IMG/VR virus record: IMGVR_UViG_3300022752_000015
Span: 1-64,000 of that record
Strand: one strand, 5' to 3'
Length of the DNA: 64,000 nucleotides
The notes beneath the pieces were generated by a model that had not been told where the DNA came from, did not search any database, and saw only the letters and a list, made by a program, of their open reading frames with translations. Positions 1 through 64,000 of the stretch are shown here, piece by piece (within the stretch, counting starts at the first letter, position 1; the number at the start of each line of letters is the position of its first letter). The translations under genes and the position numbers were made by a program.

Positions 1-202
1 TGAAGATGGAACGTAGATCCTCATAACCAATCACAATGGAATTGGTTCCTCTACCACAGGAATCGGTAACACTGATGTTAAACTTGTTCCAGTGTGGGTT
101 GAAGGTGATACTGAACTGAGTTCCTTCGAGATCTTGGAATTCAGTACTGAGGTTCTGGAGTTTCTTTGGTACTGAGGTACCGAGTTTCTTCTTGGCCTTC
201 AT
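1..202 (-). CDS. hypothetical early protein, 3' end beyond window
   Basis: ATG at 202, 6 nt downstream of the conserved early promoter; open to the window edge. Confidence 0.55.
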   Translation of the reverse strand, partial: MKAKKKLGTSVPKKLQNLSTEFQDLEGTQFSITFNPHWNKFNISVTDSCGRGTNSIVIGYEDLRSIF

Positions 203-208
203 GTTTCC

Positions 209-238
209 ATCCTATCATCCTCGGGTGGAATTTTTCAC
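209..238 (-). promoter_or_regulatory. early promoter GTGAAA-N18-TAGGAT, leaderless ATG 6 nt downstream
   Basis: same hexamers and spacing recur upstream of many minus-strand genes. Confidence 0.75.
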
Positions 239-505
239 CGGATCAACATCACTCATGAAAAGGTAGAATTCCTTAACACCTTCGTAATCCCAAACACCAA
301 CTCGAATTCCAAAACGTTTAACCGCACCGATCCAGGAACCGTGAGGAGATCTGGAACTCTGTGGAGAATCATAGGTAAATCCTCCTGCGGAAATCCAGGA
401 ACCTCCTCTTTCCACTCCACGAAATCCTCTATTCTTACCGGATTTTATTGGTGGTTGAGAGGAAATATTTCCGTGTGGATCTCGGCCGAGAACCTCAAGG
501 TTCAC
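215..505 (-). CDS. hypothetical protein
   Basis: GTG start overlapping the stop of 502..1002 by 4 nt. Confidence 0.5.
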   Translation of the reverse strand: MNLEVLGRDPHGNISSQPPIKSGKNRGFRGVERGGSWISAGGFTYDSPQSSRSPHGSWIGAVKRFGIRVGVWDYEGVKEFYLFMSDVDPVKNSTRG

Positions 506-1002
506 CCTTCCAACTTCCTCATGTTCCATATCTTTTCCGGGTTGTATTCCAAGGAATATCGAATAGATCCACCTTCACTCTTCTCGGGGATCTGTGATTC
601 AATCTCTCCGATGAGTTGGGAATGATACTGAGGATCCATTTCGATTTCCCATGGAACACCTTCACCATCCTTCACCACAACCTTCACACCAACCTTTGGA
701 GGTGGTTCAGGAATATTTTCATCATCATCATCCGGTTCAACACCAACGAATTCGATGAATTTCTGGAAGTATTCCTGGATTAGATCCGAATCACGTTTAG
801 GATCAACCCCAAACCAACTTCCATCCCATTCATTACACCTCCACTTCCAAAAATCGATCGCTTCAGAGTTCGATAGTGTAACTCCGAATAACCGGTGAAC
901 TTCGGATTTGATGTGATCCACATCATCCTGTTCATAGTAGATCCCAGAATTTTGGAGCCTAACATTAAAGGTTTGAGTTACCAGTTCTTGGTTGATCTTC
1001 AT
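502..1002 (-). CDS. hypothetical acidic protein
   Basis: 166-aa ORF with SD; only one Ala. Confidence 0.75.
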   Translation of the reverse strand: MKINQELVTQTFNVRLQNSGIYYEQDDVDHIKSEVHRLFGVTLSNSEAIDFWKWRCNEWDGSWFGVDPKRDSDLIQEYFQKFIEFVGVEPDDDDENIPEPPPKVGVKVVVKDGEGVPWEIEMDPQYHSQLIGEIESQIPEKSEGGSIRYSLEYNPEKIWNMRKLEG

Positions 1003-1006
1003 TGTT

Positions 1007-1180
1007 TCACCCTTCCTCCTTCACCTTCTCCAGTTCCTTACGAACCACGGTGTGTATCCCCAGGATTATTTCATCCTGAACCTCATAACCATAAACAAGA
1101 TCGTTTGCCTCGTTGGGATTCAAAACAATAGTGATTCCCTCCAACATACCATTCTTATCGTAGCTTCTCCTGGCTTCCAT
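1007..1180 (-). CDS. hypothetical protein (57 aa, below ORF-track cutoff)
   Basis: fills the gap in frame; coupled to the upstream stop. Confidence 0.55.
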   Translation of the reverse strand: MEARRSYDKNGMLEGITIVLNPNEANDLVYGYEVQDEIILGIHTVVRKELEKVKEEG

Positions 1181-1545
1181 CACCCCTCCTTCTTCTCCCT
1201 CAATTCCTTCATGCTTTCCACCAGGATCTTCTGTAGGTTTTCCATCTCCTCCGGGCTCAAGGAATCCAACTTTTCCATGATGGAATACTTCATTTTTCGG
1301 ATTAGAAGAGGATCCGTGATTGGAAAGGATTTGGTTCCTCTCTCCTCTCTTCCCTTCACATCCATGTAAAGGTTAGAATCACCACCGAATTCCTTGCAAG
1401 GATTAGGAATATCCACCTCACTCCACCCATTCTCACAACGGTTACACCCATAAACATGTGTGCTTGAAACCCCATCATCATTCATGAATGAGGTGTGTTG
1501 AATTGTTCCGGAATCACACTTTCCACACTTATCATTACCGCTCAT
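1180..1545 (-). CDS. zinc-ribbon protein
   Basis: CGKC...CNRC pairs at the N-terminus; start chosen at MSGNDK. Confidence 0.6.
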   Translation of the reverse strand: MSGNDKCGKCDSGTIQHTSFMNDDGVSSTHVYGCNRCENGWSEVDIPNPCKEFGGDSNLYMDVKGREERGTKSFPITDPLLIRKMKYSIMEKLDSLSPEEMENLQKILVESMKELREKKEG

Positions 1546-1729
1546 TGTTCTTCTCCAACTCCACCATGTTTCCATTGATATACACGAAACGATTGAAACT
1601 CAAATCGTTTGGATTATGGAAAACCTCCTTGGTGTAGGTAACGTTCCATTGTTCTCCGCTCGGATCATATTTCTTCATGATGTGGAGGAACTTCGCAACC
1701 GTTTCGAATTCTTCTTTGCTGATCTTCAT
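1535..1729 (-). CDS. hypothetical protein
   Basis: GGAG SD before MKISKEEF. Confidence 0.55.
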   Translation of the reverse strand: MKISKEEFETVAKFLHIMKKYDPSGEQWNVTYTKEVFHNPNDLSFNRFVYINGNMVELEKNNER

Positions 1730-1739
1730 GGCTTCTCCT

Positions 1740-1943
1740 TCACAGGGGTGTTGCATAACCAACGATCTTGTGGTGGATTTCCGAGAGGAGAATCTTGTAC
1801 CCCTCAACCTGGCTCCTCAGATTTCCAATGCAAACCTGATGATCCGGATGGAAATGTTTTCCATTGAACTCAATGAACTCGGAATCGTTTGTGATGTTAA
1901 CCTTACAGTGAGAACAGTTTCGTACAGGGTTTTTCTTCTTCAC
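1740..1943 (-). CDS. small putative Zn-binding protein
   Basis: CSHC...HxxH..C pattern; directly downstream of an early promoter, with AGGAG SD. Confidence 0.6.
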   Translation of the reverse strand: MKKKNPVRNCSHCKVNITNDSEFIEFNGKHFHPDHQVCIGNLRSQVEGYKILLSEIHHKIVGYATPL

Positions 1944-1960
1944 TTTTCTTCTCCTTGATC

Positions 1961-1990
1961 AAGGTACCACATGAGGTGGAGGAATTTCAC
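1961..1990 (-). promoter_or_regulatory. early promoter GTGAAA-N18-TACCTT
   Basis: consensus match with extended -10 TG. Confidence 0.65.
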
Positions 1991-2313
1991 TCATCACCTT
2001 TCATTCTTTTTTCCACCATATCCAGGTAGAATGGAAGGGCACCTTGAGGAGGAGGTTCCACGGTGAATAAATTCCTTGCAACCTGATTGTAGTTAATCCT
2101 ACCTCCGGGCCTCCCCAATGTATCGAGGAAGGGATTGTAAAAATCACCCCATAAAACCTCCACCTGATTATCGGAGGTTTTTCTCACAATGGTTCCGGTG
2201 GAACTGGAGTAAAGGAACTTCACCATATCTCCAATTTTCCAATCAACCTCATCGAGTAGTTTTCCATCGAGGGTGAGGAGGGAGGAGATGAATACCGTGT
2301 TTATTTCACTCAT
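1987..2313 (-). CDS. KOW/SH3-like protein
   Basis: IGDMVKF...GTIV...VEVLW. Confidence 0.65.
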   Translation of the reverse strand: MSEINTVFISSLLTLDGKLLDEVDWKIGDMVKFLYSSSTGTIVRKTSDNQVEVLWGDFYNPFLDTLGRPGGRINYNQVARNLFTVEPPPQGALPFYLDMVEKRMKGDE

Positions 2314-2503
2314 GATATTTTTGAATATCCTCGGGGAGGATGATCTGATCGGGGCGGAAGAACAACTGTTTTCCACACGATAAAACGGTTAGGTAGGAAA
2401 CGATCCCATAGGGGTTTCTATTCACCTCCAGGATTATCCCCGCCCGGGGAGGTTCACCGAAGAATTTGGTGAAGATTAAATCTCCAATACTACTTTGATT
2501 CAC
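2306..2503 (-). CDS. KOW/SH3-like mini-protein
   Basis: IGDLIF...GIILEV...YLTVL. Confidence 0.7.
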   Translation of the reverse strand: MNQSSIGDLIFTKFFGEPPRAGIILEVNRNPYGIVSYLTVLSCGKQLFFRPDQIILPEDIQKYHE

Positions 2504-2714
2504 TTAGTATCTCCACGTTCCACCGATCCGCGATGAGATGGTGGTAGTTGATACCATCCTCACACAACAAGGTTACATTCAAACCATGGTTTCCATTGAA
2601 ACCTTCCACCGGAGGAACCTCTTCACATTCCAACAACAAACCGGTTATGGTACCGTTTTTCAGTGGAAAATCCTGGTATTTCCAGGTGAAACGAATCAGA
2701 TCACCCCGTTTCAC
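2490..2714 (-). CDS. KOW/SH3-like mini-protein
   Basis: MKRGDLIRF...GLLLE...VEIL. Confidence 0.7.
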   Translation of the reverse strand: MKRGDLIRFTWKYQDFPLKNGTITGLLLECEEVPPVEGFNGNHGLNVTLLCEDGINYHHLIADRWNVEILSESK

Positions 2715-2904
2715 TTAGTATCTCCACCGAACCTGGTGATACATAGTAACTCTTTCCCTCCTCGGGGATGATTACTTTAAGGTAACACATCTTACCGGAA
2801 ATCAATTCCTCATCCCGATATTCCTCAATGATTCCAACCGCTCCGCGGGGAGGAAGAAAACCAGGTAACTTACCTGTGAAAAGAACCAGATCACCGGGTT
2901 TCAT
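2701..2904 (-). CDS. KOW/SH3-like mini-protein
   Basis: MKPGDLVLF...GIIEE...YLKVI...VEIL. Confidence 0.75.
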   Translation of the reverse strand: MKPGDLVLFTGKLPGFLPPRGAVGIIEEYRDEELISGKMCYLKVIIPEEGKSYYVSPGSVEILSETG

Positions 2905-2911
2905 TGTGGGG

Positions 2912-3097
2912 TTATACCTTCACCAGTTCGTAGTTGTAGAACCAGGTTAACCTCTCACGGAATAGAACCCGATAACGATGTGATCCACCGTGATGTTCCT
3001 GTGAATCTGGATGAACCACTATTCCAAAACCAAGGATCTCGGATGGATTATCCCAATCCTCAACCTTCACAATATCTCCATTCTCAAGGTTGCTCAC
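2912..3097 (-). CDS. KOW/SH3-like mini-protein
   Basis: NGDIVKV...GIVV...YRVLF...ELVKV. Confidence 0.75.
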   Translation of the reverse strand: MSNLENGDIVKVEDWDNPSEILGFGIVVHPDSQEHHGGSHRYRVLFRERLTWFYNYELVKV

Positions 3098-3309
3098 CTT
3101 ATCACCTTAACCCTTTCATACCTCACCCACCCGATGGATTCACCGGTGATTATTTTGATGTATGGAACATCGATGTTGGAATAACATGAATCTATAATGA
3201 TTCCAATGTGATCCTGTGGAAAGGTTGAGGTATACGTACCTAATGGGTTAACTGAATCAAAGATGTGTAGGTTTCCAACGGTAGGTTGAACAAGGTTTCC
3301 AGGGTTCAC
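3094..3309 (-). CDS. KOW/SH3-like mini-protein
   Basis: MNPGNLV...GIII...IGWV. Confidence 0.75.
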   Translation of the reverse strand: MNPGNLVQPTVGNLHIFDSVNPLGTYTSTFPQDHIGIIIDSCYSNIDVPYIKIITGESIGWVRYERVKVIR

Positions 3310-3512
3310 TTCACCACCTCGATCTCATATTTCTCACCGATTCGATTGATTGGAATGTAGAAAATCTTCCCAGTTCCATTCTCAAGAACATCATAGAAAT
3401 CGGTGTTGTGTTGATGTGATTCACCTATAACAACACCACCGTTTCTCAACTCATCCCGGTGGGATTTGGAGGTGATAAAGATTCGTATCATATCTCCTGG
3501 AAACAATCTCAA
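3306..3512 (-). CDS. KOW/SH3-like mini-protein
   Basis: PGDMIRI...GVVI...YDVL...IEVV. Confidence 0.75.
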   Translation of the reverse strand: MRLFPGDMIRIFITSKSHRDELRNGGVVIGESHQHNTDFYDVLENGTGKIFYIPINRIGEKYEIEVVK

Positions 3513-3718
3513 GAGATCCTCTCGGTGAAGTTGTTCTCCATGAATTCCATCAACTCATTTCCCCATAGAACCTTATAGTAATCCCCAAATTCATCCCCGT
3601 TTCTATGAACACCAACCACCAAACCAGGCCCGGTGATCCTGAATTTTTCCTTATGGTTTCCAACCCAGGTATGAATTAGATCGGTACACATCCATAACTC
3701 ACCTGTGTTTGGTTTCAT
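3509..3718 (-). CDS. KOW/SH3-like mini-protein
   Basis: TGELW...GLVV...YKVLW. Confidence 0.7.
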   Translation of the reverse strand: MKPNTGELWMCTDLIHTWVGNHKEKFRITGPGLVVGVHRNGDEFGDYYKVLWGNELMEFMENNFTERIS

Positions 3719-3939
3719 GCCACCAACTCCAGTTTACCTCTTCCAATCCAACCGATTCCATGTGAGGTTAGAATCCTACACATCCCCCGGAAAAGAACCC
3801 CATTTTGGGTGGTTTGTAGAAGTATTCCAATCTCTCCAGGGGGTACAACCGGGCCATGGGAATCATGTGGAACATCGATATCCGGAACCAGTTGAAAATT
3901 GTTGAAAGAGTTAACTCGGATTAGATCACCTGGAATCAT
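3715..3939 (-). CDS. KOW/SH3-like mini-protein
   Basis: MIPGDLIRV...GILL...GIGWI...LELV. Confidence 0.75.
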   Translation of the reverse strand: MIPGDLIRVNSFNNFQLVPDIDVPHDSHGPVVPPGEIGILLQTTQNGVLFRGMCRILTSHGIGWIGRGKLELVA

Positions 3940-4184
3940 TGATGATCTTCCTTATCTAACCAAGAATCATAAACCCAACCCTTACCGTAACCAGGAAAAA
4001 GAATCAAGTGCATTTTTCCAACCGTTTCCAAAAATATCCCGCTGGAGTTGGTTGGAATCTCAAAACAATCGCTCATCTTATATGAGCGATATGGTGTGTT
4101 ACTCCGGTTCTCGTGAAAAACCCTGAGGAATTCCTTGGCCCAGGAGCATCTATGATGAACCACAAATATATCACCACGAATCAT
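3936..4184 (-). CDS. KOW/SH3-like mini-protein
   Basis: MIRGDIFVV...GIFL...GWV. Confidence 0.7.
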   Translation of the reverse strand: MIRGDIFVVHHRCSWAKEFLRVFHENRSNTPYRSYKMSDCFEIPTNSSGIFLETVGKMHLILFPGYGKGWVYDSWLDKEDHQ

Positions 4185-4380
4185 TGATTCTCTCCACCGC
4201 CCAACGGTTACTCCACAACCAAACCAACCCATTCGGGCCTAAAACATTGTATTCGGAGGGGCTCCATTCCAACCTTCTCCTTCCAATGAACAACCCAAAA
4301 AACGGTGGGGAATTCACTTCAGGGTTGTTGTGAAGTTTGAAAGGTTCACATATAACAGGATCTCCAACACACAACACCAT
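4171..4380 (-). CDS. KOW/SH3-like mini-protein
   Basis: VGDPV...GLFI...YNVL. Confidence 0.65.
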   Translation of the reverse strand: MVLCVGDPVICEPFKLHNNPEVNSPPFFGLFIGRRRLEWSPSEYNVLGPNGLVWLWSNRWAVERINDSW

Positions 4381-4391
4381 GGTTAAACTCC

Positions 4392-4421
4392 AATGTAAAC
4401 CATCCCATCCCGGTTTTACAC
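4392..4421 (-). promoter_or_regulatory. early promoter variant GTGTAA-N18-TACATT
   Basis: near-consensus with correct spacing, upstream of 4171..4380. Confidence 0.5.
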
Positions 4422-4679
4422 CGTGTGGAGTTCCAAATGGTTCTCACTCACCCACCCGAAAACCTCACCACCGAAAAACAGAACCTTACACTGATCCTCT
4501 TTGATTTCAATCACAACACCAATCGATCCGCTTGAAATTTTACCTATGAAACTCCGAGGAACTATGGATTCTCCAACCCAACGGATCTTCTCCGGGAAAT
4601 CGTAAATTCGGTGTAGATTTGTTGGGTGATTTTTAAGAGTTAAAATCCTTACAGAATCACCGGGTTTAAACCTGTTCAC
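4416..4679 (-). CDS. KOW/SH3-like mini-protein
   Basis: KPGDSVRI...GVVIEI...CKVLF...GWV..NHLEL; zero Ala. Confidence 0.75.
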   Translation of the reverse strand: MNRFKPGDSVRILTLKNHPTNLHRIYDFPEKIRWVGESIVPRSFIGKISSGSIGVVIEIKEDQCKVLFFGGEVFGWVSENHLELHTV

Positions 4680-4857
4680 CTGGAATCACCTCACACTTCC
4701 TCTCCACCCAATCCAATCCCCACCCACGGATCTCCTGTGTTCTTGGGTTAAGAACATGAACCAGGTTGATCTCCTTGTTTATCTCCAACACGAGGCAAAC
4801 ATCACCATCGAAATAATCCTCGATTACCACCATATCCCCGATCCGAAGTTTTCTCAC
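4666..4857 (-). CDS. KOW/SH3-like mini-protein
   Basis: RIGDMVVI...LVLEI...VHVL. Confidence 0.75.
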   Translation of the reverse strand: MRKLRIGDMVVIEDYFDGDVCLVLEINKEINLVHVLNPRTQEIRGWGLDWVERKCEVIPGEQV

Positions 4858-5060
4858 CCCAACACCTCAACCTCATCCTCCGGAACCAGGAGAATATCCT
4901 GAATTTCTCCATTGGTTTCCAACATCCGAATATTGAAAGATTTTTTATGGGTATCTCTGATTGGTGCCACGGGGCGAAAATGAAGTAGAACACCGGTGAT
5001 GGTGGGGAACTTCCACTTCTTGTGGAACCGAGTGATTCGAAGAAGATTTCCTATGTTCAT
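4854..5060 (-). CDS. KOW/SH3-like mini-protein
   Basis: MNIGNLLRI...GVLL...VEVL. Confidence 0.7.
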   Translation of the reverse strand: MNIGNLLRITRFHKKWKFPTITGVLLHFRPVAPIRDTHKKSFNIRMLETNGEIQDILLVPEDEVEVLG

Positions 5061-5314
5061 CTCACCAACTCCAGGATTTTCCTATCCGCCCAACCTACTC
5101 CACCGGGGGTTAACAACTTGATGTAGAAGAAATCCTTGTTCTCTGGAAACTCCGCGGTGAGTAGAACCAAACCTACATCCTTCCCATAGAAGAGTGTTTT
5201 CGTGGTGATTAGATAACCTCTATCATCCCAACAACGGGTTTCTCCTCCGTAAAGTTCAGCGGGATGGGGATCCCATGAATCCATTCGAAGTTTTACAATT
5301 GAACCTATGTTCAT
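5057..5314 (-). CDS. KOW/SH3-like mini-protein
   Basis: MNIGSIVKL...GLVLL...GGVGW...LELV. Confidence 0.75.
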   Translation of the reverse strand: MNIGSIVKLRMDSWDPHPAELYGGETRCWDDRGYLITTKTLFYGKDVGLVLLTAEFPENKDFFYIKLLTPGGVGWADRKILELVR

Positions 5315-5580
5315 CCCACCAACTCCAGATCACATCTTTTAATCCAACCTATCCCACCGGGGCACAATACCTTCACCCAAAAACTGGTGGGTAGAGAATC
5401 ATAAACATCATTGAGAATGTATCTTTGTTCCAGAATCACTCCCACCTCGGTGTAACGGAACCTCCCGGTGTGGTTCTTCCTGTAGATTGAAGTGAAATCA
5501 GGTGGATCATCCCAGAGGATTTTGTGATCCTCGTTACCTTCCATCTCGGGAATTAAACGAACTTGTGATCCGGGTTTCAC
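5311..5580 (-). CDS. KOW/SH3-like mini-protein
   Basis: GTG start (MKPGSQVRL)...GVILE...GGIGW...LELV. Confidence 0.75.
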   Translation of the reverse strand: MKPGSQVRLIPEMEGNEDHKILWDDPPDFTSIYRKNHTGRFRYTEVGVILEQRYILNDVYDSLPTSFWVKVLCPGGIGWIKRCDLELVG

Positions 5581-5828
5581 CTTTGAAACTCCTTCACCCA
5601 ACTCTGATGTGCCCAACCAACACCACGAGGGGTTAATAACTTCACATACTGGAGGTACCTATTCGTAATGATTCGAGTTTCAAGAACCAATCCTAGATCC
5701 GAAAAACCGAATGGAATATCGGTGGGGATGAGGTTATTGGTGATTGGATCCATTAGATCCGAATGGTATAACCAATGGGTGGTACCGGTATCTCCACCGT
5801 TCACACCAACAACATCACCGGGTTTCAC
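5577..5828 (-). CDS. KOW/SH3-like mini-protein
   Basis: GTG start (MKPGDVV)...GLVLE...GVGW. Confidence 0.75.
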   Translation of the reverse strand: MKPGDVVGVNGGDTGTTHWLYHSDLMDPITNNLIPTDIPFGFSDLGLVLETRIITNRYLQYVKLLTPRGVGWAHQSWVKEFQR

Positions 5829-6016
5829 TGGAACTTCTCCAACCATCTAACCGGAAACATTCTTATCCTATCACCCAATCCCTTTACATATTCACCGGGA
5901 AGATTGGGGGTGGTGTACCTCTCACCGAGGATAACCACCAACATTCCATGGAGATAATCATCCCGTGGATGGGCACCCGGTGGAACTGAAACTCGATATA
6001 GATCCCCTTTTCTCAT
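5825..6016 (-). CDS. KOW/SH3-like mini-protein
   Basis: MRKGDLYRV...GMLVVIL...WLEKF. Confidence 0.7.
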   Translation of the reverse strand: MRKGDLYRVSVPPGAHPRDDYLHGMLVVILGERYTTPNLPGEYVKGLGDRIRMFPVRWLEKFQ

Positions 6017-6216
6017 ACGATCTTCCTGATGGTATCACTGGGATGATGAACCAGTTTATCACCTCTTAGAACCACCCACCAATCAGCGGAACCGTTTTCA
6101 CCTGAACTCCTGTATCCATCATCCCAAAGTGATTCACGGATGATTATCCCGGTTGAGTGCGGATCATCCTCATCAAGAAACTCCGGAAGGATTTCAACAA
6201 CATCTCCGGGTTTCAT
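6013..6216 (-). CDS. KOW/SH3-like mini-protein
   Basis: MKPGDVVEI...GIII...WVVL. Confidence 0.75.
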   Translation of the reverse strand: MKPGDVVEILPEFLDEDDPHSTGIIIRESLWDDGYRSSGENGSADWWVVLRGDKLVHHPSDTIRKIV

Positions 6217-6416
6217 GGTGCCTCCGAGAGGAGTGTTAGGTTTTCCCATATGAAAGGAATGAAATCTTCGTTCCAGAAAACGATACAATCACACTCACCT
6301 GCAACCTGATCTCCCCATTCATCCAGTGGAACCTTATCACTCCAGAATATCCCCACGCGGGGTTCATGTGGTTCCAGAAAATCCGCGGAGATTAAAACCA
6401 GATCTCCGGGTTTCAC
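6213..6416 (-). CDS. KOW/SH3-like mini-protein
   Basis: MKPGDLVLI...GIF...CIVFW. Confidence 0.75.
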   Translation of the reverse strand: MKPGDLVLISADFLEPHEPRVGIFWSDKVPLDEWGDQVAGECDCIVFWNEDFIPFIWENLTLLSEAP

Positions 6417-6598
6417 TGGAGATTCCTAAAGATATTTCTGAATCCATTCATCTCCCACCTCACGGTGGAGTTTCCGAGTAGAACCTCAACCATGTTCCAG
6501 GAAACACGGAGAACCACACCGATCTCAGGGGTGTAACGGTGGATAACCAGGGATCCAGGTACCACCTGGTTCACACTGAGGATATCATCGTTTCTCAC
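6413..6598 (-). CDS. KOW/SH3-like mini-protein
   Basis: PGSLV...GVVL...VEVL. Confidence 0.7.
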   Translation of the reverse strand: MRNDDILSVNQVVPGSLVIHRYTPEIGVVLRVSWNMVEVLLGNSTVRWEMNGFRNIFRNLQ

Positions 6599-6801
6599 CG
6601 GATCACCTCTATGTAGTATGATTCCACTGGGTAACGGGTTATCCTCCCATCGGGATCGATAACCTTTATTTTTTCGTTTTCACCACCGATCTCAAAGTTT
6701 TCGTGTTCCAGGTAGATCCCAAACTTCCAACCGGTTTCACGGTAAACCGGATCCAATAGATCGATTCGGTGGATGATTTTGAGAAGAGAACCGGGTTTCA
6801 T
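6595..6801 (-). CDS. KOW/SH3-like mini-protein
   Basis: MKPGSLLKI...GIYL...IKVI...IEVI. Confidence 0.75.
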   Translation of the reverse strand: MKPGSLLKIIHRIDLLDPVYRETGWKFGIYLEHENFEIGGENEKIKVIDPDGRITRYPVESYYIEVIR

Positions 6802-7007
6802 TTTGGAAGTGTTCCGATGGGTGGTGTGGTTGAGATGTTGTGTTCCTGATATTCCAGTTTCTCACCGGTGAGTGGATTGAGAACCACATACCATGGTGTG
6901 GAGGAGTAGGTAGGTTGGAAAATATCGGAGATGATTACCGGTGTGTGGGGGTGAATGTATAGGGAACCGATGATAAAAACCAGATCTCCGAGTTGAATAT
7001 CCTTCAT
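6798..7007 (-). CDS. KOW/SH3-like mini-protein
   Basis: LGDLVFI...VII...YVVL. Confidence 0.7.
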   Translation of the reverse strand: MKDIQLGDLVFIIGSLYIHPHTPVIISDIFQPTYSSTPWYVVLNPLTGEKLEYQEHNISTTPPIGTLPK

Positions 7008-7219
7008 TCCACCACCTTCACGTTTCCTACATAACACCAACCAATATTTTCTCCACTGATAACCTTAACATCGGAGCGATAAACATCAACAACCAAACCG
7101 ATTCCGGTTAGAAGCCCGTGGTATTTCCTGGTTCCAGGAGGAACCGATCCGAGTGGGGATGAGAATAACTTGGAGGAACTTCCTGGGGAATTGTTGGTTA
7201 CAATATCACCGGGCCTCAT
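7004..7219 (-). CDS. KOW/SH3-like mini-protein, close paralog of 10234..10467
   Basis: MRPGDIV; shared SKLFSSP and N(I/V)GWC motifs. Confidence 0.75.
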   Translation of the reverse strand: MRPGDIVTNNSPGSSSKLFSSPLGSVPPGTRKYHGLLTGIGLVVDVYRSDVKVISGENIGWCYVGNVKVVE

Positions 7220-7397
7220 TGATGATTTTCCAGTTGGGTGTTACCATTTCGGTTTGAACCTCACCGTTGTGAAGAATGGTACACCAGTGTTCGTGGTTGA
7301 AGATGATTGGAGTTTCCAGTACCATTCCGATGTAGGTGTGCCATGAACAGGTTCCGGAACCCCACTTTTTAAATTCCACAAGATCACCTACATTCAT
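7206..7397 (-). CDS. KOW/SH3-like mini-protein
   Basis: MNVGDLVEF...GMVLE. Confidence 0.75.
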   Translation of the reverse strand: MNVGDLVEFKKWGSGTCSWHTYIGMVLETPIIFNHEHWCTILHNGEVQTEMVTPNWKIINEAR

Positions 7398-7602
7398 TCC
7401 AGATCTCCTCCAGGTAGTTCCAGTTTACCCATCCGATCTTCCCGTTGTAGAGAACCTTGATCCAGGTACCATTCGGAGGTGAAACGATCAAGAGGGATGA
7501 TCCGATTGGAATTCCATCATCCGGTAGGTGTTTGTGAACCTTATTCACCGTGGAATAGAAGTTGGTGAAACAAAGGTTTTTGGCAAGTGAACCGGGAAGC
7601 AT
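7384..7602 (-). CDS. KOW/SH3-like mini-protein, leaderless
   Basis: MLPGSL...IKVL...IGWV...LEEI. Confidence 0.75.
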   Translation of the reverse strand: MLPGSLAKNLCFTNFYSTVNKVHKHLPDDGIPIGSSLLIVSPPNGTWIKVLYNGKIGWVNWNYLEEIWNECR

Positions 7603-7608
7603 GTTTCA

Positions 7609-7638
7609 AGTATATCATCCCACGGTGGGGAATTTCAC
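7609..7638 (-). promoter_or_regulatory. early promoter GTGAAA-N18-TATACT, leaderless ATG 6 nt downstream
   Basis: consensus match. Confidence 0.8.
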
Positions 7639-7640
7639 TG

Positions 7641-7814
7641 TTACCCCACCAGGTGTTTTTCGTTTTTGAATTGAGTGAGAACCTCCCATAGGAGTTGTGG
7701 AAGGGAATCCTGGATGTGAAGGTATGATGAGTAGGAACAACACCACACCGGGCCGGGAGAAATAACTCCAGGTTTCTCTTTCCAGATTTTTACCGAACGT
7801 AGGAACTTAAACAT
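7641..7814 (-). CDS. hypothetical protein (57 aa)
   Basis: fills the intergenic gap on the coding strand. Confidence 0.35.
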   Translation of the reverse strand: MFKFLRSVKIWKEKPGVISPGPVWCCSYSSYLHIQDSLPQLLWEVLTQFKNEKHLVG

Positions 7815-7815
7815 T

Positions 7816-8181
7816 TTAAGTGAAATCCCCCACGATTAAATCCCAGCTTCCGGATCCATGCCCAACACAGTGATCCCCAACACTTCTGTGTAGTTCCATT
7901 CCTTCCGGGCACCACCGCCCTGGGCCACGTGTGGTGATGATTTTGATCATATCCTCGGGGAGAACCTCTTCATCATATTCATTTAGGATCTTTGTGTTGG
8001 GTTTACCCCATTCGGTGATCCAATCCTCCAGGGAATTGATGCCCCTCTCGGGGATGATGTGCAGGGAGAAACACCAACCGTAGGAGGATTTTCCGATGTG
8101 AAGAACCTCCTCATCGGGATCGTGTTTACAGGTTACACATTTCGAAGGTGATTCTTTGTGTAGGTAGTAGTTTGTTCCCAT
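7816..8181 (-). CDS. conserved phage hypothetical protein
   Basis: MGTNYY...LHIGKSSYGWCFSLH motif; AGGA SD. Confidence 0.7.
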   Translation of the reverse strand: MGTNYYLHKESPSKCVTCKHDPDEEVLHIGKSSYGWCFSLHIIPERGINSLEDWITEWGKPNTKILNEYDEEVLPEDMIKIITTRGPGRWCPEGMELHRSVGDHCVGHGSGSWDLIVGDFT

Positions 8182-8182
8182 C

Positions 8183-8425
8183 TCACTTTCCTCCTAAAAT
8201 CTCTTCCACTCGAAGTTCAGATTCACCACTTCTTTCCATTGCTCTCCATGGTAATGATCCACGTTCCTCCCGGTGAAGTTGATCCACCGAATCGATCTTA
8301 TCAACCTTATACACCGATGAACCTCTAATCTCCTCGGATAGGTTCCGGAAACCGATACTCTCAGCCTCGTGTGGATCAACACAATCCACAAGGATATCTG
8401 TGTGAAATGTTACTCGGTACAACAT
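8183..8425 (-). CDS. hypothetical protein, paralog of 12332..12619
   Basis: YRVxFxTD...EAExIGF...ERGSLPWR shared. Confidence 0.75.
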   Translation of the reverse strand: MLYRVTFHTDILVDCVDPHEAESIGFRNLSEEIRGSSVYKVDKIDSVDQLHREERGSLPWRAMERSGESELRVEEILGGK

Positions 8426-8431
8426 GATTCA

Positions 8432-8461
8432 ATCTTATCCTCCACCGGTTGGGTTTTTCAC
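8432..8461 (-). promoter_or_regulatory. early promoter GTGAAA-N18-TAAGAT, leaderless ATG 6 nt downstream
   Basis: consensus match. Confidence 0.8.
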
Positions 8462-8616
8462 CGGAGGTTAATCAAAAAATCCACTTCGAATGGTACGTAA
8501 ACATATTCCAACCTGCCGGGCCCTGATACCCATGAGGTTCCAGTTGGGGAAGGAGGTGAGGAACCCGGTGGAACTTCTCAACAACAAACGAAATCCACTT
8601 CGAATTCGAGGGAGGT

Positions 8617-8799
8617 TCACTTCTCATCCTCCTCCACTTCATAGTAACCTACCACATCACAGATCCTCTTGATGAAATCCTGGGAGTTTAGGATGATCCG
8701 ATCCGATTGGTAGATAACCTCGGAACAACTGATACCATTCTCACGGATGAAATCCATGCAAACCTGAAGTAGTTCATCCCTCATTCCTGATTTCTTCAT
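8617..8799 (-). CDS. hypothetical protein
   Basis: coupled to 8796..9311 by a 4-nt overlap. Confidence 0.65.
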   Translation of the reverse strand: MKKSGMRDELLQVCMDFIRENGISCSEVIYQSDRIILNSQDFIKRICDVVGYYEVEEDEK

Positions 8800-9311
8800 G
8801 ATTTACCCATCAAACCATTCAACCAACTCTCGTTATCCTCAGGAACAAAACTTCCAACCGGATCCCATAGAACCGTGAAACGATCCTCCTTCAACATATC
8901 CACCAGATCCTCCTCACTCCAGTTCTCGTGGGAGGGAATGAGGTGGTAGGTATCACCGATGAACTGGGGAACCTTGTTGATGATCTGCGGGATGTTGTTC
9001 ACATTGAGGAACACCGTGTGAAGTGAGAAGAGGTTATCCGGTTTCTCGTTCACATCGATCAACTCGGATGCGATCTTTTCCACCTTGAGAAGTTCCAGGA
9101 TGATCCCATCCGCACCGCTCTCGGAATATCGAGTTGCACTTCCGATATCGGCCACCCAACCTTGCCCGGATTCACTGTAGAACATAGGTGAACCCCAGGA
9201 GTTATTCTCCCCATCGAGGGATGAGTGGAACCTCAAAACGAAGTTCTTCTTCTCGGTGGATTTCTTGGTGGGGTTCTTCTTCGTGGAACTGGAGGATTTC
9301 TTGGTTGCCAT
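8796..9311 (-). CDS. hypothetical protein with Lys/Ser-rich N-terminal tail, leaderless
   Basis: MATKKSSSSTKK; start 6 nt after a -10 box. Confidence 0.75.
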   Translation of the reverse strand: MATKKSSSSTKKNPTKKSTEKKNFVLRFHSSLDGENNSWGSPMFYSESGQGWVADIGSATRYSESGADGIILELLKVEKIASELIDVNEKPDNLFSLHTVFLNVNNIPQIINKVPQFIGDTYHLIPSHENWSEEDLVDMLKEDRFTVLWDPVGSFVPEDNESWLNGLMGKS

Positions 9312-9315
9312 GATG

Positions 9316-9519
9316 TTATCCTATCCTATCGAGGTGGGGATTTTCACCGGGGAGGGAGATGTAGTGATCAGAGATCATTTGTTTCCTACCGGTGTGGAGG
9401 AGAACGGTGAAGAAACGGTGATCCATTGAGATATCGTTGTGTTCCTCGATGATTATCCCGAGTGTGGGGGAGATCATCCTCTGGGGATTGGTGTAGAGGA
9501 TGAGTTGCCCGATTCTCAC
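9316..9519 (-). CDS. KOW/SH3-like mini-protein
   Basis: MRIGQLI...GIII...FTVLL; paralog of 10061..10237. Confidence 0.7.
   Translation of the reverse strand: MRIGQLILYTNPQRMISPTLGIIIEEHNDISMDHRFFTVLLHTGRKQMISDHYISLPGENPHLDRIG
9318..9347 (-). promoter_or_regulatory. early promoter GTGAAA-N18-TAGGAT, leaderless ATG 6 nt downstream
   Basis: consensus match. Confidence 0.8.
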
Positions 9520-9704
9520 TAGATCTCCTGGAGGTCTGATTCTCGGCAGTGAAGAATTCCACGATCTGGAAACAATACCTTCCAGTGTGGGAACGGATCA
9601 TTTCCACGGAATTCGTAGGGGATGTGTTCGAGGATGATCCCAACATCACCGGGAAGATCCATTTGGAATCGGTACCTCCATACCACCATGTTACCAACCC
9701 TCAT
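9519..9704 (-). CDS. KOW/SH3-like mini-protein
   Basis: MRVGNMVVW...GIILE...WKVLF...DLQEI. Confidence 0.75.
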   Translation of the reverse strand: MRVGNMVVWRYRFQMDLPGDVGIILEHIPYEFRGNDPFPHWKVLFPDRGILHCRESDLQEI

Positions 9705-9891
9705 CCGTGATCCTCCTTGATCCATGTGGGTTTAACCACCTCATACTACCATCACCCAATAAAACTTTACATACATTGGAAATTGGATCAGGATCCTCAT
9801 GGATATCAATGATCAACCCAAGGATATAAATTATTTCCTTGGTGATGGGATTCCTTCCGTTCCTAAATTCTCTAAGTTCACCAACCTTCAT
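9691..9891 (-). CDS. KOW/SH3-like mini-protein
   Basis: MKVGEL...GLII...CKVLL. Confidence 0.75.
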   Translation of the reverse strand: MKVGELREFRNGRNPITKEIIYILGLIIDIHEDPDPISNVCKVLLGDGSMRWLNPHGSRRITDEGW

Positions 9892-10064
9892 TCCAACACC
9901 TGGAATAATTCATCTTTTAAGTGGATTGAGATCCTCCTGATTTTATCTCCATCGAGAATAACCAATGAATACCTCTCAATATCAACCTGAAGTATTAGTT
10001 GAATATCGGTATTCCATCCACTTATCCTTTTACTGGATGTTTTTATTAGATCTCCACGTTTCAC
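9888..10064 (-). CDS. KOW/SH3-like mini-protein (58 aa, not in ORF track)
   Basis: GTG start MKRGDLIK; 4-nt overlaps on both sides. Confidence 0.7.
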   Translation of the reverse strand: MKRGDLIKTSSKRISGWNTDIQLILQVDIERYSLVILDGDKIRRISIHLKDELFQVLE

Positions 10065-10237
10065 TGTAGAAAATCCAGGTAGTGGGTGGAGATTAGTTTA
10101 ACAATACCGTTTTCCAGTAGAACATTGTAGAATTGTTGATCCAGGGATATTCCAAGTTTTTCCTGGATGATTATCCCGATGAGGGGTTGAGGAATTCTAG
10201 TATTATTTCGGTAACGAACCAAGGAACCGGGTTTCAT
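10061..10237 (-). CDS. KOW/SH3-like mini-protein
   Basis: MKPGSLVRY...GIII...YNVLL. Confidence 0.75.
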   Translation of the reverse strand: MKPGSLVRYRNNTRIPQPLIGIIIQEKLGISLDQQFYNVLLENGIVKLISTHYLDFLQ

Positions 10238-10467
10238 TCCACCACTCGGAGGTTCCCCGCGAAACACCAACCAACATTTCCATCACAGGTGATCTTCACC
10301 TCGGAACCATGTTGTTCCAGAACCATACCAACCCCGGATAGATACCCGGTGGTGAAACGTGAAACATAACCATTGTTCCCAACCGTGATTGGAGAGGAAA
10401 ATAGTTTGGATCTGGAATTGGTTCCAAGGTTGGTTACCAAAGTTCCGGGGAGATATGTGGTGTTCAT
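10234..10467 (-). CDS. KOW/SH3-like mini-protein
   Basis: PGTLV...GMVLE...NVGWC...LRVV. Confidence 0.75.
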   Translation of the reverse strand: MNTTYLPGTLVTNLGTNSRSKLFSSPITVGNNGYVSRFTTGYLSGVGMVLEQHGSEVKITCDGNVGWCFAGNLRVVE

Positions 10468-10673
10468 GGTGTTGTTAGTAATCGGTTTTTTATCCAACCA
10501 ACCTTACCACGGTTCGTTAGGATTTTTGAGGATGATTTTCTGGATTCAATGATGATAACAATCTCGGGGGCTCTTATCCAATCCACTGCCACGCATCCTA
10601 GTGGAATTTCATCCATACACACATCCCAAACATAGGTTTGAACTGAACAGAGGTATAGTTCATTGGGTTTCAT
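10464..10673 (-). CDS. KOW/SH3-like mini-protein
   Basis: MKPNEL...VIIIE...KIL...VGWI. Confidence 0.7.
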   Translation of the reverse strand: MKPNELYLCSVQTYVWDVCMDEIPLGCVAVDWIRAPEIVIIIESRKSSSKILTNRGKVGWIKNRLLTTP

Positions 10674-10885
10674 TGGTGAACCTTGTACATGTATGAAACT
10701 TGGCTCCACCCAATTTTCTCCCCAATTAACCATTGAACGAAACCGTTTTGGGAGGGGGTGATGATGATCCCGGTGGAGGGTGGAATTTCCGGTGGGAATG
10801 TTGGGCCTGAGTATAGATCAGGATGTACCGGAAAGAATTGAAGTACCACCGAGGATTTAACCAGGGTTCCAGGGGAATATTTCAT
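10670..10885 (-). CDS. KOW/SH3-like mini-protein
   Basis: PGTLV...GIII...IGW. Confidence 0.7.
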   Translation of the reverse strand: MKYSPGTLVKSSVVLQFFPVHPDLYSGPTFPPEIPPSTGIIITPSQNGFVQWLIGEKIGWSQVSYMYKVHQ

Positions 10886-11055
10886 TGGAGAACCTTGAAG
10901 TTCCTTTTGAGGAAGAAGTAGGAGTAGATGGAGGTGGTTCCATTGTTCCACATGATTTCACATGCTCCGGTGGGGGATTCGGAGAGGAGAAGGGCGATAC
11001 CGGGTGGAACATGGTGGTGAGGTTCGATTGAGATGAGAAGGGAACCAGGAACCAT
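10882..11055 (-). CDS. KOW/SH3-like mini-protein (not in ORF track)
   Basis: MVPGSLLI...EIMWNNG...FKVL; 4-nt overlap. Confidence 0.6.
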   Translation of the reverse strand: MVPGSLLISIEPHHHVPPGIALLLSESPTGACEIMWNNGTTSIYSYFFLKRNFKVLQ

Positions 11056-11067
11056 GGTTATATGGTA

Positions 11068-11241
11068 TCATGTGGAATGTGGGTTTTTCACCACGGTGAA
11101 GTTTTTACTGATCCAATTGTATCCCCAACGATCCATGGTTTGGAGCCTGGGGTTGAAGAGGATAACAATGTTGAGGTGTTTGTGTACCTCGAGAACAAGG
11201 TTGGGATCTTCGTAGAAAATAACGAGATCACCGGGGCTCAA
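11068..11241 (-). CDS. KOW/SH3-like mini-protein (not in ORF track)
   Basis: TTG start MSPGDLVIF...LVLEV. Confidence 0.6.
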   Translation of the reverse strand: MSPGDLVIFYEDPNLVLEVHKHLNIVILFNPRLQTMDRWGYNWISKNFTVVKNPHST

Positions 11242-11414
11242 TGAACCACCTCGAACATCCGAGAGATGAAATCAACAGAGAATCGTGATGTGGTTCCGTT
11301 GTGGGCCCACATGATATCGAACCACCCGTTGGTTTCCTGGGAGATGATAACCGCGAGGGTTTCGTTGGGAAACTCACCATTGATGTGAAATCGTATCAGA
11401 TCTCCCCTCTTCAC
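11238..11414 (-). CDS. KOW/SH3-like mini-protein (not in ORF track)
   Basis: GTG start MKRGDLIRF...FDIMW...FEVV. Confidence 0.7.
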   Translation of the reverse strand: MKRGDLIRFHINGEFPNETLAVIISQETNGWFDIMWAHNGTTSRFSVDFISRMFEVVH

Positions 11415-11617
11415 AACACCACCTCGAACAAATCGCGGATAACATCATCACCAATTCTACGGGTGATTCCATTGGATAGGTGAACGAGGTAGTTAACCGT
11501 GTTCCACCTCTCATCGATGAGAACCTCGAGAATCAATCCTGATGTTGGATTTCCGTTGCGAACCTGGTAATCGTTGGGTAGGAGAAGTGTTCCGATGGGA
11601 AGTGGATCAGGTTTCAC
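11411..11617 (-). CDS. KOW/SH3-like mini-protein
   Basis: IGTLL...GLILEV...YLVHL...FEVV. Confidence 0.75.
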   Translation of the reverse strand: MKPDPLPIGTLLLPNDYQVRNGNPTSGLILEVLIDERWNTVNYLVHLSNGITRRIGDDVIRDLFEVVL

Positions 11618-11846
11618 TGAGAACCTCTATGTCATCCGAGATTTCACCATCCATCAACCAGGATTTTCCAATCACACCACCGTGGGAGGTGAAGAGAACC
11701 TTGAGTTGGTTGTACTTGGAACCACGGTGCTTGGGGATGAAATCGATTACGATTCCGAACCAATCACCACAAACGTTATCGAATAGTTGGTGTTGATATT
11801 CACCGGGAGAGGTGGGTTTGTTTCGAATCAAAGAACCGATTTTCAC
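11607..11846 (-). CDS. KOW/SH3-like mini-protein
   Basis: MKIGSLI...GIVI...LKVLF...IEVL. Confidence 0.75.
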   Translation of the reverse strand: MKIGSLIRNKPTSPGEYQHQLFDNVCGDWFGIVIDFIPKHRGSKYNQLKVLFTSHGGVIGKSWLMDGEISDDIEVLSET

Positions 11847-12079
11847 CTGAGAACCTCGAGAATTTCTTCCATCTCATCATTCAAGAGGAGTGCCCTCATC
11901 ACCAGGTTATCGGGTGTAACGAGGGCCTCGATGGTGGTGTAGTGAGTTGTGTAGTGGGATGGTGGAGTTACCTTGAGAACCACCGCGATCCAATCGAAGT
12001 CCTGGGAGATGATTTCCCTGAAGATAGCCACACCGGATGTTTGGTATCGATTCCTTCGAAATAGATCACCAGGTTTCAT
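11843..12079 (-). CDS. KOW/SH3-like mini-protein
   Basis: MKPGDLF...VVLKV...LEVL. Confidence 0.75.
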   Translation of the reverse strand: MKPGDLFRRNRYQTSGVAIFREIISQDFDWIAVVLKVTPPSHYTTHYTTIEALVTPDNLVMRALLLNDEMEEILEVLR

Positions 12080-12360
12080 AGCTCCTCTTCAGGAATCACT
12101 CGAAAATCATGGGTGTGGTACCCGAATCGAACCAATCCATCGTTCCCCACGAAGATCCCATGGCCCTTCATCCCTGGGATTTCACCTAGGAAAAGTATTG
12201 GATTTCCGGGGCGAAGTGGGTACAACCTTTCATCCTGGGGAGGTGGAGTAAATACCACCAAAAATCCTGAGGTAATTCCTCTAGGGAAATTAACGGGATT
12301 TTTTAGGTGTTCATCCAGGGGTATCCATGTTTCAACCTGGTGTTTTTGGTAGATTGCCAT
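12076..12360 (-). CDS. hypothetical protein with SH3-like C-terminal half
   Basis: LFLGEIPGMKGHGIFV...GYHTHDFRVI; GAGG SD. Confidence 0.65.
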   Translation of the reverse strand: MAIYQKHQVETWIPLDEHLKNPVNFPRGITSGFLVVFTPPPQDERLYPLRPGNPILFLGEIPGMKGHGIFVGNDGLVRFGYHTHDFRVIPEEEL

Positions 12361-12619
12361 TTTGTGCCTCTCTGAGGATTTGTTCCACAGGTTTTTCACG
12401 TTCTCCGCGGAGATCTCGTTGGGTATCCCTCCATGGTAAGGAACCTCTTTCCCACCTGCGAACCTGATCCGGAGATTCTAGGAGTTTGATTGAGAAAACC
12501 TCGGATCCTCGGTTATCAACCTCATCGGTGAGGTGTTTGAACCCGATCATCTCGGCTTCTTTTTCATTTTCACATTCCACCAGGAGATCGGTGAGGAATG
12601 AGACTCGATAGATGGCCAT
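12332..12619 (-). CDS. hypothetical protein, paralog of 8183..8425
   Basis: YRVSFLTD...ERGSLPWR. Confidence 0.75.
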   Translation of the reverse strand: MAIYRVSFLTDLLVECENEKEAEMIGFKHLTDEVDNRGSEVFSIKLLESPDQVRRWERGSLPWRDTQRDLRGEREKPVEQILREAQNGNLPKTPG

Positions 12620-12627
12620 GGTGTTGT

Positions 12628-12656
12628 ATACTAATCCATTTTTAGTGGGTTTTCAC
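12628..12656 (-). promoter_or_regulatory. early promoter GTGAAA-N17-TAGTAT
   Basis: consensus match upstream of 12332..12619. Confidence 0.7.
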
Positions 12657-12862
12657 CGAATGATTTCAAGGAATTCGTTGGGGATCCACCCGTGGGCATT
12701 GGGGAATGCCACCTGGGAACGGTAAGAGTGTTGTTCCGTTATGATTCCGAGTGAACCATAGGGGATAATCAGGGATGAATTGATTCGATTGTTGAAGAGT
12801 TCCGTGTAGGGTATGGCACCACCGGTGTTACAAACCCTGATCAAGGTTCCTACTGGATACAT
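12653..12862 (-). CDS. KOW/SH3-like mini-protein
   Basis: VGTLIRV...GII...GWI...LEII. Confidence 0.7.
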   Translation of the reverse strand: MYPVGTLIRVCNTGGAIPYTELFNNRINSSLIIPYGSLGIITEQHSYRSQVAFPNAHGWIPNEFLEIIR

Positions 12863-13080
12863 GGGTGAATTTCCTGGAGATCCTTGGAATCGAAGGTGTG
12901 AACCATGGAGGTTGTTGGAACGAGACACCGGCAGAAGTACATGGTGTACTTGAATTCAACATCGATGATGAGGAGTGGTTGATCGTAGTAGGGTGAGGTG
13001 CGGTACTTCGTGAGCCTCACCATGGAACCCCTGTTGAATGGTGGGTTCACTGTTGAACCTCCTTCATGCCAACAGTACAA
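12850..13080 (-). CDS. KOW/SH3-like mini-protein (start uncertain)
   Basis: RGSMVRL...LLIIDV...DLQEI. Confidence 0.6.
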   Translation of the reverse strand: MYCWHEGGSTVNPPFNRGSMVRLTKYRTSPYYDQPLLIIDVEFKYTMYFCRCLVPTTSMVHTFDSKDLQEIHPCIQ

Positions 13081-13262
13081 ATATAGCCCACTCGCTGATC
13101 GGAGAGAAGCACCTTGGCCCAGTTATCTCGATGTGGAATCTCAGACTGGAGGACGAGAATGGGTTGATTCTCCAGCACGCGGACCGAATCTCCGTAGCGA
13201 AGATCCGGATAGAAGTTCACGTATGAACGAGGAGGAACTACGATGAGAGATCCTGGTTTCAT
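13047..13262 (-). CDS. SH3-like mini-protein
   Basis: MKPGSLI...WAKVL...VGYI. Confidence 0.7.
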   Translation of the reverse strand: MKPGSLIVVPPRSYVNFYPDLRYGDSVRVLENQPILVLQSEIPHRDNWAKVLLSDQRVGYICTVGMKEVQQ

Positions 13263-13510
13263 GATCCTCGACGATATTGGGATGCAGGGATGAGGAAACG
13301 GGCCACACACCAACCAATGTGACCGGTGGAGGAGAGGACCTTTGCATAGGTGATCTGCTCTCGGCCGATGGCGTCGGGAGTCTCCAGGAGTTCCACGATG
13401 ATTCCGAGCTGATACCTGCTGAAGATCGTGGAGGAATAGTAGAGGGATGGATCGGTGCAGAGATCCACGTAGCTTGGTGTGGTCACCATGTTACCAACCC
13501 TGAGGTCCAT
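13259..13510 (-). CDS. KOW/SH3-like mini-protein, leaderless
   Basis: RVGNMV...GIIVEL...AKVL...IGWC. Confidence 0.75.
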   Translation of the reverse strand: MDLRVGNMVTTPSYVDLCTDPSLYYSSTIFSRYQLGIIVELLETPDAIGREQITYAKVLSSTGHIGWCVARFLIPASQYRRGS

Positions 13511-13516
13511 GGTTTC

Positions 13517-13546
13517 ATTGTATCATGGGACGTGAGGGGATTTCAC
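13517..13546 (-). promoter_or_regulatory. early promoter GTGAAA-N18-TACAAT, leaderless ATG 6 nt downstream
   Basis: consensus match with extended -10 TG. Confidence 0.8.
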
Positions 13547-13620
13547 GGGATGAAAAACGACCGGGAGTGTTTAGTTCCCGGTCGAAAACTAGGTTAAGTT
13601 TTTAGTTGTGATCAGATCAA

Positions 13621-14472
13621 TCAGATCGATATTCCATAACGAGAAGACAAGTAAGACAAGGTAGCGGCTCTTTCTGAGCTATCGTGTTCCTTCTTGTAGT
13701 AGATTATCTCAGCGATTTTGCCATCGAAGGATCCATTTCCCATCGTTACTTTGTTAACGGGGGATGGAAGAGCTGGAACTGCTCCTGAATTAAATGAATC
13801 AGTGATTGTTTGTGACACACCATTTACTGCTTGGAAGGCACTTCCTACAGTCCCGCCTTGCGAGATTTTTAGCTCTACAATTCTGGCAGTAGAATCTATA
13901 GAATAATTGTAAAGATTAGCCGCGTAACCCGTCTCCAAACCTAAACGTTTTGTGCCCCATTGATCTGCCAAAAATAGCGAAATCATGCTTTGCTGCTGGT
14001 AAGTACCTAATGTACCGTATGTGAATATCCTTTTGGGATCGCCCACATAATTGTCGATGGAAATAACCGCGTATATAGTTAATGCAGAATCTCCAGATAG
14101 GTATGCAGCAGGTGATGTCATAGCTAGGTATGAGCCATAAAATAATCCCCCAGGTCCTGATGATACGAAACTAACTGCCGGTTGATTATTGAAAGCTGCT
14201 ACTGAGGATAGGTAAGTAGGTGGTTGCATAGGTGCTGCAAATTCGCCTGGTACTGTTAGTACATCACCAGAAGCTGAACGATCAGCCCAGCTGTTGACTG
14301 CTGCACCGTTAGAAGAGCCTGCATCATCCGCTCTAAACCACGCGCCGAGCAGTGTCATTGGAGGCGATCCACCACCTCCACCGCCACCACCACCCGATGA
14401 TGTGATGCTTATACCACCACCAATTCCTGTAAATTTGATGGATCCGCCGGATCCTTTTGATACTATGGCCAT
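13621..14472 (-). CDS. LamG/concanavalin-like domain virion-associated protein with poly-Gly linker
   Basis: AWFRADD...VNSWADRS...FNNQPAVSF...FDGKIAEIIYY...YLSSRYGI. Confidence 0.7.
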   Translation of the reverse strand: MAIVSKGSGGSIKFTGIGGGISITSSGGGGGGGGGSPPMTLLGAWFRADDAGSSNGAAVNSWADRSASGDVLTVPGEFAAPMQPPTYLSSVAAFNNQPAVSFVSSGPGGLFYGSYLAMTSPAAYLSGDSALTIYAVISIDNYVGDPKRIFTYGTLGTYQQQSMISLFLADQWGTKRLGLETGYAANLYNYSIDSTARIVELKISQGGTVGSAFQAVNGVSQTITDSFNSGAVPALPSPVNKVTMGNGSFDGKIAEIIYYKKEHDSSERAATLSYLSSRYGISI

Positions 14473-14482
14473 AAAATCTCCA

Positions 14483-14521
14483 GATTGAACAACCTAAATT
14501 TGTTCAATCAAATATAAATAT
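14483..14521 (-). promoter_or_regulatory. 10-bp hairpin (GATTGAACAA/TTGTTCAATC) and ATATTTA candidate late-promoter motif
   Basis: perfect inverted repeat just upstream of the GGAG SD of 13621..14472. Confidence 0.45.
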
Positions 14522-14542
14522 CAGCAAAATTCAATGTTGAAT

Positions 14543-14743
14543 TCAATTTGACTCAACTCTTTCCATGTAATCCTCGTAGAACTGGTGTGTTTTTCCATCG
14601 GGTGTAAGGACCTCCACGATGTTGTCGAGGAATCGATCGGAGAAGAAGGTTCGTAGCACCACGTAGACCTGAGGTTCATCAGAGAACTTTACGAGTTCGC
14701 CGAGGAGGAGAGGTTCTCTCCATGTTTTAGGGGAGCGCTTCAT
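14543..14743 (-). CDS. KOW/SH3-like mini-protein
   Basis: LGELVKF...YVVL...VEVLTPDG. Confidence 0.7.
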   Translation of the reverse strand: MKRSPKTWREPLLLGELVKFSDEPQVYVVLRTFFSDRFLDNIVEVLTPDGKTHQFYEDYMERVESN

Positions 14744-14928
14744 TTTACAAGGTCCATGTAGTTTTCGGTTTCTTCCACTATTAAACCATCCTCGCAGAGT
14801 ACATACCACCAACGGTGTTGTTGATCACCCCACCAGTTGGTACGAGGAGATTCGTATAGAATTATACCAGTGAGAGGTTTTCCTTCACGACCTTCTTGAC
14901 GTCCCATGACCAAATCACCTGGTTTCAT
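14740..14928 (-). CDS. KOW/SH3-like mini-protein
   Basis: MKPGDLV...GIIL...WYVL. Confidence 0.75.
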   Translation of the reverse strand: MKPGDLVMGRQEGREGKPLTGIILYESPRTNWWGDQQHRWWYVLCEDGLIVEETENYMDLVK

Positions 14929-14940
14929 TTCTTCGATAAT

Positions 14941-14970
14941 AAGATAATATCCTCAAGCTGTTTATTTCAC
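14941..14970 (-). promoter_or_regulatory. early promoter GTGAAA-N18-TATCTT
   Basis: consensus match. Confidence 0.65.
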
Positions 14971-15011
14971 TTTTTCGGGAACTTATTGTTTCTCCGGTTT
15001 TCTAATGCATC

Positions 15012-16301
15012 ATGGCAAAAGAAGAAATTCTCAGTTTTGTTGGCAGTACAAGATCCGTTGAATTGAGGTTGGAATGGGGTAACTCAACCTTGAAGGTTGT
15101 TGATCTAGATCCTCCTAGGAACTTCACTGTTGGAAACACGATACACTGCGATCATCACCTTCCCATCGAACCGGTGGAAATCATTCATGTTGAAGGTGAT
15201 GATGTTTTTCTATGTGGAGAAAAGCTGGGTTTTGATGTTGAGAAAACCATTGAACATGGTGGTGTTACGTTCCGTGCTCGGTTGGGGGATAGAGGTGAGA
15301 AGGTTGTTGGCGGGTTTGAATTAGGAAATGGTGGGTGGTTCAATGGATTATCAGCTGTGATTCATGCCGCGTTCCTGGGTGTCATATTCTACTACAATCC
15401 CCTGTTGAATTCCACCGAAGATGGATCGATAACCGAGGAACAGAGGATTGTTTTATCTCAGTATCTTTCCACCGCGGCCGAGAGGGAGGAGAAGAGGATG
15501 GAATCCGAGGTGGAAAATGTTCTAAGCGGTGGTGAGGTTGGTGGAAGATCCAAAGGAAGTGAAGGAAACATGGGAAGTAGTTCCTCCAAACCTTCCAACT
15601 CACGTTACACGGTTGCAGGACCGAAGGATAATGTGGATCCACATGTATCGAAACAGGTTGCTCTAAAGGATGCTGAGAACTTTGGAATGGTTGGATTGTT
15701 GAGTTCCACCGGAGGAGATCCGAATTCTCCAACATCTCCTTGGGGTAGAGATGATTCTCTTGGAAATGATGCGGTGAGTTTCAATGGTTCACTTTGGGGT
15801 GATCAACCTGGGGATAACTTTGGTTCCAATGGATTGGGGCTTTCTGGGATAGGTGAAGGAAGTGGTGGGCCTGGTGAGGGGATAGGCGTTGGACCGAACA
15901 TTGGGGGTTTGGGGAACAACATTCATCATGGGTTTGGACCACCAGGAGTGTTATCGAAGAAGTATGTGCAGAAGGATATAAAGATGAGACCGAGTTCGAC
16001 CAGTGTATCAGGAAGAATTCCGCCTGAGGTAATACAGAGGATTATTCGCCAGAATTATGGGCGGTTCAGGGCGTGTTACGAAACGGGGTTGAGGAACAAC
16101 CCATCGTTGAGCGGAAGGGTTGCGGTGAGGTTTGTTGTAGGGCGAGATGGGTCAGTGGCGAGTGTTGGGAATGGTGGATCTGATCTACCTGACGGAGGGG
16201 TTGTGAATTGTGTGGTGAATTCCTTCAGAGGTCTGTCGTTTCCTGCCCCTGATGATGGAATCGTGTCTGTAGGATACTCAATACAGTTTTCACCGGGATG
16301 A
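15012..16301 (+). CDS. AgmX/PglI C-terminal (TonB-like) domain membrane protein, GltG-like, myxobacterial type
   Basis: single TM segment, Gly-rich linker with PWGRDDSLGND, and C-terminal IQRIIRQNYGRFRACYETGLRNNPSLSGRVAVRFVVGRDG...FPAP. Confidence 0.85.
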   Translation: MAKEEILSFVGSTRSVELRLEWGNSTLKVVDLDPPRNFTVGNTIHCDHHLPIEPVEIIHVEGDDVFLCGEKLGFDVEKTIEHGGVTFRARLGDRGEKVVGGFELGNGGWFNGLSAVIHAAFLGVIFYYNPLLNSTEDGSITEEQRIVLSQYLSTAAEREEKRMESEVENVLSGGEVGGRSKGSEGNMGSSSSKPSNSRYTVAGPKDNVDPHVSKQVALKDAENFGMVGLLSSTGGDPNSPTSPWGRDDSLGNDAVSFNGSLWGDQPGDNFGSNGLGLSGIGEGSGGPGEGIGVGPNIGGLGNNIHHGFGPPGVLSKKYVQKDIKMRPSSTSVSGRIPPEVIQRIIRQNYGRFRACYETGLRNNPSLSGRVAVRFVVGRDGSVASVGNGGSDLPDGGVVNCVVNSFRGLSFPAPDDGIVSVGYSIQFSPG

Positions 16302-16310
16302 TTGTTGACT

Positions 16311-16505
16311 TCATTGTAACTTCTTTAAGTGACGGCTAAAGTAGGTCTTCACCGTTCCATCTGGGAATAACAACGTGCAAGTGGACTTCCTGAGCTTCAC
16401 AGTTCTACCCGATCCCACGACGAGCAGGATCGGGTATTTTCCCTCTTTAATCCACGCCGAAGGAATGTTGAGCGTGACGAGTTCACCGACTTTGAACGAA
16501 TCCAT
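16311..16505 (-). CDS. KOW/SH3-like mini-protein
   Basis: FKVGELV...LLVV...CTLLFPDG. Confidence 0.75.
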   Translation of the reverse strand: MDSFKVGELVTLNIPSAWIKEGKYPILLVVGSGRTVKLRKSTCTLLFPDGTVKTYFSRHLKKLQ

Positions 16506-16506
16506 G

Positions 16507-16719
16507 CTAACGATTGTGGACGATTATCTTGTTGTCGTCGACTCCTTCCCACACATCATACCAGAATCTCTTCTCATTATCCTCAAGCAGTTCAAAGGAA
16601 TATAGGATTGAATGTTTGCCGTGTAAATCTGAAGTGTCTTTGACGTTGAGGACAAGCCCATGGAACGTAAGGTTTGACGCCCACTCGTAGGTCACGAGGT
16701 CTCCAACGCGAACCTTCAT
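16507..16719 (-). CDS. KOW/SH3-like mini-protein
   Basis: RVGDLVTY...GLVLNV. Confidence 0.75.
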   Translation of the reverse strand: MKVRVGDLVTYEWASNLTFHGLVLNVKDTSDLHGKHSILYSFELLEDNEKRFWYDVWEGVDDNKIIVHNR

Positions 16720-17000
16720 GACTTCTCGTAGGAAACCATGGAGAACTTGCTCATGGTGTGGATGCCGGTGGGGGTGAGGACCTGCACGAAGGTCTCATAT
16801 TTCCCAGGGATGACAATCGCTGGAAAGATCTCTGAATCGCTGACAAAACTCATGAGATCCTCGAGATAGTAGTTGCCACCCTTACAGCTGTTTTGAGCAT
16901 CTGTGCTTGGATACATCAAAGATCCCATAGGAACATCGAAGATGTAGGCGTCACGGAAGTGCATGTCTATATTGTATCGATCGTGTTGCAAAAATTGCAC
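16716..17000 (-). CDS. hypothetical protein with SH3-like C-terminus
   Basis: AIVI...VQVLTPTG. Confidence 0.55.
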   Translation of the reverse strand: MQFLQHDRYNIDMHFRDAYIFDVPMGSLMYPSTDAQNSCKGGNYYLEDLMSFVSDSEIFPAIVIPGKYETFVQVLTPTGIHTMSKFSMVSYEKS

Positions 17001-17013
17001 GAATAAATCAGCA

Positions 17014-17424
17014 TCACTTCATGTTGAAAAGCGTCAGGCCTGACAGCGTGAGCAAGGTGGCCACGAGGTGCTTCAATTCGAACTCTTCGTTGAGGAAAGC
17101 TATCGACAGCACGGTCGTGATGACAGGTGAGGCAGATATCATCACCGAAAGTGCTCCTGTCGTGTTCGATGATTTCAATAGCATCCCAAACATCACAGCA
17201 CCACAGATGTGCAGACACGTGGTGATCACTGCGTAGATCACGCCTTGTGAATCTATGGACGAGTGTTTGGGCGCAAAATTGTACCATGCCGGGACCAGTG
17301 CCAGATAAATGAAAGCAGAGATGATCTGCATGTGGTAAGGATGAATTTTATCGACAGATAATTTTCGAAAGAACGCAGACAATCCGAAAGACAAAATTGT
17401 TGCTGCGATCAGTATGCGGTTCAT
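17014..17424 (-). CDS. EamA/DMT-family small membrane transporter
   Basis: 4-5 TM helices; SPVITTVLSIAFLNE..L motif. Confidence 0.8.
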   Translation of the reverse strand: MNRILIAATILSFGLSAFFRKLSVDKIHPYHMQIISAFIYLALVPAWYNFAPKHSSIDSQGVIYAVITTCLHICGAVMFGMLLKSSNTTGALSVMISASPVITTVLSIAFLNEEFELKHLVATLLTLSGLTLFNMK

Positions 17425-17431
17425 TGGATTC

Positions 17432-17677
17432 TTATATTAACACATTTTTTAGATAATTTTCGTCAGAAGCAAGAGTTAACTCATAATCATAAAATTGGTA
17501 CATCTTGCCTTCAGGTGTCAAGACGTCGCATATCATACGTTTATAGTCAGCCACACGCTGCTCTTCCTTGTAAACATTTAACACCACGAAGACAGAATCA
17601 TTCCAATGCGGGAGGATGTTGTCATATCCAAACCACATAGGATCTATTCTGACGAGGTCTCCTAACTTTAATTTCAC
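17432..17677 (-). CDS. KOW/SH3-like mini-protein
   Basis: KLGDLVRI...VVLNV...DVLTPEG. Confidence 0.75.
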   Translation of the reverse strand: MKLKLGDLVRIDPMWFGYDNILPHWNDSVFVVLNVYKEEQRVADYKRMICDVLTPEGKMYQFYDYELTLASDENYLKNVLI

Positions 17678-17681
17678 TGCT

Positions 17682-17924
17682 CTATATTTTTTCTAAGATT
17701 GCTGTTTTTGTCCATCCTGTCGTTCCGTCTGACAGCATTAAAAAAATGTTGTGTTGCCTTAAGTACACCACAAGCATTATGTCACCAGGTCGTATTATGC
17801 TCGTTACATCTAGAGAAGAGTCTTCGTAGTCTGGGCCTGCCCATAGAACATATCCCATCTTGAACGATGGATTGTCATTTTTGAATATGACTAGATCGCC
17901 GATCTCGATGGGATCGTGACACAC
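17682..17924 (-). CDS. KOW/SH3-like mini-protein
   Basis: IGDLVIF...GW...LEKI. Confidence 0.7.
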   Translation of the reverse strand: MCHDPIEIGDLVIFKNDNPSFKMGYVLWAGPDYEDSSLDVTSIIRPGDIMLVVYLRQHNIFLMLSDGTTGWTKTAILEKI

Positions 17925-17966
17925 ATAAATTAAGTATTTATCGAATATCGATTTTCATCGAAAAAT

Positions 17967-18197
17967 TTAGTGTAAAGTCTCTTTAGCAAACGTATAAGGA
18001 GCAGTAGACACTAGAGGTGAAATCGTAGTTCCATCGTATACCCAGGGAACATGTGGAGCTGCATCATCATGATTTTTGTTTAAAAGTCTAACAACATCAT
18101 GGATGTAATCCAATTTGGAACTTATTTCAAAAACGTCCACGGCGGTGCCATGCTTGTCGACGACAAAGATAAAAGGAAGCGGAACGACTATTTGCAA
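17967..18197 (-). CDS. hypothetical protein
   Basis: ORF in the coupled minus-strand run. Confidence 0.55.
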   Translation of the reverse strand: MQIVVPLPFIFVVDKHGTAVDVFEISSKLDYIHDVVRLLNKNHDDAAPHVPWVYDGTTISPLVSTAPYTFAKETLH

Positions 18198-18430
18198 TTT
18201 TTTACCTCTAGTTCGATTTTTTGTCGCAGTTTTTTCAATCTCTCAACAGAATCATAATCTGCGTATTCTAGTTCGACGCCGATCGCAATGTTGACTGTTT
18301 CATTCGCCTCTTTTAGGAGGCTGACTAGATTTTCGATCCTTACCTTGAGCTCATCTCTTTCAATGATGACTTTATCCAACGCCTTCATAGTATTACAACT
18401 TAATTTATCATCACAAGTCGTTTTTTTCAA
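18188..18430 (-). CDS. hypothetical coiled-coil protein
   Basis: heptad-like charge pattern. Confidence 0.55.
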   Translation of the reverse strand: MKKTTCDDKLSCNTMKALDKVIIERDELKVRIENLVSLLKEANETVNIAIGVELEYADYDSVERLKKLRQKIELEVKNCK

Positions 18431-19115
18431 TAATAGAAGAAAAAATTGCTTTCTTAAAGTCTCTTACGACATTCTCGTGTTGTTTAGAGAGCATCGTGGT
18501 CTCGCCCGCCTTCCCGCTGCCATACCATGTGCCGACAGGGCACAGAGAAAACCACGTTTTATGAACTCGTTTATCGTCTCTTGGAAATCCTTTCCAGGTG
18601 GTATCGGTCCCAACAAACAGCATGATCGAATTGGGATCTAGGCCTGCAGCTTTGAACTCTTCAATCCTTTTCAAGAAATCGCCTTCCCATTCCTTACGAC
18701 GGCGCCCTAAAGACGTTTTGCACTCCACGATCAATTTTAGTTTTTCGTCTTTCCAAATTCCAACGTCAGGTTTTCGATATCCTGATGGCAACTTCACGTT
18801 TTTCTCTGAAGACACTTGAAATCCAAGATGCCTCATCGTAGGTTGTCTGATAAATGAATCAACAAGCATGTTGACAGACTCAGTCACGATCTCTGATAAA
18901 GCGGGTTCTTTTGCTCTGCCAAGAGTCTCTGACAATGCGCGGACCCGAAGAGCAGAAGTATCCAGATATTTGCATAATGATGACTGTAATTGATCTTCAG
19001 ACAATCTCAAGTCTGCCGCCAAGTCGCAGGCCGTTGCATAGTTCAACAATTCCTGTGTGGGCTGGATCTGCTTGTAGCTGAAATTCCGCTTGATTCTTTC
19101 GACCAATGATTCCAT
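18411..19115 (-). CDS. PD-(D/E)XK restriction-endonuclease-like protein
   Basis: RKPDVGIW...IVECKTSLG catalytic-type motif; GAGGA SD. Confidence 0.65.
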   Translation of the reverse strand: MESLVERIKRNFSYKQIQPTQELLNYATACDLAADLRLSEDQLQSSLCKYLDTSALRVRALSETLGRAKEPALSEIVTESVNMLVDSFIRQPTMRHLGFQVSSEKNVKLPSGYRKPDVGIWKDEKLKLIVECKTSLGRRRKEWEGDFLKRIEEFKAAGLDPNSIMLFVGTDTTWKGFPRDDKRVHKTWFSLCPVGTWYGSGKAGETTMLSKQHENVVRDFKKAIFSSIIEKNDL

Positions 19116-19129
19116 CTTTTCCTCTTACG

Positions 19130-19369
19130 TCAGCAAGGATTGTTTCGATAATATTGGATCAATTGGAGTATTTTTTCCATCTCTAAATCGTCACAATCCT
19201 TATAGGATCTTCCTAGCCTAGCTTTCAGGCGTTCCCAAATGTGGGCATATGAGTTGCGCTGCTTCAAAAATTTGCAAGGAGGTAAGCGACCTTTAAGATG
19301 ATCTCCTGCTTCACGAGCAGCCTTGCGAACGATTTCTTGATTCTCCTTGGACAACCCCATGCATTTCAT
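19130..19369 (-). CDS. conserved hypothetical protein
   Basis: GDHLKGRLPP...RNSYAHI...GRSYKD motif. Confidence 0.6.
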   Translation of the reverse strand: MKCMGLSKENQEIVRKAAREAGDHLKGRLPPCKFLKQRNSYAHIWERLKARLGRSYKDCDDLEMEKILQLIQYYRNNPC

Positions 19370-19386
19370 TGTAACACGTCAAGGTG

Positions 19387-19731
19387 TCAGATTTCATGAA
19401 CATGAAGCATGTTTATTTCGTAGACAAATCCGCTACCAGAGGCTGCAGTAACGTACCAGTAATTTGCTCCCATTTTTCTTGACAGAAAGACTGTCGTCAC
19501 GACGTCACCAAAAGAAAAATATCCTAAGGGGTGTTGTATGTCATTGTCTGCAACCCAGTACGGTACTAAATCATATGCGATGATTGCAAGATCTCCAGGA
19601 TTAAATTTAGATTTTTTTTCATCTATTTTTTTTTGACGTTCGTTGTAACATTTCTCTGAACAGAAATTCCCGTTCTCGCCACAGATCACGAATGTGTTCG
19701 GAATCACGTTCGAACATTTCTTCTTGCTCAT
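19387..19731 (-). CDS. small Cys-motif plus KOW/SH3-like protein
   Basis: CGE..NFCSEKC, then FNPGDLA; extended -10 TGaTAGGAT 6 nt upstream of the ATG. Confidence 0.7.
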   Translation of the reverse strand: MSKKKCSNVIPNTFVICGENGNFCSEKCYNERQKKIDEKKSKFNPGDLAIIAYDLVPYWVADNDIQHPLGYFSFGDVVTTVFLSRKMGANYWYVTAASGSGFVYEINMLHVHEI

Positions 19732-19757
19732 AATTTGATCCTATCATATTATAAGAA

Positions 19758-19994
19758 TTACTGCGTGGCAAAAGGCATCAAAAGTTCAATCGGTACGTTT
19801 TTCACCGTACCATCAAATGTCAAAACTTTGGCGGATCTGCACGTTGCGGGTTGATTTGGATACGACAATATGATCACCATACGACGGTTCAGGTTAGCTG
19901 ACGTGCCGTCTGAATTTTCGTACGCGTCGGTGTAATCCCAGGCAAGGTCACCGAGTTCCATATACATAAATATTGAATCAGCAAAAATTCGCAA
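19758..19994 (-). CDS. KOW/SH3-like mini-protein (start uncertain)
   Basis: LGDLAW...VIIL...AKVLTFDG. Confidence 0.6.
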   Translation of the reverse strand: MRIFADSIFMYMELGDLAWDYTDAYENSDGTSANLNRRMVIILSYPNQPATCRSAKVLTFDGTVKNVPIELLMPFATQ

Positions 19995-20026
19995 GTGAAT
20001 TATATTTATTTTTGAGGAGGTTTGTC

Positions 20027-20794
20027 ATGAACAACCTAAAAACCTCAAAAAATGGATTGGAATTTATTTCTAGATGGGAAGGCGTCGTGTTACAACCGTA
20101 CATGGACGTTGGGGGATTGTGGACTATCGGGATTGGACATTTAATAACTCCGTACGATTCGTTTAGTACGATACCTAATGAAAAAGTTAAGGCGTTGTTA
20201 AAATCCAAAGATAGATCTCATCCTTATTCAGAACTTTTGATATCTAGAGAGGAGGCGCTGGAGTTCCTTGCAAGAGACATAGTCGACGTGGAAACAGCGC
20301 TCAATCGAGATATCAGAGTTCCTCTCAATCAGAATCAATTTGATGCGCTCGTATCGTTTGGATTTAACTGCGGTACAGGCGTTTTCAAAACTTCAGGAGC
20401 GTGTAGAGCGTTGAACGCAGGAAATTACAATGCTGTTGCAGAAAGATTATTAGATTGGAGTAAAGTAAGAATTGGTGGCGAACTGAGAACGAATAAAGGT
20501 CTTTTGGCAAGACGAACCGCTGAAGGAGAATTATTCAACAAAATTCCGTTTGTTCCTGTCGATCCGCACGAAGTACCAACAATCGTGTCGTGGACGAGAG
20601 AAACAATCATGGATACTCAAACCAGGCTGAAAATGCTTGGCTTGTATCCAGGAGTAATCGACGGGATTATGGGACCAGCCACAAGAAAAGGAATCGAAGA
20701 TTTCTCAAAAAAATACAACGTACCGACAGGCGCGGACCCAAAGATAGGAATTGCTCCTTCATGGTTAGCTGCGCTCGCAAAGGTGGTCGGATAA
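20027..20794 (+). CDS. endolysin: GH24 (T4-type) lysozyme with C-terminal peptidoglycan-binding domain
   Basis: WEG-x8-D-x5-TIGIGH, LNQNQFDALVSFGFNCG, GLLARRTAE, DGIMGPAT; GAGGAGG SD. Confidence 0.92.
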   Translation: MNNLKTSKNGLEFISRWEGVVLQPYMDVGGLWTIGIGHLITPYDSFSTIPNEKVKALLKSKDRSHPYSELLISREEALEFLARDIVDVETALNRDIRVPLNQNQFDALVSFGFNCGTGVFKTSGACRALNAGNYNAVAERLLDWSKVRIGGELRTNKGLLARRTAEGELFNKIPFVPVDPHEVPTIVSWTRETIMDTQTRLKMLGLYPGVIDGIMGPATRKGIEDFSKKYNVPTGADPKIGIAPSWLAALAKVVG

Positions 20795-20881
20795 AAAATC
20801 AAACAATATAAAATTCATGAGGAATTTTGTAAAAAAATTAAAATCAATTTTTCACAAAAATTCAGTAGCGAACATAAATAT

Positions 20882-20943
20882 TCATATGGGAAGATGAGCT
20901 TCCCATATGACAAGTACGTACAACTAAGGACCCTGCTGGGTCC
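20882..20943 (+). promoter_or_regulatory. structured 5' leader: 12-bp perfect hairpin and 6-bp hairpin
   Basis: TCATATGGGAAG-N5-CTTCCCATATGA and GGACCC-N4-GGGTCC, upstream of the AAGGA SD. Confidence 0.55.
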
Positions 20944-20965
20944 GCAACAAAGGATGATATAAGTT

Positions 20966-22972
20966 ATGGCAAGAACATTCGTTCAGCAATCACAGATCAG
21001 TGGTTCATTAACATTTAACGATGCGATGGAAGCAGGCTCCGCGCTTGCTGGCAAGCAGACACTCGTAGGCGACCTCGACGCACTCCGCTCGCAGATCAAC
21101 AAGATCGTCGGCGGTGAGCGCTGGTACGATGCACTCAGCGGTTCACAAAACCTCGCAGACATCTACGCAGCATTGCAGGTAACTGGGGCTGATGCAAGCT
21201 TCCAGGGCGCAATGGACGTCGCTGGTGTGGCAGATTTTGATTCAGCAGTCTTCATGGCTTCTGATCTCGGAGTTTCTGGTTCGCTCGTTGTAGCAGGTCT
21301 TGCAGACCTCAACGGCGCACTTGAAGTAGCCGGAGTAGCTGACTTCGCTTCTGCAGCCTACATGGCTTCGGATCTTGGCGTCAGCGGCTCGCTCACAGTT
21401 GCAGGCCTCTCTGACCTCAACGGCGCCCTCGAGGTTGCTGGTGTGGCAGACTTCGCTTCAGCAGTCTACGCGGCTTCTGACCTCGGTGTCAGCGGATCAA
21501 TCACGGTTGCAGGACCTGCAACAATGAATGATGGCCTCACCGTAACAGGCGATCGTCTCGAAGTAACAGGTTCCATGGGCATCACCGGTGCAGTCGACTT
21601 CGACAGCACGCTCAACGTCGATGGCGTTGCAGACTTCAAGGCAGACGTCTATATGGCAGCTGCTCTCGGCGTCTCAGGTTCTGCATCTGTAGCAGGAGCA
21701 CTCGACGCAGGTTCACTCGAAGTTGCAGGTCTCTCTGACCTCAACGGTGCACTTGAAGTAGCTGGTGTTGCAGACTTCACATCTGACGTCTACATGGCAG
21801 CAGCCCTCGGTGTAAGCGGTTCGCTCACAGTTGCCCAAGCAGCAACGCTCTCTAATGGCCTCACGGTCAATGGAGCAGCTGCTGACTTCAATGCTGACGT
21901 AACAGCAAACAAGATCAGCATCGATGGCGATGCTGCTATGCACCTCTACATCGTTGATGCAGATGGTTCTATCAAGGATGAAGCTGCACTTTGGTTCGAC
22001 GGAACCAAGCTCTACGTGACCGGCGCTCTTGAGATCTCAGATGACCTCAAGGTCGGTGGAAACGACATCATCGACGGTTCCGACGCAACAGTGATCACAT
22101 TCAAGTCGATCAACAGCGTCGCCTCCAGCGTCGAAGTTGCAAACAACATGGAAGTCAAGGGCGACATGTTCTATGCCGTCAGCGCTTCTTTCTCAGGAGA
22201 CGTCACAGTCCAAGGTGATCTCACGATCCAGGGCTCGATGACATACATCGACACCGAGAACCTCAAGGTGAAGGATGCACTCATCCACCTCAACACAGGC
22301 GGAAACTCTAACCTCTCTCCACGTGGCCTTGTGCTCCATGGCGACCAGGCATATGACGATCTCGCCTTCGGCGCAAAGCCTGCTTCTGGTGACTTCGTCC
22401 TCGCAAAGGAAGTCTCTGACGCAGACGTCGACGCAGGAAACAGCGACGTATTCGCTAACGCGAAGCTCGCAGCAATGTGGATGTCTGAGATCAAGCTCGG
22501 TGGCATCGAAGGATCGCTCAGCGGTTCATTCGTGGCAACAGCAGCTGGTGCAGAACTCAGCTCAACAGCAGCACTCTCAGTCGCAGCAGCAGACGACATG
22601 ACCCTCGGTGCCAACGGCGAAGAAATCGGTCTCATGTCATCCGCCGAGAAGGGCGACTTCGACACGAACTTCGATGCAACGACGATCGTCGGCGCTCTCA
22701 ACGAGCTCTTCGACATGATCGGCGGTGGTTCTGCAGCTAAGGGTGACCTCAGCGTGGCAAACGTCGCAGGTAACACACTCACCTTCAGCTCGATCGGCAC
22801 ACTCACGGCAGCAGAACACAAGTTGGTCGACGTTTACCTCAACGGCGTCCTTCTCTCTCCAAGCCGCGATCTCTCCGGTCTCACAACGACAACTGTCGAC
22901 CTCGACTCTGCAATCGCCAGCGGCCTCATGGCTGATGACGTTATCACAGTCGTGATCCGCAGCGCAGTCTGA
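20966..22972 (+). CDS. virion fibre/structural protein with beta-helix-type repeats
   Basis: 36-aa tandem repeats (ASDLGVSGSLxVAGLxDLNGALEVAGVADFASAxYx) with 6-aa sub-period; C-terminal VYLNGVLL; strong codon bias. Confidence 0.7.
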   Translation: MARTFVQQSQISGSLTFNDAMEAGSALAGKQTLVGDLDALRSQINKIVGGERWYDALSGSQNLADIYAALQVTGADASFQGAMDVAGVADFDSAVFMASDLGVSGSLVVAGLADLNGALEVAGVADFASAAYMASDLGVSGSLTVAGLSDLNGALEVAGVADFASAVYAASDLGVSGSITVAGPATMNDGLTVTGDRLEVTGSMGITGAVDFDSTLNVDGVADFKADVYMAAALGVSGSASVAGALDAGSLEVAGLSDLNGALEVAGVADFTSDVYMAAALGVSGSLTVAQAATLSNGLTVNGAAADFNADVTANKISIDGDAAMHLYIVDADGSIKDEAALWFDGTKLYVTGALEISDDLKVGGNDIIDGSDATVITFKSINSVASSVEVANNMEVKGDMFYAVSASFSGDVTVQGDLTIQGSMTYIDTENLKVKDALIHLNTGGNSNLSPRGLVLHGDQAYDDLAFGAKPASGDFVLAKEVSDADVDAGNSDVFANAKLAAMWMSEIKLGGIEGSLSGSFVATAAGAELSSTAALSVAAADDMTLGANGEEIGLMSSAEKGDFDTNFDATTIVGALNELFDMIGGGSAAKGDLSVANVAGNTLTFSSIGTLTAAEHKLVDVYLNGVLLSPSRDLSGLTTTTVDLDSAIASGLMADDVITVVIRSAV

Positions 22973-23007
22973 ACCTAATACGTTCCCTTAATAAAATAAG
23001 GTGAGCT

Positions 23008-23040
23008 TCGGAGGCCTCGAAAGGGGCCTCCGATTTTTTT
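23008..23040 (+). terminator. rho-independent terminator
   Basis: TCGGAGGCCTC-GAAA-GGGGCCTCCGA followed by a T-run. Confidence 0.85.
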
Positions 23041-23056
23041 TGGTATATTTAGTTAC

Positions 23057-23665
23057 ATGAGCATAATCGAAAATTTAGCACATTCTTTAGTAATTGTCCA
23101 AGAGTTGGGCGTGAAGACAGATGACGCGCTTGAGAAAAAAAAGGAAGAAATAAAGCTTACAGCGGGTGGCGTCGCGGCCATCACAGAGCTTGTTAGGATT
23201 CATAGCGAATTTATGGAAAAGAACAAGCAAGAGCTCGAAGCAAAAGTAAAAGAAGGCAAATTAACCCAAGAATTCGTTAAAGCTGCTATGAGCATCTCTT
23301 CAAAATCGCACGACGTTGTTAAAAAATTCTTGACAGACAAAACGGCTCAATACAACATAAAACGAGGAGAATCTTTGGCTTTGGAGTCTAGCGTGAAACT
23401 GTTGAAAACGACTCACGACGTGTTAGACAATAACAAACGTTCAATAGAAGAAGCAAAGAAAGCAGAATTGGAAGCAAAGAAAGCAGAAAATGAGCTTCTT
23501 GAAAAGCAAAGAGAAGAACAAACGCAACAAGTTCGTTTTGAAGAAATTAGTGAGGTCCCAAAGAAAGCAGTGGGCAGAAAGAAAAGAAGACCTGACGAAG
23601 CAGCTCACGTTTCAGAAACTGTGAACAGGCTTAAAGAATCTCGCAGAAAAAAAGCCAATAAATAA
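23057..23665 (+). CDS. coiled-coil hypothetical protein
   Basis: E/K-rich heptads. Confidence 0.7.
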   Translation: MSIIENLAHSLVIVQELGVKTDDALEKKKEEIKLTAGGVAAITELVRIHSEFMEKNKQELEAKVKEGKLTQEFVKAAMSISSKSHDVVKKFLTDKTAQYNIKRGESLALESSVKLLKTTHDVLDNNKRSIEEAKKAELEAKKAENELLEKQREEQTQQVRFEEISEVPKKAVGRKKRRPDEAAHVSETVNRLKESRRKKANK

Positions 23666-23666
23666 G

Positions 23667-23855
23667 CTACCAAATCTCTCTACTCGTGTAGTTTCTTTTT
23701 GGAGGAATGCTCCAAAGAATCAAAATTTCTTCTGCAGATAAAAACTCAATAACCATTCCGGTCGCGTTTTCATCTGCAGAAGATTTGACAAGACATCCTA
23801 CGGATAACTCTTCATCGAGAGCAATTACTTCTTTTATAGACACAACTAACTTCAC
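23667..23855 (-). CDS. KOW/SH3-like mini-protein
   Basis: VGCLVK...GMVIEF...ILILW. Confidence 0.55.
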   Translation of the reverse strand: MKLVVSIKEVIALDEELSVGCLVKSSADENATGMVIEFLSAEEILILWSIPPKRNYTSREIW

Positions 23856-23867
23856 GTGATCTATATA

Positions 23868-24800
23868 TCACAAATTCTTGCAACACCTGAATCCTTGCTG
23901 GTAAAAGGTATGTCCAGGACCATGATTGCGAGTGGCAGGACGGCATCTTGTTCTAACAGTCCCCCAATACCCTCCTTTGAGAACTGAAGAGTAAGGATAC
24001 TGACTCTTTATCGTTCCGACAGTCCATTCATCTACGGACCCATTCATATCCTCAACGCCGAAAAAAGAGGCACATTGAGGTGCAGACCCGCTGCGGTGGC
24101 CCTGCCACAATCGCTTTAACTCTCGTGAACATTCTTGTGACCCACGCCGGGACAGGAATTTTTGTGAATATCTCTTCCATGGATTGTCCAAGTTACATTC
24201 TTGAGAATTACGTGTATAACCGTAAGGGAAAGGAGTGGCCTCCTCACCTTCGCAGGCAAAGGTCCATTCATCCTCGGCACATAGACGTTTACCGACGGAT
24301 TCACATAACTTTTGAGATTCGCCCCACGTGATCATGACCCATGGGTATGCACCCTTCTTGTTGGGCCATTCGTACTTATCAATGCAGAACGACATCGGTT
24401 TGCGAGGAAAGCGGTTCGATACTTCAAGCCATTTATCACGATCAAAAGACGCGCAACGTTCGGGGTACTTCCTCTCTATCCACTTCGTGCATGTGGTCTT
24501 CTGTAGAGACTCAATAGAGTTGTTGTTCCAACTTCCTAATCCACCATCATCTAACATGGTTCCTGAAACAAGAAGCATGTCTTCAGGACATCCTGAATCT
24601 GAGATGGGTAATGGATTTAAATCGTATGAAATTGCCTCATACGACCACCAGACCTTATTAAAAAAACCTGGAGAGATATGTGTCGATTGGCGGATCGACA
24701 GTATCTCTCCAGAAAGGAGATATGCTATGGCTAGTAGCATATTATTAAGTATACTACTGCTGAGGACACATGTTAAAACATTGCGCGTAACAAACGTCAC
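23868..24800 (-). CDS. FGE-sulfatase (SUMF1/EgtB/PvdO) fold protein, myxobacterial type
   Basis: FCIDKYEWPN, GKRLCAEDEWTFACEG, FPYG, DMNGSVDEW, KGGYW, GFRCC. Confidence 0.85.
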   Translation of the reverse strand: MTFVTRNVLTCVLSSSILNNMLLAIAYLLSGEILSIRQSTHISPGFFNKVWWSYEAISYDLNPLPISDSGCPEDMLLVSGTMLDDGGLGSWNNNSIESLQKTTCTKWIERKYPERCASFDRDKWLEVSNRFPRKPMSFCIDKYEWPNKKGAYPWVMITWGESQKLCESVGKRLCAEDEWTFACEGEEATPFPYGYTRNSQECNLDNPWKRYSQKFLSRRGSQECSRELKRLWQGHRSGSAPQCASFFGVEDMNGSVDEWTVGTIKSQYPYSSVLKGGYWGTVRTRCRPATRNHGPGHTFYQQGFRCCKNL

Positions 24801-25176
24801 AATTGCAAGTTTTTACTTTGCTTGGCGTAAAAAGAGTTTGAATTGATTCATCGCAGGAATTGTAGCAAATTTCCTCAGCATCGTTAATCACGCAAGATTC
24901 GGTGCAATCTTTCCACGCCTTACAACTCATTGATGATAGACAATCTTCATTCTCATCCAAACAAGCTTCTGATGCCGCTCCAAGGCACCACAGACATTCT
25001 TCAGCTGCGATTGATGTACTGTCGTCAGGGGATGCAGGTGGAGGTTCCTCTTGCGGAGAAAGACACTTGTCGTCACCACACTTGCTGTTAGATGGTGGAG
25101 AAGGTGCGACGTCGATGCAAGAGGTAACAAAGAAAACTGAAGCGATTGCTAGAGAAATTGTTTTTGAGAAACGCAT
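24754..25176 (-). CDS. Cys-rich lipoprotein
   Basis: signal peptide with lipobox VTSC; paired Cys repeats. Confidence 0.7.
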   Translation of the reverse strand: MRFSKTISLAIASVFFVTSCIDVAPSPPSNSKCGDDKCLSPQEEPPPASPDDSTSIAAEECLWCLGAASEACLDENEDCLSSMSCKAWKDCTESCVINDAEEICYNSCDESIQTLFTPSKVKTCNCDVCYAQCFNMCPQQ

Positions 25177-25250
25177 AACGATAATTTACTGTAAAATCTT
25201 TGCTTGTTCAACGATTGAACACCTTGCAACAAGTGATGTACATAAATATC

Positions 25251-25751
25251 ATGCATTTGCCGCCGAGGAGCCCATTCGGCTTAATACAAGAAGATCTGTG
25301 GCCAGATAAGTGGAAAATATTGGTTTCTTGCGTTATGTTGAACTGTACGTCTAGGAAGCAAGCAGAAAAAGTTTTACCAGAATTTTTCTCGCGTTGGCCG
25401 GATGCTGCTTCAATTGTGGCTGCAACTGAGGTAGATCTACAGTCAGTGATCTATCCTTTAGGATTTAAAAATAGAAGGTCTTCTTTGCTAAAGAAACTAG
25501 CCTCCAGTTACCTTGAAGAATGGCAAGACGTGCGAAGTCTTCCAGGCATAGGAGAATATGGGTCAAGAGCCTGGGAGATATTCTGCAAGAACGACATAGG
25601 TGACGTGGCACCAAAGGACCACGCTCTGACGAAGTATTGGCATTGGAGAATAAAACATGATCAAAAGAAAAATGATGGAACAACCAGAGAAGACAGAGAA
25701 AAGGGCTCCGAGGCAGAAGAAGGTGAAAGTCGATCTGTCAAAGCTGCCTGA
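25251..25751 (+). CDS. HhH-GPD DNA glycosylase, MBD4-like
   Basis: WKILVSCVMLNCTS, YPLGF, LPGIGEYG, IFC, PKDHALTKY resemble the MBD4 catalytic domain. Confidence 0.8.
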   Translation: MHLPPRSPFGLIQEDLWPDKWKILVSCVMLNCTSRKQAEKVLPEFFSRWPDAASIVAATEVDLQSVIYPLGFKNRRSSLLKKLASSYLEEWQDVRSLPGIGEYGSRAWEIFCKNDIGDVAPKDHALTKYWHWRIKHDQKKNDGTTREDREKGSEAEEGESRSVKAA

Positions 25752-25956
25752 CGCAATCGTCGACGGCAAGTTCGTCGTCCCCGTCAAGGGAAAGGTGTTC
25801 TTTGAGAGAACCTTAAGCGGGACGACCAAAGTCCACGAAGGAACTGTGGTGAAAATTAATGAAAATGGTGTCGTCGATCTATTCGACGACACCGTAGAAC
25901 AATTTTATAGCTTTAGCCTGTATCAGAAGTTGCCAAACATCAAGGCATCTTCTTAA
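25657..25956 (+). CDS. hypothetical protein
   Basis: ORF overlapping the glycosylase 3' end; codon usage like its neighbours. Confidence 0.6.
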   Translation: MIKRKMMEQPEKTEKRAPRQKKVKVDLSKLPDAIVDGKFVVPVKGKVFFERTLSGTTKVHEGTVVKINENGVVDLFDDTVEQFYSFSLYQKLPNIKASS

Positions 25957-26677
25957 AAGATTCTTGACGTAAGAATGATTTTACGACATCTCTGTGTATA
26001 AAAAACGTCAATTGCGGACCGTTCTTGGAAATCCATGAGCAGATTCCGATCAATTGGCCGTTGGAATCAAAAGCTCCACCGCCGCTGTTCCCCATCCACA
26101 CCGGAGCTGATATTTGGACAACCTTAACATCGAATGCCGACGGACCGAACATGCTATCTCGTATGGCAGACACGAATCCGCTTGAATAAGTCCATGGGTA
26201 ACCAGCAGTGTGACCGACAATATGCATAGGATCACCTACCATGATCGGATCTTCACTCAGCTTGGCAACACTGTGATCAGGCAAATCTTCAGGATTCGAG
26301 ATCAGCAGAGCAAGATCAGTTTTTTTGTCGGTTGCTAACAAGAGAGCTTCTCTCAACTTTTTGTCAGCCAAGTCTCCTTGAACTATATACTGAAAATTCG
26401 GCGGTTTTTCGTCCACGCAATGATTCGCTGTCAAAATCAATGTTTTTGATATCCAAACGCCTGCGCAGTTTGGTATAACGAATGGACCGGCACTATCGAC
26501 AAGGGCCACCGTGGAATGCAGCAAGTATTCCACGGTTTTTTGCCTGTCGTTTGCTACGACATTTTTTGGCAATTCTTGAGGTGTAGGCTCTGGTTTTAAT
26601 GGTACAGACCCTCCAGCGCAACACCCGACCACGAATGATAGCAAACTAAACTGTAATAGGCTCCTGAAAGTTTTCAT
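25940..26677 (-). CDS. trypsin-like serine protease, probable lipoprotein
   Basis: TANHC, DLALL and GNSGG catalytic triad motifs; lipobox VVGC. Confidence 0.9.
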   Translation of the reverse strand: MKTFRSLLQFSLLSFVVGCCAGGSVPLKPEPTPQELPKNVVANDRQKTVEYLLHSTVALVDSAGPFVIPNCAGVWISKTLILTANHCVDEKPPNFQYIVQGDLADKKLREALLLATDKKTDLALLISNPEDLPDHSVAKLSEDPIMVGDPMHIVGHTAGYPWTYSSGFVSAIRDSMFGPSAFDVKVVQISAPVWMGNSGGGAFDSNGQLIGICSWISKNGPQLTFFIHRDVVKSFLRQESFKKMP

Positions 26678-26777
26678 CAGGACCTCCTGGCCGGAGGGGC
26701 TGAGCTCCAGCCTTATTAATAGCTATTCATCTGTGATCGCTCATTTTACAAAAATCGTAAAAGAATTTTACGTTACG

Positions 26778-27320
26778 TTACTTTTTTGTAATACCTTTAA
26801 TCACTCCGTCGTACCATTCCTCTACAGATTTTTTCCAAGGCCACATCCACATATATTCAGCAGAAGTGAAGTGTTGAACTACGTCATCTTTTAACGCTTG
26901 CGTAAAAAGAGTGGTGCCATAATACTCATGAGCTGCTATTAGACTTTCTTCGTACGCTTCCTTTTCAAACTTCATTCTGAAGTATGCGAAGACAAAGGGC
27001 AGCGGAAAAAACAAGTAGAGAAAAGAAAATACTATCCTCCCCCAATCTCTAGCTTGACGCATGTGTACCCTTTCATGACGCATCGTTATAGCTTTTGATG
27101 AAGAAGATCTAGAATCCCAAGAGTCAGGAACGTACACCGTTGTTCCAATAGTCGTAATGAAAGAATCCATGAAAGTCGTCATCTTACCGAAAGACACGAA
27201 TTTCAAAAATCTGCCTATTGTCTTCATCAATGAAGACTCTGATTTTTTTAAAATCTTAAAATCTGGAAACTCTTCGCTTATCTGTTTAAGCAGTTCGTCA
27301 TATCCTTCAGTAGAAAGCAT
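26778..27320 (-). CDS. zincin-like (HExxH) protein with membrane segment
   Basis: RHERVHMRQ...FEKEAY; AGGAG SD. Confidence 0.65.
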   Translation of the reverse strand: MLSTEGYDELLKQISEEFPDFKILKKSESSLMKTIGRFLKFVSFGKMTTFMDSFITTIGTTVYVPDSWDSRSSSSKAITMRHERVHMRQARDWGRIVFSFLYLFFPLPFVFAYFRMKFEKEAYEESLIAAHEYYGTTLFTQALKDDVVQHFTSAEYMWMWPWKKSVEEWYDGVIKGITKK

Positions 27321-27390
27321 GATTCTCCTTCTGGTAATTGTCTTACATAATTAAATTGAACTATAGAGAAAATAAGAATAATTTACTAAC

Positions 27391-27687
27391 ATGCTATCCG
27401 CAGGAGACATAGTCATTCCAAATCTTCAGGAAGAAAAGAAGCTATTGCTATGGTCGGATGGTAAGACTCCTATAACAGTCGTGGCAGAAGTAGATCCGGG
27501 TACCATTCTAATGATCATCGAAATACAAGACTTCGATGATACAAACAAGCACAAACTACAACCAGAATGGGAACATAGTTCTTGTTTGTTACTAGGTCCT
27601 CGAGGAGAGGTAGGATGGACAGGAGCTGGTTGGGTCACAAAAATTACCAACGAATTTTTGGGCCGACGACAACCCCATTTGGGATGA
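27391..27687 (+). CDS. KOW/SH3-like protein
   Basis: AGDIV...LMIIEI...EVGW. Confidence 0.65.
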   Translation: MLSAGDIVIPNLQEEKKLLLWSDGKTPITVVAEVDPGTILMIIEIQDFDDTNKHKLQPEWEHSSCLLLGPRGEVGWTGAGWVTKITNEFLGRRQPHLG

Positions 27688-27931
27688 TGGGCACGTCGAA
27701 TCCATCTAACTCGTTGAGTCTAACATCAAAATTCAGGTCAACTATTGACCTGAAACCACCTGTGACTTTCTTTTGCACTTTCAAAGGTACTGATATGTTC
27801 ATCGCGCTATCCTTTATTGCTGCCTTGACAGGCAAAGGATGAACGCGAGTAGGGCTGTTACCTAACTCGATCAATCCGAGAGAGTAACAGCCCTGCAAGA
27901 AAAAAGAAATAATCACAAGAGATTTTTTCAT
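27644..27931 (-). CDS. putative lipoprotein
   Basis: MKKSLVIISFFLQGC lipobox. Confidence 0.55.
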   Translation of the reverse strand: MKKSLVIISFFLQGCYSLGLIELGNSPTRVHPLPVKAAIKDSAMNISVPLKVQKKVTGGFRSIVDLNFDVRLNELDGFDVPIIPNGVVVGPKIRW

Positions 27932-27947
27932 CAAAGCATAGGTATCA

Positions 27948-28772
27948 TCAACCCCACAAACTTTCAAATGGTTTCACAAACTTTTGCCAAGATCCTTCTT
28001 TGGTGATCGAATGAAATCCCATCTCAGTAAAAGCTTCCTTGACGACGTTCCAATCCTGCACAGGCGAGGTAGAAGTCATTTTTGTCGCCTCGGCCTCAGA
28101 CCACGTCTGAAAAGAGATGAGATCGTAATTACGTTGGAATGTCTCAGCCTTGGTTGGATCTAACAAAAATTCGGTCAAAAGCTCCGGATCGCAGGCTAAC
28201 TTCTCCGCCGTCTTGTCACCAACGCCTGGGATACCAGGAATGTTGTCGGATGAATCGCCTCGAAGCGCCTTCCAGGTGACATAAGGATGATCAGGAGAAT
28301 TCACGAAAATCTTTTTGACCGGATTATACAGGGAAATATGCGGGAATTCTTGTAGGGCTTGAATGAAGTCAGTGTCTGTCGACACGACGATCCATGGTAC
28401 TGCAGTGGATGAAGTACGAATGAGATTGTAGATTGTATCATCGGCCTCGGAGGTGGGATGGCGGACGAGGGAGACCGGGAAGTAGGACGAAAGTAGTTGT
28501 ACAATGCGATCCTTCTGCTTGAAGAACTTCATGAGTTCCTCGTGACGGGGATCGGTCTCCTCCACAATTCGATTGGCCTTGTATTCTGTCATCGCAGCAT
28601 GGCGATGGACCGGACGACCTTCAAGCGCCAAGTAAACTCGATTAGGTTTGAATTGATCGACGAGTGCCCTGAACTGACGAAAGAAGTTGTAAATGACAGC
28701 GTGCTCGCCAGCGGTAAATCCACTGCGAGCACGATGGGCTGCGTTCATGAAGTCGATGCAGAGGATGGTCAT
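27948..28772 (-). CDS. 5'-3' exonuclease / flap endonuclease (T4 RNase H / PolI N-terminal family)
   Basis: IDFMN, EADD, STDTDF, GDSSDNIPGIPGVGDKTA. Confidence 0.92.
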   Translation of the reverse strand: MTILCIDFMNAAHRARSGFTAGEHAVIYNFFRQFRALVDQFKPNRVYLALEGRPVHRHAAMTEYKANRIVEETDPRHEELMKFFKQKDRIVQLLSSYFPVSLVRHPTSEADDTIYNLIRTSSTAVPWIVVSTDTDFIQALQEFPHISLYNPVKKIFVNSPDHPYVTWKALRGDSSDNIPGIPGVGDKTAEKLACDPELLTEFLLDPTKAETFQRNYDLISFQTWSEAEATKMTSTSPVQDWNVVKEAFTEMGFHSITKEGSWQKFVKPFESLWG

Positions 28773-28779
28773 GAGGACC

Positions 28780-28808
28780 ATCATACCACGTAAATGATGT
28801 TATTGCAC
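28780..28808 (-). promoter_or_regulatory. sigma70-like promoter GTGCAA-N17-TATGAT, ATG 7 nt downstream
   Basis: same family as the early promoters. Confidence 0.6.
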
Positions 28809-28813
28809 AAAGA

Positions 28814-29296
28814 TCAGGTTCCTAACCTGCCTTGATCTACTTCTTCACGTGAAACAACTTCACCTGTCATCTTGTCTACAATCACCTTTGTCGAGCTGGC
28901 GTACATCGGATCACGCTCATATTTTTCCTGAAAACGTGCTTGACCTTCTACATAAGCTGCATTGTCTTGCATCAATTGCTCGACAGCTTGCTTGACAGTT
29001 TTACTAATTCGTTTCAGGTTTTCAAAAACAGCGGATATTTGTTCAGGTGTATTGCTCTTGTACAAGTCTCCATGAAATTCGTCGTAATTTCCCATTGCAG
29101 AATTGTAAATGTCTTGTAGATCTTTGGGAGTTCCCTTGTAAAACTTGAAAAAACGCATAACGCCGCTTGGGTTATACATCGATTTCTTTAAAGCCAAAAA
29201 TTCTTTGTATGCAGCCATGGAATCGCTTGAACCCGCTGCTGCGCTCTCGACAGTTTCACGAATAATTCTCTTCAGATCTCCTAGACGTATCTTCAT
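28814..29296 (-). CDS. hypothetical protein with N-terminal LKRIIRE helix
   Basis: MKIRLGDLKRIIRETVE. Confidence 0.7.
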   Translation of the reverse strand: MKIRLGDLKRIIRETVESAAAGSSDSMAAYKEFLALKKSMYNPSGVMRFFKFYKGTPKDLQDIYNSAMGNYDEFHGDLYKSNTPEQISAVFENLKRISKTVKQAVEQLMQDNAAYVEGQARFQEKYERDPMYASSTKVIVDKMTGEVVSREEVDQGRLGT

Positions 29297-29324
29297 GTTG
29301 CCTCTTAAACTTGAGTAAATATAA

Positions 29325-30068
29325 TCACGCAAGCAATTGTTCAATAATTTGTGTTGTGTGTTCAGGCCCGGTGGTTTCTATGCACTGAACACCTGTGGTT
29401 TTCACCGCGTAGTCATTTCCTCCTGGGAACAATGCATCTCCAATGAATAACATATCTTCCTTGGCGAAACCTAGGTGTTTCTCGATCTGAGAAATACCGT
29501 ATGCCTTGTCGATACCTTTTCTCGTCACATCAATGGAGGTCGATCCGCCTGCTCTGATGTCGAATTCAGGTATCAGCTGTAACAATTTTTCGATGAGGAT
29601 CAATCTCTTCGAAAAAGTTGGATCCCACTTTTTCTTCTCCGCAACGGGAGCGAGCTGACCCATCGCCGAGAAAGTGACCTGCGTGCCACGGTTCTCGATT
29701 TGATCTCCCCAAAATCTCTTTGGCATGCTAACTCCTGGATCTGCCAAGACTTGTTTGAAAGCTGACATGATCTTTTTTACCTCTACGTCTGTGAGGTCTT
29801 CGCAGTAGACCTGCGACCACTTTTTTCCGTCATGATTGTTGTAGAAACTTGTACCTGATGTCGGGAATAGGTGTAAACGACATGACAGTTCAGAAGTCAA
29901 CCCAAGTTGATTAACTAGTTGCGACTCGAATTGTGGCCATGCACCTCCTGAAATGACAGCAACATCGTAAGAAGCGAGCAAACGCCGCAAGACACCAGAC
30001 ATATCTGATGTTATTCGTGACTTGCTTTCTGCCAACGTACCGTCTAAATCAAAAATGATTATTTTCAT
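29325..30068 (-). CDS. HAD-IIB hydrolase, phosphomannomutase-like
   Basis: DLDGTL, ENRGTQVTFS, GGSTSIDV, FIGDALFPGGND. Confidence 0.85.
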   Translation of the reverse strand: MKIIIFDLDGTLAESKSRITSDMSGVLRRLLASYDVAVISGGAWPQFESQLVNQLGLTSELSCRLHLFPTSGTSFYNNHDGKKWSQVYCEDLTDVEVKKIMSAFKQVLADPGVSMPKRFWGDQIENRGTQVTFSAMGQLAPVAEKKKWDPTFSKRLILIEKLLQLIPEFDIRAGGSTSIDVTRKGIDKAYGISQIEKHLGFAKEDMLFIGDALFPGGNDYAVKTTGVQCIETTGPEHTTQIIEQLLA

Positions 30069-30100
30069 GACGGAATTAAATAGGCGAGAGTTCGCTAAAA

Positions 30101-30682
30101 TCAGCTACGAATGTATTTCTTGATGACATGTCGACCAGTTCTCTCCTGTGGCGGGACAAAGTCCATCTCAAGAAGGTCAAAGAAATCCTGTTCTTCAGGA
30201 ATCCACAGCTGTTCGCCGGTTGGCATCGTCGGCATGCAGTCGGTCATGCGGCCACCACCAGAGAGCTTCTTCCATCTTGAAAAGATTCCAGGAGTGAAGC
30301 CGTTGAAGGAATTGCCGTCAGGACCCGCACCTGAGCCAGTTCGCATGAGAAAAAGTCCACCCCAGTTCTCAGGAGAAGCCATGAAGAGATCAAGGTTCAT
30401 ACCTTCAGCCAAACGAACTCGTAGGTATTTTGCGGCTGGTTTAGGAGACCATGGAACAACACCTGGCACGCCTGGTTTGATGTGTTGACCCACATCTGAT
30501 AACAAAGAAAGCAAAAGATCTCGTTGCGTAGAGACCGCCACGATCTCGATGTCGCCTACAACTTCTTTTTGGCGACGGATCGATCCTGCGATCTCGCCTC
30601 GATCAAGTGAAGGCATGACGTGATTCAGTACGGAACTTGCGATGGTGTTTGCTTCAAGCAGGTCGATCTTGCCGATACCCAT
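30101..30682 (-). CDS. minimal X-family DNA polymerase (palm and thumb only)
   Basis: AGSIRR...GDIEIV, DLF, RTGS, EEQDFF...PPQER. Confidence 0.8.
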   Translation of the reverse strand: MGIGKIDLLEANTIASSVLNHVMPSLDRGEIAGSIRRQKEVVGDIEIVAVSTQRDLLLSLLSDVGQHIKPGVPGVVPWSPKPAAKYLRVRLAEGMNLDLFMASPENWGGLFLMRTGSGAGPDGNSFNGFTPGIFSRWKKLSGGGRMTDCMPTMPTGEQLWIPEEQDFFDLLEMDFVPPQERTGRHVIKKYIRS

Positions 30683-30694
30683 ACCAACATGGTA

Positions 30695-30886
30695 TCAAAG
30701 GATCTTTACGATTTGCACAGAAGATTCTTCTTGCGAATTTTCTGTAAGATTCTTTTTAGAATATGGACAATTACGACAGCGAGAGTTGCAACAGTAGCCA
30801 CGTTTCAAAAGAAATTCTTTCGTAAAAACCATCTTGTTGCTTTCCATGACGTAATCTACGCCTTCAACAAGACTTATCTTGGTCAA
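30695..30886 (-). CDS. DUF5522-like small Cys protein
   Basis: KMVFTKEFLLKRGYCCNSRCRNCPY. Confidence 0.75.
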   Translation of the reverse strand: MTKISLVEGVDYVMESNKMVFTKEFLLKRGYCCNSRCRNCPYSKKNLTENSQEESSVQIVKIL

Positions 30887-31143
30887 CGTTTGATCCTCTT
30901 CGTAGGAATGGTTCGATAAGCAGCAAGTGGAACCATCTTTAACGCTTTGATAGACATCTCAGCCGTTGCAAACCATTCGTCAAGAGATTCTTGATCGGAT
31001 ATTTCTCCTGAGGCGACTTTTTGAGAGATCAAATCTTGAAGAGACTGTCTCACTTCTTCCTTTTTCATATAAGAAGCCGAAGCGGCTACTCTTGATTCCA
31101 TAATAAAATCGAAAATTAACCGCTTCAGCTTATTCTTTGTCAT
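30883..31143 (-). CDS. hypothetical protein with N-terminal LKRLI helix
   Basis: MTKNKLKRLIFDFIME. Confidence 0.65.
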   Translation of the reverse strand: MTKNKLKRLIFDFIMESRVAASASYMKKEEVRQSLQDLISQKVASGEISDQESLDEWFATAEMSIKALKMVPLAAYRTIPTKRIKR

Positions 31144-31152
31144 AAGTTTTGA

Positions 31153-31404
31153 CTAATATCTATCAATCAAATTATTAGATACCTTTGCTAATATTTGAAT
31201 TAAATCTTCAACTTCTGTTATCGTGGCATTTATTTTTGTCTCAGCAGCAATAACAGAAAGAGGGACCATGCCATTTTGACCTAATCCCTTCATTCTCCAA
31301 TTAGATAAGGTGCCAGCAATAATCTCAAGGTCGCCCTTGATATTAAATAACATAACACCTAGTTCGTTCGGTGTCAGGTCGCGCATAACTACGCCTCCTG
31401 ACAA
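31153..31404 (-). CDS. hypothetical protein
   Basis: ORF in the minus-strand run. Confidence 0.55.
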   Translation of the reverse strand: MSGGVVMRDLTPNELGVMLFNIKGDLEIIAGTLSNWRMKGLGQNGMVPLSVIAAETKINATITEVEDLIQILAKVSNNLIDRY

Positions 31405-31431
31405 TAAATAAAAATTTAACTGAGATTTTTT

Positions 31432-32676
31432 TTAAAATTGTTCTTCTTCGGTAGAACCATGCAACGCCAAAGTTGAAGAATTGCCGGCGGAGATAACCTG
31501 AGACACAGCATCGAAATAACCCGTCCCAACCTCTCGTTGGTGCTTCGTGGCCGTGTAGCCGATTTTTTCTGCATCAAATTCTGCCTGTTGTAGTTTTGAA
31601 TAAGCCGCCATGCCATGATCCTTATATCCATGAGCTAATTGATACATAGAATGGTTGAGGGTATGAAATCCTGCCAAGGTAACAAACTGAAACTTATAGC
31701 CCATGGCTCCTAGCTCTCTTTGAAACTTGGCGATAGTCAAGTCGTCCAGATTCTTCTTCCAGTTAAAAGAAGGTGAACAGTTGTAAGCGAGAGGTTTTCC
31801 TGGAAATTTCGCGTGGATAGCTTCGGCAAATCGTTTTGCTTGATCAAGATCAGGAGTCGATGTCTCCATCCAAAGTAAATCGGCATATGGAGCATACGCT
31901 AGTCCACGGGCGACTGACCTCTCAAGTCCTGTTCTACACAGATAATGAAAACCCTCTGGAGTTCTTTCTTTCGTCGCTTCGATATAATTGCGATCGTAAG
32001 GATCAACATCGCTGGTGATAAGATTTGCAGAATCAGCGTCTGTCCTGGCAATGATCACCGTGGGAACACCCATAACGTCTGCAGCGAGGCGGGCTGCCGT
32101 GAGAGTTCTTACGAATTGCGAAGTTGGAACAAGAACTTTGCCGCCCATGTGACCGCATTTCTTTTCAGAAGCTAACTGATCTTCAAAATGAACTCCAGCT
32201 GCACCAGCTTCAATCATGGCTTTAGTAAGTTCAAAAACGTTTAGAGGACCTCCAAATCCTGCCTCGGCGTCGGCAACAATCGGAGCAAACCAATCAGTTC
32301 CTGATTTGCCTTCGGAGTTATCAATTTGATCGGCTCTCTGCAAGGCATTATTGATTCTGCGAACAACGGTCGGGACGCTGTTGACAGGATAAAGGCTTTG
32401 GTCAGGATACATTTCTCCTGAAAGATTGGCATCAGCAGCAACTTGCCAGCCAGAAAGATAAATAGCTTTAAGTCCAGCCTTGACTTGTTGCATGGCTTGA
32501 TTACCTGTTAAAGCTCCGAGTGCAGCAACATAAGGTTCAGTATGGAGAAGCCTCCATAGTTTTTGAGAACCAACATTAGCTAGTGTGTGTTCGATTTTTA
32601 ATGAGCCTTGAAGCTTTCTAACATCTGCTTCTGAATAATTTCGAATGATTCCATCGAATCTTGCTTCCATTATCAT
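31432..32676 (-). CDS. aceA: isocitrate lyase
   Basis: [58 protein letters not shown]. Confidence 0.97.
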
Positions 32677-32681
32677 TTCCT

Positions 32682-33101
32682 TTATTCTTCGTTTACGTTG
32701 TTGGATAATTTCAAATTTGCAACTTTTCCATCAGGAAGAACCACCACAGCTTTTTCTTCTCGCTGCTGCAACGGATCAATTATAGGAGAATGAACTTCAG
32801 AACGTGGATACCACTCTTCGGCCTTTAAAGCAGAAGAATCTATGATGTTATTCACGGTATTCATCACACGATGAGTGAGATCTCTACGTAAGTCTTCTAT
32901 GTCTTCATAGAGCTCTCCGTCAACATCAGATAAAGAAATTGTTCTTGCGTTTTTCCCAACCTTCGCAATATACGAAATGGATTCTCCTGAGACTGTTCTT
33001 TTTATTATCTCTTCTACAATTTGTAGAGGATAAATTTTCGTTTCTTTGTTGGTTAAGACGTAAAGAATCTGCCCAACTCTATAAGAACGTGATGTCATCA
33101 T
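32682..33101 (-). CDS. hypothetical protein with KOW-like N-terminus
   Basis: YRVGQILYV. Confidence 0.65.
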
Positions 33102-33111
33102 TCCCTCTTAG

Positions 33112-33483
33112 CTACTCATCATCTGCATCGTCTTCTGAATCAGGTGCTGGTTCAGAGGATTGATCGTAATCAGAAGCAACTTCAAAGACTCCTAACTCAG
33201 GAGGAGCTGTCACAGTGATTATAAAGTCTGGAGATTCTTCTTCCAGTGGAACACTGCCTTCTTTACAAAGATTCACAATTTTATTCCACAGCTTCGTTTC
33301 TACGATTTGCCTTCCTTGCCCAATCGCAAGAGATTGGCTCACTGTTGTTTTTAAATCAACAGGCAAAGAAATACTAAAAAGATCCCTTAGATGGATCAGC
33401 TCAGCAAGCGATAATTTTAAGGTAAAAGTCTTTTTTGGTTTCAGCAAAGCTTCTCTAGAGTTATCCATTGTTTTTTCCTTCAA
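33112..33483 (-). CDS. hypothetical protein
   Basis: ORF with acidic tail. Confidence 0.65.
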   Translation of the reverse strand: MKEKTMDNSREALLKPKKTFTLKLSLAELIHLRDLFSISLPVDLKTTVSQSLAIGQGRQIVETKLWNKIVNLCKEGSVPLEEESPDFIITVTAPPELGVFEVASDYDQSSEPAPDSEDDADDE

Positions 33484-33776
33484 GTTGATTTTTCTACGCC
33501 CGTCAATGCCTCAAGAAATAGATCAAACGTATCTTTATGCGCAACTGCTTGTTGGATCTTGACGACCTTAAGAGCAGATTGCAAAGTTTTCATATCTAGC
33601 TTTTCAGAGTACTCTTCAATGATCTCTTTTCGATCTCCTTTTAAGAGCTCTATCTCATTATCAATAGATTCGATCTTGTGGATAAACTCTTTAACTAGAG
33701 TGCGCAGAGAGTTAATCTCATCTGGCTGCATCGTTTCTACGTTGTAATTTTTTTGAGAAGCATTTTTTTTAGACAT
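33480..33776 (-). CDS. GapR/DUF2312/T4 DsbA-like dsDNA-binding protein
   Basis: LVKEFIHKIESIDNEIELLKGDRKEIIEEY...LDMKTL helical pattern. Confidence 0.6.
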   Translation of the reverse strand: MSKKNASQKNYNVETMQPDEINSLRTLVKEFIHKIESIDNEIELLKGDRKEIIEEYSEKLDMKTLQSALKVVKIQQAVAHKDTFDLFLEALTGVEKST

Positions 33777-33782
33777 ACAATG

Positions 33783-33811
33783 ATTATAATCTAAAAAAAA
33801 TCCTTGTTCAA
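33783..33811 (-). promoter_or_regulatory. sigma70 promoter TTGAAC-N17-TATAAT, leaderless ATG 6 nt downstream
   Basis: near-consensus hexamers. Confidence 0.7.
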
Positions 33812-33815
33812 TCAA

Positions 33816-34709
33816 TTATTCTTTGGCGCTGATGCCGATCATCGCAGCAATTTTCTTTATTTCTTCAGAGTATCTGGCGGGTAATCCTTTTTTAGACATT
33901 ATATCAGAAGTTGAAATCCCTTTTTCCTTCATCTGACCAACTATCTTATCTCTTTCTTGCTTCAAAGTTTTGATTGAAGTCATGAAAATTTGATGTTTAC
34001 CAGCTTCTAAAATCTTTTCTTCCGCTTGCTTTTTCTCTGCTTCAGGTTTTTCCGACAGCTCAGCTGACATCTTGTCTATTGTCTCTTTCGGTGCATTCAG
34101 CTGTTGCAAGTTCTTTGCAGATTTAACTTTTGAAAGATCATTTTTGATCTTACCGAAATATCTATCGACGGCTGCATGAGCTTTTTCGACCAGCTCAGCA
34201 GGAACCTGCGGTAATTTTTGCTTTTTTCCTGCGTCTTCCTCACGCTCTAACAAGACAGAGTTACTTTTTCTTACATTTTCCAGCGCGGCTTTTGCCGTCA
34301 TCACGGCCGCTGGGTTATATAAAAAACCGATTGCGACTAAATCGCTAGCCAGCAAAGCTTTTATACCGGCCGATCTTGCACCTTCATACTCACTTCTTAT
34401 CTTCGATATTTCATTGTTGTACGCGTCTTTGGCGGCTTGATAATTCGGCTCCCAAGCGCCAGCTGTCAAGAGACCTAATCCTCCGCTAAGAGACACGCGC
34501 ACGAGCCTTTTTGCTCCAGAGAATAGTTCTTTTGCTCTACCTTTCAGGATCTTAAAAATGTCAGTAACAGGGTCTACAAACGCTGTCTTTATGGCCGTCC
34601 CACCAAAGGTACTGCCACCTGACATGTAGGATGACGAATAGTCACCTGACATTTCTTCTGCTAAAATTCGTCTAACGTACTCTCTTAATAATTTATTTTC
34701 TTGCATCAC
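33816..34709 (-). CDS. hypothetical protein with N-terminal LLREYVRRIL helix
   Basis: 297-aa ORF. Confidence 0.75.
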   Translation of the reverse strand: MMQENKLLREYVRRILAEEMSGDYSSSYMSGGSTFGGTAIKTAFVDPVTDIFKILKGRAKELFSGAKRLVRVSLSGGLGLLTAGAWEPNYQAAKDAYNNEISKIRSEYEGARSAGIKALLASDLVAIGFLYNPAAVMTAKAALENVRKSNSVLLEREEDAGKKQKLPQVPAELVEKAHAAVDRYFGKIKNDLSKVKSAKNLQQLNAPKETIDKMSAELSEKPEAEKKQAEEKILEAGKHQIFMTSIKTLKQERDKIVGQMKEKGISTSDIMSKKGLPARYSEEIKKIAAMIGISAKE

Positions 34710-34941
34710 GACTCTTAATTATCAGTTTAACGTTAGTTAATTTTTCCCATTTTTCCACAATCTTACATTCAAATTCATTTAACGTCTGTTGCTTGGTCAG
34801 CGGATCTCTAGTAGAAAAAAACTTCCTATCAGATGGAGGCAAGGATTTTAAAATTTCCTTTTTTATAGTCTGCCAATCTTTCACGTTCATAGCATAACTA
34901 CGTATTTCTAACAAAATTTGCTCTAGCTTCTTTTCATCCAT
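34693..34941 (-). CDS. hypothetical protein
   Basis: coupled ORF. Confidence 0.6.
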   Translation of the reverse strand: MDEKKLEQILLEIRSYAMNVKDWQTIKKEILKSLPPSDRKFFSTRDPLTKQQTLNEFECKIVEKWEKLTNVKLIIKSRDARK

Positions 34942-35353
34942 TTCCCATCTCCAACATCAAAAGAGCTGCATCGAAGATAGGATGCTGATACGAGCACAAC
35001 GGAGGCAACTTTTTTATATCGAACCATCTTGCTTCTACGACTTCTGAAGCTTCATGACCGCTGCTCGGCTCACGATCGCATGTTTGTATTGCTAGGAAAG
35101 GTATCACAATTTTTTTATATTTTTTTCTTGTTATGAACACGTGGGGTAATTGCGTGATTATTTTTATGTCAATTCCAGCCTCTTCGAGGGTTTCTCTAAC
35201 AGCTGTCTCTACGTATGTTTCGCCATACTCCATGTGGCCTTTCGGAATTCCCCAAGATTCATCATTTGTAGACTGCTTCACCAATAAGATTTGCGTGCAA
35301 GTAGGTTGCTTTCTATAAACTACAGCTCCGCATGAAAATCTTGTTGGTACCAT
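34934..35353 (-). CDS. Nudix hydrolase
   Basis: PKGHMEYGETYVETAVRETLEEAGI Nudix box. Confidence 0.9.
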   Translation of the reverse strand: MVPTRFSCGAVVYRKQPTCTQILLVKQSTNDESWGIPKGHMEYGETYVETAVRETLEEAGIDIKIITQLPHVFITRKKYKKIVIPFLAIQTCDREPSSGHEASEVVEARWFDIKKLPPLCSYQHPIFDAALLMLEMGNG

Positions 35354-35407
35354 AAATTCTAAATTTATCCTGTTAAGTAGATAAATATAGGATTATTAGA
35401 TCTAGAT

Positions 35408-36421
35408 ATGCCATATAACAATAGAAAAAACAGCGTAACATTGCTTAGAGAGTACGTAAAACAATTGCTTGAAGTAAAAGTCACTATTAATGACGAAGAA
35501 TTCGAAGTTCCTAATAAAGTCGCAGAAAAAATTAAAGCTCGTATTTTAAAGGCAACAACTAAAGATCGGACATCTCCAGTAGAGCAAGGGTCAAAACCTT
35601 CCGCGAAAGAATCCCAAGATTATGAAAATTTGCTACAAAGCATAGATCGTATCGACCCAGCAGTCTCTGAAAAACTAAAAGGAATTGTAGAAAGCACAAA
35701 CGTGTTAAGAGATGAACTCAAGATTCTACTTTCAAAAAAAGATCCAGTGAAGCTAGAGGCTTCTTTATTTAAGCTGGCTGCAACGCCTGCTAATACGTCA
35801 ATAAATGTACCTGAAGTTTTGCGTGATGTAGCAAGATTGTCTACTAATCCTAAAGCCGGTGGTATGCAAATTGGAGCAGGCGAAATTGTGATTCGTCTGA
35901 TGTTTGAAAACACAAGCGCTGGTGAAAAAAGCAATTCTTTATATGATGTAACAATCAACAATGAACCGTGGCACGTTAAAGCTGGATCTAGAACCGCTGG
36001 AATCAAGATGGGTTCAGCAAAAGGAAAATTGCTTACTAGCACGCCATTCGTACTAAAACTCGTAAGAATGGGTATTTCAGACATTAGCGATTTGACAGAG
36101 TTTGGTCAAAAACAATTCGCAAATCTTCTAAAGAAATGGTCAGATGAATTCAAGAAAAACGACTTGCAAGATTACACGCCGGAAAATATCTACAAAATAA
36201 TCAATGCTGAAGCTATCAAAGCCGCAGTGGGAGATGCAGTAGGCATTGTGTGGTATGAGAATAATTCGTTGTTTTTTGCTACAAAAGATATTATCTCGAT
36301 AGTTGCGACGACGCAAGGTGGAAGAATCGTGGTTTCCGTCGCAGGAAAAGAAAAAATTCTAAGTTTAATCAACTCTCAGCAGCCTGAAAGCGGCAAGGTT
36401 AAAAGAAAGACGAAATTGTAA
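35408..36421 (+). CDS. LLREYV-helix protein with possible degenerate PD-(D/E)XK domain
   Basis: GAGEIVI...YDVTINNEPWHVKA. Confidence 0.6.
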   Translation: MPYNNRKNSVTLLREYVKQLLEVKVTINDEEFEVPNKVAEKIKARILKATTKDRTSPVEQGSKPSAKESQDYENLLQSIDRIDPAVSEKLKGIVESTNVLRDELKILLSKKDPVKLEASLFKLAATPANTSINVPEVLRDVARLSTNPKAGGMQIGAGEIVIRLMFENTSAGEKSNSLYDVTINNEPWHVKAGSRTAGIKMGSAKGKLLTSTPFVLKLVRMGISDISDLTEFGQKQFANLLKKWSDEFKKNDLQDYTPENIYKIINAEAIKAAVGDAVGIVWYENNSLFFATKDIISIVATTQGGRIVVSVAGKEKILSLINSQQPESGKVKRKTKL

Positions 36422-36438
36422 AAGACGAAAAGTAATTT

Positions 36439-36711
36439 TTATTTTTCGTCTTCAACTTTTTCTTTTTTTATAGCAGCTTTTAACTGACGTTTGATGTCAT
36501 TAACAACATTTCTATAATGGGCTCTTTTTTCAGAGCCCTTCTTTTGCTTGTCACGCCAGTACTCAGCTTCTTTCAAACGGCGCTTGAGATCTGAGATGTG
36601 CTTTCTTGATCCCCATTTGGCCTTTTGACCGTCAGATATGTCGGCTTCTCTAATCTTTTTTTCAAGTATTAAAGCAACATATTCAAGCAGAATTTTCTCT
36701 GAATCCTTCAT
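36439..36711 (-). CDS. hypothetical protein with N-terminal LLEYVALIL helix
   Basis: ORF. Confidence 0.65.
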   Translation of the reverse strand: MKDSEKILLEYVALILEKKIREADISDGQKAKWGSRKHISDLKRRLKEAEYWRDKQKKGSEKRAHYRNVVNDIKRQLKAAIKKEKVEDEK

Positions 36712-36892
36712 TTTCAGCCTTGTCTATCGCAATTTTAAATACATCAAATATGTACATACGTATGTGATCATCTGTTACATTTTCAGCTTTAGCTAGCTGA
36801 AAATGTGAAGAGATTCTTTCAAGAAATCCTGGTCTCATAGAGACTTCAAGCACTTCACCATCATGTAATTGTATTCGCCTAACTTCTTCCAT
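36683..36892 (-). CDS. hypothetical protein
   Basis: ORF with TATAAT upstream. Confidence 0.6.
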   Translation of the reverse strand: MEEVRRIQLHDGEVLEVSMRPGFLERISSHFQLAKAENVTDDHIRMYIFDVFKIAIDKAENEGFRENSA

Positions 36893-36910
36893 AATGATTG
36901 AATTATAATA

Positions 36911-37411
36911 CTATTTCTTCTTGGGTTCAATCGGGGCGGGAGGAGAAGTATCTTCTGAAGGACTAGAAGACTTTGTAGTCTCTTCAGACTCTGGCTTTTT
37001 TATCACATTCGGCGTGACAGAAACCTTTTGCTTTTCAGATGACTTCTTTTTCATCTTCACTTTAGAAGGAGTGTCTGTTGGTTCAAACGCTTTGGTTCCT
37101 GATACACCTGCAGTAACTATTTCAGATATGCCCTTTAAAAATGCAAGAAGCGCTGTTTTTTCTGGCTTGTCAAGATCTTCTAAGTATTTTTGCATATTTG
37201 CTAGAACTTCTTCATCCTTAAAAGATTTTCCTGATCGAATTACGTTCAACTTATCGACCACATCCTCGACAGAAATATCTCCTGTTGATAAAGCTTCCGC
37301 ATCTTTTTTCTCAGACAGTCTTATCTTTTCAGAATAAGATTCTTTAATAATCTCAGATAAAAAACTGCTAAGCGTTTCTCCAGATTTTATAGTAGGACGA
37401 TTAGACATCAT
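36911..37411 (-). CDS. hypothetical protein
   Basis: VVDKLNVIRSGKSFKD motif. Confidence 0.7.
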   Translation of the reverse strand: MMSNRPTIKSGETLSSFLSEIIKESYSEKIRLSEKKDAEALSTGDISVEDVVDKLNVIRSGKSFKDEEVLANMQKYLEDLDKPEKTALLAFLKGISEIVTAGVSGTKAFEPTDTPSKVKMKKKSSEKQKVSVTPNVIKKPESEETTKSSSPSEDTSPPAPIEPKKK

Positions 37412-37624
37412 AACACCTTAGAAAATCTAATGCGATTTGAAGCACGCTCTGTATACTTTTTTACATATTTACGCTGCGGAGTTTCTTCAACTAATTCCTG
37501 CTTTTTCTTTGACTCTTTAATGAGAATATCATCCATAAATTTGTCAAAATTTATATCTTGTTCATCTCGTTCCATTGTGACGTGACTCCTGGTATAACTA
37601 TATATTAGACGCTTGAATCAATCA

Positions 37625-38005
37625 TTAAACAGATTTAATGCTTAATTCTAGATTGCACTCTTGATCTTCAACGTTGATGTCTAACATTTTCACTTGTTGA
37701 ACTGCATAATGACCGTTCAATTTTATTAAGTTGTCTTTTAAAACAAAGTTGACATCATCAAACTTTAAAAAGCTTTTCAACTTCATTATATGAAAAGCTT
37801 TATCAATTTGCATTTTCATGTTGATACTAACTTCATTGGAAATAGAAAATGATGTAATGGGGCCATCTAGCTCCAATGAAGCATTAGAATCTTTAAGATA
37901 AATGCAAACAGCTGAAAACAAATAATCAGACAAAGATCCTTCTATGTCAGGTATCTGACCTTCAAGTTCTTTGCTGACTAAAATTCTAGAATCATTCTCT
38001 TTCAT
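37625..38005 (-). CDS. hypothetical protein
   Basis: coupled ORF. Confidence 0.6.
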   Translation of the reverse strand: MKENDSRILVSKELEGQIPDIEGSLSDYLFSAVCIYLKDSNASLELDGPITSFSISNEVSINMKMQIDKAFHIMKLKSFLKFDDVNFVLKDNLIKLNGHYAVQQVKMLDINVEDQECNLELSIKSV

Positions 38006-38372
38006 ACAGCGGATTATACGCTATGTCTTTACAAATTAAATCCGCATATCTGCTGTAAGCTTTGTCTAGCTCTGTCGTTTTGTTCTTTTCTAGAGTTTCT
38101 AGTTCTACAAAAACTACTTTTTTGTCTATTCTTAGTCTAGCATGATGACCAGACTCTGACTCGTAACTTAATAGAGATGTTACAAATCTGTTTCTATCTT
38201 GTAGGCTTTCAAAGAAAAACTTCTTTACATAAGAGTTTCCGTCATCAAGAAAGGACCATTTTTCAATCGCTATGATTGGTTTATCAACATTCTTTACAAC
38301 CTTAACCGGGGCATCGACGACCGATCTAAAAGAATCGCGTATAAAATTTCGGTTGATTTCTACAAGCTTCAT
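37992..38372 (-). CDS. pterin-4a-carbinolamine dehydratase-like protein
   Basis: W...YVKKFFF...RFV...GHHA...TELD..Y...D pattern. Confidence 0.6.
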   Translation of the reverse strand: MKLVEINRNFIRDSFRSVVDAPVKVVKNVDKPIIAIEKWSFLDDGNSYVKKFFFESLQDRNRFVTSLLSYESESGHHARLRIDKKVVFVELETLEKNKTTELDKAYSRYADLICKDIAYNPLYERE

Positions 38373-39130
38373 AGTTCAATTATACCACCAACGACGGCTT
38401 CGTTCAAAAAGCTGGAACCATGTGTGTAGACTTGTTTGTTACGAGTAACTATACAAGAACCGCCTTTGAATGTCAAATCTCTTTCTTTTCCAACGCGATT
38501 AGAAACGATGATATTTGCATTCGTTTGTTCGGCAAGTTCTACCCATGTATGATCCGGATGACCTACATTCCCACCCCAGTTTGTCAATAATGCTATAGTA
38601 TCAACCGACCCTTTTCTATAGAATCTTTGATCTTCTTTGTAAAACTTGTAACTTTCTCTATAGACATTCATAGCATCTCTACAGATCAAAGCGCCAAGTC
38701 GACCAGCTCTTGTTATAACAACGGGATTAAATGCTTCTGAAGACTCTGCCCACAAATAATCGTTAGCCCAAAGATTGTGTTTTTGAAAATTAGCGCTAAC
38801 GCCATTTGGACCTACGACTACAGCTGAATTATACAGCTTTCCTTCATTCAATTCTACGTATCCGACCACGATGTGACAATTGTACTGTTTAGCTATTGGC
38901 AGAAATGCTTCAGTTTGGTAACCATCTCTAGTTTGCGCACATTGAGAAGCTTCTTGTTTATTGCGCAATACATAACCGCTGATGCACAATTCTGGTAGTA
39001 CCACTACGCTCGCTCCTTTTGCTGCGGCTTCATGAGCAAGATAACGAGCAGTAGAAAGATTCTTTTGTACGTCAAGAATCTTCGGTTCGAATTGTACTGC
39101 AGCGGCTATGGTAGCATTAAACATTTTCAA
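38369..39130 (-). CDS. carbon-nitrogen hydrolase (nitrilase family)
   Basis: LPELCISGY, YNSAVVV, FQKHNL, GALICRD, SNRVG; E-K-C triad. Confidence 0.9.
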   Translation of the reverse strand: MKMFNATIAAAVQFEPKILDVQKNLSTARYLAHEAAAKGASVVVLPELCISGYVLRNKQEASQCAQTRDGYQTEAFLPIAKQYNCHIVVGYVELNEGKLYNSAVVVGPNGVSANFQKHNLWANDYLWAESSEAFNPVVITRAGRLGALICRDAMNVYRESYKFYKEDQRFYRKGSVDTIALLTNWGGNVGHPDHTWVELAEQTNANIIVSNRVGKERDLTFKGGSCIVTRNKQVYTHGSSFLNEAVVGGIIEL

Positions 39131-40077
39131 CGTCCACGCAATCTAGATTCGTTTTTTGCTGTCTCAAGCGTCTTTTTAGCTTTTCTTAAATCTTTATCTA
39201 AAAATTCTCTAAATCCGTCGAGCGTTCTAACTATAGCTGGATTGTCTTTCAACATCTTTACTTCTTGAGGTGTAAGTTCTCCAGTCGAAGATAAAACGTC
39301 GATATAATCTGACATTGATTGTAGAACTAAAATCTCTAAAGTGTCAGGATCAAATAAATCCATCTTAGTTACAAGTTTAGCTTTTTCTAAAGCTTTCTCA
39401 ACGGCTTGTTTTGCACCAGATTCTGCAGCAAATCCTAGCTCTTTTGCAATCTCTTTAAATGAGGAACCACCAACGTCTGTCATCATGACATTCTTACGTC
39501 CTGTCGGTTCTGATTCTGCTTCATCTTCTAAGTCTGACATTTTCATAGTTGAAAATGTTTTTTGAAGCTGCGACTTATTCTTTTCAAATTTTGCTTTTTG
39601 TTCTGCTGGTGTTCCTGATTTACTAGAAACCCCTGGATCTACCTTCGTTACTTGTGGATAAGTAGAAGGATCTACTTTGGGTAGTTCACTCCACAACTTG
39701 TCGGCAGCCATTTGGCGTTTTTCTGACGCTGAAATTTCAGATAATAGTTTTCTAACCGTAGCACGAATAGTTGATTCAACTTGGGTATTCTTCATCTCTT
39801 CACCTTGCTTCTCTAGCGCATCTTTTACAGCTATATAAACAGCGGGAACTTGATCGTCTTCTACGTTGCATATTGTGCGCAAAGCAGATAACAACTCGAC
39901 TTTATTTTGAGGTGTGAAATTAGAATTAGCAGAATTGACCTCGGCAGCATCAGGAGCTACAACGGGACTTATTCTAACAGGCATATTTCCATCTAAATGA
40001 CTATTCGTCGACGGAGAATCTAACATCTCTCTCAAAAACTCTCTCAAAGCAGATTCTGTTATGACAATCGAATTCAT
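39127..40077 (-). CDS. hypothetical protein with LREFLRE and VRKLLSE helices
   Basis: 316-aa ORF. Confidence 0.7.
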   Translation of the reverse strand: MNSIVITESALREFLREMLDSPSTNSHLDGNMPVRISPVVAPDAAEVNSANSNFTPQNKVELLSALRTICNVEDDQVPAVYIAVKDALEKQGEEMKNTQVESTIRATVRKLLSEISASEKRQMAADKLWSELPKVDPSTYPQVTKVDPGVSSKSGTPAEQKAKFEKNKSQLQKTFSTMKMSDLEDEAESEPTGRKNVMMTDVGGSSFKEIAKELGFAAESGAKQAVEKALEKAKLVTKMDLFDPDTLEILVLQSMSDYIDVLSSTGELTPQEVKMLKDNPAIVRTLDGFREFLDKDLRKAKKTLETAKNESRLRGR

Positions 40078-40112
40078 AATATACTTCGATAACTATAACG
40101 TTATTTCCTAAT

Positions 40113-40475
40113 TTACTGATCAGATTTTGTTTCAGGCGTGGAAGAATACTTTGCCTCAGTTAACCTTCTACCAAAATACAAGCTTAAAGCTGGTAAGAAA
40201 TAAGCCATGCACGCCCCTACGTCAAAAGGCCTAAAGGATACCGGTCCTAATTTTTCAAAAGCTGCAACAAGATAGACTAAAGTTGTCACTAAAAACGAAA
40301 TTGACGCGAATGTCACACTCACTGATTTACGACCTTTGTCGTTCCTCATCCACCACCACGGGATAGCGGAAGATTTCTTTTCTTCATTCTCAACAATTTT
40401 TACTGGTTTTGCCATAAACGGTTCAAGAGTAGGAGGCGGGATGCTGTTATTTCTTCTCATTGTAATTTTCCTCAA
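40113..40475 (-). CDS. two-TM membrane protein, holin-like
   Basis: two hydrophobic segments; no family match recalled. Confidence 0.45.
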   Translation of the reverse strand: MRKITMRRNNSIPPPTLEPFMAKPVKIVENEEKKSSAIPWWWMRNDKGRKSVSVTFASISFLVTTLVYLVAAFEKLGPVSFRPFDVGACMAYFLPALSLYFGRRLTEAKYSSTPETKSDQ

Positions 40476-41002
40476 TTAGAAACGGCTGTTATTATAGAAG
40501 CTGTTGTTGTTGTTACGACAACGCCTGCAGCAAGGCCCAATAAAGACCACATGACTGGATTTGGTCTTGATTCTATTTCTGCTTTGATGGTAGAGTCTAG
40601 CAATTCAATTTGCTTTTTCTTTTCTTCTACGCTGACTTCTAACACTTTTTTATCTGCTGTACATCTATTTTCAAAGATTTGCTGTTTGTATGCAAATTCT
40701 GCCGTCGTTGTTTCTACCGCTTTCTTTACTTCAATATCAATCTTTTCTTGTTGAAACTTTATTTCAGAGATGATCGTCGCAATAGCCATCGGAGACAGCA
40801 AGACACCAGTAAAAGGAGCAAACTGAGATTTTCGCATAGGAGAAATTGCTGTCAAGTCTTTTTCAGAACTAGGCATCTCAGGAACAACGTCTTTGACAAC
40901 TTTAGACAGTTCAACATTAGGACCTTTCTTTTCATCAGAAACAGCCCAAGAAGAAATCGTGAATATAAATGCAGATAAGAACAACGGTATAATTTTTTTC
41001 AT
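40472..41002 (-). CDS. secreted/membrane coiled-coil protein, possible spanin-like
   Basis: signal peptide, coiled coil, C-terminal TM. Confidence 0.45.
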   Translation of the reverse strand: MKKIIPLFLSAFIFTISSWAVSDEKKGPNVELSKVVKDVVPEMPSSEKDLTAISPMRKSQFAPFTGVLLSPMAIATIISEIKFQQEKIDIEVKKAVETTTAEFAYKQQIFENRCTADKKVLEVSVEEKKKQIELLDSTIKAEIESRPNPVMWSLLGLAAGVVVTTTTASIITAVSN

Positions 41003-41004
41003 AT

Positions 41005-41415
41005 TTACTCCGGAAGAATTATCTTAAATCCCGTAACTTCAGAAAGCTTCTTTGCTAGCTCTTCTGGGTCGTCTGAGTACTTTTCGACAAGATCTTTTAT
41101 TTCTTCTTTTTTCTTTTTTTCTAATTCTACTTTTGCATCGTCATACTGTTTTTGGACATCAACAAGCTTTTTCTTTAGTTGTGACAACGCTTCATCATTT
41201 TGTCTGCGTTCTTCTTTTCTTGCATTTTCAATCTGACTGATTCTTTCTTCGTACGCTGTTCGAGTAGATTGAAGTTGTTGCGTTAAAGAGATTCTATCTT
41301 TTTGCAAGAATAACAACACTAAAATAGTAAAAATCGCAATCGCAAAATATCTCCAATTTTTTTTCAAAAAAGGTAATAACTTGCTCATATCAATTTGGTT
41401 TGTCTTTTCTCGCAT
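41005..41415 (-). CDS. N-terminal TM coiled-coil protein, possible i-spanin-like
   Basis: TM followed by heptads. Confidence 0.45.
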   Translation of the reverse strand: MREKTNQIDMSKLLPFLKKNWRYFAIAIFTILVLLFLQKDRISLTQQLQSTRTAYEERISQIENARKEERRQNDEALSQLKKKLVDVQKQYDDAKVELEKKKKEEIKDLVEKYSDDPEELAKKLSEVTGFKIILPE

Positions 41416-41680
41416 TTTTTATTTGACCTACGTCTTCAAAATTTTCTCTAATAGAATCTTGCGTTAAGTTTTCCATCAGTTCAGAGATAGCAATTTGATG
41501 AACGTGTAACGCTTTAGTAAGAGTCGACAAAGATTCTTTGATGCTTTTTATCTCATTGGTCAACACCAACATGTTATTGACGACGGTTGACATGACTCGA
41601 GAAGACCCTATTGCGACATCGATAATCTCTTCAAGCAGACTCATCTTCTTTTTTTCGCTTTCCTCTTTTGTCTTCTGCAT
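41390..41680 (-). CDS. hypothetical coiled-coil protein
   Basis: ORF; start uncertain. Confidence 0.5.
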   Translation of the reverse strand: MQKTKEESEKKKMSLLEEIIDVAIGSSRVMSTVVNNMLVLTNEIKSIKESLSTLTKALHVHQIAISELMENLTQDSIRENFEDVGQIKNARKDKPN

Positions 41681-41969
41681 TGATCATATTATACAGCGTG
41701 TTATGATCTAGTTCATCAATACGTTCACGACTTCCTGTAAATTTCCTAATTGGTTTTTCTAATTCAGCCTGAGCTCTTTTTAACGCAAGATCTTCCAGCA
41801 TTTTTATTGCTTTTCGATCCTCTGTAACAATCAACATCGCAAATTCATCAAAAACAGATTGTATAGACAACTGGTAAGCGAATAATTTTTCTCTTAGACG
41901 TAGATGAACATCTTTCTTCAATTTAACATGAATGCATTTTCTATCATGCAAAATGTCAGTTCTGATCAA
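41631..41969 (-). CDS. hypothetical protein, possible ribbon-helix-helix
   Basis: KCIHVKLKKDVH.LR. Confidence 0.55.
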   Translation of the reverse strand: MIRTDILHDRKCIHVKLKKDVHLRLREKLFAYQLSIQSVFDEFAMLIVTEDRKAIKMLEDLALKRAQAELEKPIRKFTGSRERIDELDHNTLYNMINAEDKRGKRKKEDESA

Positions 41970-42508
41970 GCACCACCTCCAGATGGTCCCATAGCTCTAT
42001 CGGCTGGCGGTGCTGGGAATTTCGAAAATTTTTCTTCTGATTGATTTTTGCCAACTTCTATATCGTACTGTTCTTCTAATATTTCTTTAAATGATTGTAT
42101 GACGCTCGAATCATAACTCTTTGATAAGAAATTTATGGCTCTACGAACCACAGTGTCTCTTACCTCTAAAAGAGAATCGTAGTTATCAATTAAACGAACT
42201 ACACTGTTTGTAAAGGATTCTAGATCTATATCATCGATTGTGAGATCAGATGGAACTTCTTGAACTTTATCATCTTTTTCTTCTTTGTCATCTTCTGCTT
42301 CTAACAGAAAATTTCTCGTCATAATTTTGAAATCAAATCCTTCTTTTTTAACAGAAGTCGCTTCTTTTTCATATTTGGCGAAGTAAGAGTCTATTTGCGA
42401 ATCTAAAGAGTCTTCCGATTCTACTTTAGAAGATTTGCTTTTCTCCTCGAGCAAATGAGATACGCTATCTTTAATAATCTTTTTCAACTCTTTTAAATGA
42501 ATTTTCAT
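41966..42508 (-). CDS. hypothetical protein with N-terminal LKKIIKD helix
   Basis: MKIHLKELKKIIKDSVS. Confidence 0.7.
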   Translation of the reverse strand: MKIHLKELKKIIKDSVSHLLEEKSKSSKVESEDSLDSQIDSYFAKYEKEATSVKKEGFDFKIMTRNFLLEAEDDKEEKDDKVQEVPSDLTIDDIDLESFTNSVVRLIDNYDSLLEVRDTVVRRAINFLSKSYDSSVIQSFKEILEEQYDIEVGKNQSEEKFSKFPAPPADRAMGPSGGGA

Positions 42509-43233
42509 TTTAATACCTGCGCAATTTGCTCGGCTTTCTTAACTCTCTCTTCAACAACATTCCAATTAATTTCTCTCATTTGAGAAACTATATAGCTCTG
42601 TTTGTCGTTCAAGTAATCGCGATAAGCATGTTCCCAAACGTCTAGAACGATCACTGGATATATACCCAACATAACATTAGCGTCATGACTTCCGACGAAC
42701 GTATTCACATATCGTTGCAAAAACATGTGATATCCGCAAACAGCCCAACCAACTCCGGCTGAGTTTGAACATGCTATGAAATCTCTTTGCCAGTCTTCAA
42801 ACGTGCCGAAATCTCGTTCCAATCGTAGATAAGACAAAGAATCCATTGTGATCTCAGAATGAGGATCAAAACAATTCGAGAAGTATAACTCGTGAAGCCA
42901 AATCGCGTTCAGGTTATAAACCTCATCTTTTTTCAGAGATTTATACGATGAGTGACGAGGATTAGCGTCTCCACGTTTTGAAGTGTCAAGTTCAGCAGAT
43001 ACTTTGTTGAATGATTCAACGTAGCCCTTGTAGAGATCATAATGAGCATCTTTGGTTTTTTGAGTAACAAACTCAGTTACTTGTTTAAAAACCTTGGGTT
43101 CAGCAACGTAAGATTCATTTATCTGATCTGCTTGAGGCATTAACCCAATAGATGGCGCTTTTTTAGAAATGCTGTCCTTAACAGCTTTTTTTAATAACGA
43201 GTCTATTTTTTGAGGATCTATAAGCTTGTTCAT
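42505..43233 (-). CDS. Fe/Mn superoxide dismutase family protein with N-terminal extension
   Basis: AHYDLYKGYV, LHELYF, DFGTFEDW, GWAV, LDVWEHAY. Confidence 0.88.
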   Translation of the reverse strand: MNKLIDPQKIDSLLKKAVKDSISKKAPSIGLMPQADQINESYVAEPKVFKQVTEFVTQKTKDAHYDLYKGYVESFNKVSAELDTSKRGDANPRHSSYKSLKKDEVYNLNAIWLHELYFSNCFDPHSEITMDSLSYLRLERDFGTFEDWQRDFIACSNSAGVGWAVCGYHMFLQRYVNTFVGSHDANVMLGIYPVIVLDVWEHAYRDYLNDKQSYIVSQMREINWNVVEERVKKAEQIAQVLK

Positions 43234-43237
43234 TTGA

Positions 43238-43582
43238 TTACTGCCTCTCGAATTCTTTTACAAATTCATCAAAAGTTACCGTTGTTTCTGCCACGCCATC
43301 TTCTTTTTGGTGAGTTAAAGTGATGGTTTTGTTGGTTGGATTCACGTTTGAAACAGTGTACAAAAGACCCTGCCCCGTTCCTTTTTTACTTTTCACCTTG
43401 AATTCAGGAGATATAACTATCTCTTTTTCTCCCTTGAGTGGAAATTCTACAGACAGATCAGTGTCAGCTTTTTTCTTGTCTTTCTTTTCTAATTTATCTT
43501 TTTCAGGGAGGAAAGACTCTATTTTTTTATTCCACTCTTCTCGTAAAAGTCTTATTACTTCTTTTTCTGTTAATTTTTTCAT
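43238..43582 (-). CDS. hypothetical protein with N-terminal IRLLREE helix
   Basis: MKKLTEKEVIRLLREEW. Confidence 0.65.
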   Translation of the reverse strand: MKKLTEKEVIRLLREEWNKKIESFLPEKDKLEKKDKKKADTDLSVEFPLKGEKEIVISPEFKVKSKKGTGQGLLYTVSNVNPTNKTITLTHQKEDGVAETTVTFDEFVKEFERQ

Positions 43583-43636
43583 GAATCTACCCAAACTACA
43601 TAGTAATTATCATGCCGTTTAGTCCACGTTCGGAAT

Positions 43637-44095
43637 TTATAAAGAAATTATATCTTCATACTTTTTACAAGAAGTATTGCTATTCTTGAATATCTCATCT
43701 GTAGCAGACTCTTTATCTAAATAATCGACTTCATAGACAACATTTTGAATTCCGCTATTCACGATGCGACGGGCACACATTGAGCAAGGCTTATGAGTAC
43801 ATAACATGATTAGTCCAGATCGAAGTTCATAAGGCTTGCAAAGATGAAAAAGAGCATTTTCTTCGGCATGGAGAAATCCTGAGTTACCGTGGTCTAAAGA
43901 ACTTCTCTCGTTAGGCCCGCCTTTGTATCCTCCGTTATACCCGATAGCACAAACTTCTCTAAAGTCTGGAGTGATAATAATTGAAGCTACCTTATATTTC
44001 GGATCATATGAAAGAACAGACAGGTCCCTGCACATTTGCATGAAAACAGAAAGCTTTAATTTTTTCCTATCAATCATTTCAGCTAGCCGGATCAA
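43637..44095 (-). CDS. dCMP deaminase
   Basis: IGYNG, HAEENA, PCSMC. Confidence 0.9.
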   Translation of the reverse strand: MIRLAEMIDRKKLKLSVFMQMCRDLSVLSYDPKYKVASIIITPDFREVCAIGYNGGYKGGPNERSSLDHGNSGFLHAEENALFHLCKPYELRSGLIMLCTHKPCSMCARRIVNSGIQNVVYEVDYLDKESATDEIFKNSNTSCKKYEDIISL

Positions 44096-44642
44096 ATATT
44101 ACTGGATGACACTTTAAACATCTTGGTTCATAAAGTTCAGCTCCGCCGACCTCTATTTCATTTCCTCCAATCTGCTTTTTGTATGTGTAATGAGCATCTT
44201 TGTTGCAGACTGTACAGACCGCCGTCCGTTTTTCCACCTGAGTTGCCCAAGGCAGCATTTTTTCAATTTCATTGAATGGTTTTCCGCTGGCTGATAGATC
44301 TAATGACGATACCACTATCGAATATCCACTTCTATAAAGCCAGACTAAAACTTTCGAAATACCTGGTATCATGAATGCTTCATCAACAGCCACGACATGA
44401 GGATTTTCATTCATCTCTGACAATTTTTCAAGTATGTCGGTTCCTTCTTTTATGCAAATGGCAGGTACTTTCCACCCGCTATGAGTACAAATATACTCTT
44501 CACTGTATCTATCATCTAAGCGTGGCTTAAACACAGCCACTCGTTTGTTTTGGTATTTAAAACGATCTATTGAAGACAGCAGTCCGGTTGTTTTGCTAGA
44601 AAACATTGGACCCGTATAGAGTATGAATTGAGGATTTGACAT
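44079..44642 (-). CDS. tdk: thymidine kinase
   Basis: GPMFSSKT, VDEAF, CTVC, GGAELYEPRCLKC. Confidence 0.93.
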   Translation of the reverse strand: MSNPQFILYTGPMFSSKTTGLLSSIDRFKYQNKRVAVFKPRLDDRYSEEYICTHSGWKVPAICIKEGTDILEKLSEMNENPHVVAVDEAFMIPGISKVLVWLYRSGYSIVVSSLDLSASGKPFNEIEKMLPWATQVEKRTAVCTVCNKDAHYTYKKQIGGNEIEVGGAELYEPRCLKCHPVIFDPAS

Positions 44643-44648
44643 AACACC

Positions 44649-45647
44649 TTATTTGTTAAAAAATTTATAGCCGTTAAATTCCGTTGATTTCAAAAGGTCT
44701 AACTTAAAGTTTTCAGAATCAACACCTTTTAACTTATTTGCTCTATGCGAAATTAAAATCTTGCACCAATCATTCCAATATTCAGAACCAGCATTGAGAT
44801 TAGAAGCCAACTGTTTTAATTCATCAATAGTCTGACAATTTCTGCACTTGGATTCTTGCTCCAAAATATATTCTAAAGGTAGTTTACCCTTTGGTAGCTT
44901 CGGCATTTCTAAACTAAAAAACTCTCGTTTTTTTAGAATTTCTTCTACCATTCCAAAATGCTTTTCATAAATATGCAAAGAATTGCTTACGTGAGTATAC
45001 TCACCAACGCTTATAGACCTGTTCAACCTATCCGATAATTGATTAGCCAACAACTCTTGAAACAACGTGAATGCAGGAACATCATACGCAATTCCTAAGA
45101 TGAGATCAGATGATCTCATAGAGACTATCATGTGAACCTGATCGTTACGCAAAAAAAACTGCAAAGACAAAGTGCAAGGAACGTCCTTTGAGGCTAGGAT
45201 AGAATCCTGAGGAGATCTAATATGAATGACGGCTCGGCGAGAATCTGGATCTGCCGTCAGTTCATTCAAGATGTAATCCCATTGTGTCCAAGAAGGATCG
45301 ATTTGACCAGCAATTCTTGAATGAGGATTAAAAATCCTGGCACCGTAAGCGCTGTTAGCTGTAGTGCCATCATCAGAAATGTTCTTCCAAAAAGAAGAAT
45401 AATTCGATATCCATTCAGTGGAATCGTTTCCAGAAAGATACCACAAAGACTCTGCAACAAAATATGATAAGCTAAAGTCTCTTTGCTCTACATACGGTAA
45501 TCTATCAAGAGGATTAGAAATCCTGAATGATACGCCCAACTTTTCTCTGATCTTCTGCCCTCGAGGAGAAGAAACAAAGTCAGGATGCTTGTAGACGTCT
45601 AGAAGCAGATCATAGTAGGCTTCAGTGAAGCTAGAAAAAACTTTCAT
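44649..45647 (-). CDS. thymidylate-synthase-family enzyme, probable dCMP hydroxymethylase/methylase
   Basis: AYGAR, DSRRAV, DVPCT, MRSSDLILGIAYD (Asp at the nucleotide-specificity site), SLHIY. Confidence 0.8.
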   Translation of the reverse strand: MKVFSSFTEAYYDLLLDVYKHPDFVSSPRGQKIREKLGVSFRISNPLDRLPYVEQRDFSLSYFVAESLWYLSGNDSTEWISNYSSFWKNISDDGTTANSAYGARIFNPHSRIAGQIDPSWTQWDYILNELTADPDSRRAVIHIRSPQDSILASKDVPCTLSLQFFLRNDQVHMIVSMRSSDLILGIAYDVPAFTLFQELLANQLSDRLNRSISVGEYTHVSNSLHIYEKHFGMVEEILKKREFFSLEMPKLPKGKLPLEYILEQESKCRNCQTIDELKQLASNLNAGSEYWNDWCKILISHRANKLKGVDSENFKLDLLKSTEFNGYKFFNK

Positions 45648-46624
45648 ATATTCTCTTTATCACTCAACGTTTTAATTAGTTCCCAATTGTCCTGATACCA
45701 CTGGATTGTTTTTTCCAATCCTTCCCAAAAATACACCAGGGGAGTGTAACCTAAAACTTCTTTTGTCCTAGAAATATCAGCTTGAGTGTGCATGACATCA
45801 CCAGGTCTCCAAGGAGCATCATGGTATTTCGCATCAGGAAATTTTTTCAACAAAAATTGCAAAATTTCTCTATTTGTTGTCCTGTCGCCACAAGCCACAT
45901 TTAAAGTTTCAGACTTTAATGGGAAATTTGCCTTTGCTGCTCTTACGCATGCATCGGCAACATTATCAACATAACACATGTCGCGAGATTGCGTTCCGTC
46001 TCCGTCAGAACGCATCAAAGTCCCCTTCATAATTGCATTGACCCACGCAGAAACCGCTGTGGAATAAGGAGAATTTCCTAACTGATTTGGACCAAAGACG
46101 TTAAAGAACCTTAGGCTGACTGAATCGAACCCATAAAGATCATAATACATCTTCAAATAATCTTCAATTATAGATTTTTGCAAAGCGTAAGGTGATTTAG
46201 GGTTCTTTACAGCATTAGGAGGAGTTGGTAGCTGGTCAGCACCTCCGTAAACAGATGACGAGGATGCAAAGACAAAACGTTTAATCTTTCCTCGACAAGC
46301 ATCAATCAATTTCATTGTTGCTGTCACGTTTGCGTTGTGAGATTCAAGAGGAAAATCGACGGAATAACTCACGCGCGGGACGGCAGCCAAGTGTATAACA
46401 ACATCATACAATCCAGACCTTATCTTTGCTAAGATTGTTTCGGAGTCAAAGCTGGCAATCGTAATGTTACGATCCAGCAGCGAGGGATCAACAAACGACA
46501 TGTGACCGTTTGACAGATCGTCAACGATGTCAAATTCTATATTTTCTGCCATTAATCTTTTTGCGACGTTACTGCCTATGAAGCCCGCACCACCCGTCAA
46601 TAAAATTCTCATATGATTATACAC
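45644..46624 (-). CDS. NAD-dependent NDP-sugar epimerase/dehydratase
   Basis: TGGAGFIG, ASSSSVYG, YALQK, LRFFNVFGP. Confidence 0.92.
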   Translation of the reverse strand: MYNHMRILLTGGAGFIGSNVAKRLMAENIEFDIVDDLSNGHMSFVDPSLLDRNITIASFDSETILAKIRSGLYDVVIHLAAVPRVSYSVDFPLESHNANVTATMKLIDACRGKIKRFVFASSSSVYGGADQLPTPPNAVKNPKSPYALQKSIIEDYLKMYYDLYGFDSVSLRFFNVFGPNQLGNSPYSTAVSAWVNAIMKGTLMRSDGDGTQSRDMCYVDNVADACVRAAKANFPLKSETLNVACGDRTTNREILQFLLKKFPDAKYHDAPWRPGDVMHTQADISRTKEVLGYTPLVYFWEGLEKTIQWYQDNWELIKTLSDKENI

Positions 46625-46664
46625 CTTTTTTAATTATAAACAAGCTTGTTTCATATTTACAATT

Positions 46665-47393
46665 ATGAGAACGTTTAATGTCATCAATAAATCGACCAAC
46701 GTTTCCGAAGCAGATTTAACCCTCATGGTTGAAGCCTGCAAAATACAGTTAGCCCAACATGCAGCCCCACTCCTGGAAAGGGTGCCGTGGGAGATAAAGG
46801 TAGGTGGTAATGATGGATTCCCCGTTGTTCTTATTGACTCTCCAGATGTTGCTGGTGCTCTTGGATACCATACGCAAGATCCTGACGGAAGAGTTTGGTG
46901 TAGAGTTTTTACGGACCCGTTACTAAAACATGGTGGAACAACACTAAAGGGCACTCATGCAGTCTCTACCGTGTTATCACATGAAATACTTGAAACCTTC
47001 TATAATCCGTACATCAATCTGTGGTCTAACAGAGGAGATCACACATTCGTTGCGTTAGAACTATGCGACCCTGTTCAAGGAGACTCGTACGAGATTGATG
47101 TCAATGGTACACCCGTTTCTGTCTCTAACTTTGTGCTTGAAGCTTGGTTTGATAGGGAAATGAGTAAAGCGGGTAGATTCGATTATATGAACACTATAAA
47201 AAAGCCTCTAGATATGTCCAGAGGCGGGTATACTATTATTTTTAATAGTGAAACAGGTGAAGTCAAATCAGTATTTGCTAGCAAAGAAGGAGAAGACTTA
47301 CATAACCTCTTGAAACCTGGGCATCCTGCTTCTAGATCGTCTCGTAACAAAAGTGATTGTCCGCTGAGACAACACACGTTACCTACGTACTAA
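46665..47393 (+). CDS. putative metallopeptidase-like protein
   Basis: ALGYH, VLSHEILE, ELCDPV, VSNFV motifs. Confidence 0.55.
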   Translation: MRTFNVINKSTNVSEADLTLMVEACKIQLAQHAAPLLERVPWEIKVGGNDGFPVVLIDSPDVAGALGYHTQDPDGRVWCRVFTDPLLKHGGTTLKGTHAVSTVLSHEILETFYNPYINLWSNRGDHTFVALELCDPVQGDSYEIDVNGTPVSVSNFVLEAWFDREMSKAGRFDYMNTIKKPLDMSRGGYTIIFNSETGEVKSVFASKEGEDLHNLLKPGHPASRSSRNKSDCPLRQHTLPTY

Positions 47394-47578
47394 GAAGATT
47401 TTGAAGAATAGTTATCAGCAGCCCATCCAGAACCCTTCAAGACAAATGTTGATTTGCTTATAAGTCTTCGTAAAAAGTCAGTTTTACAACGAGGGCAGTT
47501 TGTCAATGGTGGATCTTTGATTGATTGTTCCGCTTCAAACTGATGATTGCAAGCTTTGCATTCATATTCATACGTCAT
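47390..47578 (-). CDS. FmdB-family zinc-ribbon protein
   Basis: YEYECKAC...CPRC...RRLIS...FVLKGSGW. Confidence 0.88.
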   Translation of the reverse strand: MTYEYECKACNHQFEAEQSIKDPPLTNCPRCKTDFLRRLISKSTFVLKGSGWAADNYSSKSS

Positions 47579-48372
47579 ACAATTCCTCCTTGCGAAGTAA
47601 TTTTTACAGGGAACATAACCGAAGTTCCGACAAATGGAGACGTACCAGGCTGTCTAACTAAGCTTAAAGGACCATTAGCAGTAGCAAGATCACATTTCAT
47701 TGGATCTTGCAGAACGTCAGATAAGCGATGTATGACACCGTCGATCCAACAAGCTTGAGAAACAAGCTGACAAATTTGAGAATAATCAGAGTGTTTCATA
47801 TCATGAGCAGTTGCATTCGGCTGGATCACTGATATTGTCGATCCATTTAGCTTGTTCTGCTTGGATCCAGTTGGGTGACCTTTTATACCCTTGTAGTTCG
47901 TGCCAACGAAATGCCACCCATAGTTACAAGCTCTTCTAGGATTTAAGTCTAATTTCTTATCTAAAATCCAATGCTTTCCAGGGGAGGCTACTAATCCTGT
48001 CACATTAAACCCAACTTTTCCATTTACCATTTTGCTGTGTTTGATCATAGAATCGACTGTTGAAGATATCGTCATAGGACAGGGTTCTACTCGGTGCGTA
48101 GCATTGATAAACATTAAGTCAGCGATGTGTGTTGTCAATAAAGACGCATTAAATACATCTGCTAGCTTTTGCTGAAGTTCTGCAGATACATTAACTCTTA
48201 TGCCGTCAATTTTCAATGCATCATTCATCACATTGAATTTAATGGTTCTTCCTCCTGAAGAAAATTCGAGAGGAACCCATTCTGCATCAAAATTGCCAGC
48301 TAAAACTTGATCAAAAATGTATTTTTCTCTATCAGCTAATTTTTCAGGAAAAGTCATAATCATTTCTTCCAA
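47575..48372 (-). CDS. conserved hypothetical protein
   Basis: IDGIRVNVS, GKHWI, NYGWH, IQP..TAH...DYSQ motifs. Confidence 0.65.
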   Translation of the reverse strand: MEEMIMTFPEKLADREKYIFDQVLAGNFDAEWVPLEFSSGGRTIKFNVMNDALKIDGIRVNVSAELQQKLADVFNASLLTTHIADLMFINATHRVEPCPMTISSTVDSMIKHSKMVNGKVGFNVTGLVASPGKHWILDKKLDLNPRRACNYGWHFVGTNYKGIKGHPTGSKQNKLNGSTISVIQPNATAHDMKHSDYSQICQLVSQACWIDGVIHRLSDVLQDPMKCDLATANGPLSLVRQPGTSPFVGTSVMFPVKITSQGGIV

Positions 48373-49361
48373 AAAGAGTACATGTTCTTTTCAATCTCAT
48401 AATCCATGTTCTTTATTTGTCTATCAGGCTGCTTCATAGCCCAGACAAACATTTCTTTAATCATATCTCTAAGATTAGTTTCATCTTTAAACCCTAACAG
48501 CTTATGAGCTTTACTGTGATCGCAGTATGCAGTGTGCACTTCATTGCGTTTTTCTAAATGAACCTTGGTCGCTTTAACTCCAAGCTCAGCTGCAACGTCC
48601 ATCACGAGATCGCAAGCTTCGTTAATTGTGAAATCTTTATCAGCTCCTATGTTGAAAGTTTCACCGTCAAAAGACGTCATAAGCTTTTCAAAAGGAGCCA
48701 TATAGAACTTGATGTCTGAAAAAGCACGTTTTTGTGTACCGTCTCCAAAGATAGTCAGCGGTTCTCCAACAAGAGCTTTACGAATCCAAATGCCTATAAC
48801 GTTTCGATACCTATCCCAAATATTTTGATAAATGCCAACAACGTTGTGCGGGCGAACAATGCTGTATCTTAGTCCAAACATTTCATGCGCAAGTTTGAGA
48901 TCCATCTCTACTGCATATTTCGCAATACCGTAAGGATCCTCTGGGGTTGGTAGCTGATCTTCTGTAAAGGGTGGATTGCCTACTCCGTATACCGCCATCG
49001 ATGAGGTAAAAACAATCTTTTTGATATCATGATTTACACAAGCATTAATTACATTAGCGGAAGCTAACACGTTGTTTGTGTAGTTGTAATTTCTAATGAA
49101 AGGACTCAATCCTTCTGCTGCGTACGCAGCAAAATGGAAAACATAATCAGGTTTTTCTTTTGCAAATACCTCTTCTGTTTTATGACGATCTACCAAGTCT
49201 ACGTCGTAGAATGTCATTTCTTTTGGAACAGAATCTAGATATCCGCCGCTTAAATCATCAATCCCAACGACATCATAACCTCTGGACAACAGATATCTAG
49301 AAAAATTTGCCCCAAGAAGTCCAGCTACGCCTGTGATTAGAACCTTATCTTTTTTCATCAT
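48360..49361 (-). CDS. NAD-dependent NDP-sugar epimerase/dehydratase
   Basis: TGVAGLLG, TSSMAVYG, YGIAK, RPHNVVG. Confidence 0.92.
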   Translation of the reverse strand: MMKKDKVLITGVAGLLGANFSRYLLSRGYDVVGIDDLSGGYLDSVPKEMTFYDVDLVDRHKTEEVFAKEKPDYVFHFAAYAAEGLSPFIRNYNYTNNVLASANVINACVNHDIKKIVFTSSMAVYGVGNPPFTEDQLPTPEDPYGIAKYAVEMDLKLAHEMFGLRYSIVRPHNVVGIYQNIWDRYRNVIGIWIRKALVGEPLTIFGDGTQKRAFSDIKFYMAPFEKLMTSFDGETFNIGADKDFTINEACDLVMDVAAELGVKATKVHLEKRNEVHTAYCDHSKAHKLLGFKDETNLRDMIKEMFVWAMKQPDRQIKNMDYEIEKNMYSFWKK

Positions 49362-50386
49362 ACGAGTGTCTCCAAGAAATCTATTACGTCGCTTACAGAA
49401 AATACATTCTTATTTTTCAAAATCGTCATTTGTTCTTTGACTAAAGAAACTCTGAATTCGTACGAAAGCTTGCTGATGTATTTGACTTGAGCGATTACTT
49501 GTTCTGACGTCGATACTGTCCACTCACTTCCTAGTAAGTTTGGGATCAAAAACTCTGATGGGACCAAAGCGGGCGTGCCCACAGCCATATTTTCTAAGTA
49601 ACGAGGAGATGCAAACCCGCGCTTAGCGTATTCTGGCTTGGTTATGTGCGTTGCGCAGATAAAAGAATTCAATCTTTTCATTGAATCATGAAAATTCAAA
49701 CGCTGCGCAAATGAGACGTAGGGATGCTCTTTTATCAAGGACGTGGGATGTTCTCTCTCAGGAGAAACTTCTAACCAGTTACCATGAACCGTCGTCTGTA
49801 TTCCTAAATTTCTAAGCTCTCTTGACGGTGAGGAATAGTATCTATAAAACGCTTCTGGTCTTTCATAATTGTTTCCTACGTAGCCGTATTCAAAAGACAC
49901 GTTGGACGGTTGCAACAAAAATTGCCAATCTGTCCAAAACATCAATCTTTCTCTTTTTCTGGTCAAATATCTTGGCTCAAATGCAGGATCTGCAATTATA
50001 GCTTTAGGCCATGCGAGCTCATCTTCTGGAGTCACCTTGTAATCACAATCCCAAATAACAACAGGAATCTTTCCATGATAATGCCGAAGAAGCTCGTTTT
50101 GTCTGAGCAGATCAGGTTCGGCAGGATTTTCTCCTGAATTTTTATACGTTGGCCAACGCCACTCAACGAACAAAACATCTATGTCAGGAAATCCCTCATC
50201 ATAATTGATGTTTTTATATGGCACAACTTCTCTACGTTTTTGTAATGCATAAATCTGGTGTCCTGACGTGACGGCTGCGTTCACAAAAATAGGACGACCA
50301 TACCGATGACCATCAGGCGTTTTTGCTTCTCCTGATGTCCCAAAAGGTTCACAAAAACCCCAATAACTAATTCCGATGCGCATCAT
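49358..50386 (-). CDS. GT-B glycosyltransferase resembling T4 DNA beta-glucosyltransferase
   Basis: MRIGI..WG, YGYVGN...R, VHGNW, FASPRYLENMA..ALVPSEF, comparable to BGT FITLRVWETMA..MLIDEEF (from memory). Confidence 0.7.
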   Translation of the reverse strand: MMRIGISYWGFCEPFGTSGEAKTPDGHRYGRPIFVNAAVTSGHQIYALQKRREVVPYKNINYDEGFPDIDVLFVEWRWPTYKNSGENPAEPDLLRQNELLRHYHGKIPVVIWDCDYKVTPEDELAWPKAIIADPAFEPRYLTRKRERLMFWTDWQFLLQPSNVSFEYGYVGNNYERPEAFYRYYSSPSRELRNLGIQTTVHGNWLEVSPEREHPTSLIKEHPYVSFAQRLNFHDSMKRLNSFICATHITKPEYAKRGFASPRYLENMAVGTPALVPSEFLIPNLLGSEWTVSTSEQVIAQVKYISKLSYEFRVSLVKEQMTILKNKNVFSVSDVIDFLETLV

Positions 50387-50916
50387 GCCTCCTTTTTCAA
50401 GAATTTACGAATGGTCTCCATTTCCCATTCTAGGTTTTCAGAATCAATGCAAAAGCGTAATACGTCACATTTGGTCCACTTTGCAAATTCTTCATACATG
50501 TCTGACAATTTTTGTAGATGATATTCACCTATGTTATGAATATCGTCTTTTAGACCAGAATAAGAAGTCCTATACGGAATGACTATCTTAACGCCAAAAG
50601 AAGCTGCAAGAAAATCAATATGAGACAGAGCATCATGATCGGTCTTTCTATCATAAACTCTTGAATACACCCATTCGGAAGGATACGATCGATCAAGAAT
50701 AACAGACGTCTTGGTGTCTCGAAGAAAAGTGTAGAAGTAAGGGTCTCCATATCGAAGAGCCTTCACGAAATAATCTGGATCTGAGCTAAATGCTTTCCAT
50801 TCTGATTTGTTCTTGAAATATGGAATCTCCATTCGTCTCGAAAGCTCACGAGCCATTTCGGTCTTGCCAACCTTGTCACATCCTTCGAAAATTACGATAG
50901 TGTTCATGTTATTCAT
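50383..50916 (-). CDS. thymidylate-kinase-like dNMP kinase
   Basis: IFEGCDKVGKT P-loop; ILDRSYPSEWVY. Confidence 0.85.
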   Translation of the reverse strand: MNNMNTIVIFEGCDKVGKTEMARELSRRMEIPYFKNKSEWKAFSSDPDYFVKALRYGDPYFYTFLRDTKTSVILDRSYPSEWVYSRVYDRKTDHDALSHIDFLAASFGVKIVIPYRTSYSGLKDDIHNIGEYHLQKLSDMYEEFAKWTKCDVLRFCIDSENLEWEMETIRKFLKKEA

Positions 50917-53900
50917 CGATTACCTTAACCTTGCTCATAAAAGTTTTATTACCGTAATTATCGACAGTAATTTCTGCTATGCATGTGGAGTACTTCGGCA
51001 ACTCAGTTCGGCCATCCCATCCCCAACAAAAGATCCGACGGGTTTGGCCTTCGAGGCCTATTGCCGTCAGAAGCAAGTATGGCTTTCCGTTCTTCGTCTT
51101 TTTTTCTTTTACGTCAGAAATAATGAACCAATAAACGTCAGTTTGCTCGATGAGGTCGATGGATTTGACGCCTTTAGATTCTAGCTTTGCAATCAGTTCT
51201 TGAGAAACTAAAATGTTAGAGTTGAATGATCCAAGATATTTCACACTGTTGTCAACCAACTCCCCACGAGTCCACTCATCTATGTCATTTGTTTCTATCA
51301 AAAGATTTCGAAAGTTTTCCATACCGAGAGTAGGATTTTTCTTTGAAGTTTTCTTGATGTCGGCACCTTTATCAATCAAGATGTGATGCATCTGTTTGTA
51401 GCTGTTGAATGTTTTTCCTTCGCCCACGCAGTCAAGAGAGTCAAACGCTCTGATGGAGATGAGACCTTCAAAAGCTCGCTTGTTAAATTTGGAATGTTTC
51501 CATGAACCATCATCATTCCACAACATCTCTTCGACACTCTTGTAAGGTCTGTTCTCGACGATTTCATCGATAGCAGCCTCTCCAATTCCCTTGCAAGACA
51601 AGAAGCTTGGCATGAATCGTTTACCTTCCAAGATTGTCCAGCTCTTTGTCGCGTAGTTTACGTCAATTGGAACGATCTTATATCCTAGCGCTTTTACTTC
51701 TGAAAAAGCTTTGGCTCGTTTCTCGTCGTTTCCTGACATCGATTCGAGATATGCGCATAGCCATTCCTCTTCATAATAAGTCAAGAGCCAAGCGCAATAG
51801 TAAGAATCAATTGCATAAGACACGGCATGCGAGGCATTAAAGCCGTATCCAGAGAAGAATAGAATCTTATCGTATAGTTCAGATGCGACCTTCTCGTTGA
51901 CGCCATTCTTCACGGCACCTAACACGAACTCTTCTTTTGCTTTCCTCGCATCCGCTGCAGCATCGTCTTTCTTAGACGCGCTGCGCTTCATAATGTTACG
52001 ACGGATGGTGTCAGTCTCAGCCTCAGGGAATCCCGCCACCACAGAACATAACCTCATGGTCTGCTCTTGAAAGATGATACAACCGTATGTAGACTCGAGG
52101 ACTTTTTTGATCAATGGATGTTGATAGTCAATCTTGTCAGGATTATTCTTTGCATCAATATAAAGTTTATCCACGTTAGCCGCAAGAGGACCAGGACGAT
52201 AGATCGAAGTAAGAGTGGCAATGTCGATGATGCTACGTGGTTTAGCCTTCGTAAACAGCCGCTGAGCACCTGTTTGTGTTAGCTGGAAGATACCTGCGAA
52301 CCTACCTTCGTGGTAAACATATTCGTAGACCTTTTGATCGTTCAGATCAATGTTCTTCGGATCCATATGCTTATCAAACCACGCTCGAATTTGCTTAAAA
52401 TCAGGATTCTTTACACCTTCCCGGCGCTCGAGGATTAGGCCGATGCATCGTTCGATGATACGTAAGGTTTCAAGACCTAGCAGATCGAACTTGATCCACC
52501 CAAATTCTTCGAGATGTTTATAGTTCATGCCTTCGACCCAAGGTGTCTGGGCCTCACCACGAGCAAGGATTAGAGGCATTCTTTCGGCGACATCTTCTGA
52601 TACGATGACGCCACCGGCGTGGCGGCCCAAAGAACGGTTTTGCTTGAATAAAATCTCAATTGGTTCGGCCACCTCGGGATGTGCAGCAATGAAGTCTTGT
52701 AGAGACTTTGAATACTTGATGGCGTCTTCGTATGTAAGAACGAACAAGTTCTTGTCTGTTCCTGGTTTAAAGACCTCCTTCTTGACATCATCCTCGACGG
52801 GAGCAAGAGCAGCGTTGACTTCCTCAAAAGGGATGCTGTAGAATCGAGCAATATCTTTAATGAGGCTCTTTAACCTGAAGGTGTTGTAGTTGGAGATAGG
52901 AATGACGTTCCTTTCGCCAAGATTCTTTCTAAGAAGTTCGATCAATAAATCTCGATCAGAGATGTCAGAGTCAATATCAGGGGCGCCTGTTCTAGAAGGA
53001 TTCAAAAATCTTTCAAAAGAAAGATCATATTCAATTGGATCCAAATTCGTAATTCCAAGAACATAGGCTACAAGTGAACCAGCAGCTGATCCACGACCTG
53101 GTCCGATCAACATATGCTCACGAGCAATATCCATGATAGCCTTCATCGTCAAGAAGTACCTAGAGAACTTCTTACCTTTGATGATACCTAGCTCATATTT
53201 GATTCTGTCGATGTAGTCTTGTCTTGAGTCTAGACCTCTCCACTTCAATCCATTTTTACACGCAACCACGAGTGCCTTATCTTCCGTGGTTCCCTCAGGG
53301 ATCACGTAAGAAGGAAGCTTCATTGTCTTGTCAGGCTGAATGTCACCTAATTCGTTATGAACGATATCATGGGTTCTTTCAATCGCGTCCTTAACAAATT
53401 CATCGTCATAGAAATCCATGCCTTCCGTCGTAGACAAATAAGATTCCCACACCTGCTTGGCATTTTTGGGATACAATTCGCATTTTAAATCGTCCTTAGA
53501 CTTAGGCAACAAGCTTGGATCAAAGTTTTGATAGTTAAGCCAACCTAGCTTCTTATAAATCTCTCGTTCTTTCCAGTTTTCTGGTCGTGAATAGTGCGAG
53601 TCGCAAGTAACCACCACTCTATCGCGCAGGGAATTTCGTTTGGAAAACTCAATGAGAGCTCGATTAACAAGATGCTGAGCAGGGAGCTTGTTGAATTGTA
53701 GTTCAAGACACACGTTATCACGACCGACGGCATCAACTAACTTGTCGTAAGTGTTACTCATCGTAGCAATGATACGATCCAAAAGTGATCTGTCATTAAG
53801 CAATTGGTGTTTCAATTCTTCGAACGGAACCTTTTGAAGCTGTTCGAAAGCGTCGAAAGCCAAAGGACCGCCTAAACAAGCTGTGCTGATCATGAGATGA

Positions 53901-54502
53901 TCACCTTTTGCTGCTTCTTTTAGCATCGAATAATCGATTCGAGGGAATCGGTAAAATCCCTCCATGTATCCCCTGGATACCAGATGGAACAGACGTTGAA
54001 GACCTACTGAGGTTTTTGGTAGAACAACTAGATGATGACGACGTTTGACGGGATCATTGTATTTACCTGACTTCGTCTCGTCCTCGTTCTCAACAGTCAA
54101 AGCTGCTTCATCCGTGCCAACGTCTGTCGTCTCGTCATCGCCATCAACGACCGCGGTGATAGGAGTAATGATGGACTCGTCCTTTGCAGGTTTTACCTTG
54201 GACGCTTCCAGATCTTTTTTCCACTGGGTAAGATCAGGATGAACGTACATCTCGCAGCCAGGGATAAACTTAAAGTTCTTTCCTGACTTTTTCATCTTTT
54301 CGGCATGAAGAAAAGCGTGACAGAACCCATTCATGTTACCATGGTCCGTCAACGACCAGGCATCCATACCGTTCTCTAACACGTAATCGATGTGTTCTTG
54401 CGGGTAATCAAGACCATCGTACTGCGAAAATGTAGAATGCGCGTGGAGACCGACGAACCGATTTGGTCCCCCGCCACGCATTTCCTTCTTGCTGTTTGAC
54501 AT
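50909..54502 (-). CDS. dnaE: DNA polymerase III alpha subunit
   Basis: PHP domain HAHSTFS/TDHG, GPGRGSAAGS, PDIDSD, GRHAGG, KFDLLGL, FSGYGFNASH. Confidence 0.97.
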   Translation of the reverse strand: MSNSKKEMRGGGPNRFVGLHAHSTFSQYDGLDYPQEHIDYVLENGMDAWSLTDHGNMNGFCHAFLHAEKMKKSGKNFKFIPGCEMYVHPDLTQWKKDLEASKVKPAKDESIITPITAVVDGDDETTDVGTDEAALTVENEDETKSGKYNDPVKRRHHLVVLPKTSVGLQRLFHLVSRGYMEGFYRFPRIDYSMLKEAAKGDHLMISTACLGGPLAFDAFEQLQKVPFEELKHQLLNDRSLLDRIIATMSNTYDKLVDAVGRDNVCLELQFNKLPAQHLVNRALIEFSKRNSLRDRVVVTCDSHYSRPENWKEREIYKKLGWLNYQNFDPSLLPKSKDDLKCELYPKNAKQVWESYLSTTEGMDFYDDEFVKDAIERTHDIVHNELGDIQPDKTMKLPSYVIPEGTTEDKALVVACKNGLKWRGLDSRQDYIDRIKYELGIIKGKKFSRYFLTMKAIMDIAREHMLIGPGRGSAAGSLVAYVLGITNLDPIEYDLSFERFLNPSRTGAPDIDSDISDRDLLIELLRKNLGERNVIPISNYNTFRLKSLIKDIARFYSIPFEEVNAALAPVEDDVKKEVFKPGTDKNLFVLTYEDAIKYSKSLQDFIAAHPEVAEPIEILFKQNRSLGRHAGGVIVSEDVAERMPLILARGEAQTPWVEGMNYKHLEEFGWIKFDLLGLETLRIIERCIGLILERREGVKNPDFKQIRAWFDKHMDPKNIDLNDQKVYEYVYHEGRFAGIFQLTQTGAQRLFTKAKPRSIIDIATLTSIYRPGPLAANVDKLYIDAKNNPDKIDYQHPLIKKVLESTYGCIIFQEQTMRLCSVVAGFPEAETDTIRRNIMKRSASKKDDAAADARKAKEEFVLGAVKNGVNEKVASELYDKILFFSGYGFNASHAVSYAIDSYYCAWLLTYYEEEWLCAYLESMSGNDEKRAKAFSEVKALGYKIVPIDVNYATKSWTILEGKRFMPSFLSCKGIGEAAIDEIVENRPYKSVEEMLWNDDGSWKHSKFNKRAFEGLISIRAFDSLDCVGEGKTFNSYKQMHHILIDKGADIKKTSKKNPTLGMENFRNLLIETNDIDEWTRGELVDNSVKYLGSFNSNILVSQELIAKLESKGVKSIDLIEQTDVYWFIISDVKEKKTKNGKPYLLLTAIGLEGQTRRIFCWGWDGRTELPKYSTCIAEITVDNYGNKTFMSKVKVIDE

Positions 54503-54508
54503 AGTAAC

Positions 54509-54538
54509 ACTATATCTTTACAGCAAACTGTTTTGCAC
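54509..54538 (-). promoter_or_regulatory. promoter GTGCAA-N18-TATAGT, leaderless dnaE ATG 6 nt downstream
   Basis: same architecture as the early promoters. Confidence 0.7.
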
Positions 54539-54585
54539 CACAAAGATTTGGAAAAGAAAAAGCCTGATCTTTCGTATTCATCCCA

Positions 54586-55539
54586 TCATGCAAAGGTTGT
54601 CGTTCCAATGAAGACGACCTTACCCTTTACCATATTGATGAATCTTTCTTTGAGGTTGAGGGCGTCGAGCGCAGCCTTCAGAGCGTTCATCTTGTTGTCA
54701 TTCTTAGCGTTAGGTAGCGACCCGGATGCTGAGCGTGGCTTCCATATCGCGGAACGCCTGTCAATCTCTGCTGCTCGAGTTGCTTCTGCTTCTTCGCCTT
54801 GCCCGAAGTCCACCCCCTTTGCTTCAAGCCAGTCTCTTGTGATGAACTCGACGCCGCTCGTCGTTATCAACGCTTGGGTTATCAGCTCTGCTGCTAGGTC
54901 AGAATCTGCATCGAGTATGTTGGCTTGAAATTCGCGAGGTCTCTTGTTCTTTCCCCATGGAAGTCCTCTAGCGGATCCCATCGTCATACGCCGAACGATG
55001 TCTTGTTGAGCCATTCCAGCCGCTGCAAGTTCAATCGCTGAATAAACTTGATTTATCATTGTTCCCGCATCACGAGGCGGATTAGCTGCATCGAACACAG
55101 CGTGGATCATCATCCACGGCGTCGGCCAAAGATCTTTGCCCATTTCAGCAGATCCGTTGATGAAGACGGTTCCTCCCTGGGCGAGAGCATCCTTCAACTT
55201 ATCAAATTCGTAGTCAAGTTTGAAAGACTTGAGAATGTCTAACCCTTCTTCTGCTTCATAGACGTGAGATCGGTCAGAAGAGATTGGTATCATCGAGTTT
55301 TGTCGAGCCACGACTGTCGCAGGTACCATGTAGACCGGCTGAGGCCACGTCCTAAACGCTGCTTTCGCCTTCGCTTTGAAAGCAGGAGTAGAGCTGAACT
55401 TTGCGACTGCTTTTCTATTCTTCTCAGGAGTCCCTGGCTCATGGATCGCAGGAGTGATGTCTTCTAACGGTGCCTCGATCATCACCCTCGAGATCTCTTC
55501 CTTAATGATTCTGCGTAATTGTGATACCGTGATCTTCAT
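54586..55539 (-). CDS. hypothetical protein with N-terminal LRRIIKEE helix
   Basis: MKITVSQLRRIIKEEIS. Confidence 0.75.
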   Translation of the reverse strand: MKITVSQLRRIIKEEISRVMIEAPLEDITPAIHEPGTPEKNRKAVAKFSSTPAFKAKAKAAFRTWPQPVYMVPATVVARQNSMIPISSDRSHVYEAEEGLDILKSFKLDYEFDKLKDALAQGGTVFINGSAEMGKDLWPTPWMMIHAVFDAANPPRDAGTMINQVYSAIELAAAGMAQQDIVRRMTMGSARGLPWGKNKRPREFQANILDADSDLAAELITQALITTSGVEFITRDWLEAKGVDFGQGEEAEATRAAEIDRRSAIWKPRSASGSLPNAKNDNKMNALKAALDALNLKERFINMVKGKVVFIGTTTFA

Positions 55540-55688
55540 GCTTCGTTCTACCTTAACCTGATGTTATTATATATAACCGCATCTGGCAAAAAAAATCACA
55601 TGATTTGTGCAGCTATCAAACGCCCCATAGGCGACTGCGGGAAGCAGTTCTTTTTCCAAATTTCTTATAAGGAGGTATATTTATCGAC

Positions 55689-56159
55689 ATGAGAGCAAAA
55701 GACTATCTAGCAGAAACATTTGGAGAACCCATAGGAAGTTACGCAGGTAACGCACCAACGGGTGTGATGGACACAAGAGAAGCAGGAATGCCATGCGAAG
55801 AGTGTGGCATGATGTCGCAATCAGTCGAGTCAGATTGTGGTTGCGGTGGAATGGAATCTGAAATGTGTGGAATGTGTGGAATGCCTGCCGATCAATGTTC
55901 ATGCGAACAAGCTTCAGTTTGCCCTATGTGCGGTATGATGCCTTTAGAGTTAGAAGGGCCATGCACATGTGCAATGACAGAAGCAAAAAAAGGACCTTCT
56001 AAATCAACAGCAAAAAAAATATTGAAAGGCGCAGTAACCGCAACAGAAAAAGCAAAAAAAGTTGATAGTTGGGCTACGAATCCTTGGGCCGCAGCAAATT
56101 GGATGTCAAAGCAAGCAGGCGTTCCATTTCACGGAAAAAAGAAGAAAAAGAAAAAGTGA
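55689..56159 (+). CDS. Cys/Met-rich putative metal-binding protein with basic tail
   Basis: three CxxCGM...CxC units; GGAGG SD. Confidence 0.65.
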   Translation: MRAKDYLAETFGEPIGSYAGNAPTGVMDTREAGMPCEECGMMSQSVESDCGCGGMESEMCGMCGMPADQCSCEQASVCPMCGMMPLELEGPCTCAMTEAKKGPSKSTAKKILKGAVTATEKAKKVDSWATNPWAAANWMSKQAGVPFHGKKKKKKK

Positions 56160-56161
56160 AA

Positions 56162-57229
56162 TCACTTTCCGTGAGGACCATTTTCTTTGACAGCATTTGA
56201 AGTGATACCTAAAAATTTAGCTTTGCTTCTAAACTCTCTAATACTTTTAGCGCCTGAATATGACAGACCTGATTTAATGCCTTCAAGCAGGTCTGTCAAA
56301 GTATCTTGAAGAGAACCTCTGTAAGGGATCAACGTTGACTCTCCTTCAGCAACGGACACCTTACCTCTCCATTCCAATTGCGCTTCTCTTGAAGCCATTC
56401 CGCGAAACTTCTTGTAACGTTGGTTGTCTTTTGTAATGATTGCTCCTGGGGATTCATCATGTCCAGCAAGAACTGATCCTAGCATCACCATGTCCGCTCC
56501 AGCAGCTAGAGCTTTCACTGCATCGCCGCTGTTCCTAATTCCACCATCTGCTACAATGTAAACGTCCCTGTCGGATTTTGCACAATCGATGATTGATTGC
56601 AGCGTTGGAACTCCATGTCCTGTGCGAATTCTCGTTGTACACATGGATCCTCCTCCGACACCGGTACGTATGGAATCAGCACCCCAGTCAGCAAGATCAT
56701 TGAAGGCTTCCAAAGTTGCAACGTTGCCAGTCATTATGTGAATTTTTTTACCAAATTTTACTCTTAGCTTATTTAGAGCATTTTTAACATTCGTGTGGTG
56801 ACCATGCGCAACATCAACGCAGAAAGCCCTACAACCCACGTCATATAGTTCAACTGCTCTTTCAAGATAATCACCCGTCGCACCAACAGCCACCATCAAG
56901 TTCGGGATAAAAGCCGAAGAACTATTGTCACAATCATCAAGCAATAGTTTAGCCGTTTCAAGAAACATCTTTTTAGAATCATCGATTGAACAGTATCGAT
57001 GCAAAACTCCGAAGCCTCCAAGCTTTGCAATGACAGCCGCCGACTGAGGACTTATTACTGTGTCCATAGGAGAACCGACAATGGGACACTTTAATTCTTC
57101 GTGTTTGTCGGTTAAGCTAGCAAAAGCGGAGTCAAATCCAGGCACTGAAAGATCTACATGCGATCTAGACTCTATGTCTGAAAGTTGAGGGACGAGCAGT
57201 ACATCATCGAAGCACAATGAACGTTGCAT
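56162..57229 (-). CDS. IMP dehydrogenase / GMP reductase family (no CBS domains)
   Basis: [42 protein letters not shown]. Confidence 0.93.
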
Positions 57230-57270
57230 ATTATTTCATACGATATATTATGAAAACTTTTTTACTTTGT

Positions 57271-57828
57271 TCAAAAAAGCTTAACTGCTTCTAAAAAGAA
57301 ATTCTTTTGCAAATTTTCAGGAACTGCTTGTTGCAAAGAAACAGGACAAAATTCATGCCTGTCTACGGCTACATTGTAATGATTTTCTAGATTAGGATTT
57401 TTTTTATCATGTGAATGTCCATGTATTACATGAGACACTTCACCCCAATGAGAATCTTTTACTTTTCTAGAAAAAGCTTCGTGCAACGGATAATGGACAA
57501 GCAAAACGCCTGCTACGTTGATAGAATCGTATACTTTTTTAAACCCTGCATCTAAAAAAAACGAGTCACTATCTTTGTCATGGTTGCCTTTAATAAGAAT
57601 TTTCTTACCCTTTAATCTGTTTATTACATCTCTTAGTTGAATGGAGTCCACGGGACGCAACAATGAAAAATCGCCAAGATGAAAAGTTAAATCATCTTCA
57701 TCTACGAATGAATTCCACGTGTCTATCATGAATTCATTCATTTCGTCGACCGTCTTAAAGGGTCTGTCACAATATTTTATGATGTTCGCATGAAAGTAGT
57801 GAGTGTCAGAACTAAAAAAAATTCTCAT
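57271..57828 (-). CDS. calcineurin-like metallophosphoesterase
   Basis: SDTH, HLGD, KGNHD, HYP, HGHSH. Confidence 0.9.
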   Translation of the reverse strand: MRIFFSSDTHYFHANIIKYCDRPFKTVDEMNEFMIDTWNSFVDEDDLTFHLGDFSLLRPVDSIQLRDVINRLKGKKILIKGNHDKDSDSFFLDAGFKKVYDSINVAGVLLVHYPLHEAFSRKVKDSHWGEVSHVIHGHSHDKKNPNLENHYNVAVDRHEFCPVSLQQAVPENLQKNFFLEAVKLF

Positions 57829-59513
57829 TATGCAAGAATTAATCTTACATATGATTTCAACAGATTTTCACTTTGCGAAACTTTACTTTTTGACAAAGAA
57901 TTCCAAATTGCTAGTTTTGAATCTTCATTCAAAAAATCAGGCAAATTTTTCATGAACTGTTCTCCTTGTCCAGTCGACAAAAATTCTCTCATTTTTGTGC
58001 CAGAAATTCCGCCGGAAGATTCTCTGGGTACCGATCCTGCCACGACTTTTCTCGTTAGATCAATCGCATTTTTTTCATTATTGATTATACCATCGACGCG
58101 ACGGGCAGCATCTTCTGGGTCTCCATAAAGAGTCACTACTGTTTCTTCTGATTGTCTGACTAGGTTGGAGATTGCAGATCTCAGTTCATACATGGGAGAA
58201 ATTCCTTTTGTAAACCTGATGGCAACTTTATCTCCATACGTCTCTTGTATGGCTGGCAAGTAGTAGTTTTTCCACAACGGGACCATGTCAGAAGAACTTA
58301 TTTCGTCTCTTCCTCCAGTAGATACGTACACTAGAATCAATTCATTTCCGTCTGCTTCTGCTGCATCCAATAACGCTTGATGACCTCTGTGGAAAGGTTT
58401 TGCAGCCATAGGAATGACAGCTATCTTTTTGAGTCTATGACCTAAAACGAACAATCTGGTTTTAGCGGTCAGCATTAAATCTTCTTGCTTATTTAAGAGA
58501 GTTTTAACAGGATGATATGCTCCTATGTCTTCTTCAGACATCTCATAAACTCTTGCCGACAAGTCTTTCAACACCTCTTCGGGTCGAGAATCACCCATGA
58601 CAATCTGCAATTCGTCCAGAATTAGATCAGTAGCAGCGTTGATGTCTTCCCAGTATGCTGCTTCTTCTTGCGGGGTACCCTTATACCTAGATTTCTTTTT
58701 CTCTCTTACTTCTTTGCTGTGTTGATCAGCTGCTAAAACTTTATATAGCTGCTTCTCAGACATATCATCACCTTTGACAGTGATGACTACCCCTTCTGAT
58801 TGTCCTCCCAACGAAGATTCCAACGCTTGAAAAGAACTAATAACTCCGCCGAGAATTTCTTGCGGATTTGAAAAATCAACTGTCTCTAGATTTTGTGCGA
58901 ATAATTCTCTAAGTCTCGGATCAAGATGTTCGCTATTTTCAAATATCTCCGCCCTAGAAGACAAATTACCTTCGTAGAGTAGTGGAAAAGAATTTAACTG
59001 TAATATTTCTCTGTACTCTTCTAGTTTAAGAGGATCATCAATAAACGTGGAAGAAGAATAGATTTGCCCCTTTGATGATGCATATACTGCCGGTCCGAAC
59101 CCGACCAAAAACATGCCGTGTTTCTTCGCGTAATCTCTAGTTACAGTAGGTTTATTTTGGACAAATTCTATAAAAAATTCTGTATTGAGAGGAATTGAAG
59201 AAGTTCCTTCATGGACTCTTTTCAAATGATCATACACAAATTTGTATTGAGACGTACCTAACCCAGACGTTTTAATGTCTTTGTCTCTCTTTTCCAATCC
59301 AGAAAATTCCGTAGAATAAATGATATTTCCCTTATACGAAATAATCCAGTTTTTTGTATAGTCACTTGGGTCAAATTGCGCATCATTGCGTATCAAGGTA
59401 AGTTTCGTTCCGTCGATTTTCTCGACAGCCTTGATATGCTTTCTGATAAAATTAGAGGCAGCCTTCGGAGTCTTGACTGCTTTTTTTAGTTCTAGAATTG
59501 AAATATCTAACAT
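57828..59513 (-). CDS. fusion of RNA/DNA-ligase-like nucleotidyltransferase and HIGH-family (NMNAT/cytidylyltransferase-like) domain
   Basis: EKIDG, EFF, EGVV and YK ligase motifs; KPFHRGH and ISGTKMRE. Confidence 0.7.
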   Translation of the reverse strand: MLDISILELKKAVKTPKAASNFIRKHIKAVEKIDGTKLTLIRNDAQFDPSDYTKNWIISYKGNIIYSTEFSGLEKRDKDIKTSGLGTSQYKFVYDHLKRVHEGTSSIPLNTEFFIEFVQNKPTVTRDYAKKHGMFLVGFGPAVYASSKGQIYSSSTFIDDPLKLEEYREILQLNSFPLLYEGNLSSRAEIFENSEHLDPRLRELFAQNLETVDFSNPQEILGGVISSFQALESSLGGQSEGVVITVKGDDMSEKQLYKVLAADQHSKEVREKKKSRYKGTPQEEAAYWEDINAATDLILDELQIVMGDSRPEEVLKDLSARVYEMSEEDIGAYHPVKTLLNKQEDLMLTAKTRLFVLGHRLKKIAVIPMAAKPFHRGHQALLDAAEADGNELILVYVSTGGRDEISSSDMVPLWKNYYLPAIQETYGDKVAIRFTKGISPMYELRSAISNLVRQSEETVVTLYGDPEDAARRVDGIINNEKNAIDLTRKVVAGSVPRESSGGISGTKMREFLSTGQGEQFMKNLPDFLNEDSKLAIWNSLSKSKVSQSENLLKSYVRLILA

Positions 59514-60767
59514 TTATCGACCGAATAAGATGCGTATATACCTGGATATAGATTCTCTTATCTTATACGAAGAATAGTAAGATTGCACCATGGTCGCATC
59601 TGGTTCTGCCAAAAACGGAAACTCTTTTCTAAATCTTCCTACGGCGGCGAGCTTCGAAGATTTATCTACTTCTGCACTTGTCAAATCTAATCCTTGAGCT
59701 TCAGGAGAAAATAGCTTTTCATTAACAAAATCTTCGTAGATATTTTCTATGTCATCGTCTGACATATACATTTTCATTAACGAAAGTATGCCAGAAAAAG
59801 ACTGCAATTTTGTCATGTCATCTGACGACGAAGGAACCTTACCAAACAACAATGTAAATATTTCGTCTATATTTTTTACGTAGCTTGATTCTGCTGTTGA
59901 TAGTTCTCTATAAACGAAAGAATCTCCTAATTTAACAGGTTGACCGATTAGTTCTTTCGGAATATTAGGATCGTCAGGGTATTTCTGCAACTCCACAGTG
60001 GTTCTCAACCCTTGCGAAACAGAAAAAGAGAGCAGCTTAATTGGATCAGATTTCTTCTTAATCTTTATTTTTTCTGGTGGGTATACTAGGCTATTCTTGG
60101 CAAGAATGACTGCATCATTTAGAGTTGATTTTGTCGTTAGAGATCTCAACAAATATTTGTGGAACACGCCTTTTACGCCCTCTTTTACGTCTTCCCAAGC
60201 CGAAGAATGTCCAAATTTCGCAAATGAATCCGGACGGCCCCCAGCATAGTCTACTGATTCAAAATCAACTTGAACGAATACTGGGTCTGCGTCTTTTGTT
60301 TGCCTGTACGCAAACAAAGCATTTATTTGATCTCCTCCGTACTTTTTTCTATTTTGTCCTACATACCAAATTTTCCCAGGTACCACTTCTTTTCCTTCAA
60401 GAGAAGCTAGTAGATCAAATATAGTTTCTATTTTTTCAGCAGGAACTGTCAAGTCAATATCGCCTACCGAAGGCTTAAATTTTGTGAATTCTTTATCCGT
60501 TATTTTATCGTTGAATAGATGTTCAGAAGATCCGTTAAACGCCTCACCGGATGAGAGTAATGAATTTCGTTGTGAACGATCCCAAATAGGAACGCCAAAT
60601 TCATTCTCGTACAACGAATCCAAATTTTTAAAAGCAGTAATGATAGATCTTTTTAGAGAAGAGCGATCTAATTTTTTAAGATCTATTTTGTCTGCATACC
60701 CAGGACGACCAAAGAAGTTTACAACTTCTCCAGTCTCACGATCTATAGCCTTAGTATTACCACCCAT
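59514..60767 (-). CDS. Pol-beta-superfamily nucleotidyltransferase
   Basis: NGSS...VGDIDL...VQVDF. Confidence 0.7.
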   Translation of the reverse strand: MGGNTKAIDRETGEVVNFFGRPGYADKIDLKKLDRSSLKRSIITAFKNLDSLYENEFGVPIWDRSQRNSLLSSGEAFNGSSEHLFNDKITDKEFTKFKPSVGDIDLTVPAEKIETIFDLLASLEGKEVVPGKIWYVGQNRKKYGGDQINALFAYRQTKDADPVFVQVDFESVDYAGGRPDSFAKFGHSSAWEDVKEGVKGVFHKYLLRSLTTKSTLNDAVILAKNSLVYPPEKIKIKKKSDPIKLLSFSVSQGLRTTVELQKYPDDPNIPKELIGQPVKLGDSFVYRELSTAESSYVKNIDEIFTLLFGKVPSSSDDMTKLQSFSGILSLMKMYMSDDDIENIYEDFVNEKLFSPEAQGLDLTSAEVDKSSKLAAVGRFRKEFPFLAEPDATMVQSYYSSYKIRESISRYIRILFGR

Positions 60768-60784
60768 ACGTCGATTCCAGAATG

Positions 60785-61345
60785 TTAGAATGACTCTCTT
60801 TGTACAACACCATCAAGAACCACAAGGCCTGTTCCATTCATGTTAACATCCGTTGGAAGAACTCTCAATTCTAAAGCTATATCTTCAACTGTAACTTTAG
60901 AGCCATTGTACCCGCCTAGGTCTTCCCAAACTTCTCTAATTCGATCGGGGTCAACAGATTGAGATGTCTCAGAAATGAATCCCCAATTGCCTTTCGACCA
61001 TTCTTTAATTTCTCTTGTCGTAATCTTAGAAATAGACTCTGAAATATTTTTTTTCTGATTACTAGATCTAGATTCTTGCTTCAATGTTCCCATCAAATAA
61101 CCATGAACCTGTTGCAGATTTTCATGAGCAACAGAAAGATGATCTTGAACCCAACCCGGGAGTTGATCATCGTCTGCCATGACATCTTGAATATCAGAAG
61201 CCATATTCATCACGGCTGACAAACTAGATTTTACCATTGCACCTTCATCGTCAGGTCCATGTAAAAATCTTTGATTTTCGCCTGATTTTGCAAGAGTAAT
61301 TTCTTCTTTTATGATTCTTCTTAACTGTTCAAATTTAATTTTCAT
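60785..61345 (-). CDS. hypothetical protein with N-terminal LRRIIKEE helix
   Basis: MKIKFEQLRRIIKEEI; LPGWVQDH motif. Confidence 0.7.
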   Translation of the reverse strand: MKIKFEQLRRIIKEEITLAKSGENQRFLHGPDDEGAMVKSSLSAVMNMASDIQDVMADDDQLPGWVQDHLSVAHENLQQVHGYLMGTLKQESRSSNQKKNISESISKITTREIKEWSKGNWGFISETSQSVDPDRIREVWEDLGGYNGSKVTVEDIALELRVLPTDVNMNGTGLVVLDGVVQRESF

Positions 61346-61347
61346 GT

Positions 61348-61908
61348 TTAAACGGCCTGTTTGGAACAACGTTGTTTTAAGAGATAAACATGTCCTTCAT
61401 GTTTGTCTGCAATGCCTTGTAACAAATTATCGATACCGTTTGACAACATTCCACACTCATTCAAAGAAGACATCGCGTGATCAATTACTTTCAAAAAGTT
61501 CAACTCTGCAATCATTGAGCGTTTTGCTAAATCAGTCGATTGCGGAATCGTCATACCTGATCCAACGTTAGAAATGAGTTTTAACATTTGAGAATGAATC
61601 AGCTGAATATTGACGTTGGAAGTTGATCCAAGGCCTATAGCTTTTTCAGCAACTGAATCTACTTCTGCAGAAACGCCTTCGTACAATCGTTGAAAAAGAA
61701 GATGATCGCCGTAGAATGGATCTCCCATGCAAGTCCAGTGATGATTCTGGTGTAGTTCTGCCAAAAATTTTAGATGAACTAAAACAACAGAAAGCTGGCA
61801 ATAAGGAACATTTCCCCACTCAGCCATCATATTTTCTGTAATGATGTTTAAGTTTGGTTCGATCGTCAACATCATGTGTAAAGATTCGGTAATTTTTTTC
61901 TTGCTCAT
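61348..61908 (-). CDS. Dps/ferritin-like protein
   Basis: HQNHHW..G..FYGDHLLFQRLYE...D..AE; HEGHVYLL. Confidence 0.8.
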   Translation of the reverse strand: MSKKKITESLHMMLTIEPNLNIITENMMAEWGNVPYCQLSVVLVHLKFLAELHQNHHWTCMGDPFYGDHLLFQRLYEGVSAEVDSVAEKAIGLGSTSNVNIQLIHSQMLKLISNVGSGMTIPQSTDLAKRSMIAELNFLKVIDHAMSSLNECGMLSNGIDNLLQGIADKHEGHVYLLKQRCSKQAV

Positions 61909-63002
61909 TTTGACCCCAGATAAAATTTGACTTTATTTTGAATCTCTGGATGTGGCGACCAAGAAAGTCTATAGTTGCTTCCTTGAAGCGCTTGCTTATT
62001 GTTCCAATGCTTCACATACGTGTCTAAAGCAATTTCATCCGTAAATCTGGGAGAAGATTGATGAGGTAACATTCCTGACAAGGGAACAGAAATAAATTCC
62101 GCTATACCTTCATTGAGATCATCATCTTTAACCAACTTCGTAATTTTCATAGAAAAAACATCATGAGCTTTTGTGATGTATTCATTAGGTAATGAAGCTG
62201 TTTCTAACAAGCTTTCTACCTGATCATTCTGCTCATCTGATTCTTGAACGTCATATTTAAACGATTCATTAAGCTCTAATTTGTCTCTGCGTTCTTCTTC
62301 GTTGTCAGCCATTATCTCTACAACTTTTTTCATGAGCTTATAAGAGTCTATGTTGTAGCGATTGACGGATCTAGCGGCTGAACAATATTGATTTACCGCT
62401 GCAGAAACCCACCCCGTGTCCAGGGTTCTACCATAGTCTTGTATCAATTTACGGGCTTTTGAATCATACCATGCGTCGCTAAGGAAAGATTCTCCTTCAG
62501 GACTTGACGCAGCAGACTTAAGAGCAGGCTTACTCTCAGTAAGACGCTTTCGTTTTAAGATATCACGTAGGGTGTCATCTGTCGGATATTTTTTGATCGT
62601 CTCTTCAATTAACTTGACGGGAGAGTTTTGCGCGGCGGCGGCTCGAACAAAAGGAACCTTATCATTAATAAATTTGCATGCTAGATGTTCTGGCAACAAT
62701 CTAACAGCCAATCTCCTGATTTCTGGATTCTTGTGATGAGCTACTTTGAGAGCTGCGTTTGCAGAGAACTTTATGTAGTTTCTTCTACCAGTTCTTTCTA
62801 GCACATCCAAACGATCGTTGGCTTGTTCAGACAAAGCCACCACGTCATTTGCAACAATCACAGTCGGTCCAAAGACTCTTTTTATCTCTGAACAAAATTC
62901 TGCCACTGCTTTTTTCTCTTGTACCGTTTCTTCTACGATACGTTGTAAGTCAGTTATCTTCAAACGCATGAATGCAAAACTCCTGTCATAACTATTATCC
63001 AA
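61905..63002 (-). CDS. hypothetical protein with LQRIVEE helix and HEAT-like repeats
   Basis: PEIRRLAV, PFVRAAAA. Confidence 0.65.
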   Translation of the reverse strand: MDNSYDRSFAFMRLKITDLQRIVEETVQEKKAVAEFCSEIKRVFGPTVIVANDVVALSEQANDRLDVLERTGRRNYIKFSANAALKVAHHKNPEIRRLAVRLLPEHLACKFINDKVPFVRAAAAQNSPVKLIEETIKKYPTDDTLRDILKRKRLTESKPALKSAASSPEGESFLSDAWYDSKARKLIQDYGRTLDTGWVSAAVNQYCSAARSVNRYNIDSYKLMKKVVEIMADNEEERRDKLELNESFKYDVQESDEQNDQVESLLETASLPNEYITKAHDVFSMKITKLVKDDDLNEGIAEFISVPLSGMLPHQSSPRFTDEIALDTYVKHWNNKQALQGSNYRLSWSPHPEIQNKVKFYLGSK

Positions 63003-63043
63003 CAGAAGATATTACATCATTGTTGAAAATAGAATATAAAGAT

Positions 63044-63574
63044 TTATGTGCCGACGAACAAAAACCAGTCATCATGCCATGAAGTAGACTTAGAAAGATC
63101 CCAATAATGAAGCGCGTTTGGTTCAACGGGAACTTTCAATAATTTCATGCCAGCTTCTTCAGGCGTCTTATTCCCTTTATTGTTGTTACAGTAACGACAT
63201 GCTGCAACGCAATTTTTCCACGTAGTAGCGCCACCTCGAGACGCAGGGTAGATGTGATCTACCGTTATGCCAGAATAGTTGAGCTCAATGCCGCAGTATT
63301 GACATTTCCAAGCATCACGATTGAATAAAACTTTCTTTTGAAATCTAGGTGGCTTAATATACTGCCTCTTATTCACGTAATACTTTAATCTTAAAACTGC
63401 AGGCAGTTGAATTCCTCGAGTCGGAGAGTTAACAATCTCATCCCAAAAGCAAGGCTCTCCTGTCATACCAGAAGCAACTTCAGCTCTACCTTTTAACATC
63501 AACTTAATAGCCCTAGAACCATCGATGAATTGTAAAGGTTCTCCATTAAAGTTTAAGAGAAGCGCTCTTTTCAT
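63044..63574 (-). CDS. HNH endonuclease
   Basis: RDAWKCQYCG, TVDHIYP..RGG..TW.N.V.AC..CN..K. Confidence 0.9.
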   Translation of the reverse strand: MKRALLLNFNGEPLQFIDGSRAIKLMLKGRAEVASGMTGEPCFWDEIVNSPTRGIQLPAVLRLKYYVNKRQYIKPPRFQKKVLFNRDAWKCQYCGIELNYSGITVDHIYPASRGGATTWKNCVAACRYCNNNKGNKTPEEAGMKLLKVPVEPNALHYWDLSKSTSWHDDWFLFVGT

Positions 63575-63593
63575 GGAGGAAACTCCTTTAACT

Positions 63594-64000
63594 TTAAATA
63601 TCGATGATCCCTGCAATTTGTGGTGAACCATATTGAGAATTTCCGACGCGAACGTTCAAGTTGTTGAGCAAATACTCATCATAATGACTGTGAGAGTGTC
63701 CCGATAAAATCGTGAACTTAACACGTGGATAAGCTCTTGCTGCAGATAGTAACGTATCACCTAAGGTTTTAGATGTATACCACGGCAAAATTGAAGCAGA
63801 ATTTGTTGGTCCGTACTTCGTACTATTGTAGGATTCTTTAAAAGGAGGAACGTGCGAGACAACGATGACGTGTTCATTTTTGTCACGAATGGCAGCCTTT
63901 ATTCCATTTGCTATATGGTTTACAGACGCGCTGCATATCGCTCTTGAAATTTTTATTATCACATCTTTGTTTATCGATTTACCTCCCAACGAAGGAAGGA
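63594..64000 (-). CDS. metallophosphoesterase, 5' end beyond window
   Basis: SHVPP and SGHSH motifs. Confidence 0.6.
   Translation of the reverse strand, partial: LPSLGGKSINKDVIIKISRAICSASVNHIANGIKAAIRDKNEHVIVVSHVPPFKESYNSTKYGPTNSASILPWYTSKTLGDTLLSAARAYPRVKFTILSGHSHSHYDEYLLNNLNVRVGNSQYGSPQIAGIIDI

What the first reader, a model, noticed from the sequence alone, without database searches (positions are those of the whole stretch)
43637..50916. Candidate new sugar-cytosine DNA hypermodification cluster next to dnaE
Seen: a co-oriented run directly downstream of dnaE containing a dNMP kinase, a GT-B enzyme, an epimerase, an interruption of three unrelated ORFs, a second epimerase, a TS-family enzyme, thymidine kinase and dCMP deaminase. 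The TS homologue reads RSSDLILGIAYD. Established: E. coli ThyA has Asn177 here (dUMP-specific), T4 dCMP hydroxymethylase gp42 has Asp179, and the Asn-to-Asp change switches specificity to dCMP. The GT's motif order resembles T4 beta-glucosyltransferase (recalled, not aligned). Inference: the phage makes 5hmC-type (or 5-hydroxy/5-methyl) dCMP, phosphorylates it with its own kinase, and glycosylates DNA with a non-glucose sugar made by the two epimerases. The PMM-like HAD at 29325 might supply the sugar phosphate. Caveat: dCMP deaminase and TK also fit ordinary dTMP supply.
Basis: partly seen in the sequence, partly recalled or inferred. Interest (0 to 1): 0.88.

Follow-up and report, generated by a model that had tools for sequence, protein, structure and literature searches.

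The report
Phage sugar-hydroxymethylcytosine DNA modification gene cluster
An uncultured ~213-kb aquatic phage carries, next to its DNA polymerase, a conserved gene set that most likely replaces cytosine by 5-hydroxymethylcytosine and decorates it with a sugar made by its own epimerases; this is an uncharacterised version of a known anti-restriction strategy, not a new principle.

Summary
On the minus strand, downstream of dnaE, lie a thymidylate-kinase-like P-loop kinase, a GT-B glycosyltransferase, a GalE-like epimerase, three conserved unknown ORFs (one on the opposite strand), a WbgU/WbpP-like epimerase, a thymidylate-synthase homologue, thymidine kinase and dCMP deaminase.

The TS homologue matches T4 dCMP hydroxymethylase gp42 at all 13 active-site positions checked (L143D, C146, D169, N177D, Ser167, Arg126). 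It is therefore not a thymidylate synthase, not an RB69-type 5-hydroxycytosine synthase (those have D169N), and not MilA-type ribo-specific.

The GT family is small (381 clusters at 50% identity). It was not found in 185,579 bacterial and archaeal genomes. In every informative locus it lies within a few kb of a cytosine-type TS homologue, usually beside the kinase. This holds in distant lineages, including one with a gp42-type enzyme.

In sister phages the same slot holds an unrelated GT-B or a carbamoyltransferase cassette; 5hmC carbamoyltransferase is an experimentally shown activity.

The kinase-GT-TS triad matches RB69, DLP3 and RL38J1.

I conclude this is a 5hmC glycosylation pathway fed by epimerase-made UDP-sugars: a new variant of a known kind. 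Three things are unproven: the sugar, whether the acceptor is DNA or a nucleotide, and how dCTP is excluded. The PMM-like HAD link has no support.

The parts
50909..54502 (-). DnaE-type DNA polymerase III alpha (1197 aa); upstream anchor of the module, overlaps the kinase start by 8 nt
   Evidence: Pfam PHP, DNA_pol3_alpha 2.8e-55, finger, HHH_6. Adjacent to the module in nearly all relatives.
50383..50916 (-). Thymidylate-kinase-like P-loop nucleotide kinase (177 aa). Proposed to phosphorylate 5hm-dCMP, or a glycosylated derivative.
   Evidence: P-loop FEGCDKVGKT. phrog_761 thymidylate kinase 7e-12. 27% identity, E 2e-8, to RB69p045 'nucleotide kinase' of the RB69 cytosine-arabinosylation cluster. 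Found near the GT in 43 of 44 GT loci and directly beside it in most.
49358..50386 (-). GT-B fold glycosyltransferase of a small, virus-restricted family (342 aa). Proposed 5hmC glycosyltransferase.
   Evidence: AF2 pLDDT 93.4, pTM 0.90. Foldseek PDB: BshA 7e-11, T4 BGT 4e-9 (TM 0.63), T4 AGT 1e-8. BFVD: SP-15 GTs and others. hhalign to T4 BGT is only E 1.3e-3, aligning invariant R262/E265 with BGT R269/E272. 381 clusters in 1.84 billion representatives. Not found in the genome-contig scan.
48360..49361 (-). Epimerase 1: GalE-like NAD-dependent UDP-hexose 4-epimerase (333 aa)
   Evidence: Pfam Epimerase 4.5e-49. Best PDB hit is T. maritima UDP-glucose 4-epimerase 4zrm, 1.3e-42. S/Y/K triad intact; Ala at the GalE Y299 gatekeeper position. 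Present in only a subset of relatives.
47575..48372 (-). Conserved unknown protein (265 aa). Function unknown; probably not a core part of the pathway.
   Evidence: No Pfam, PHROG, NCBIfam or PDB match. 63% identical to a homologue in L003, where it sits directly after dnaE. Absent from marine relatives.
47390..47578 (-). FmdB-type zinc-ribbon protein (62 aa)
   Evidence: Pfam Zn_ribbon_8 2.6e-14. Conserved in the freshwater subclade.
46665..47393 (+). Conserved unknown protein on the opposite strand (242 aa)
   Evidence: 64% identity over 228 aa to the opposite-strand gene in L003. Called on the opposite strand in L001 and L003. No family match.
45644..46624 (-). Epimerase 2: WbgU/WbpP/TviC-like UDP-HexNAc(A) 4-epimerase (326 aa). 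Its stop overlaps the TS start by 4 nt.
   Evidence: PDB 6dnt 5.5e-54, WbgU 2e-50, WbpP 7e-46. S/Y/K intact; Thr at the gatekeeper where WbgU has Ser and GalE has Tyr299. An epi2-type gene accompanies the TS homologue in nearly all related loci.
44649..45647 (-). TS-family pyrimidine hydroxymethylase, predicted dCMP 5-hydroxymethylase (332 aa, with a C-terminal extension)
   Evidence: Pfam Thymidylat_synt 7.9e-28. Best PDB hits: MilA 3e-41, T4 gp42 5e-14. Signature at ThyA positions 58/94/126/127/143/146/147/166/167/169/177/207/209 is EYRRDCTRSDDHY, identical to T4 gp42, in the window and in 46 of 48 relatives. RB69 gp48 differs (D169N).
44079..44642 (-). Thymidine kinase (187 aa)
   Evidence: Pfam TK 8.1e-40. 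NCBIfam thymidine kinase 1.4e-42, 146 bits, below the 183-bit equivalog cut-off.
43637..44095 (-). dCMP deaminase (about 138-152 aa, depending on the start codon)
   Evidence: Pfam dCMP_cyt_deam_1 8.7e-16. Conserved downstream of the TS homologue in relatives.

Best explanation
The cluster is a cytosine hypermodification pathway of a large uncultured aquatic phage.

1. The TS homologue converts dCMP, with methylene-tetrahydrofolate and water, to 5-hydroxymethyl-dCMP. This is inferred from an active site identical to T4 gp42.
2. The adjacent TMPK-like kinase raises it to the diphosphate, host NDP kinase makes the triphosphate, and the phage DnaE polymerase incorporates it. This step is inferred.
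3. The two phage 4-epimerases convert host UDP-Glc/UDP-GlcNAc-type donors into their C4 epimers (UDP-Gal, UDP-GalNAc or a uronic analogue). The family assignment is shown; the substrates are inferred.
4. The GT-B enzyme transfers that sugar to the 5-CH2OH group, most likely on DNA as in T4. This step is inferred.
5. TK and dCMP deaminase keep dTTP supplied, as cd and tk do in T4.

The likely purpose is protection of phage DNA from restriction and CRISPR nucleases. The tailoring slot next to the kinase is exchangeable: sister phages carry an unrelated GT-B or a carbamoyltransferase cassette there.
For: - TS signature identical to T4 gp42 at 13 positions, in the window and in 46 of 48 relatives. 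The diagnostic value of N177D, L143D/E and D169N comes from PMC13326640. Ser167/Arg126 as deoxyribose determinants come from PMC5175136.
- GT is a confident GT-B. T4 BGT and AGT are among its structural neighbours, the same hit pattern (BshA, BGT) as experimentally validated phage DNA GT-Bs.
- 44 IMG/VR loci carry the GT family. All 41 with enough flank have a TS homologue within a few kb, and 43 of 44 have the kinase. Gene order is shuffled, yet the linkage is kept.
- The linkage persists in distant members: L049, L052 and L126; L136 has P-loop protein-GT-TS-dnaE; L135 has a P-loop protein-GT pair in a T4-like phage.
- L026 pairs this GT family with a gp42-type hydroxymethylase (54% identity to gp42, 27% to the window TS).
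- The slot is mutually exclusive in 77 TS-centred loci: GT342 in 45, the unrelated GT-B u428 in 12, the carbamoyltransferase cassette in 9, never two types together. 5hmC carbamoyltransferase paired with an N177D TS is experimentally established (PMC8670742).
- GT activity dependent on a partner epimerase on 5hmC is experimentally established (bioRxiv 2023.12.21.572611).
- The kinase-GT-TS triad is shared with RB69, DLP3 and RL38J1, and the kinase is homologous to RB69p045.
- The GT family is small and was not found in bacterial or archaeal genomes.
Against: - No chemistry: everything rests on sequence, predicted fold and gene neighbourhood.
- No dCTPase/MazG-type enzyme to exclude dCTP was recognised in the 64-kb window; there is only a generic NUDIX at 34934-35353. 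Full replacement of C is therefore unproven.
- The GT family is acidic to neutral (median pI 5.97, against 9.05 for T4 BGT), and its best structural matches use small-molecule acceptors. This weakens the 'acts on duplex DNA' step.
- Most co-occurring loci belong to one broadly syntenic phage lineage, so part of the linkage is inherited gene order.
- Both epimerases persist in sister loci that have a carbamoyltransferase but no recognisable GT. Their role as donor suppliers for the GT is therefore not proven.
- The TS homologue is closer in sequence to MilA than to gp42.
Confidence: 0.68

Rival explanations
1. Pre-replicative glycosylation. The GT acts on the free nucleotide (5hm-dCMP) rather than on DNA. 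The dedicated TMPK-like kinase next to it phosphorylates the glycosylated monophosphate, so that the sugar-bearing dCTP analogue is incorporated directly by the phage polymerase.
For: - A P-loop kinase lies beside or close to the GT family and to its two replacement cassettes.
- The best structural matches are small-molecule-acceptor GTs: BshA, tetrahydrobiopterin GT and SenB.
- The family pI of about 6 is unlike DNA-binding T4 BGT at 9.05.
- PMC13326640 states it could not tell whether the first sugar is added to the mononucleotide or to DNA, and single GTs were inactive on 5hoC DNA.
- 5hmC carbamoyltransferase accepts 5hm-dCTP (PMC8670742).
Against: - All characterised 5hmC glycosyltransferases (T4 alpha- and beta-GT, and the metavirome GTs of bioRxiv 2023.12.21.572611) act on DNA.
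- Whole-protein pI is a crude proxy.
- The kinase is equally explained as the ordinary 5hm-dCMP kinase, since no gp1-type dNMP kinase was seen in the window.
Confidence: 0.17
2. 5hmC is made and incorporated, but the GT and the epimerases serve another target, such as host envelope polysaccharide, a virion protein or a small metabolite. They sit here only because of inherited gene order.
For: - Phage-encoded nucleotide-sugar epimerases are common auxiliary genes (phrog_540).
- The epimerases persist in loci without a recognisable GT.
- The dnaE-to-SOD region is syntenic across the lineage.
- The GT family is not basic.
Against: - The GT stays next to a cytosine-type TS and a P-loop kinase in distant lineages, with different gene orders and even with a different TS lineage.
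- Its slot alternates with a carbamoyltransferase of a class shown to act on 5hmC.
- There is no membrane anchor or polysaccharide-locus context.
- The family was not found in cellular genomes.
Confidence: 0.1
3. The TS homologue makes a different C5 product. Candidates are 5-methyl-dCMP (Xp12-like), 5-hydroxy-dCMP (RB69-like) or ribo 5hm-CMP for a MilA-like small molecule.
For: - The best PDB match is MilA, and the protein has a long C-terminal extension.
- N177D alone also fits methylation (PMC8670742).
- The kinase-GT-TS triad is shared with the 5hoC phages.
Against: - Position 143 is Asp, the hydroxymethylase pattern rather than Leu.
- D169 is kept, whereas all tested 5hoC synthases have Asn, including RB69 gp48.
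- Ser167 and Arg126 are the deoxyribose pattern; MilA has Ala and Lys.
- No MilB-like hydrolase is present, and the setting is a replication module.
Confidence: 0.04
4. Ordinary dTMP supply: the TS homologue is a thymidylate synthase working with TK and dCMP deaminase.
For: TK and dCMP deaminase are adjacent. Sources annotate relatives as 'thymidylate synthase'.
Against: N177D, L143D and H147T are invariant in the family. NCBIfam thymidylate synthase scores fall far below the cut-offs (82.5 against 327).
Confidence: 0.01

Closest known systems
T4 glucosyl-5hmC pathway (gp42 dCMP hydroxymethylase, gp1 dNMP kinase, gp56 dCTPase, alpha- and beta-glucosyltransferases, cd, tk)
   Same: The TS-family hydroxymethylase has an identical active-site signature. 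A phage nucleotide kinase, dCMP deaminase and thymidine kinase are present. The GT-B transferase has BGT and AGT among its structural neighbours.
   Different: - The hydroxymethylase belongs to a separate, longer clade that is closer to MilA.
- The kinase is TMPK-like, not gp1-like.
- The GT has no sequence-level relation to GT63 or GT72.
- Two phage 4-epimerases imply a donor other than host UDP-glucose.
- No dCTPase was seen in the window.
- The polymerase is DnaE-type.
Kinase-GT-TS triads of RB69, DLP3 and RL38J1 (glycosylated 5-hydroxycytosine; PMC13326640)
   Same: Same local architecture: TMPK-like 'nucleotide kinase', then a BshA-like GT-B, then a TS homologue whose best PDB hit is MilA. 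The window kinase is homologous to RB69p045 (27% identity, E 2e-8).
   Different: - Those TS homologues carry D169N and make 5hoC with a flavin. The window enzyme keeps D169 and has the hydroxymethylase pattern.
- The sugar supply there is an arabinose pathway or a UDP-Gal mutase; here it is two 4-epimerases.
- The GTs are unrelated in sequence.
Metavirome 'subclass II' GT plus partner epimerase pathways on 5hmC (bioRxiv 2023.12.21.572611)
   Same: A GT is paired with an adjacent sugar epimerase. In that study GT activity on 5hmC depended on the epimerase, giving Hex, HexNAc or HexA adducts. The same paper notes that GT-B enzymes are often next to ThyS in metaviromes.
   Different: Those validated pathways make 5hmC post-replicatively (C5-methyltransferase plus TET). 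Here 5hmC would be made pre-replicatively by a TS homologue, there are two epimerases, and the GT family is different.
5hmC carbamoyltransferase clusters (PMC8670742)
   Same: An N177D TS homologue, a dCMP deaminase and a tailoring transferase acting on the 5-CH2OH group. Sister phages of the window carry such a carbamoyltransferase in the very slot where the window has its GT.
   Different: The window itself has a glycosyltransferase, not a carbamoyltransferase.
MilA / BcmA CMP 5-hydroxymethylases (nucleoside antibiotic biosynthesis)
   Same: Best sequence match in the PDB (E 3e-41). Cytosine-specific Asp and a C-terminal extension beyond the TS core.
   Different: MilA's ribose determinants Ala176 and Lys133 are Ser and Arg here. 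There is no MilB partner, and the context is a phage replication module.

Membership tests
T4-type dCMP 5-hydroxymethylase (TS superfamily) | TS fold with catalytic Cys146 and the conserved E58, Y94, R166, H207, Y209 | tested here: met
   Pfam PF00303 7.9e-28; signature alignment.
T4-type dCMP 5-hydroxymethylase (TS superfamily) | Asp at ThyA Asn177 (cytosine specificity) | tested here: met
   D in the window and in all 48 relatives checked.
T4-type dCMP 5-hydroxymethylase (TS superfamily) | Acidic residue at ThyA Leu143 (water access, hydroxymethyl product) | tested here: met
   Asp, as in gp42, SPO1 gp29 and MilA.
T4-type dCMP 5-hydroxymethylase (TS superfamily) | Deoxyribose determinants Ser167 and Arg126 | tested here: met
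   Ser and Arg are present; MilA has Ala and Lys.
T4-type dCMP 5-hydroxymethylase (TS superfamily) | Groups with gp42 in a phylogeny | tested here: not met
   The family forms its own clade. gp42 groups with L026's enzyme instead (SH-aLRT 100). The deep branches are long and uncertain.
T4-type dCMP 5-hydroxymethylase (TS superfamily) | Catalyses dCMP to 5hm-dCMP | not testable with these tools
   Needs an enzyme assay or in vivo LC-MS.
5-hydroxy-dCMP synthase (RB69 gp48 type) | Asn at ThyA Asp169 | tested here: not met
   The window has Asp; RB69 gp48 has Asn in the same alignment. Criterion from PMC13326640.
MilA/BcmA CMP hydroxymethylase | Ala at MilA 176 and Lys at MilA 133 (ribose preference) | tested here: not met
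   Ser and Arg in the window.
T4 beta-glucosyltransferase family (GT63) | Sequence-level homology to BGT | tested here: not met
   No phmmer or profile hit in the PDB. hhalign E 1.3e-3, probability 18%, C-terminal 82 columns only.
T4 beta-glucosyltransferase family (GT63) | GT-B fold of similar size with a UDP-binding Arg/Glu motif in the C-terminal domain | tested here: inconclusive
   Foldseek E 4e-9, TM 0.63. Invariant R262/E265 align with BGT R269/E272. The role of those BGT residues is recalled from memory, not checked here.
T4 beta-glucosyltransferase family (GT63) | Transfers sugar to 5hmC in duplex DNA | not testable with these tools
   Only context supports it. The family pI of about 6, against 9.05 for BGT, is mildly against DNA binding.
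GT4 retaining glycosyltransferases (BshA/MshA-like) | Pfam Glycos_transf_1-type C-terminal domain above threshold | tested here: not met
   Only Glyco_trans_1_2 at 21.1 bits, below the 25-bit cut-off. The best Foldseek hits are nevertheless BshA, at 7e-11.
UDP-hexose 4-epimerases (GalE / WbpP / WbgU, extended SDR) | N-terminal Gly-rich NAD-binding motif (first conserved segment in the alignment) and the Ser/Tyr/Lys catalytic triad | tested here: met
   Both epimerases; invariant S124, Y149 and K153 in E. coli GalE numbering.
UDP-hexose 4-epimerases (GalE / WbpP / WbgU, extended SDR) | Small residue at the GalE Tyr299 gatekeeper (room for N-acetyl substrates) | tested here: met
   Epimerase 1 has Ala; epimerase 2 has Thr, where WbgU has Ser.
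UDP-hexose 4-epimerases (GalE / WbpP / WbgU, extended SDR) | Reaches the NCBIfam GalE or TviC equivalog cut-off | tested here: not met
   139.8 and 149.8 bits against 262.3 for GalE; 158.8 against 760 for TviC. The assignment is at family level only.
Kinase-GT-TS cytosine glycosylation triad (RB69/DLP3/RL38J1) | TMPK-like kinase next to a GT-B, with a cytosine-type TS homologue in the same cluster | tested here: met
   Window layout. 41 of 41 informative GT loci have the TS homologue. Kinase homology to RB69p045. Published triads.

The most novel reading that the evidence does not exclude
The sugar is added before replication. The GT glycosylates free 5-hydroxymethyl-dCMP, and the TMPK-like kinase that always accompanies the tailoring cassette is specialised to phosphorylate the bulky glycosylated (or, in sister phages, carbamoylated) nucleotide. 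The DnaE polymerase would then build sugar-bearing DNA directly. This would also explain the unexplained 'nucleotide kinase' next to the first GT in RB69, DLP3 and RL38J1.
Probability: 0.17. Interest if true: 0.8.

Novelty: new variant of a known kind. Interest (0 to 1): 0.5.

Why it matters
If confirmed, this would add a new sugar adduct (probably galactosyl- or N-acetylgalactosaminyl-type) on pre-replicatively made 5hmC. It would also add a new, virus-restricted GT-B family to the DNA-modifying glycosyltransferases, which are useful tools for 5hmC labelling.

It would show that a widespread lineage of ~200-kb freshwater and marine phages carries a hot-swappable tailoring slot: two unrelated GTs or a carbamoyltransferase behind one conserved hydroxymethylase core. 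That is a natural experiment in the arms race with restriction and CRISPR systems.

The constant pairing of the tailoring enzyme with a small TMPK-like kinase makes testable the open question, raised in PMC13326640, of whether the first sugar is added on the nucleotide or on DNA.

Tried and rejected
1. Stop-codon recoding in the ORF-poor first 14 kb. Read-through of single stops gave no coherent long ORFs. The region is a dense run of small minus-strand ORFs.
2. PMM-like HAD (29325-30068) as sugar-phosphate supplier. It is a generic HAD-IIB/PMM-like hydrolase 20 kb away, no sugar-1-phosphate nucleotidyltransferase was recognised, and two 4-epimerases can work directly on host UDP-sugars. There is no evidence for a link.
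3. Sequence link of the GT to known DNA GTs. There was no tblastn hit in 50,697 phage records, no PDB sequence or profile hit, no hhalign relation to the two pieces of RB69 gp46:47 and no relation to the replacement GT u428.
4. Pattern scans of 185,579 bacterial and archaeal genomes found no relative of either the GT or the TS family, so there is no host clue. These scans depend on exact motifs and have limited sensitivity.
5. Search for a dCTPase, MazG or dUTPase in the window. Only a generic NUDIX was found. Not every small ORF was scanned.
6. The promoter and terminator scan of the cluster was no better than shuffled sequence (29 against 25.7 expected). The TTGTAA-18-TATAAT match just upstream of epimerase 2 is a consensus match only.
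7. I first recalled that 5-carbamoyloxymethylcytosine came from PMC8256090. That paper does not mention it. The correct source is PMC8670742.
8. PDB sequence searches for the 265-aa and 242-aa unknown proteins gave nothing.

Full report
**What is there.** The window comes from an uncultured phage: IMG/VR contig IMGVR_UViG_3300022752_000015, 212,804 bp, carries the GT and TS genes at 100% identity. No cultured phage is similar at the DNA level. The best DnaE protein matches in phage records are about 30% identical.

On the minus strand, ORFs with overlapping stops and starts form two blocks:
- Block 1: dnaE (50909-54502), a 177-aa P-loop kinase (50383-50916), a 342-aa glycosyltransferase (49358-50386), epimerase 1 (48360-49361), a 265-aa unknown (47575-48372) and a zinc-ribbon protein (47390-47578).
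- A conserved 242-aa gene lies on the plus strand between the blocks (46665-47393).
- Block 2: epimerase 2 (45644-46624), the TS homologue (44649-45647), thymidine kinase (44079-44642) and dCMP deaminase (43637-44095).

Family assignments come from Pfam, PHROGs and NCBIfam. That gene and the other two intervening genes are conserved at 53-100% identity in the freshwater subclade of relatives and are missing from marine relatives, where the cluster is contiguous.

**The TS homologue.** Its best solved relative is MilA, the CMP hydroxymethylase of mildiomycin synthesis (E 3e-41). T4 gp42 is much weaker (5e-14).

I aligned it with E. coli ThyA, T4 gp42, SPO1 gp29 and RB69 gp48. At ThyA positions 58, 94, 126, 127, 143, 146, 147, 166, 167, 169, 177, 207 and 209 it reads EYRRDCTRSDDHY. 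That is identical to T4 gp42, and the same string occurs in 46 of 48 relatives.

The published meaning of these positions is:
- N177D switches the substrate from uracil to cytosine.
- An acidic residue at 143 goes with a hydroxymethyl rather than a methyl product.
- D169N marks the flavin-dependent 5-hydroxy-dCMP synthases (PMC13326640).
- Ser167 and Arg126 mark deoxyribose preference, where MilA has Ala and Lys (PMC5175136).

RB69 gp48 shows D169N in my alignment; the window protein does not. I therefore call it a dCMP 5-hydroxymethylase. In a quick maximum-likelihood tree the family is its own clade, separate from gp42, but the deep branches are long and unreliable.

**The glycosyltransferase.** Sequence methods say almost nothing: a sub-threshold Glyco_trans_1_2 hit, no PDB hit even with a profile, and no match in 50,697 phage records.

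An AlphaFold2 model built on 46 family members is confident (pLDDT 93.4, pTM 0.90) and has a GT-B fold. Foldseek places it nearest to GT4 enzymes with small-molecule acceptors: BshA at 7e-11, then tetrahydrobiopterin glucosyltransferase and SenB. T4 beta-glucosyltransferase (4e-9, TM 0.63) and alpha-glucosyltransferase (1e-8) follow closely. Among viral models, SP-15 glycosyltransferases appear.

This is the same hit pattern reported for experimentally validated phage DNA GT-B enzymes (bioRxiv 2023.12.21.572611). hhalign to T4 BGT gives only a weak C-terminal match that aligns the invariant R262/E265 with BGT R269/E272.

The family is small: 381 clusters at 50% identity among 1.84 billion representatives. 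It was not found in a pattern scan of 185,579 cellular genomes.

**The epimerases.**
- Epimerase 2 resembles UDP-HexNAc 4-epimerases: 6dnt at 5.5e-54, WbgU at 2e-50, WbpP at 7e-46. It has Thr where WbgU has its gatekeeper Ser and E. coli GalE has Tyr299.
- Epimerase 1 is GalE-like (4zrm, 1.3e-42) and has Ala at that position.
- Both keep the Ser/Tyr/Lys triad.
- Neither reaches an NCBIfam equivalog cut-off, so the exact substrates are open.

**Comparative genomics: the main evidence.**
- Of 44 IMG/VR loci with a GT homologue, all 41 with enough flank have a TS homologue within a few kb, and 43 have the kinase. Most have an epimerase. Gene orders differ between subclades (kinase-GT-epi-TS-epi; GT-kinase-TS-epi; TS-x-GT-kinase-epi).
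- The link survives outside the lineage. L049, L052 and L126 have GT identity of 28-39%. L136 has P-loop protein-GT-TS-dnaE, with a TS carrying N177D. L135 has a P-loop protein-GT pair inside a T4-like phage.
- L026 pairs the same GT family with a hydroxymethylase that is 54% identical to T4 gp42 and only 27% identical to the window enzyme.
- In 77 TS-centred loci, the slot next to the kinase holds one of three mutually exclusive cassettes: this GT (45 loci), a 428-aa protein (12 loci), or a carbamoyltransferase with or without an ATP-grasp enzyme and a 217-aa unknown (9 loci).
- L059 has the window's exact layout with the 428-aa protein in place of the GT. Its model (pLDDT 87.8) is also a GT-B (sucrose-phosphate, trehalose-phosphate and glycogen synthase-like, 1e-11) but has no sequence relation to the window's GT.
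- A carbamoyltransferase paired with an N177D TS homologue was shown experimentally to carbamoylate 5hmC (PMC8670742).

The slot thus behaves as a 5hmC-tailoring position.

**Published precedents.**
- In RB69, DLP3 and RL38J1 the order 'TMPK-like nucleotide kinase, GT, TS homologue' is the same (PMC13326640, Table 1). The window kinase is 27% identical (E 2e-8) to RB69p045.
- GTs that need an adjacent epimerase to glycosylate 5hmC are documented, and GT-B/ThyS pairs were counted in metaviromes (bioRxiv 2023.12.21.572611).
- Bacillus phage G has a similar neighbourhood: alpha-glucosyltransferase, thymidylate kinase, dCMP deaminase and a TS with N177D.

**Mechanism and its weak points.**
- Shown by sequence: the active-site pattern, the folds and the linkage.
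- Inferred: the 5hm-dCMP product, phosphorylation by the kinase, the UDP-Gal/GalNAc-type donors, and transfer to 5hmC.
- Weak point 1: no dCTPase was recognised in the window.
- Weak point 2: the GT family is not basic (median pI 5.97 against 9.05 for T4 BGT).
- Weak point 3: both epimerases persist in sister loci that have no recognisable GT.
- Weak point 4: part of the linkage is inherited synteny.

The pI, the small-molecule-type structural neighbours and the ever-present kinase keep alive a more novel reading: the sugar is added to the nucleotide before replication. PMC13326640 explicitly left this possibility open for its own systems.

**Verdict.** This is an uncharacterised variant of the known 5hmC hypermodification strategy. 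It combines a gp42-like active site on a MilA-like scaffold, a TMPK-like kinase, a new virus-restricted GT-B family and two 4-epimerases. It sits in an exchangeable tailoring slot of a widespread lineage of large aquatic phages.

Noticed in passing
relatives L059, L003/L057, L061, L090 and others (slot between the kinase and the epimerase/TS genes): The position of the window's GT is occupied in sister phages by one of two alternatives. One is an unrelated 428-aa GT-B. The other is a TMPK-like kinase, ATP-grasp, carbamoyltransferase and 217-aa-unknown cassette. The three states never co-occur (45, 12 and 9 of 77 loci). One relative (L003) adds a small SAM-methyltransferase.
   Followed up: yes
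L061, L062, L064, L090, L105 (relatives): Both epimerase genes are kept in loci that have the carbamoyltransferase cassette but no recognisable glycosyltransferase. Either a GT is hidden (the 217-232-aa unknown?) or the epimerases have a role beyond feeding the GT. This is unexplained.
   Followed up: partly
window 31432-32676 (-): A full-length isocitrate lyase that passes the NCBIfam equivalog cut-off (761.9 against 562 bits). This is a glyoxylate-shunt auxiliary metabolic gene in a phage.
   Followed up: partly
window 42505-43233 (-): An Fe/Mn superoxide-dismutase-like protein with an N-terminal extension. It is conserved a few genes downstream of the TS cluster in nearly all relatives.
   Followed up: partly
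window 56162-57229 (-) and 57271-57828 (-): A GMP reductase/IMP dehydrogenase-family protein (Pfam IMPDH 2e-92) and a calcineurin-like phosphoesterase lie just upstream of dnaE.
   Followed up: no
window 57828-59513 (-): A 561-aa protein whose C-terminal part weakly matches the PHROG 'cytidyltransferase' (1.7e-8), with no Pfam hit. It might be a nucleotidyltransferase relevant to sugar or NAD metabolism.
   Followed up: no
window 37992-38372 (-), 38369-39130 (-), 34934-35353 (-): A pterin-4a-carbinolamine dehydratase-like protein, a nitrilase/CN-hydrolase and a generic NUDIX hydrolase. The NUDIX is the only candidate seen for nucleotide-pool cleansing, and it has no specific assignment.
   Followed up: partly
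window 1-14000: A dense run of small (70-130 aa) mostly minus-strand ORFs with almost no ORF above 130 aa. Single-stop read-through does not restore long ORFs, so there is no sign of recoding. It looks like an early-gene region.
   Followed up: partly
window 19973-26677: A lysozyme with a peptidoglycan-binding domain (19973-20794, +), a 668-aa bactofilin-domain protein (20966-22972, +), an FGE-sulfatase-domain protein (23868-24800, -) and a trypsin-like peptidase (25940-26677, -).
   Followed up: no
L133 (Bacillus phage G, NC_023719 229448-238461): Phage G has alpha-glucosyltransferase gp313, thymidylate kinase gp315, putative dCMP deaminase gp317 and TS homologue gp319 (signature EYRQDCTRSDDHY, so N177D) clustered together. 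This suggests the same kind of module in a cultured jumbo phage.
   Followed up: partly
L135 (Logan SRR34066000 contig, 8.2 kb): A distant member of the GT family, preceded by a 180-aa P-loop protein, sits between Gp23-type major capsid and prohead protease genes of a T4-like phage. The kinase-GT pair therefore travels as a unit.
   Followed up: partly
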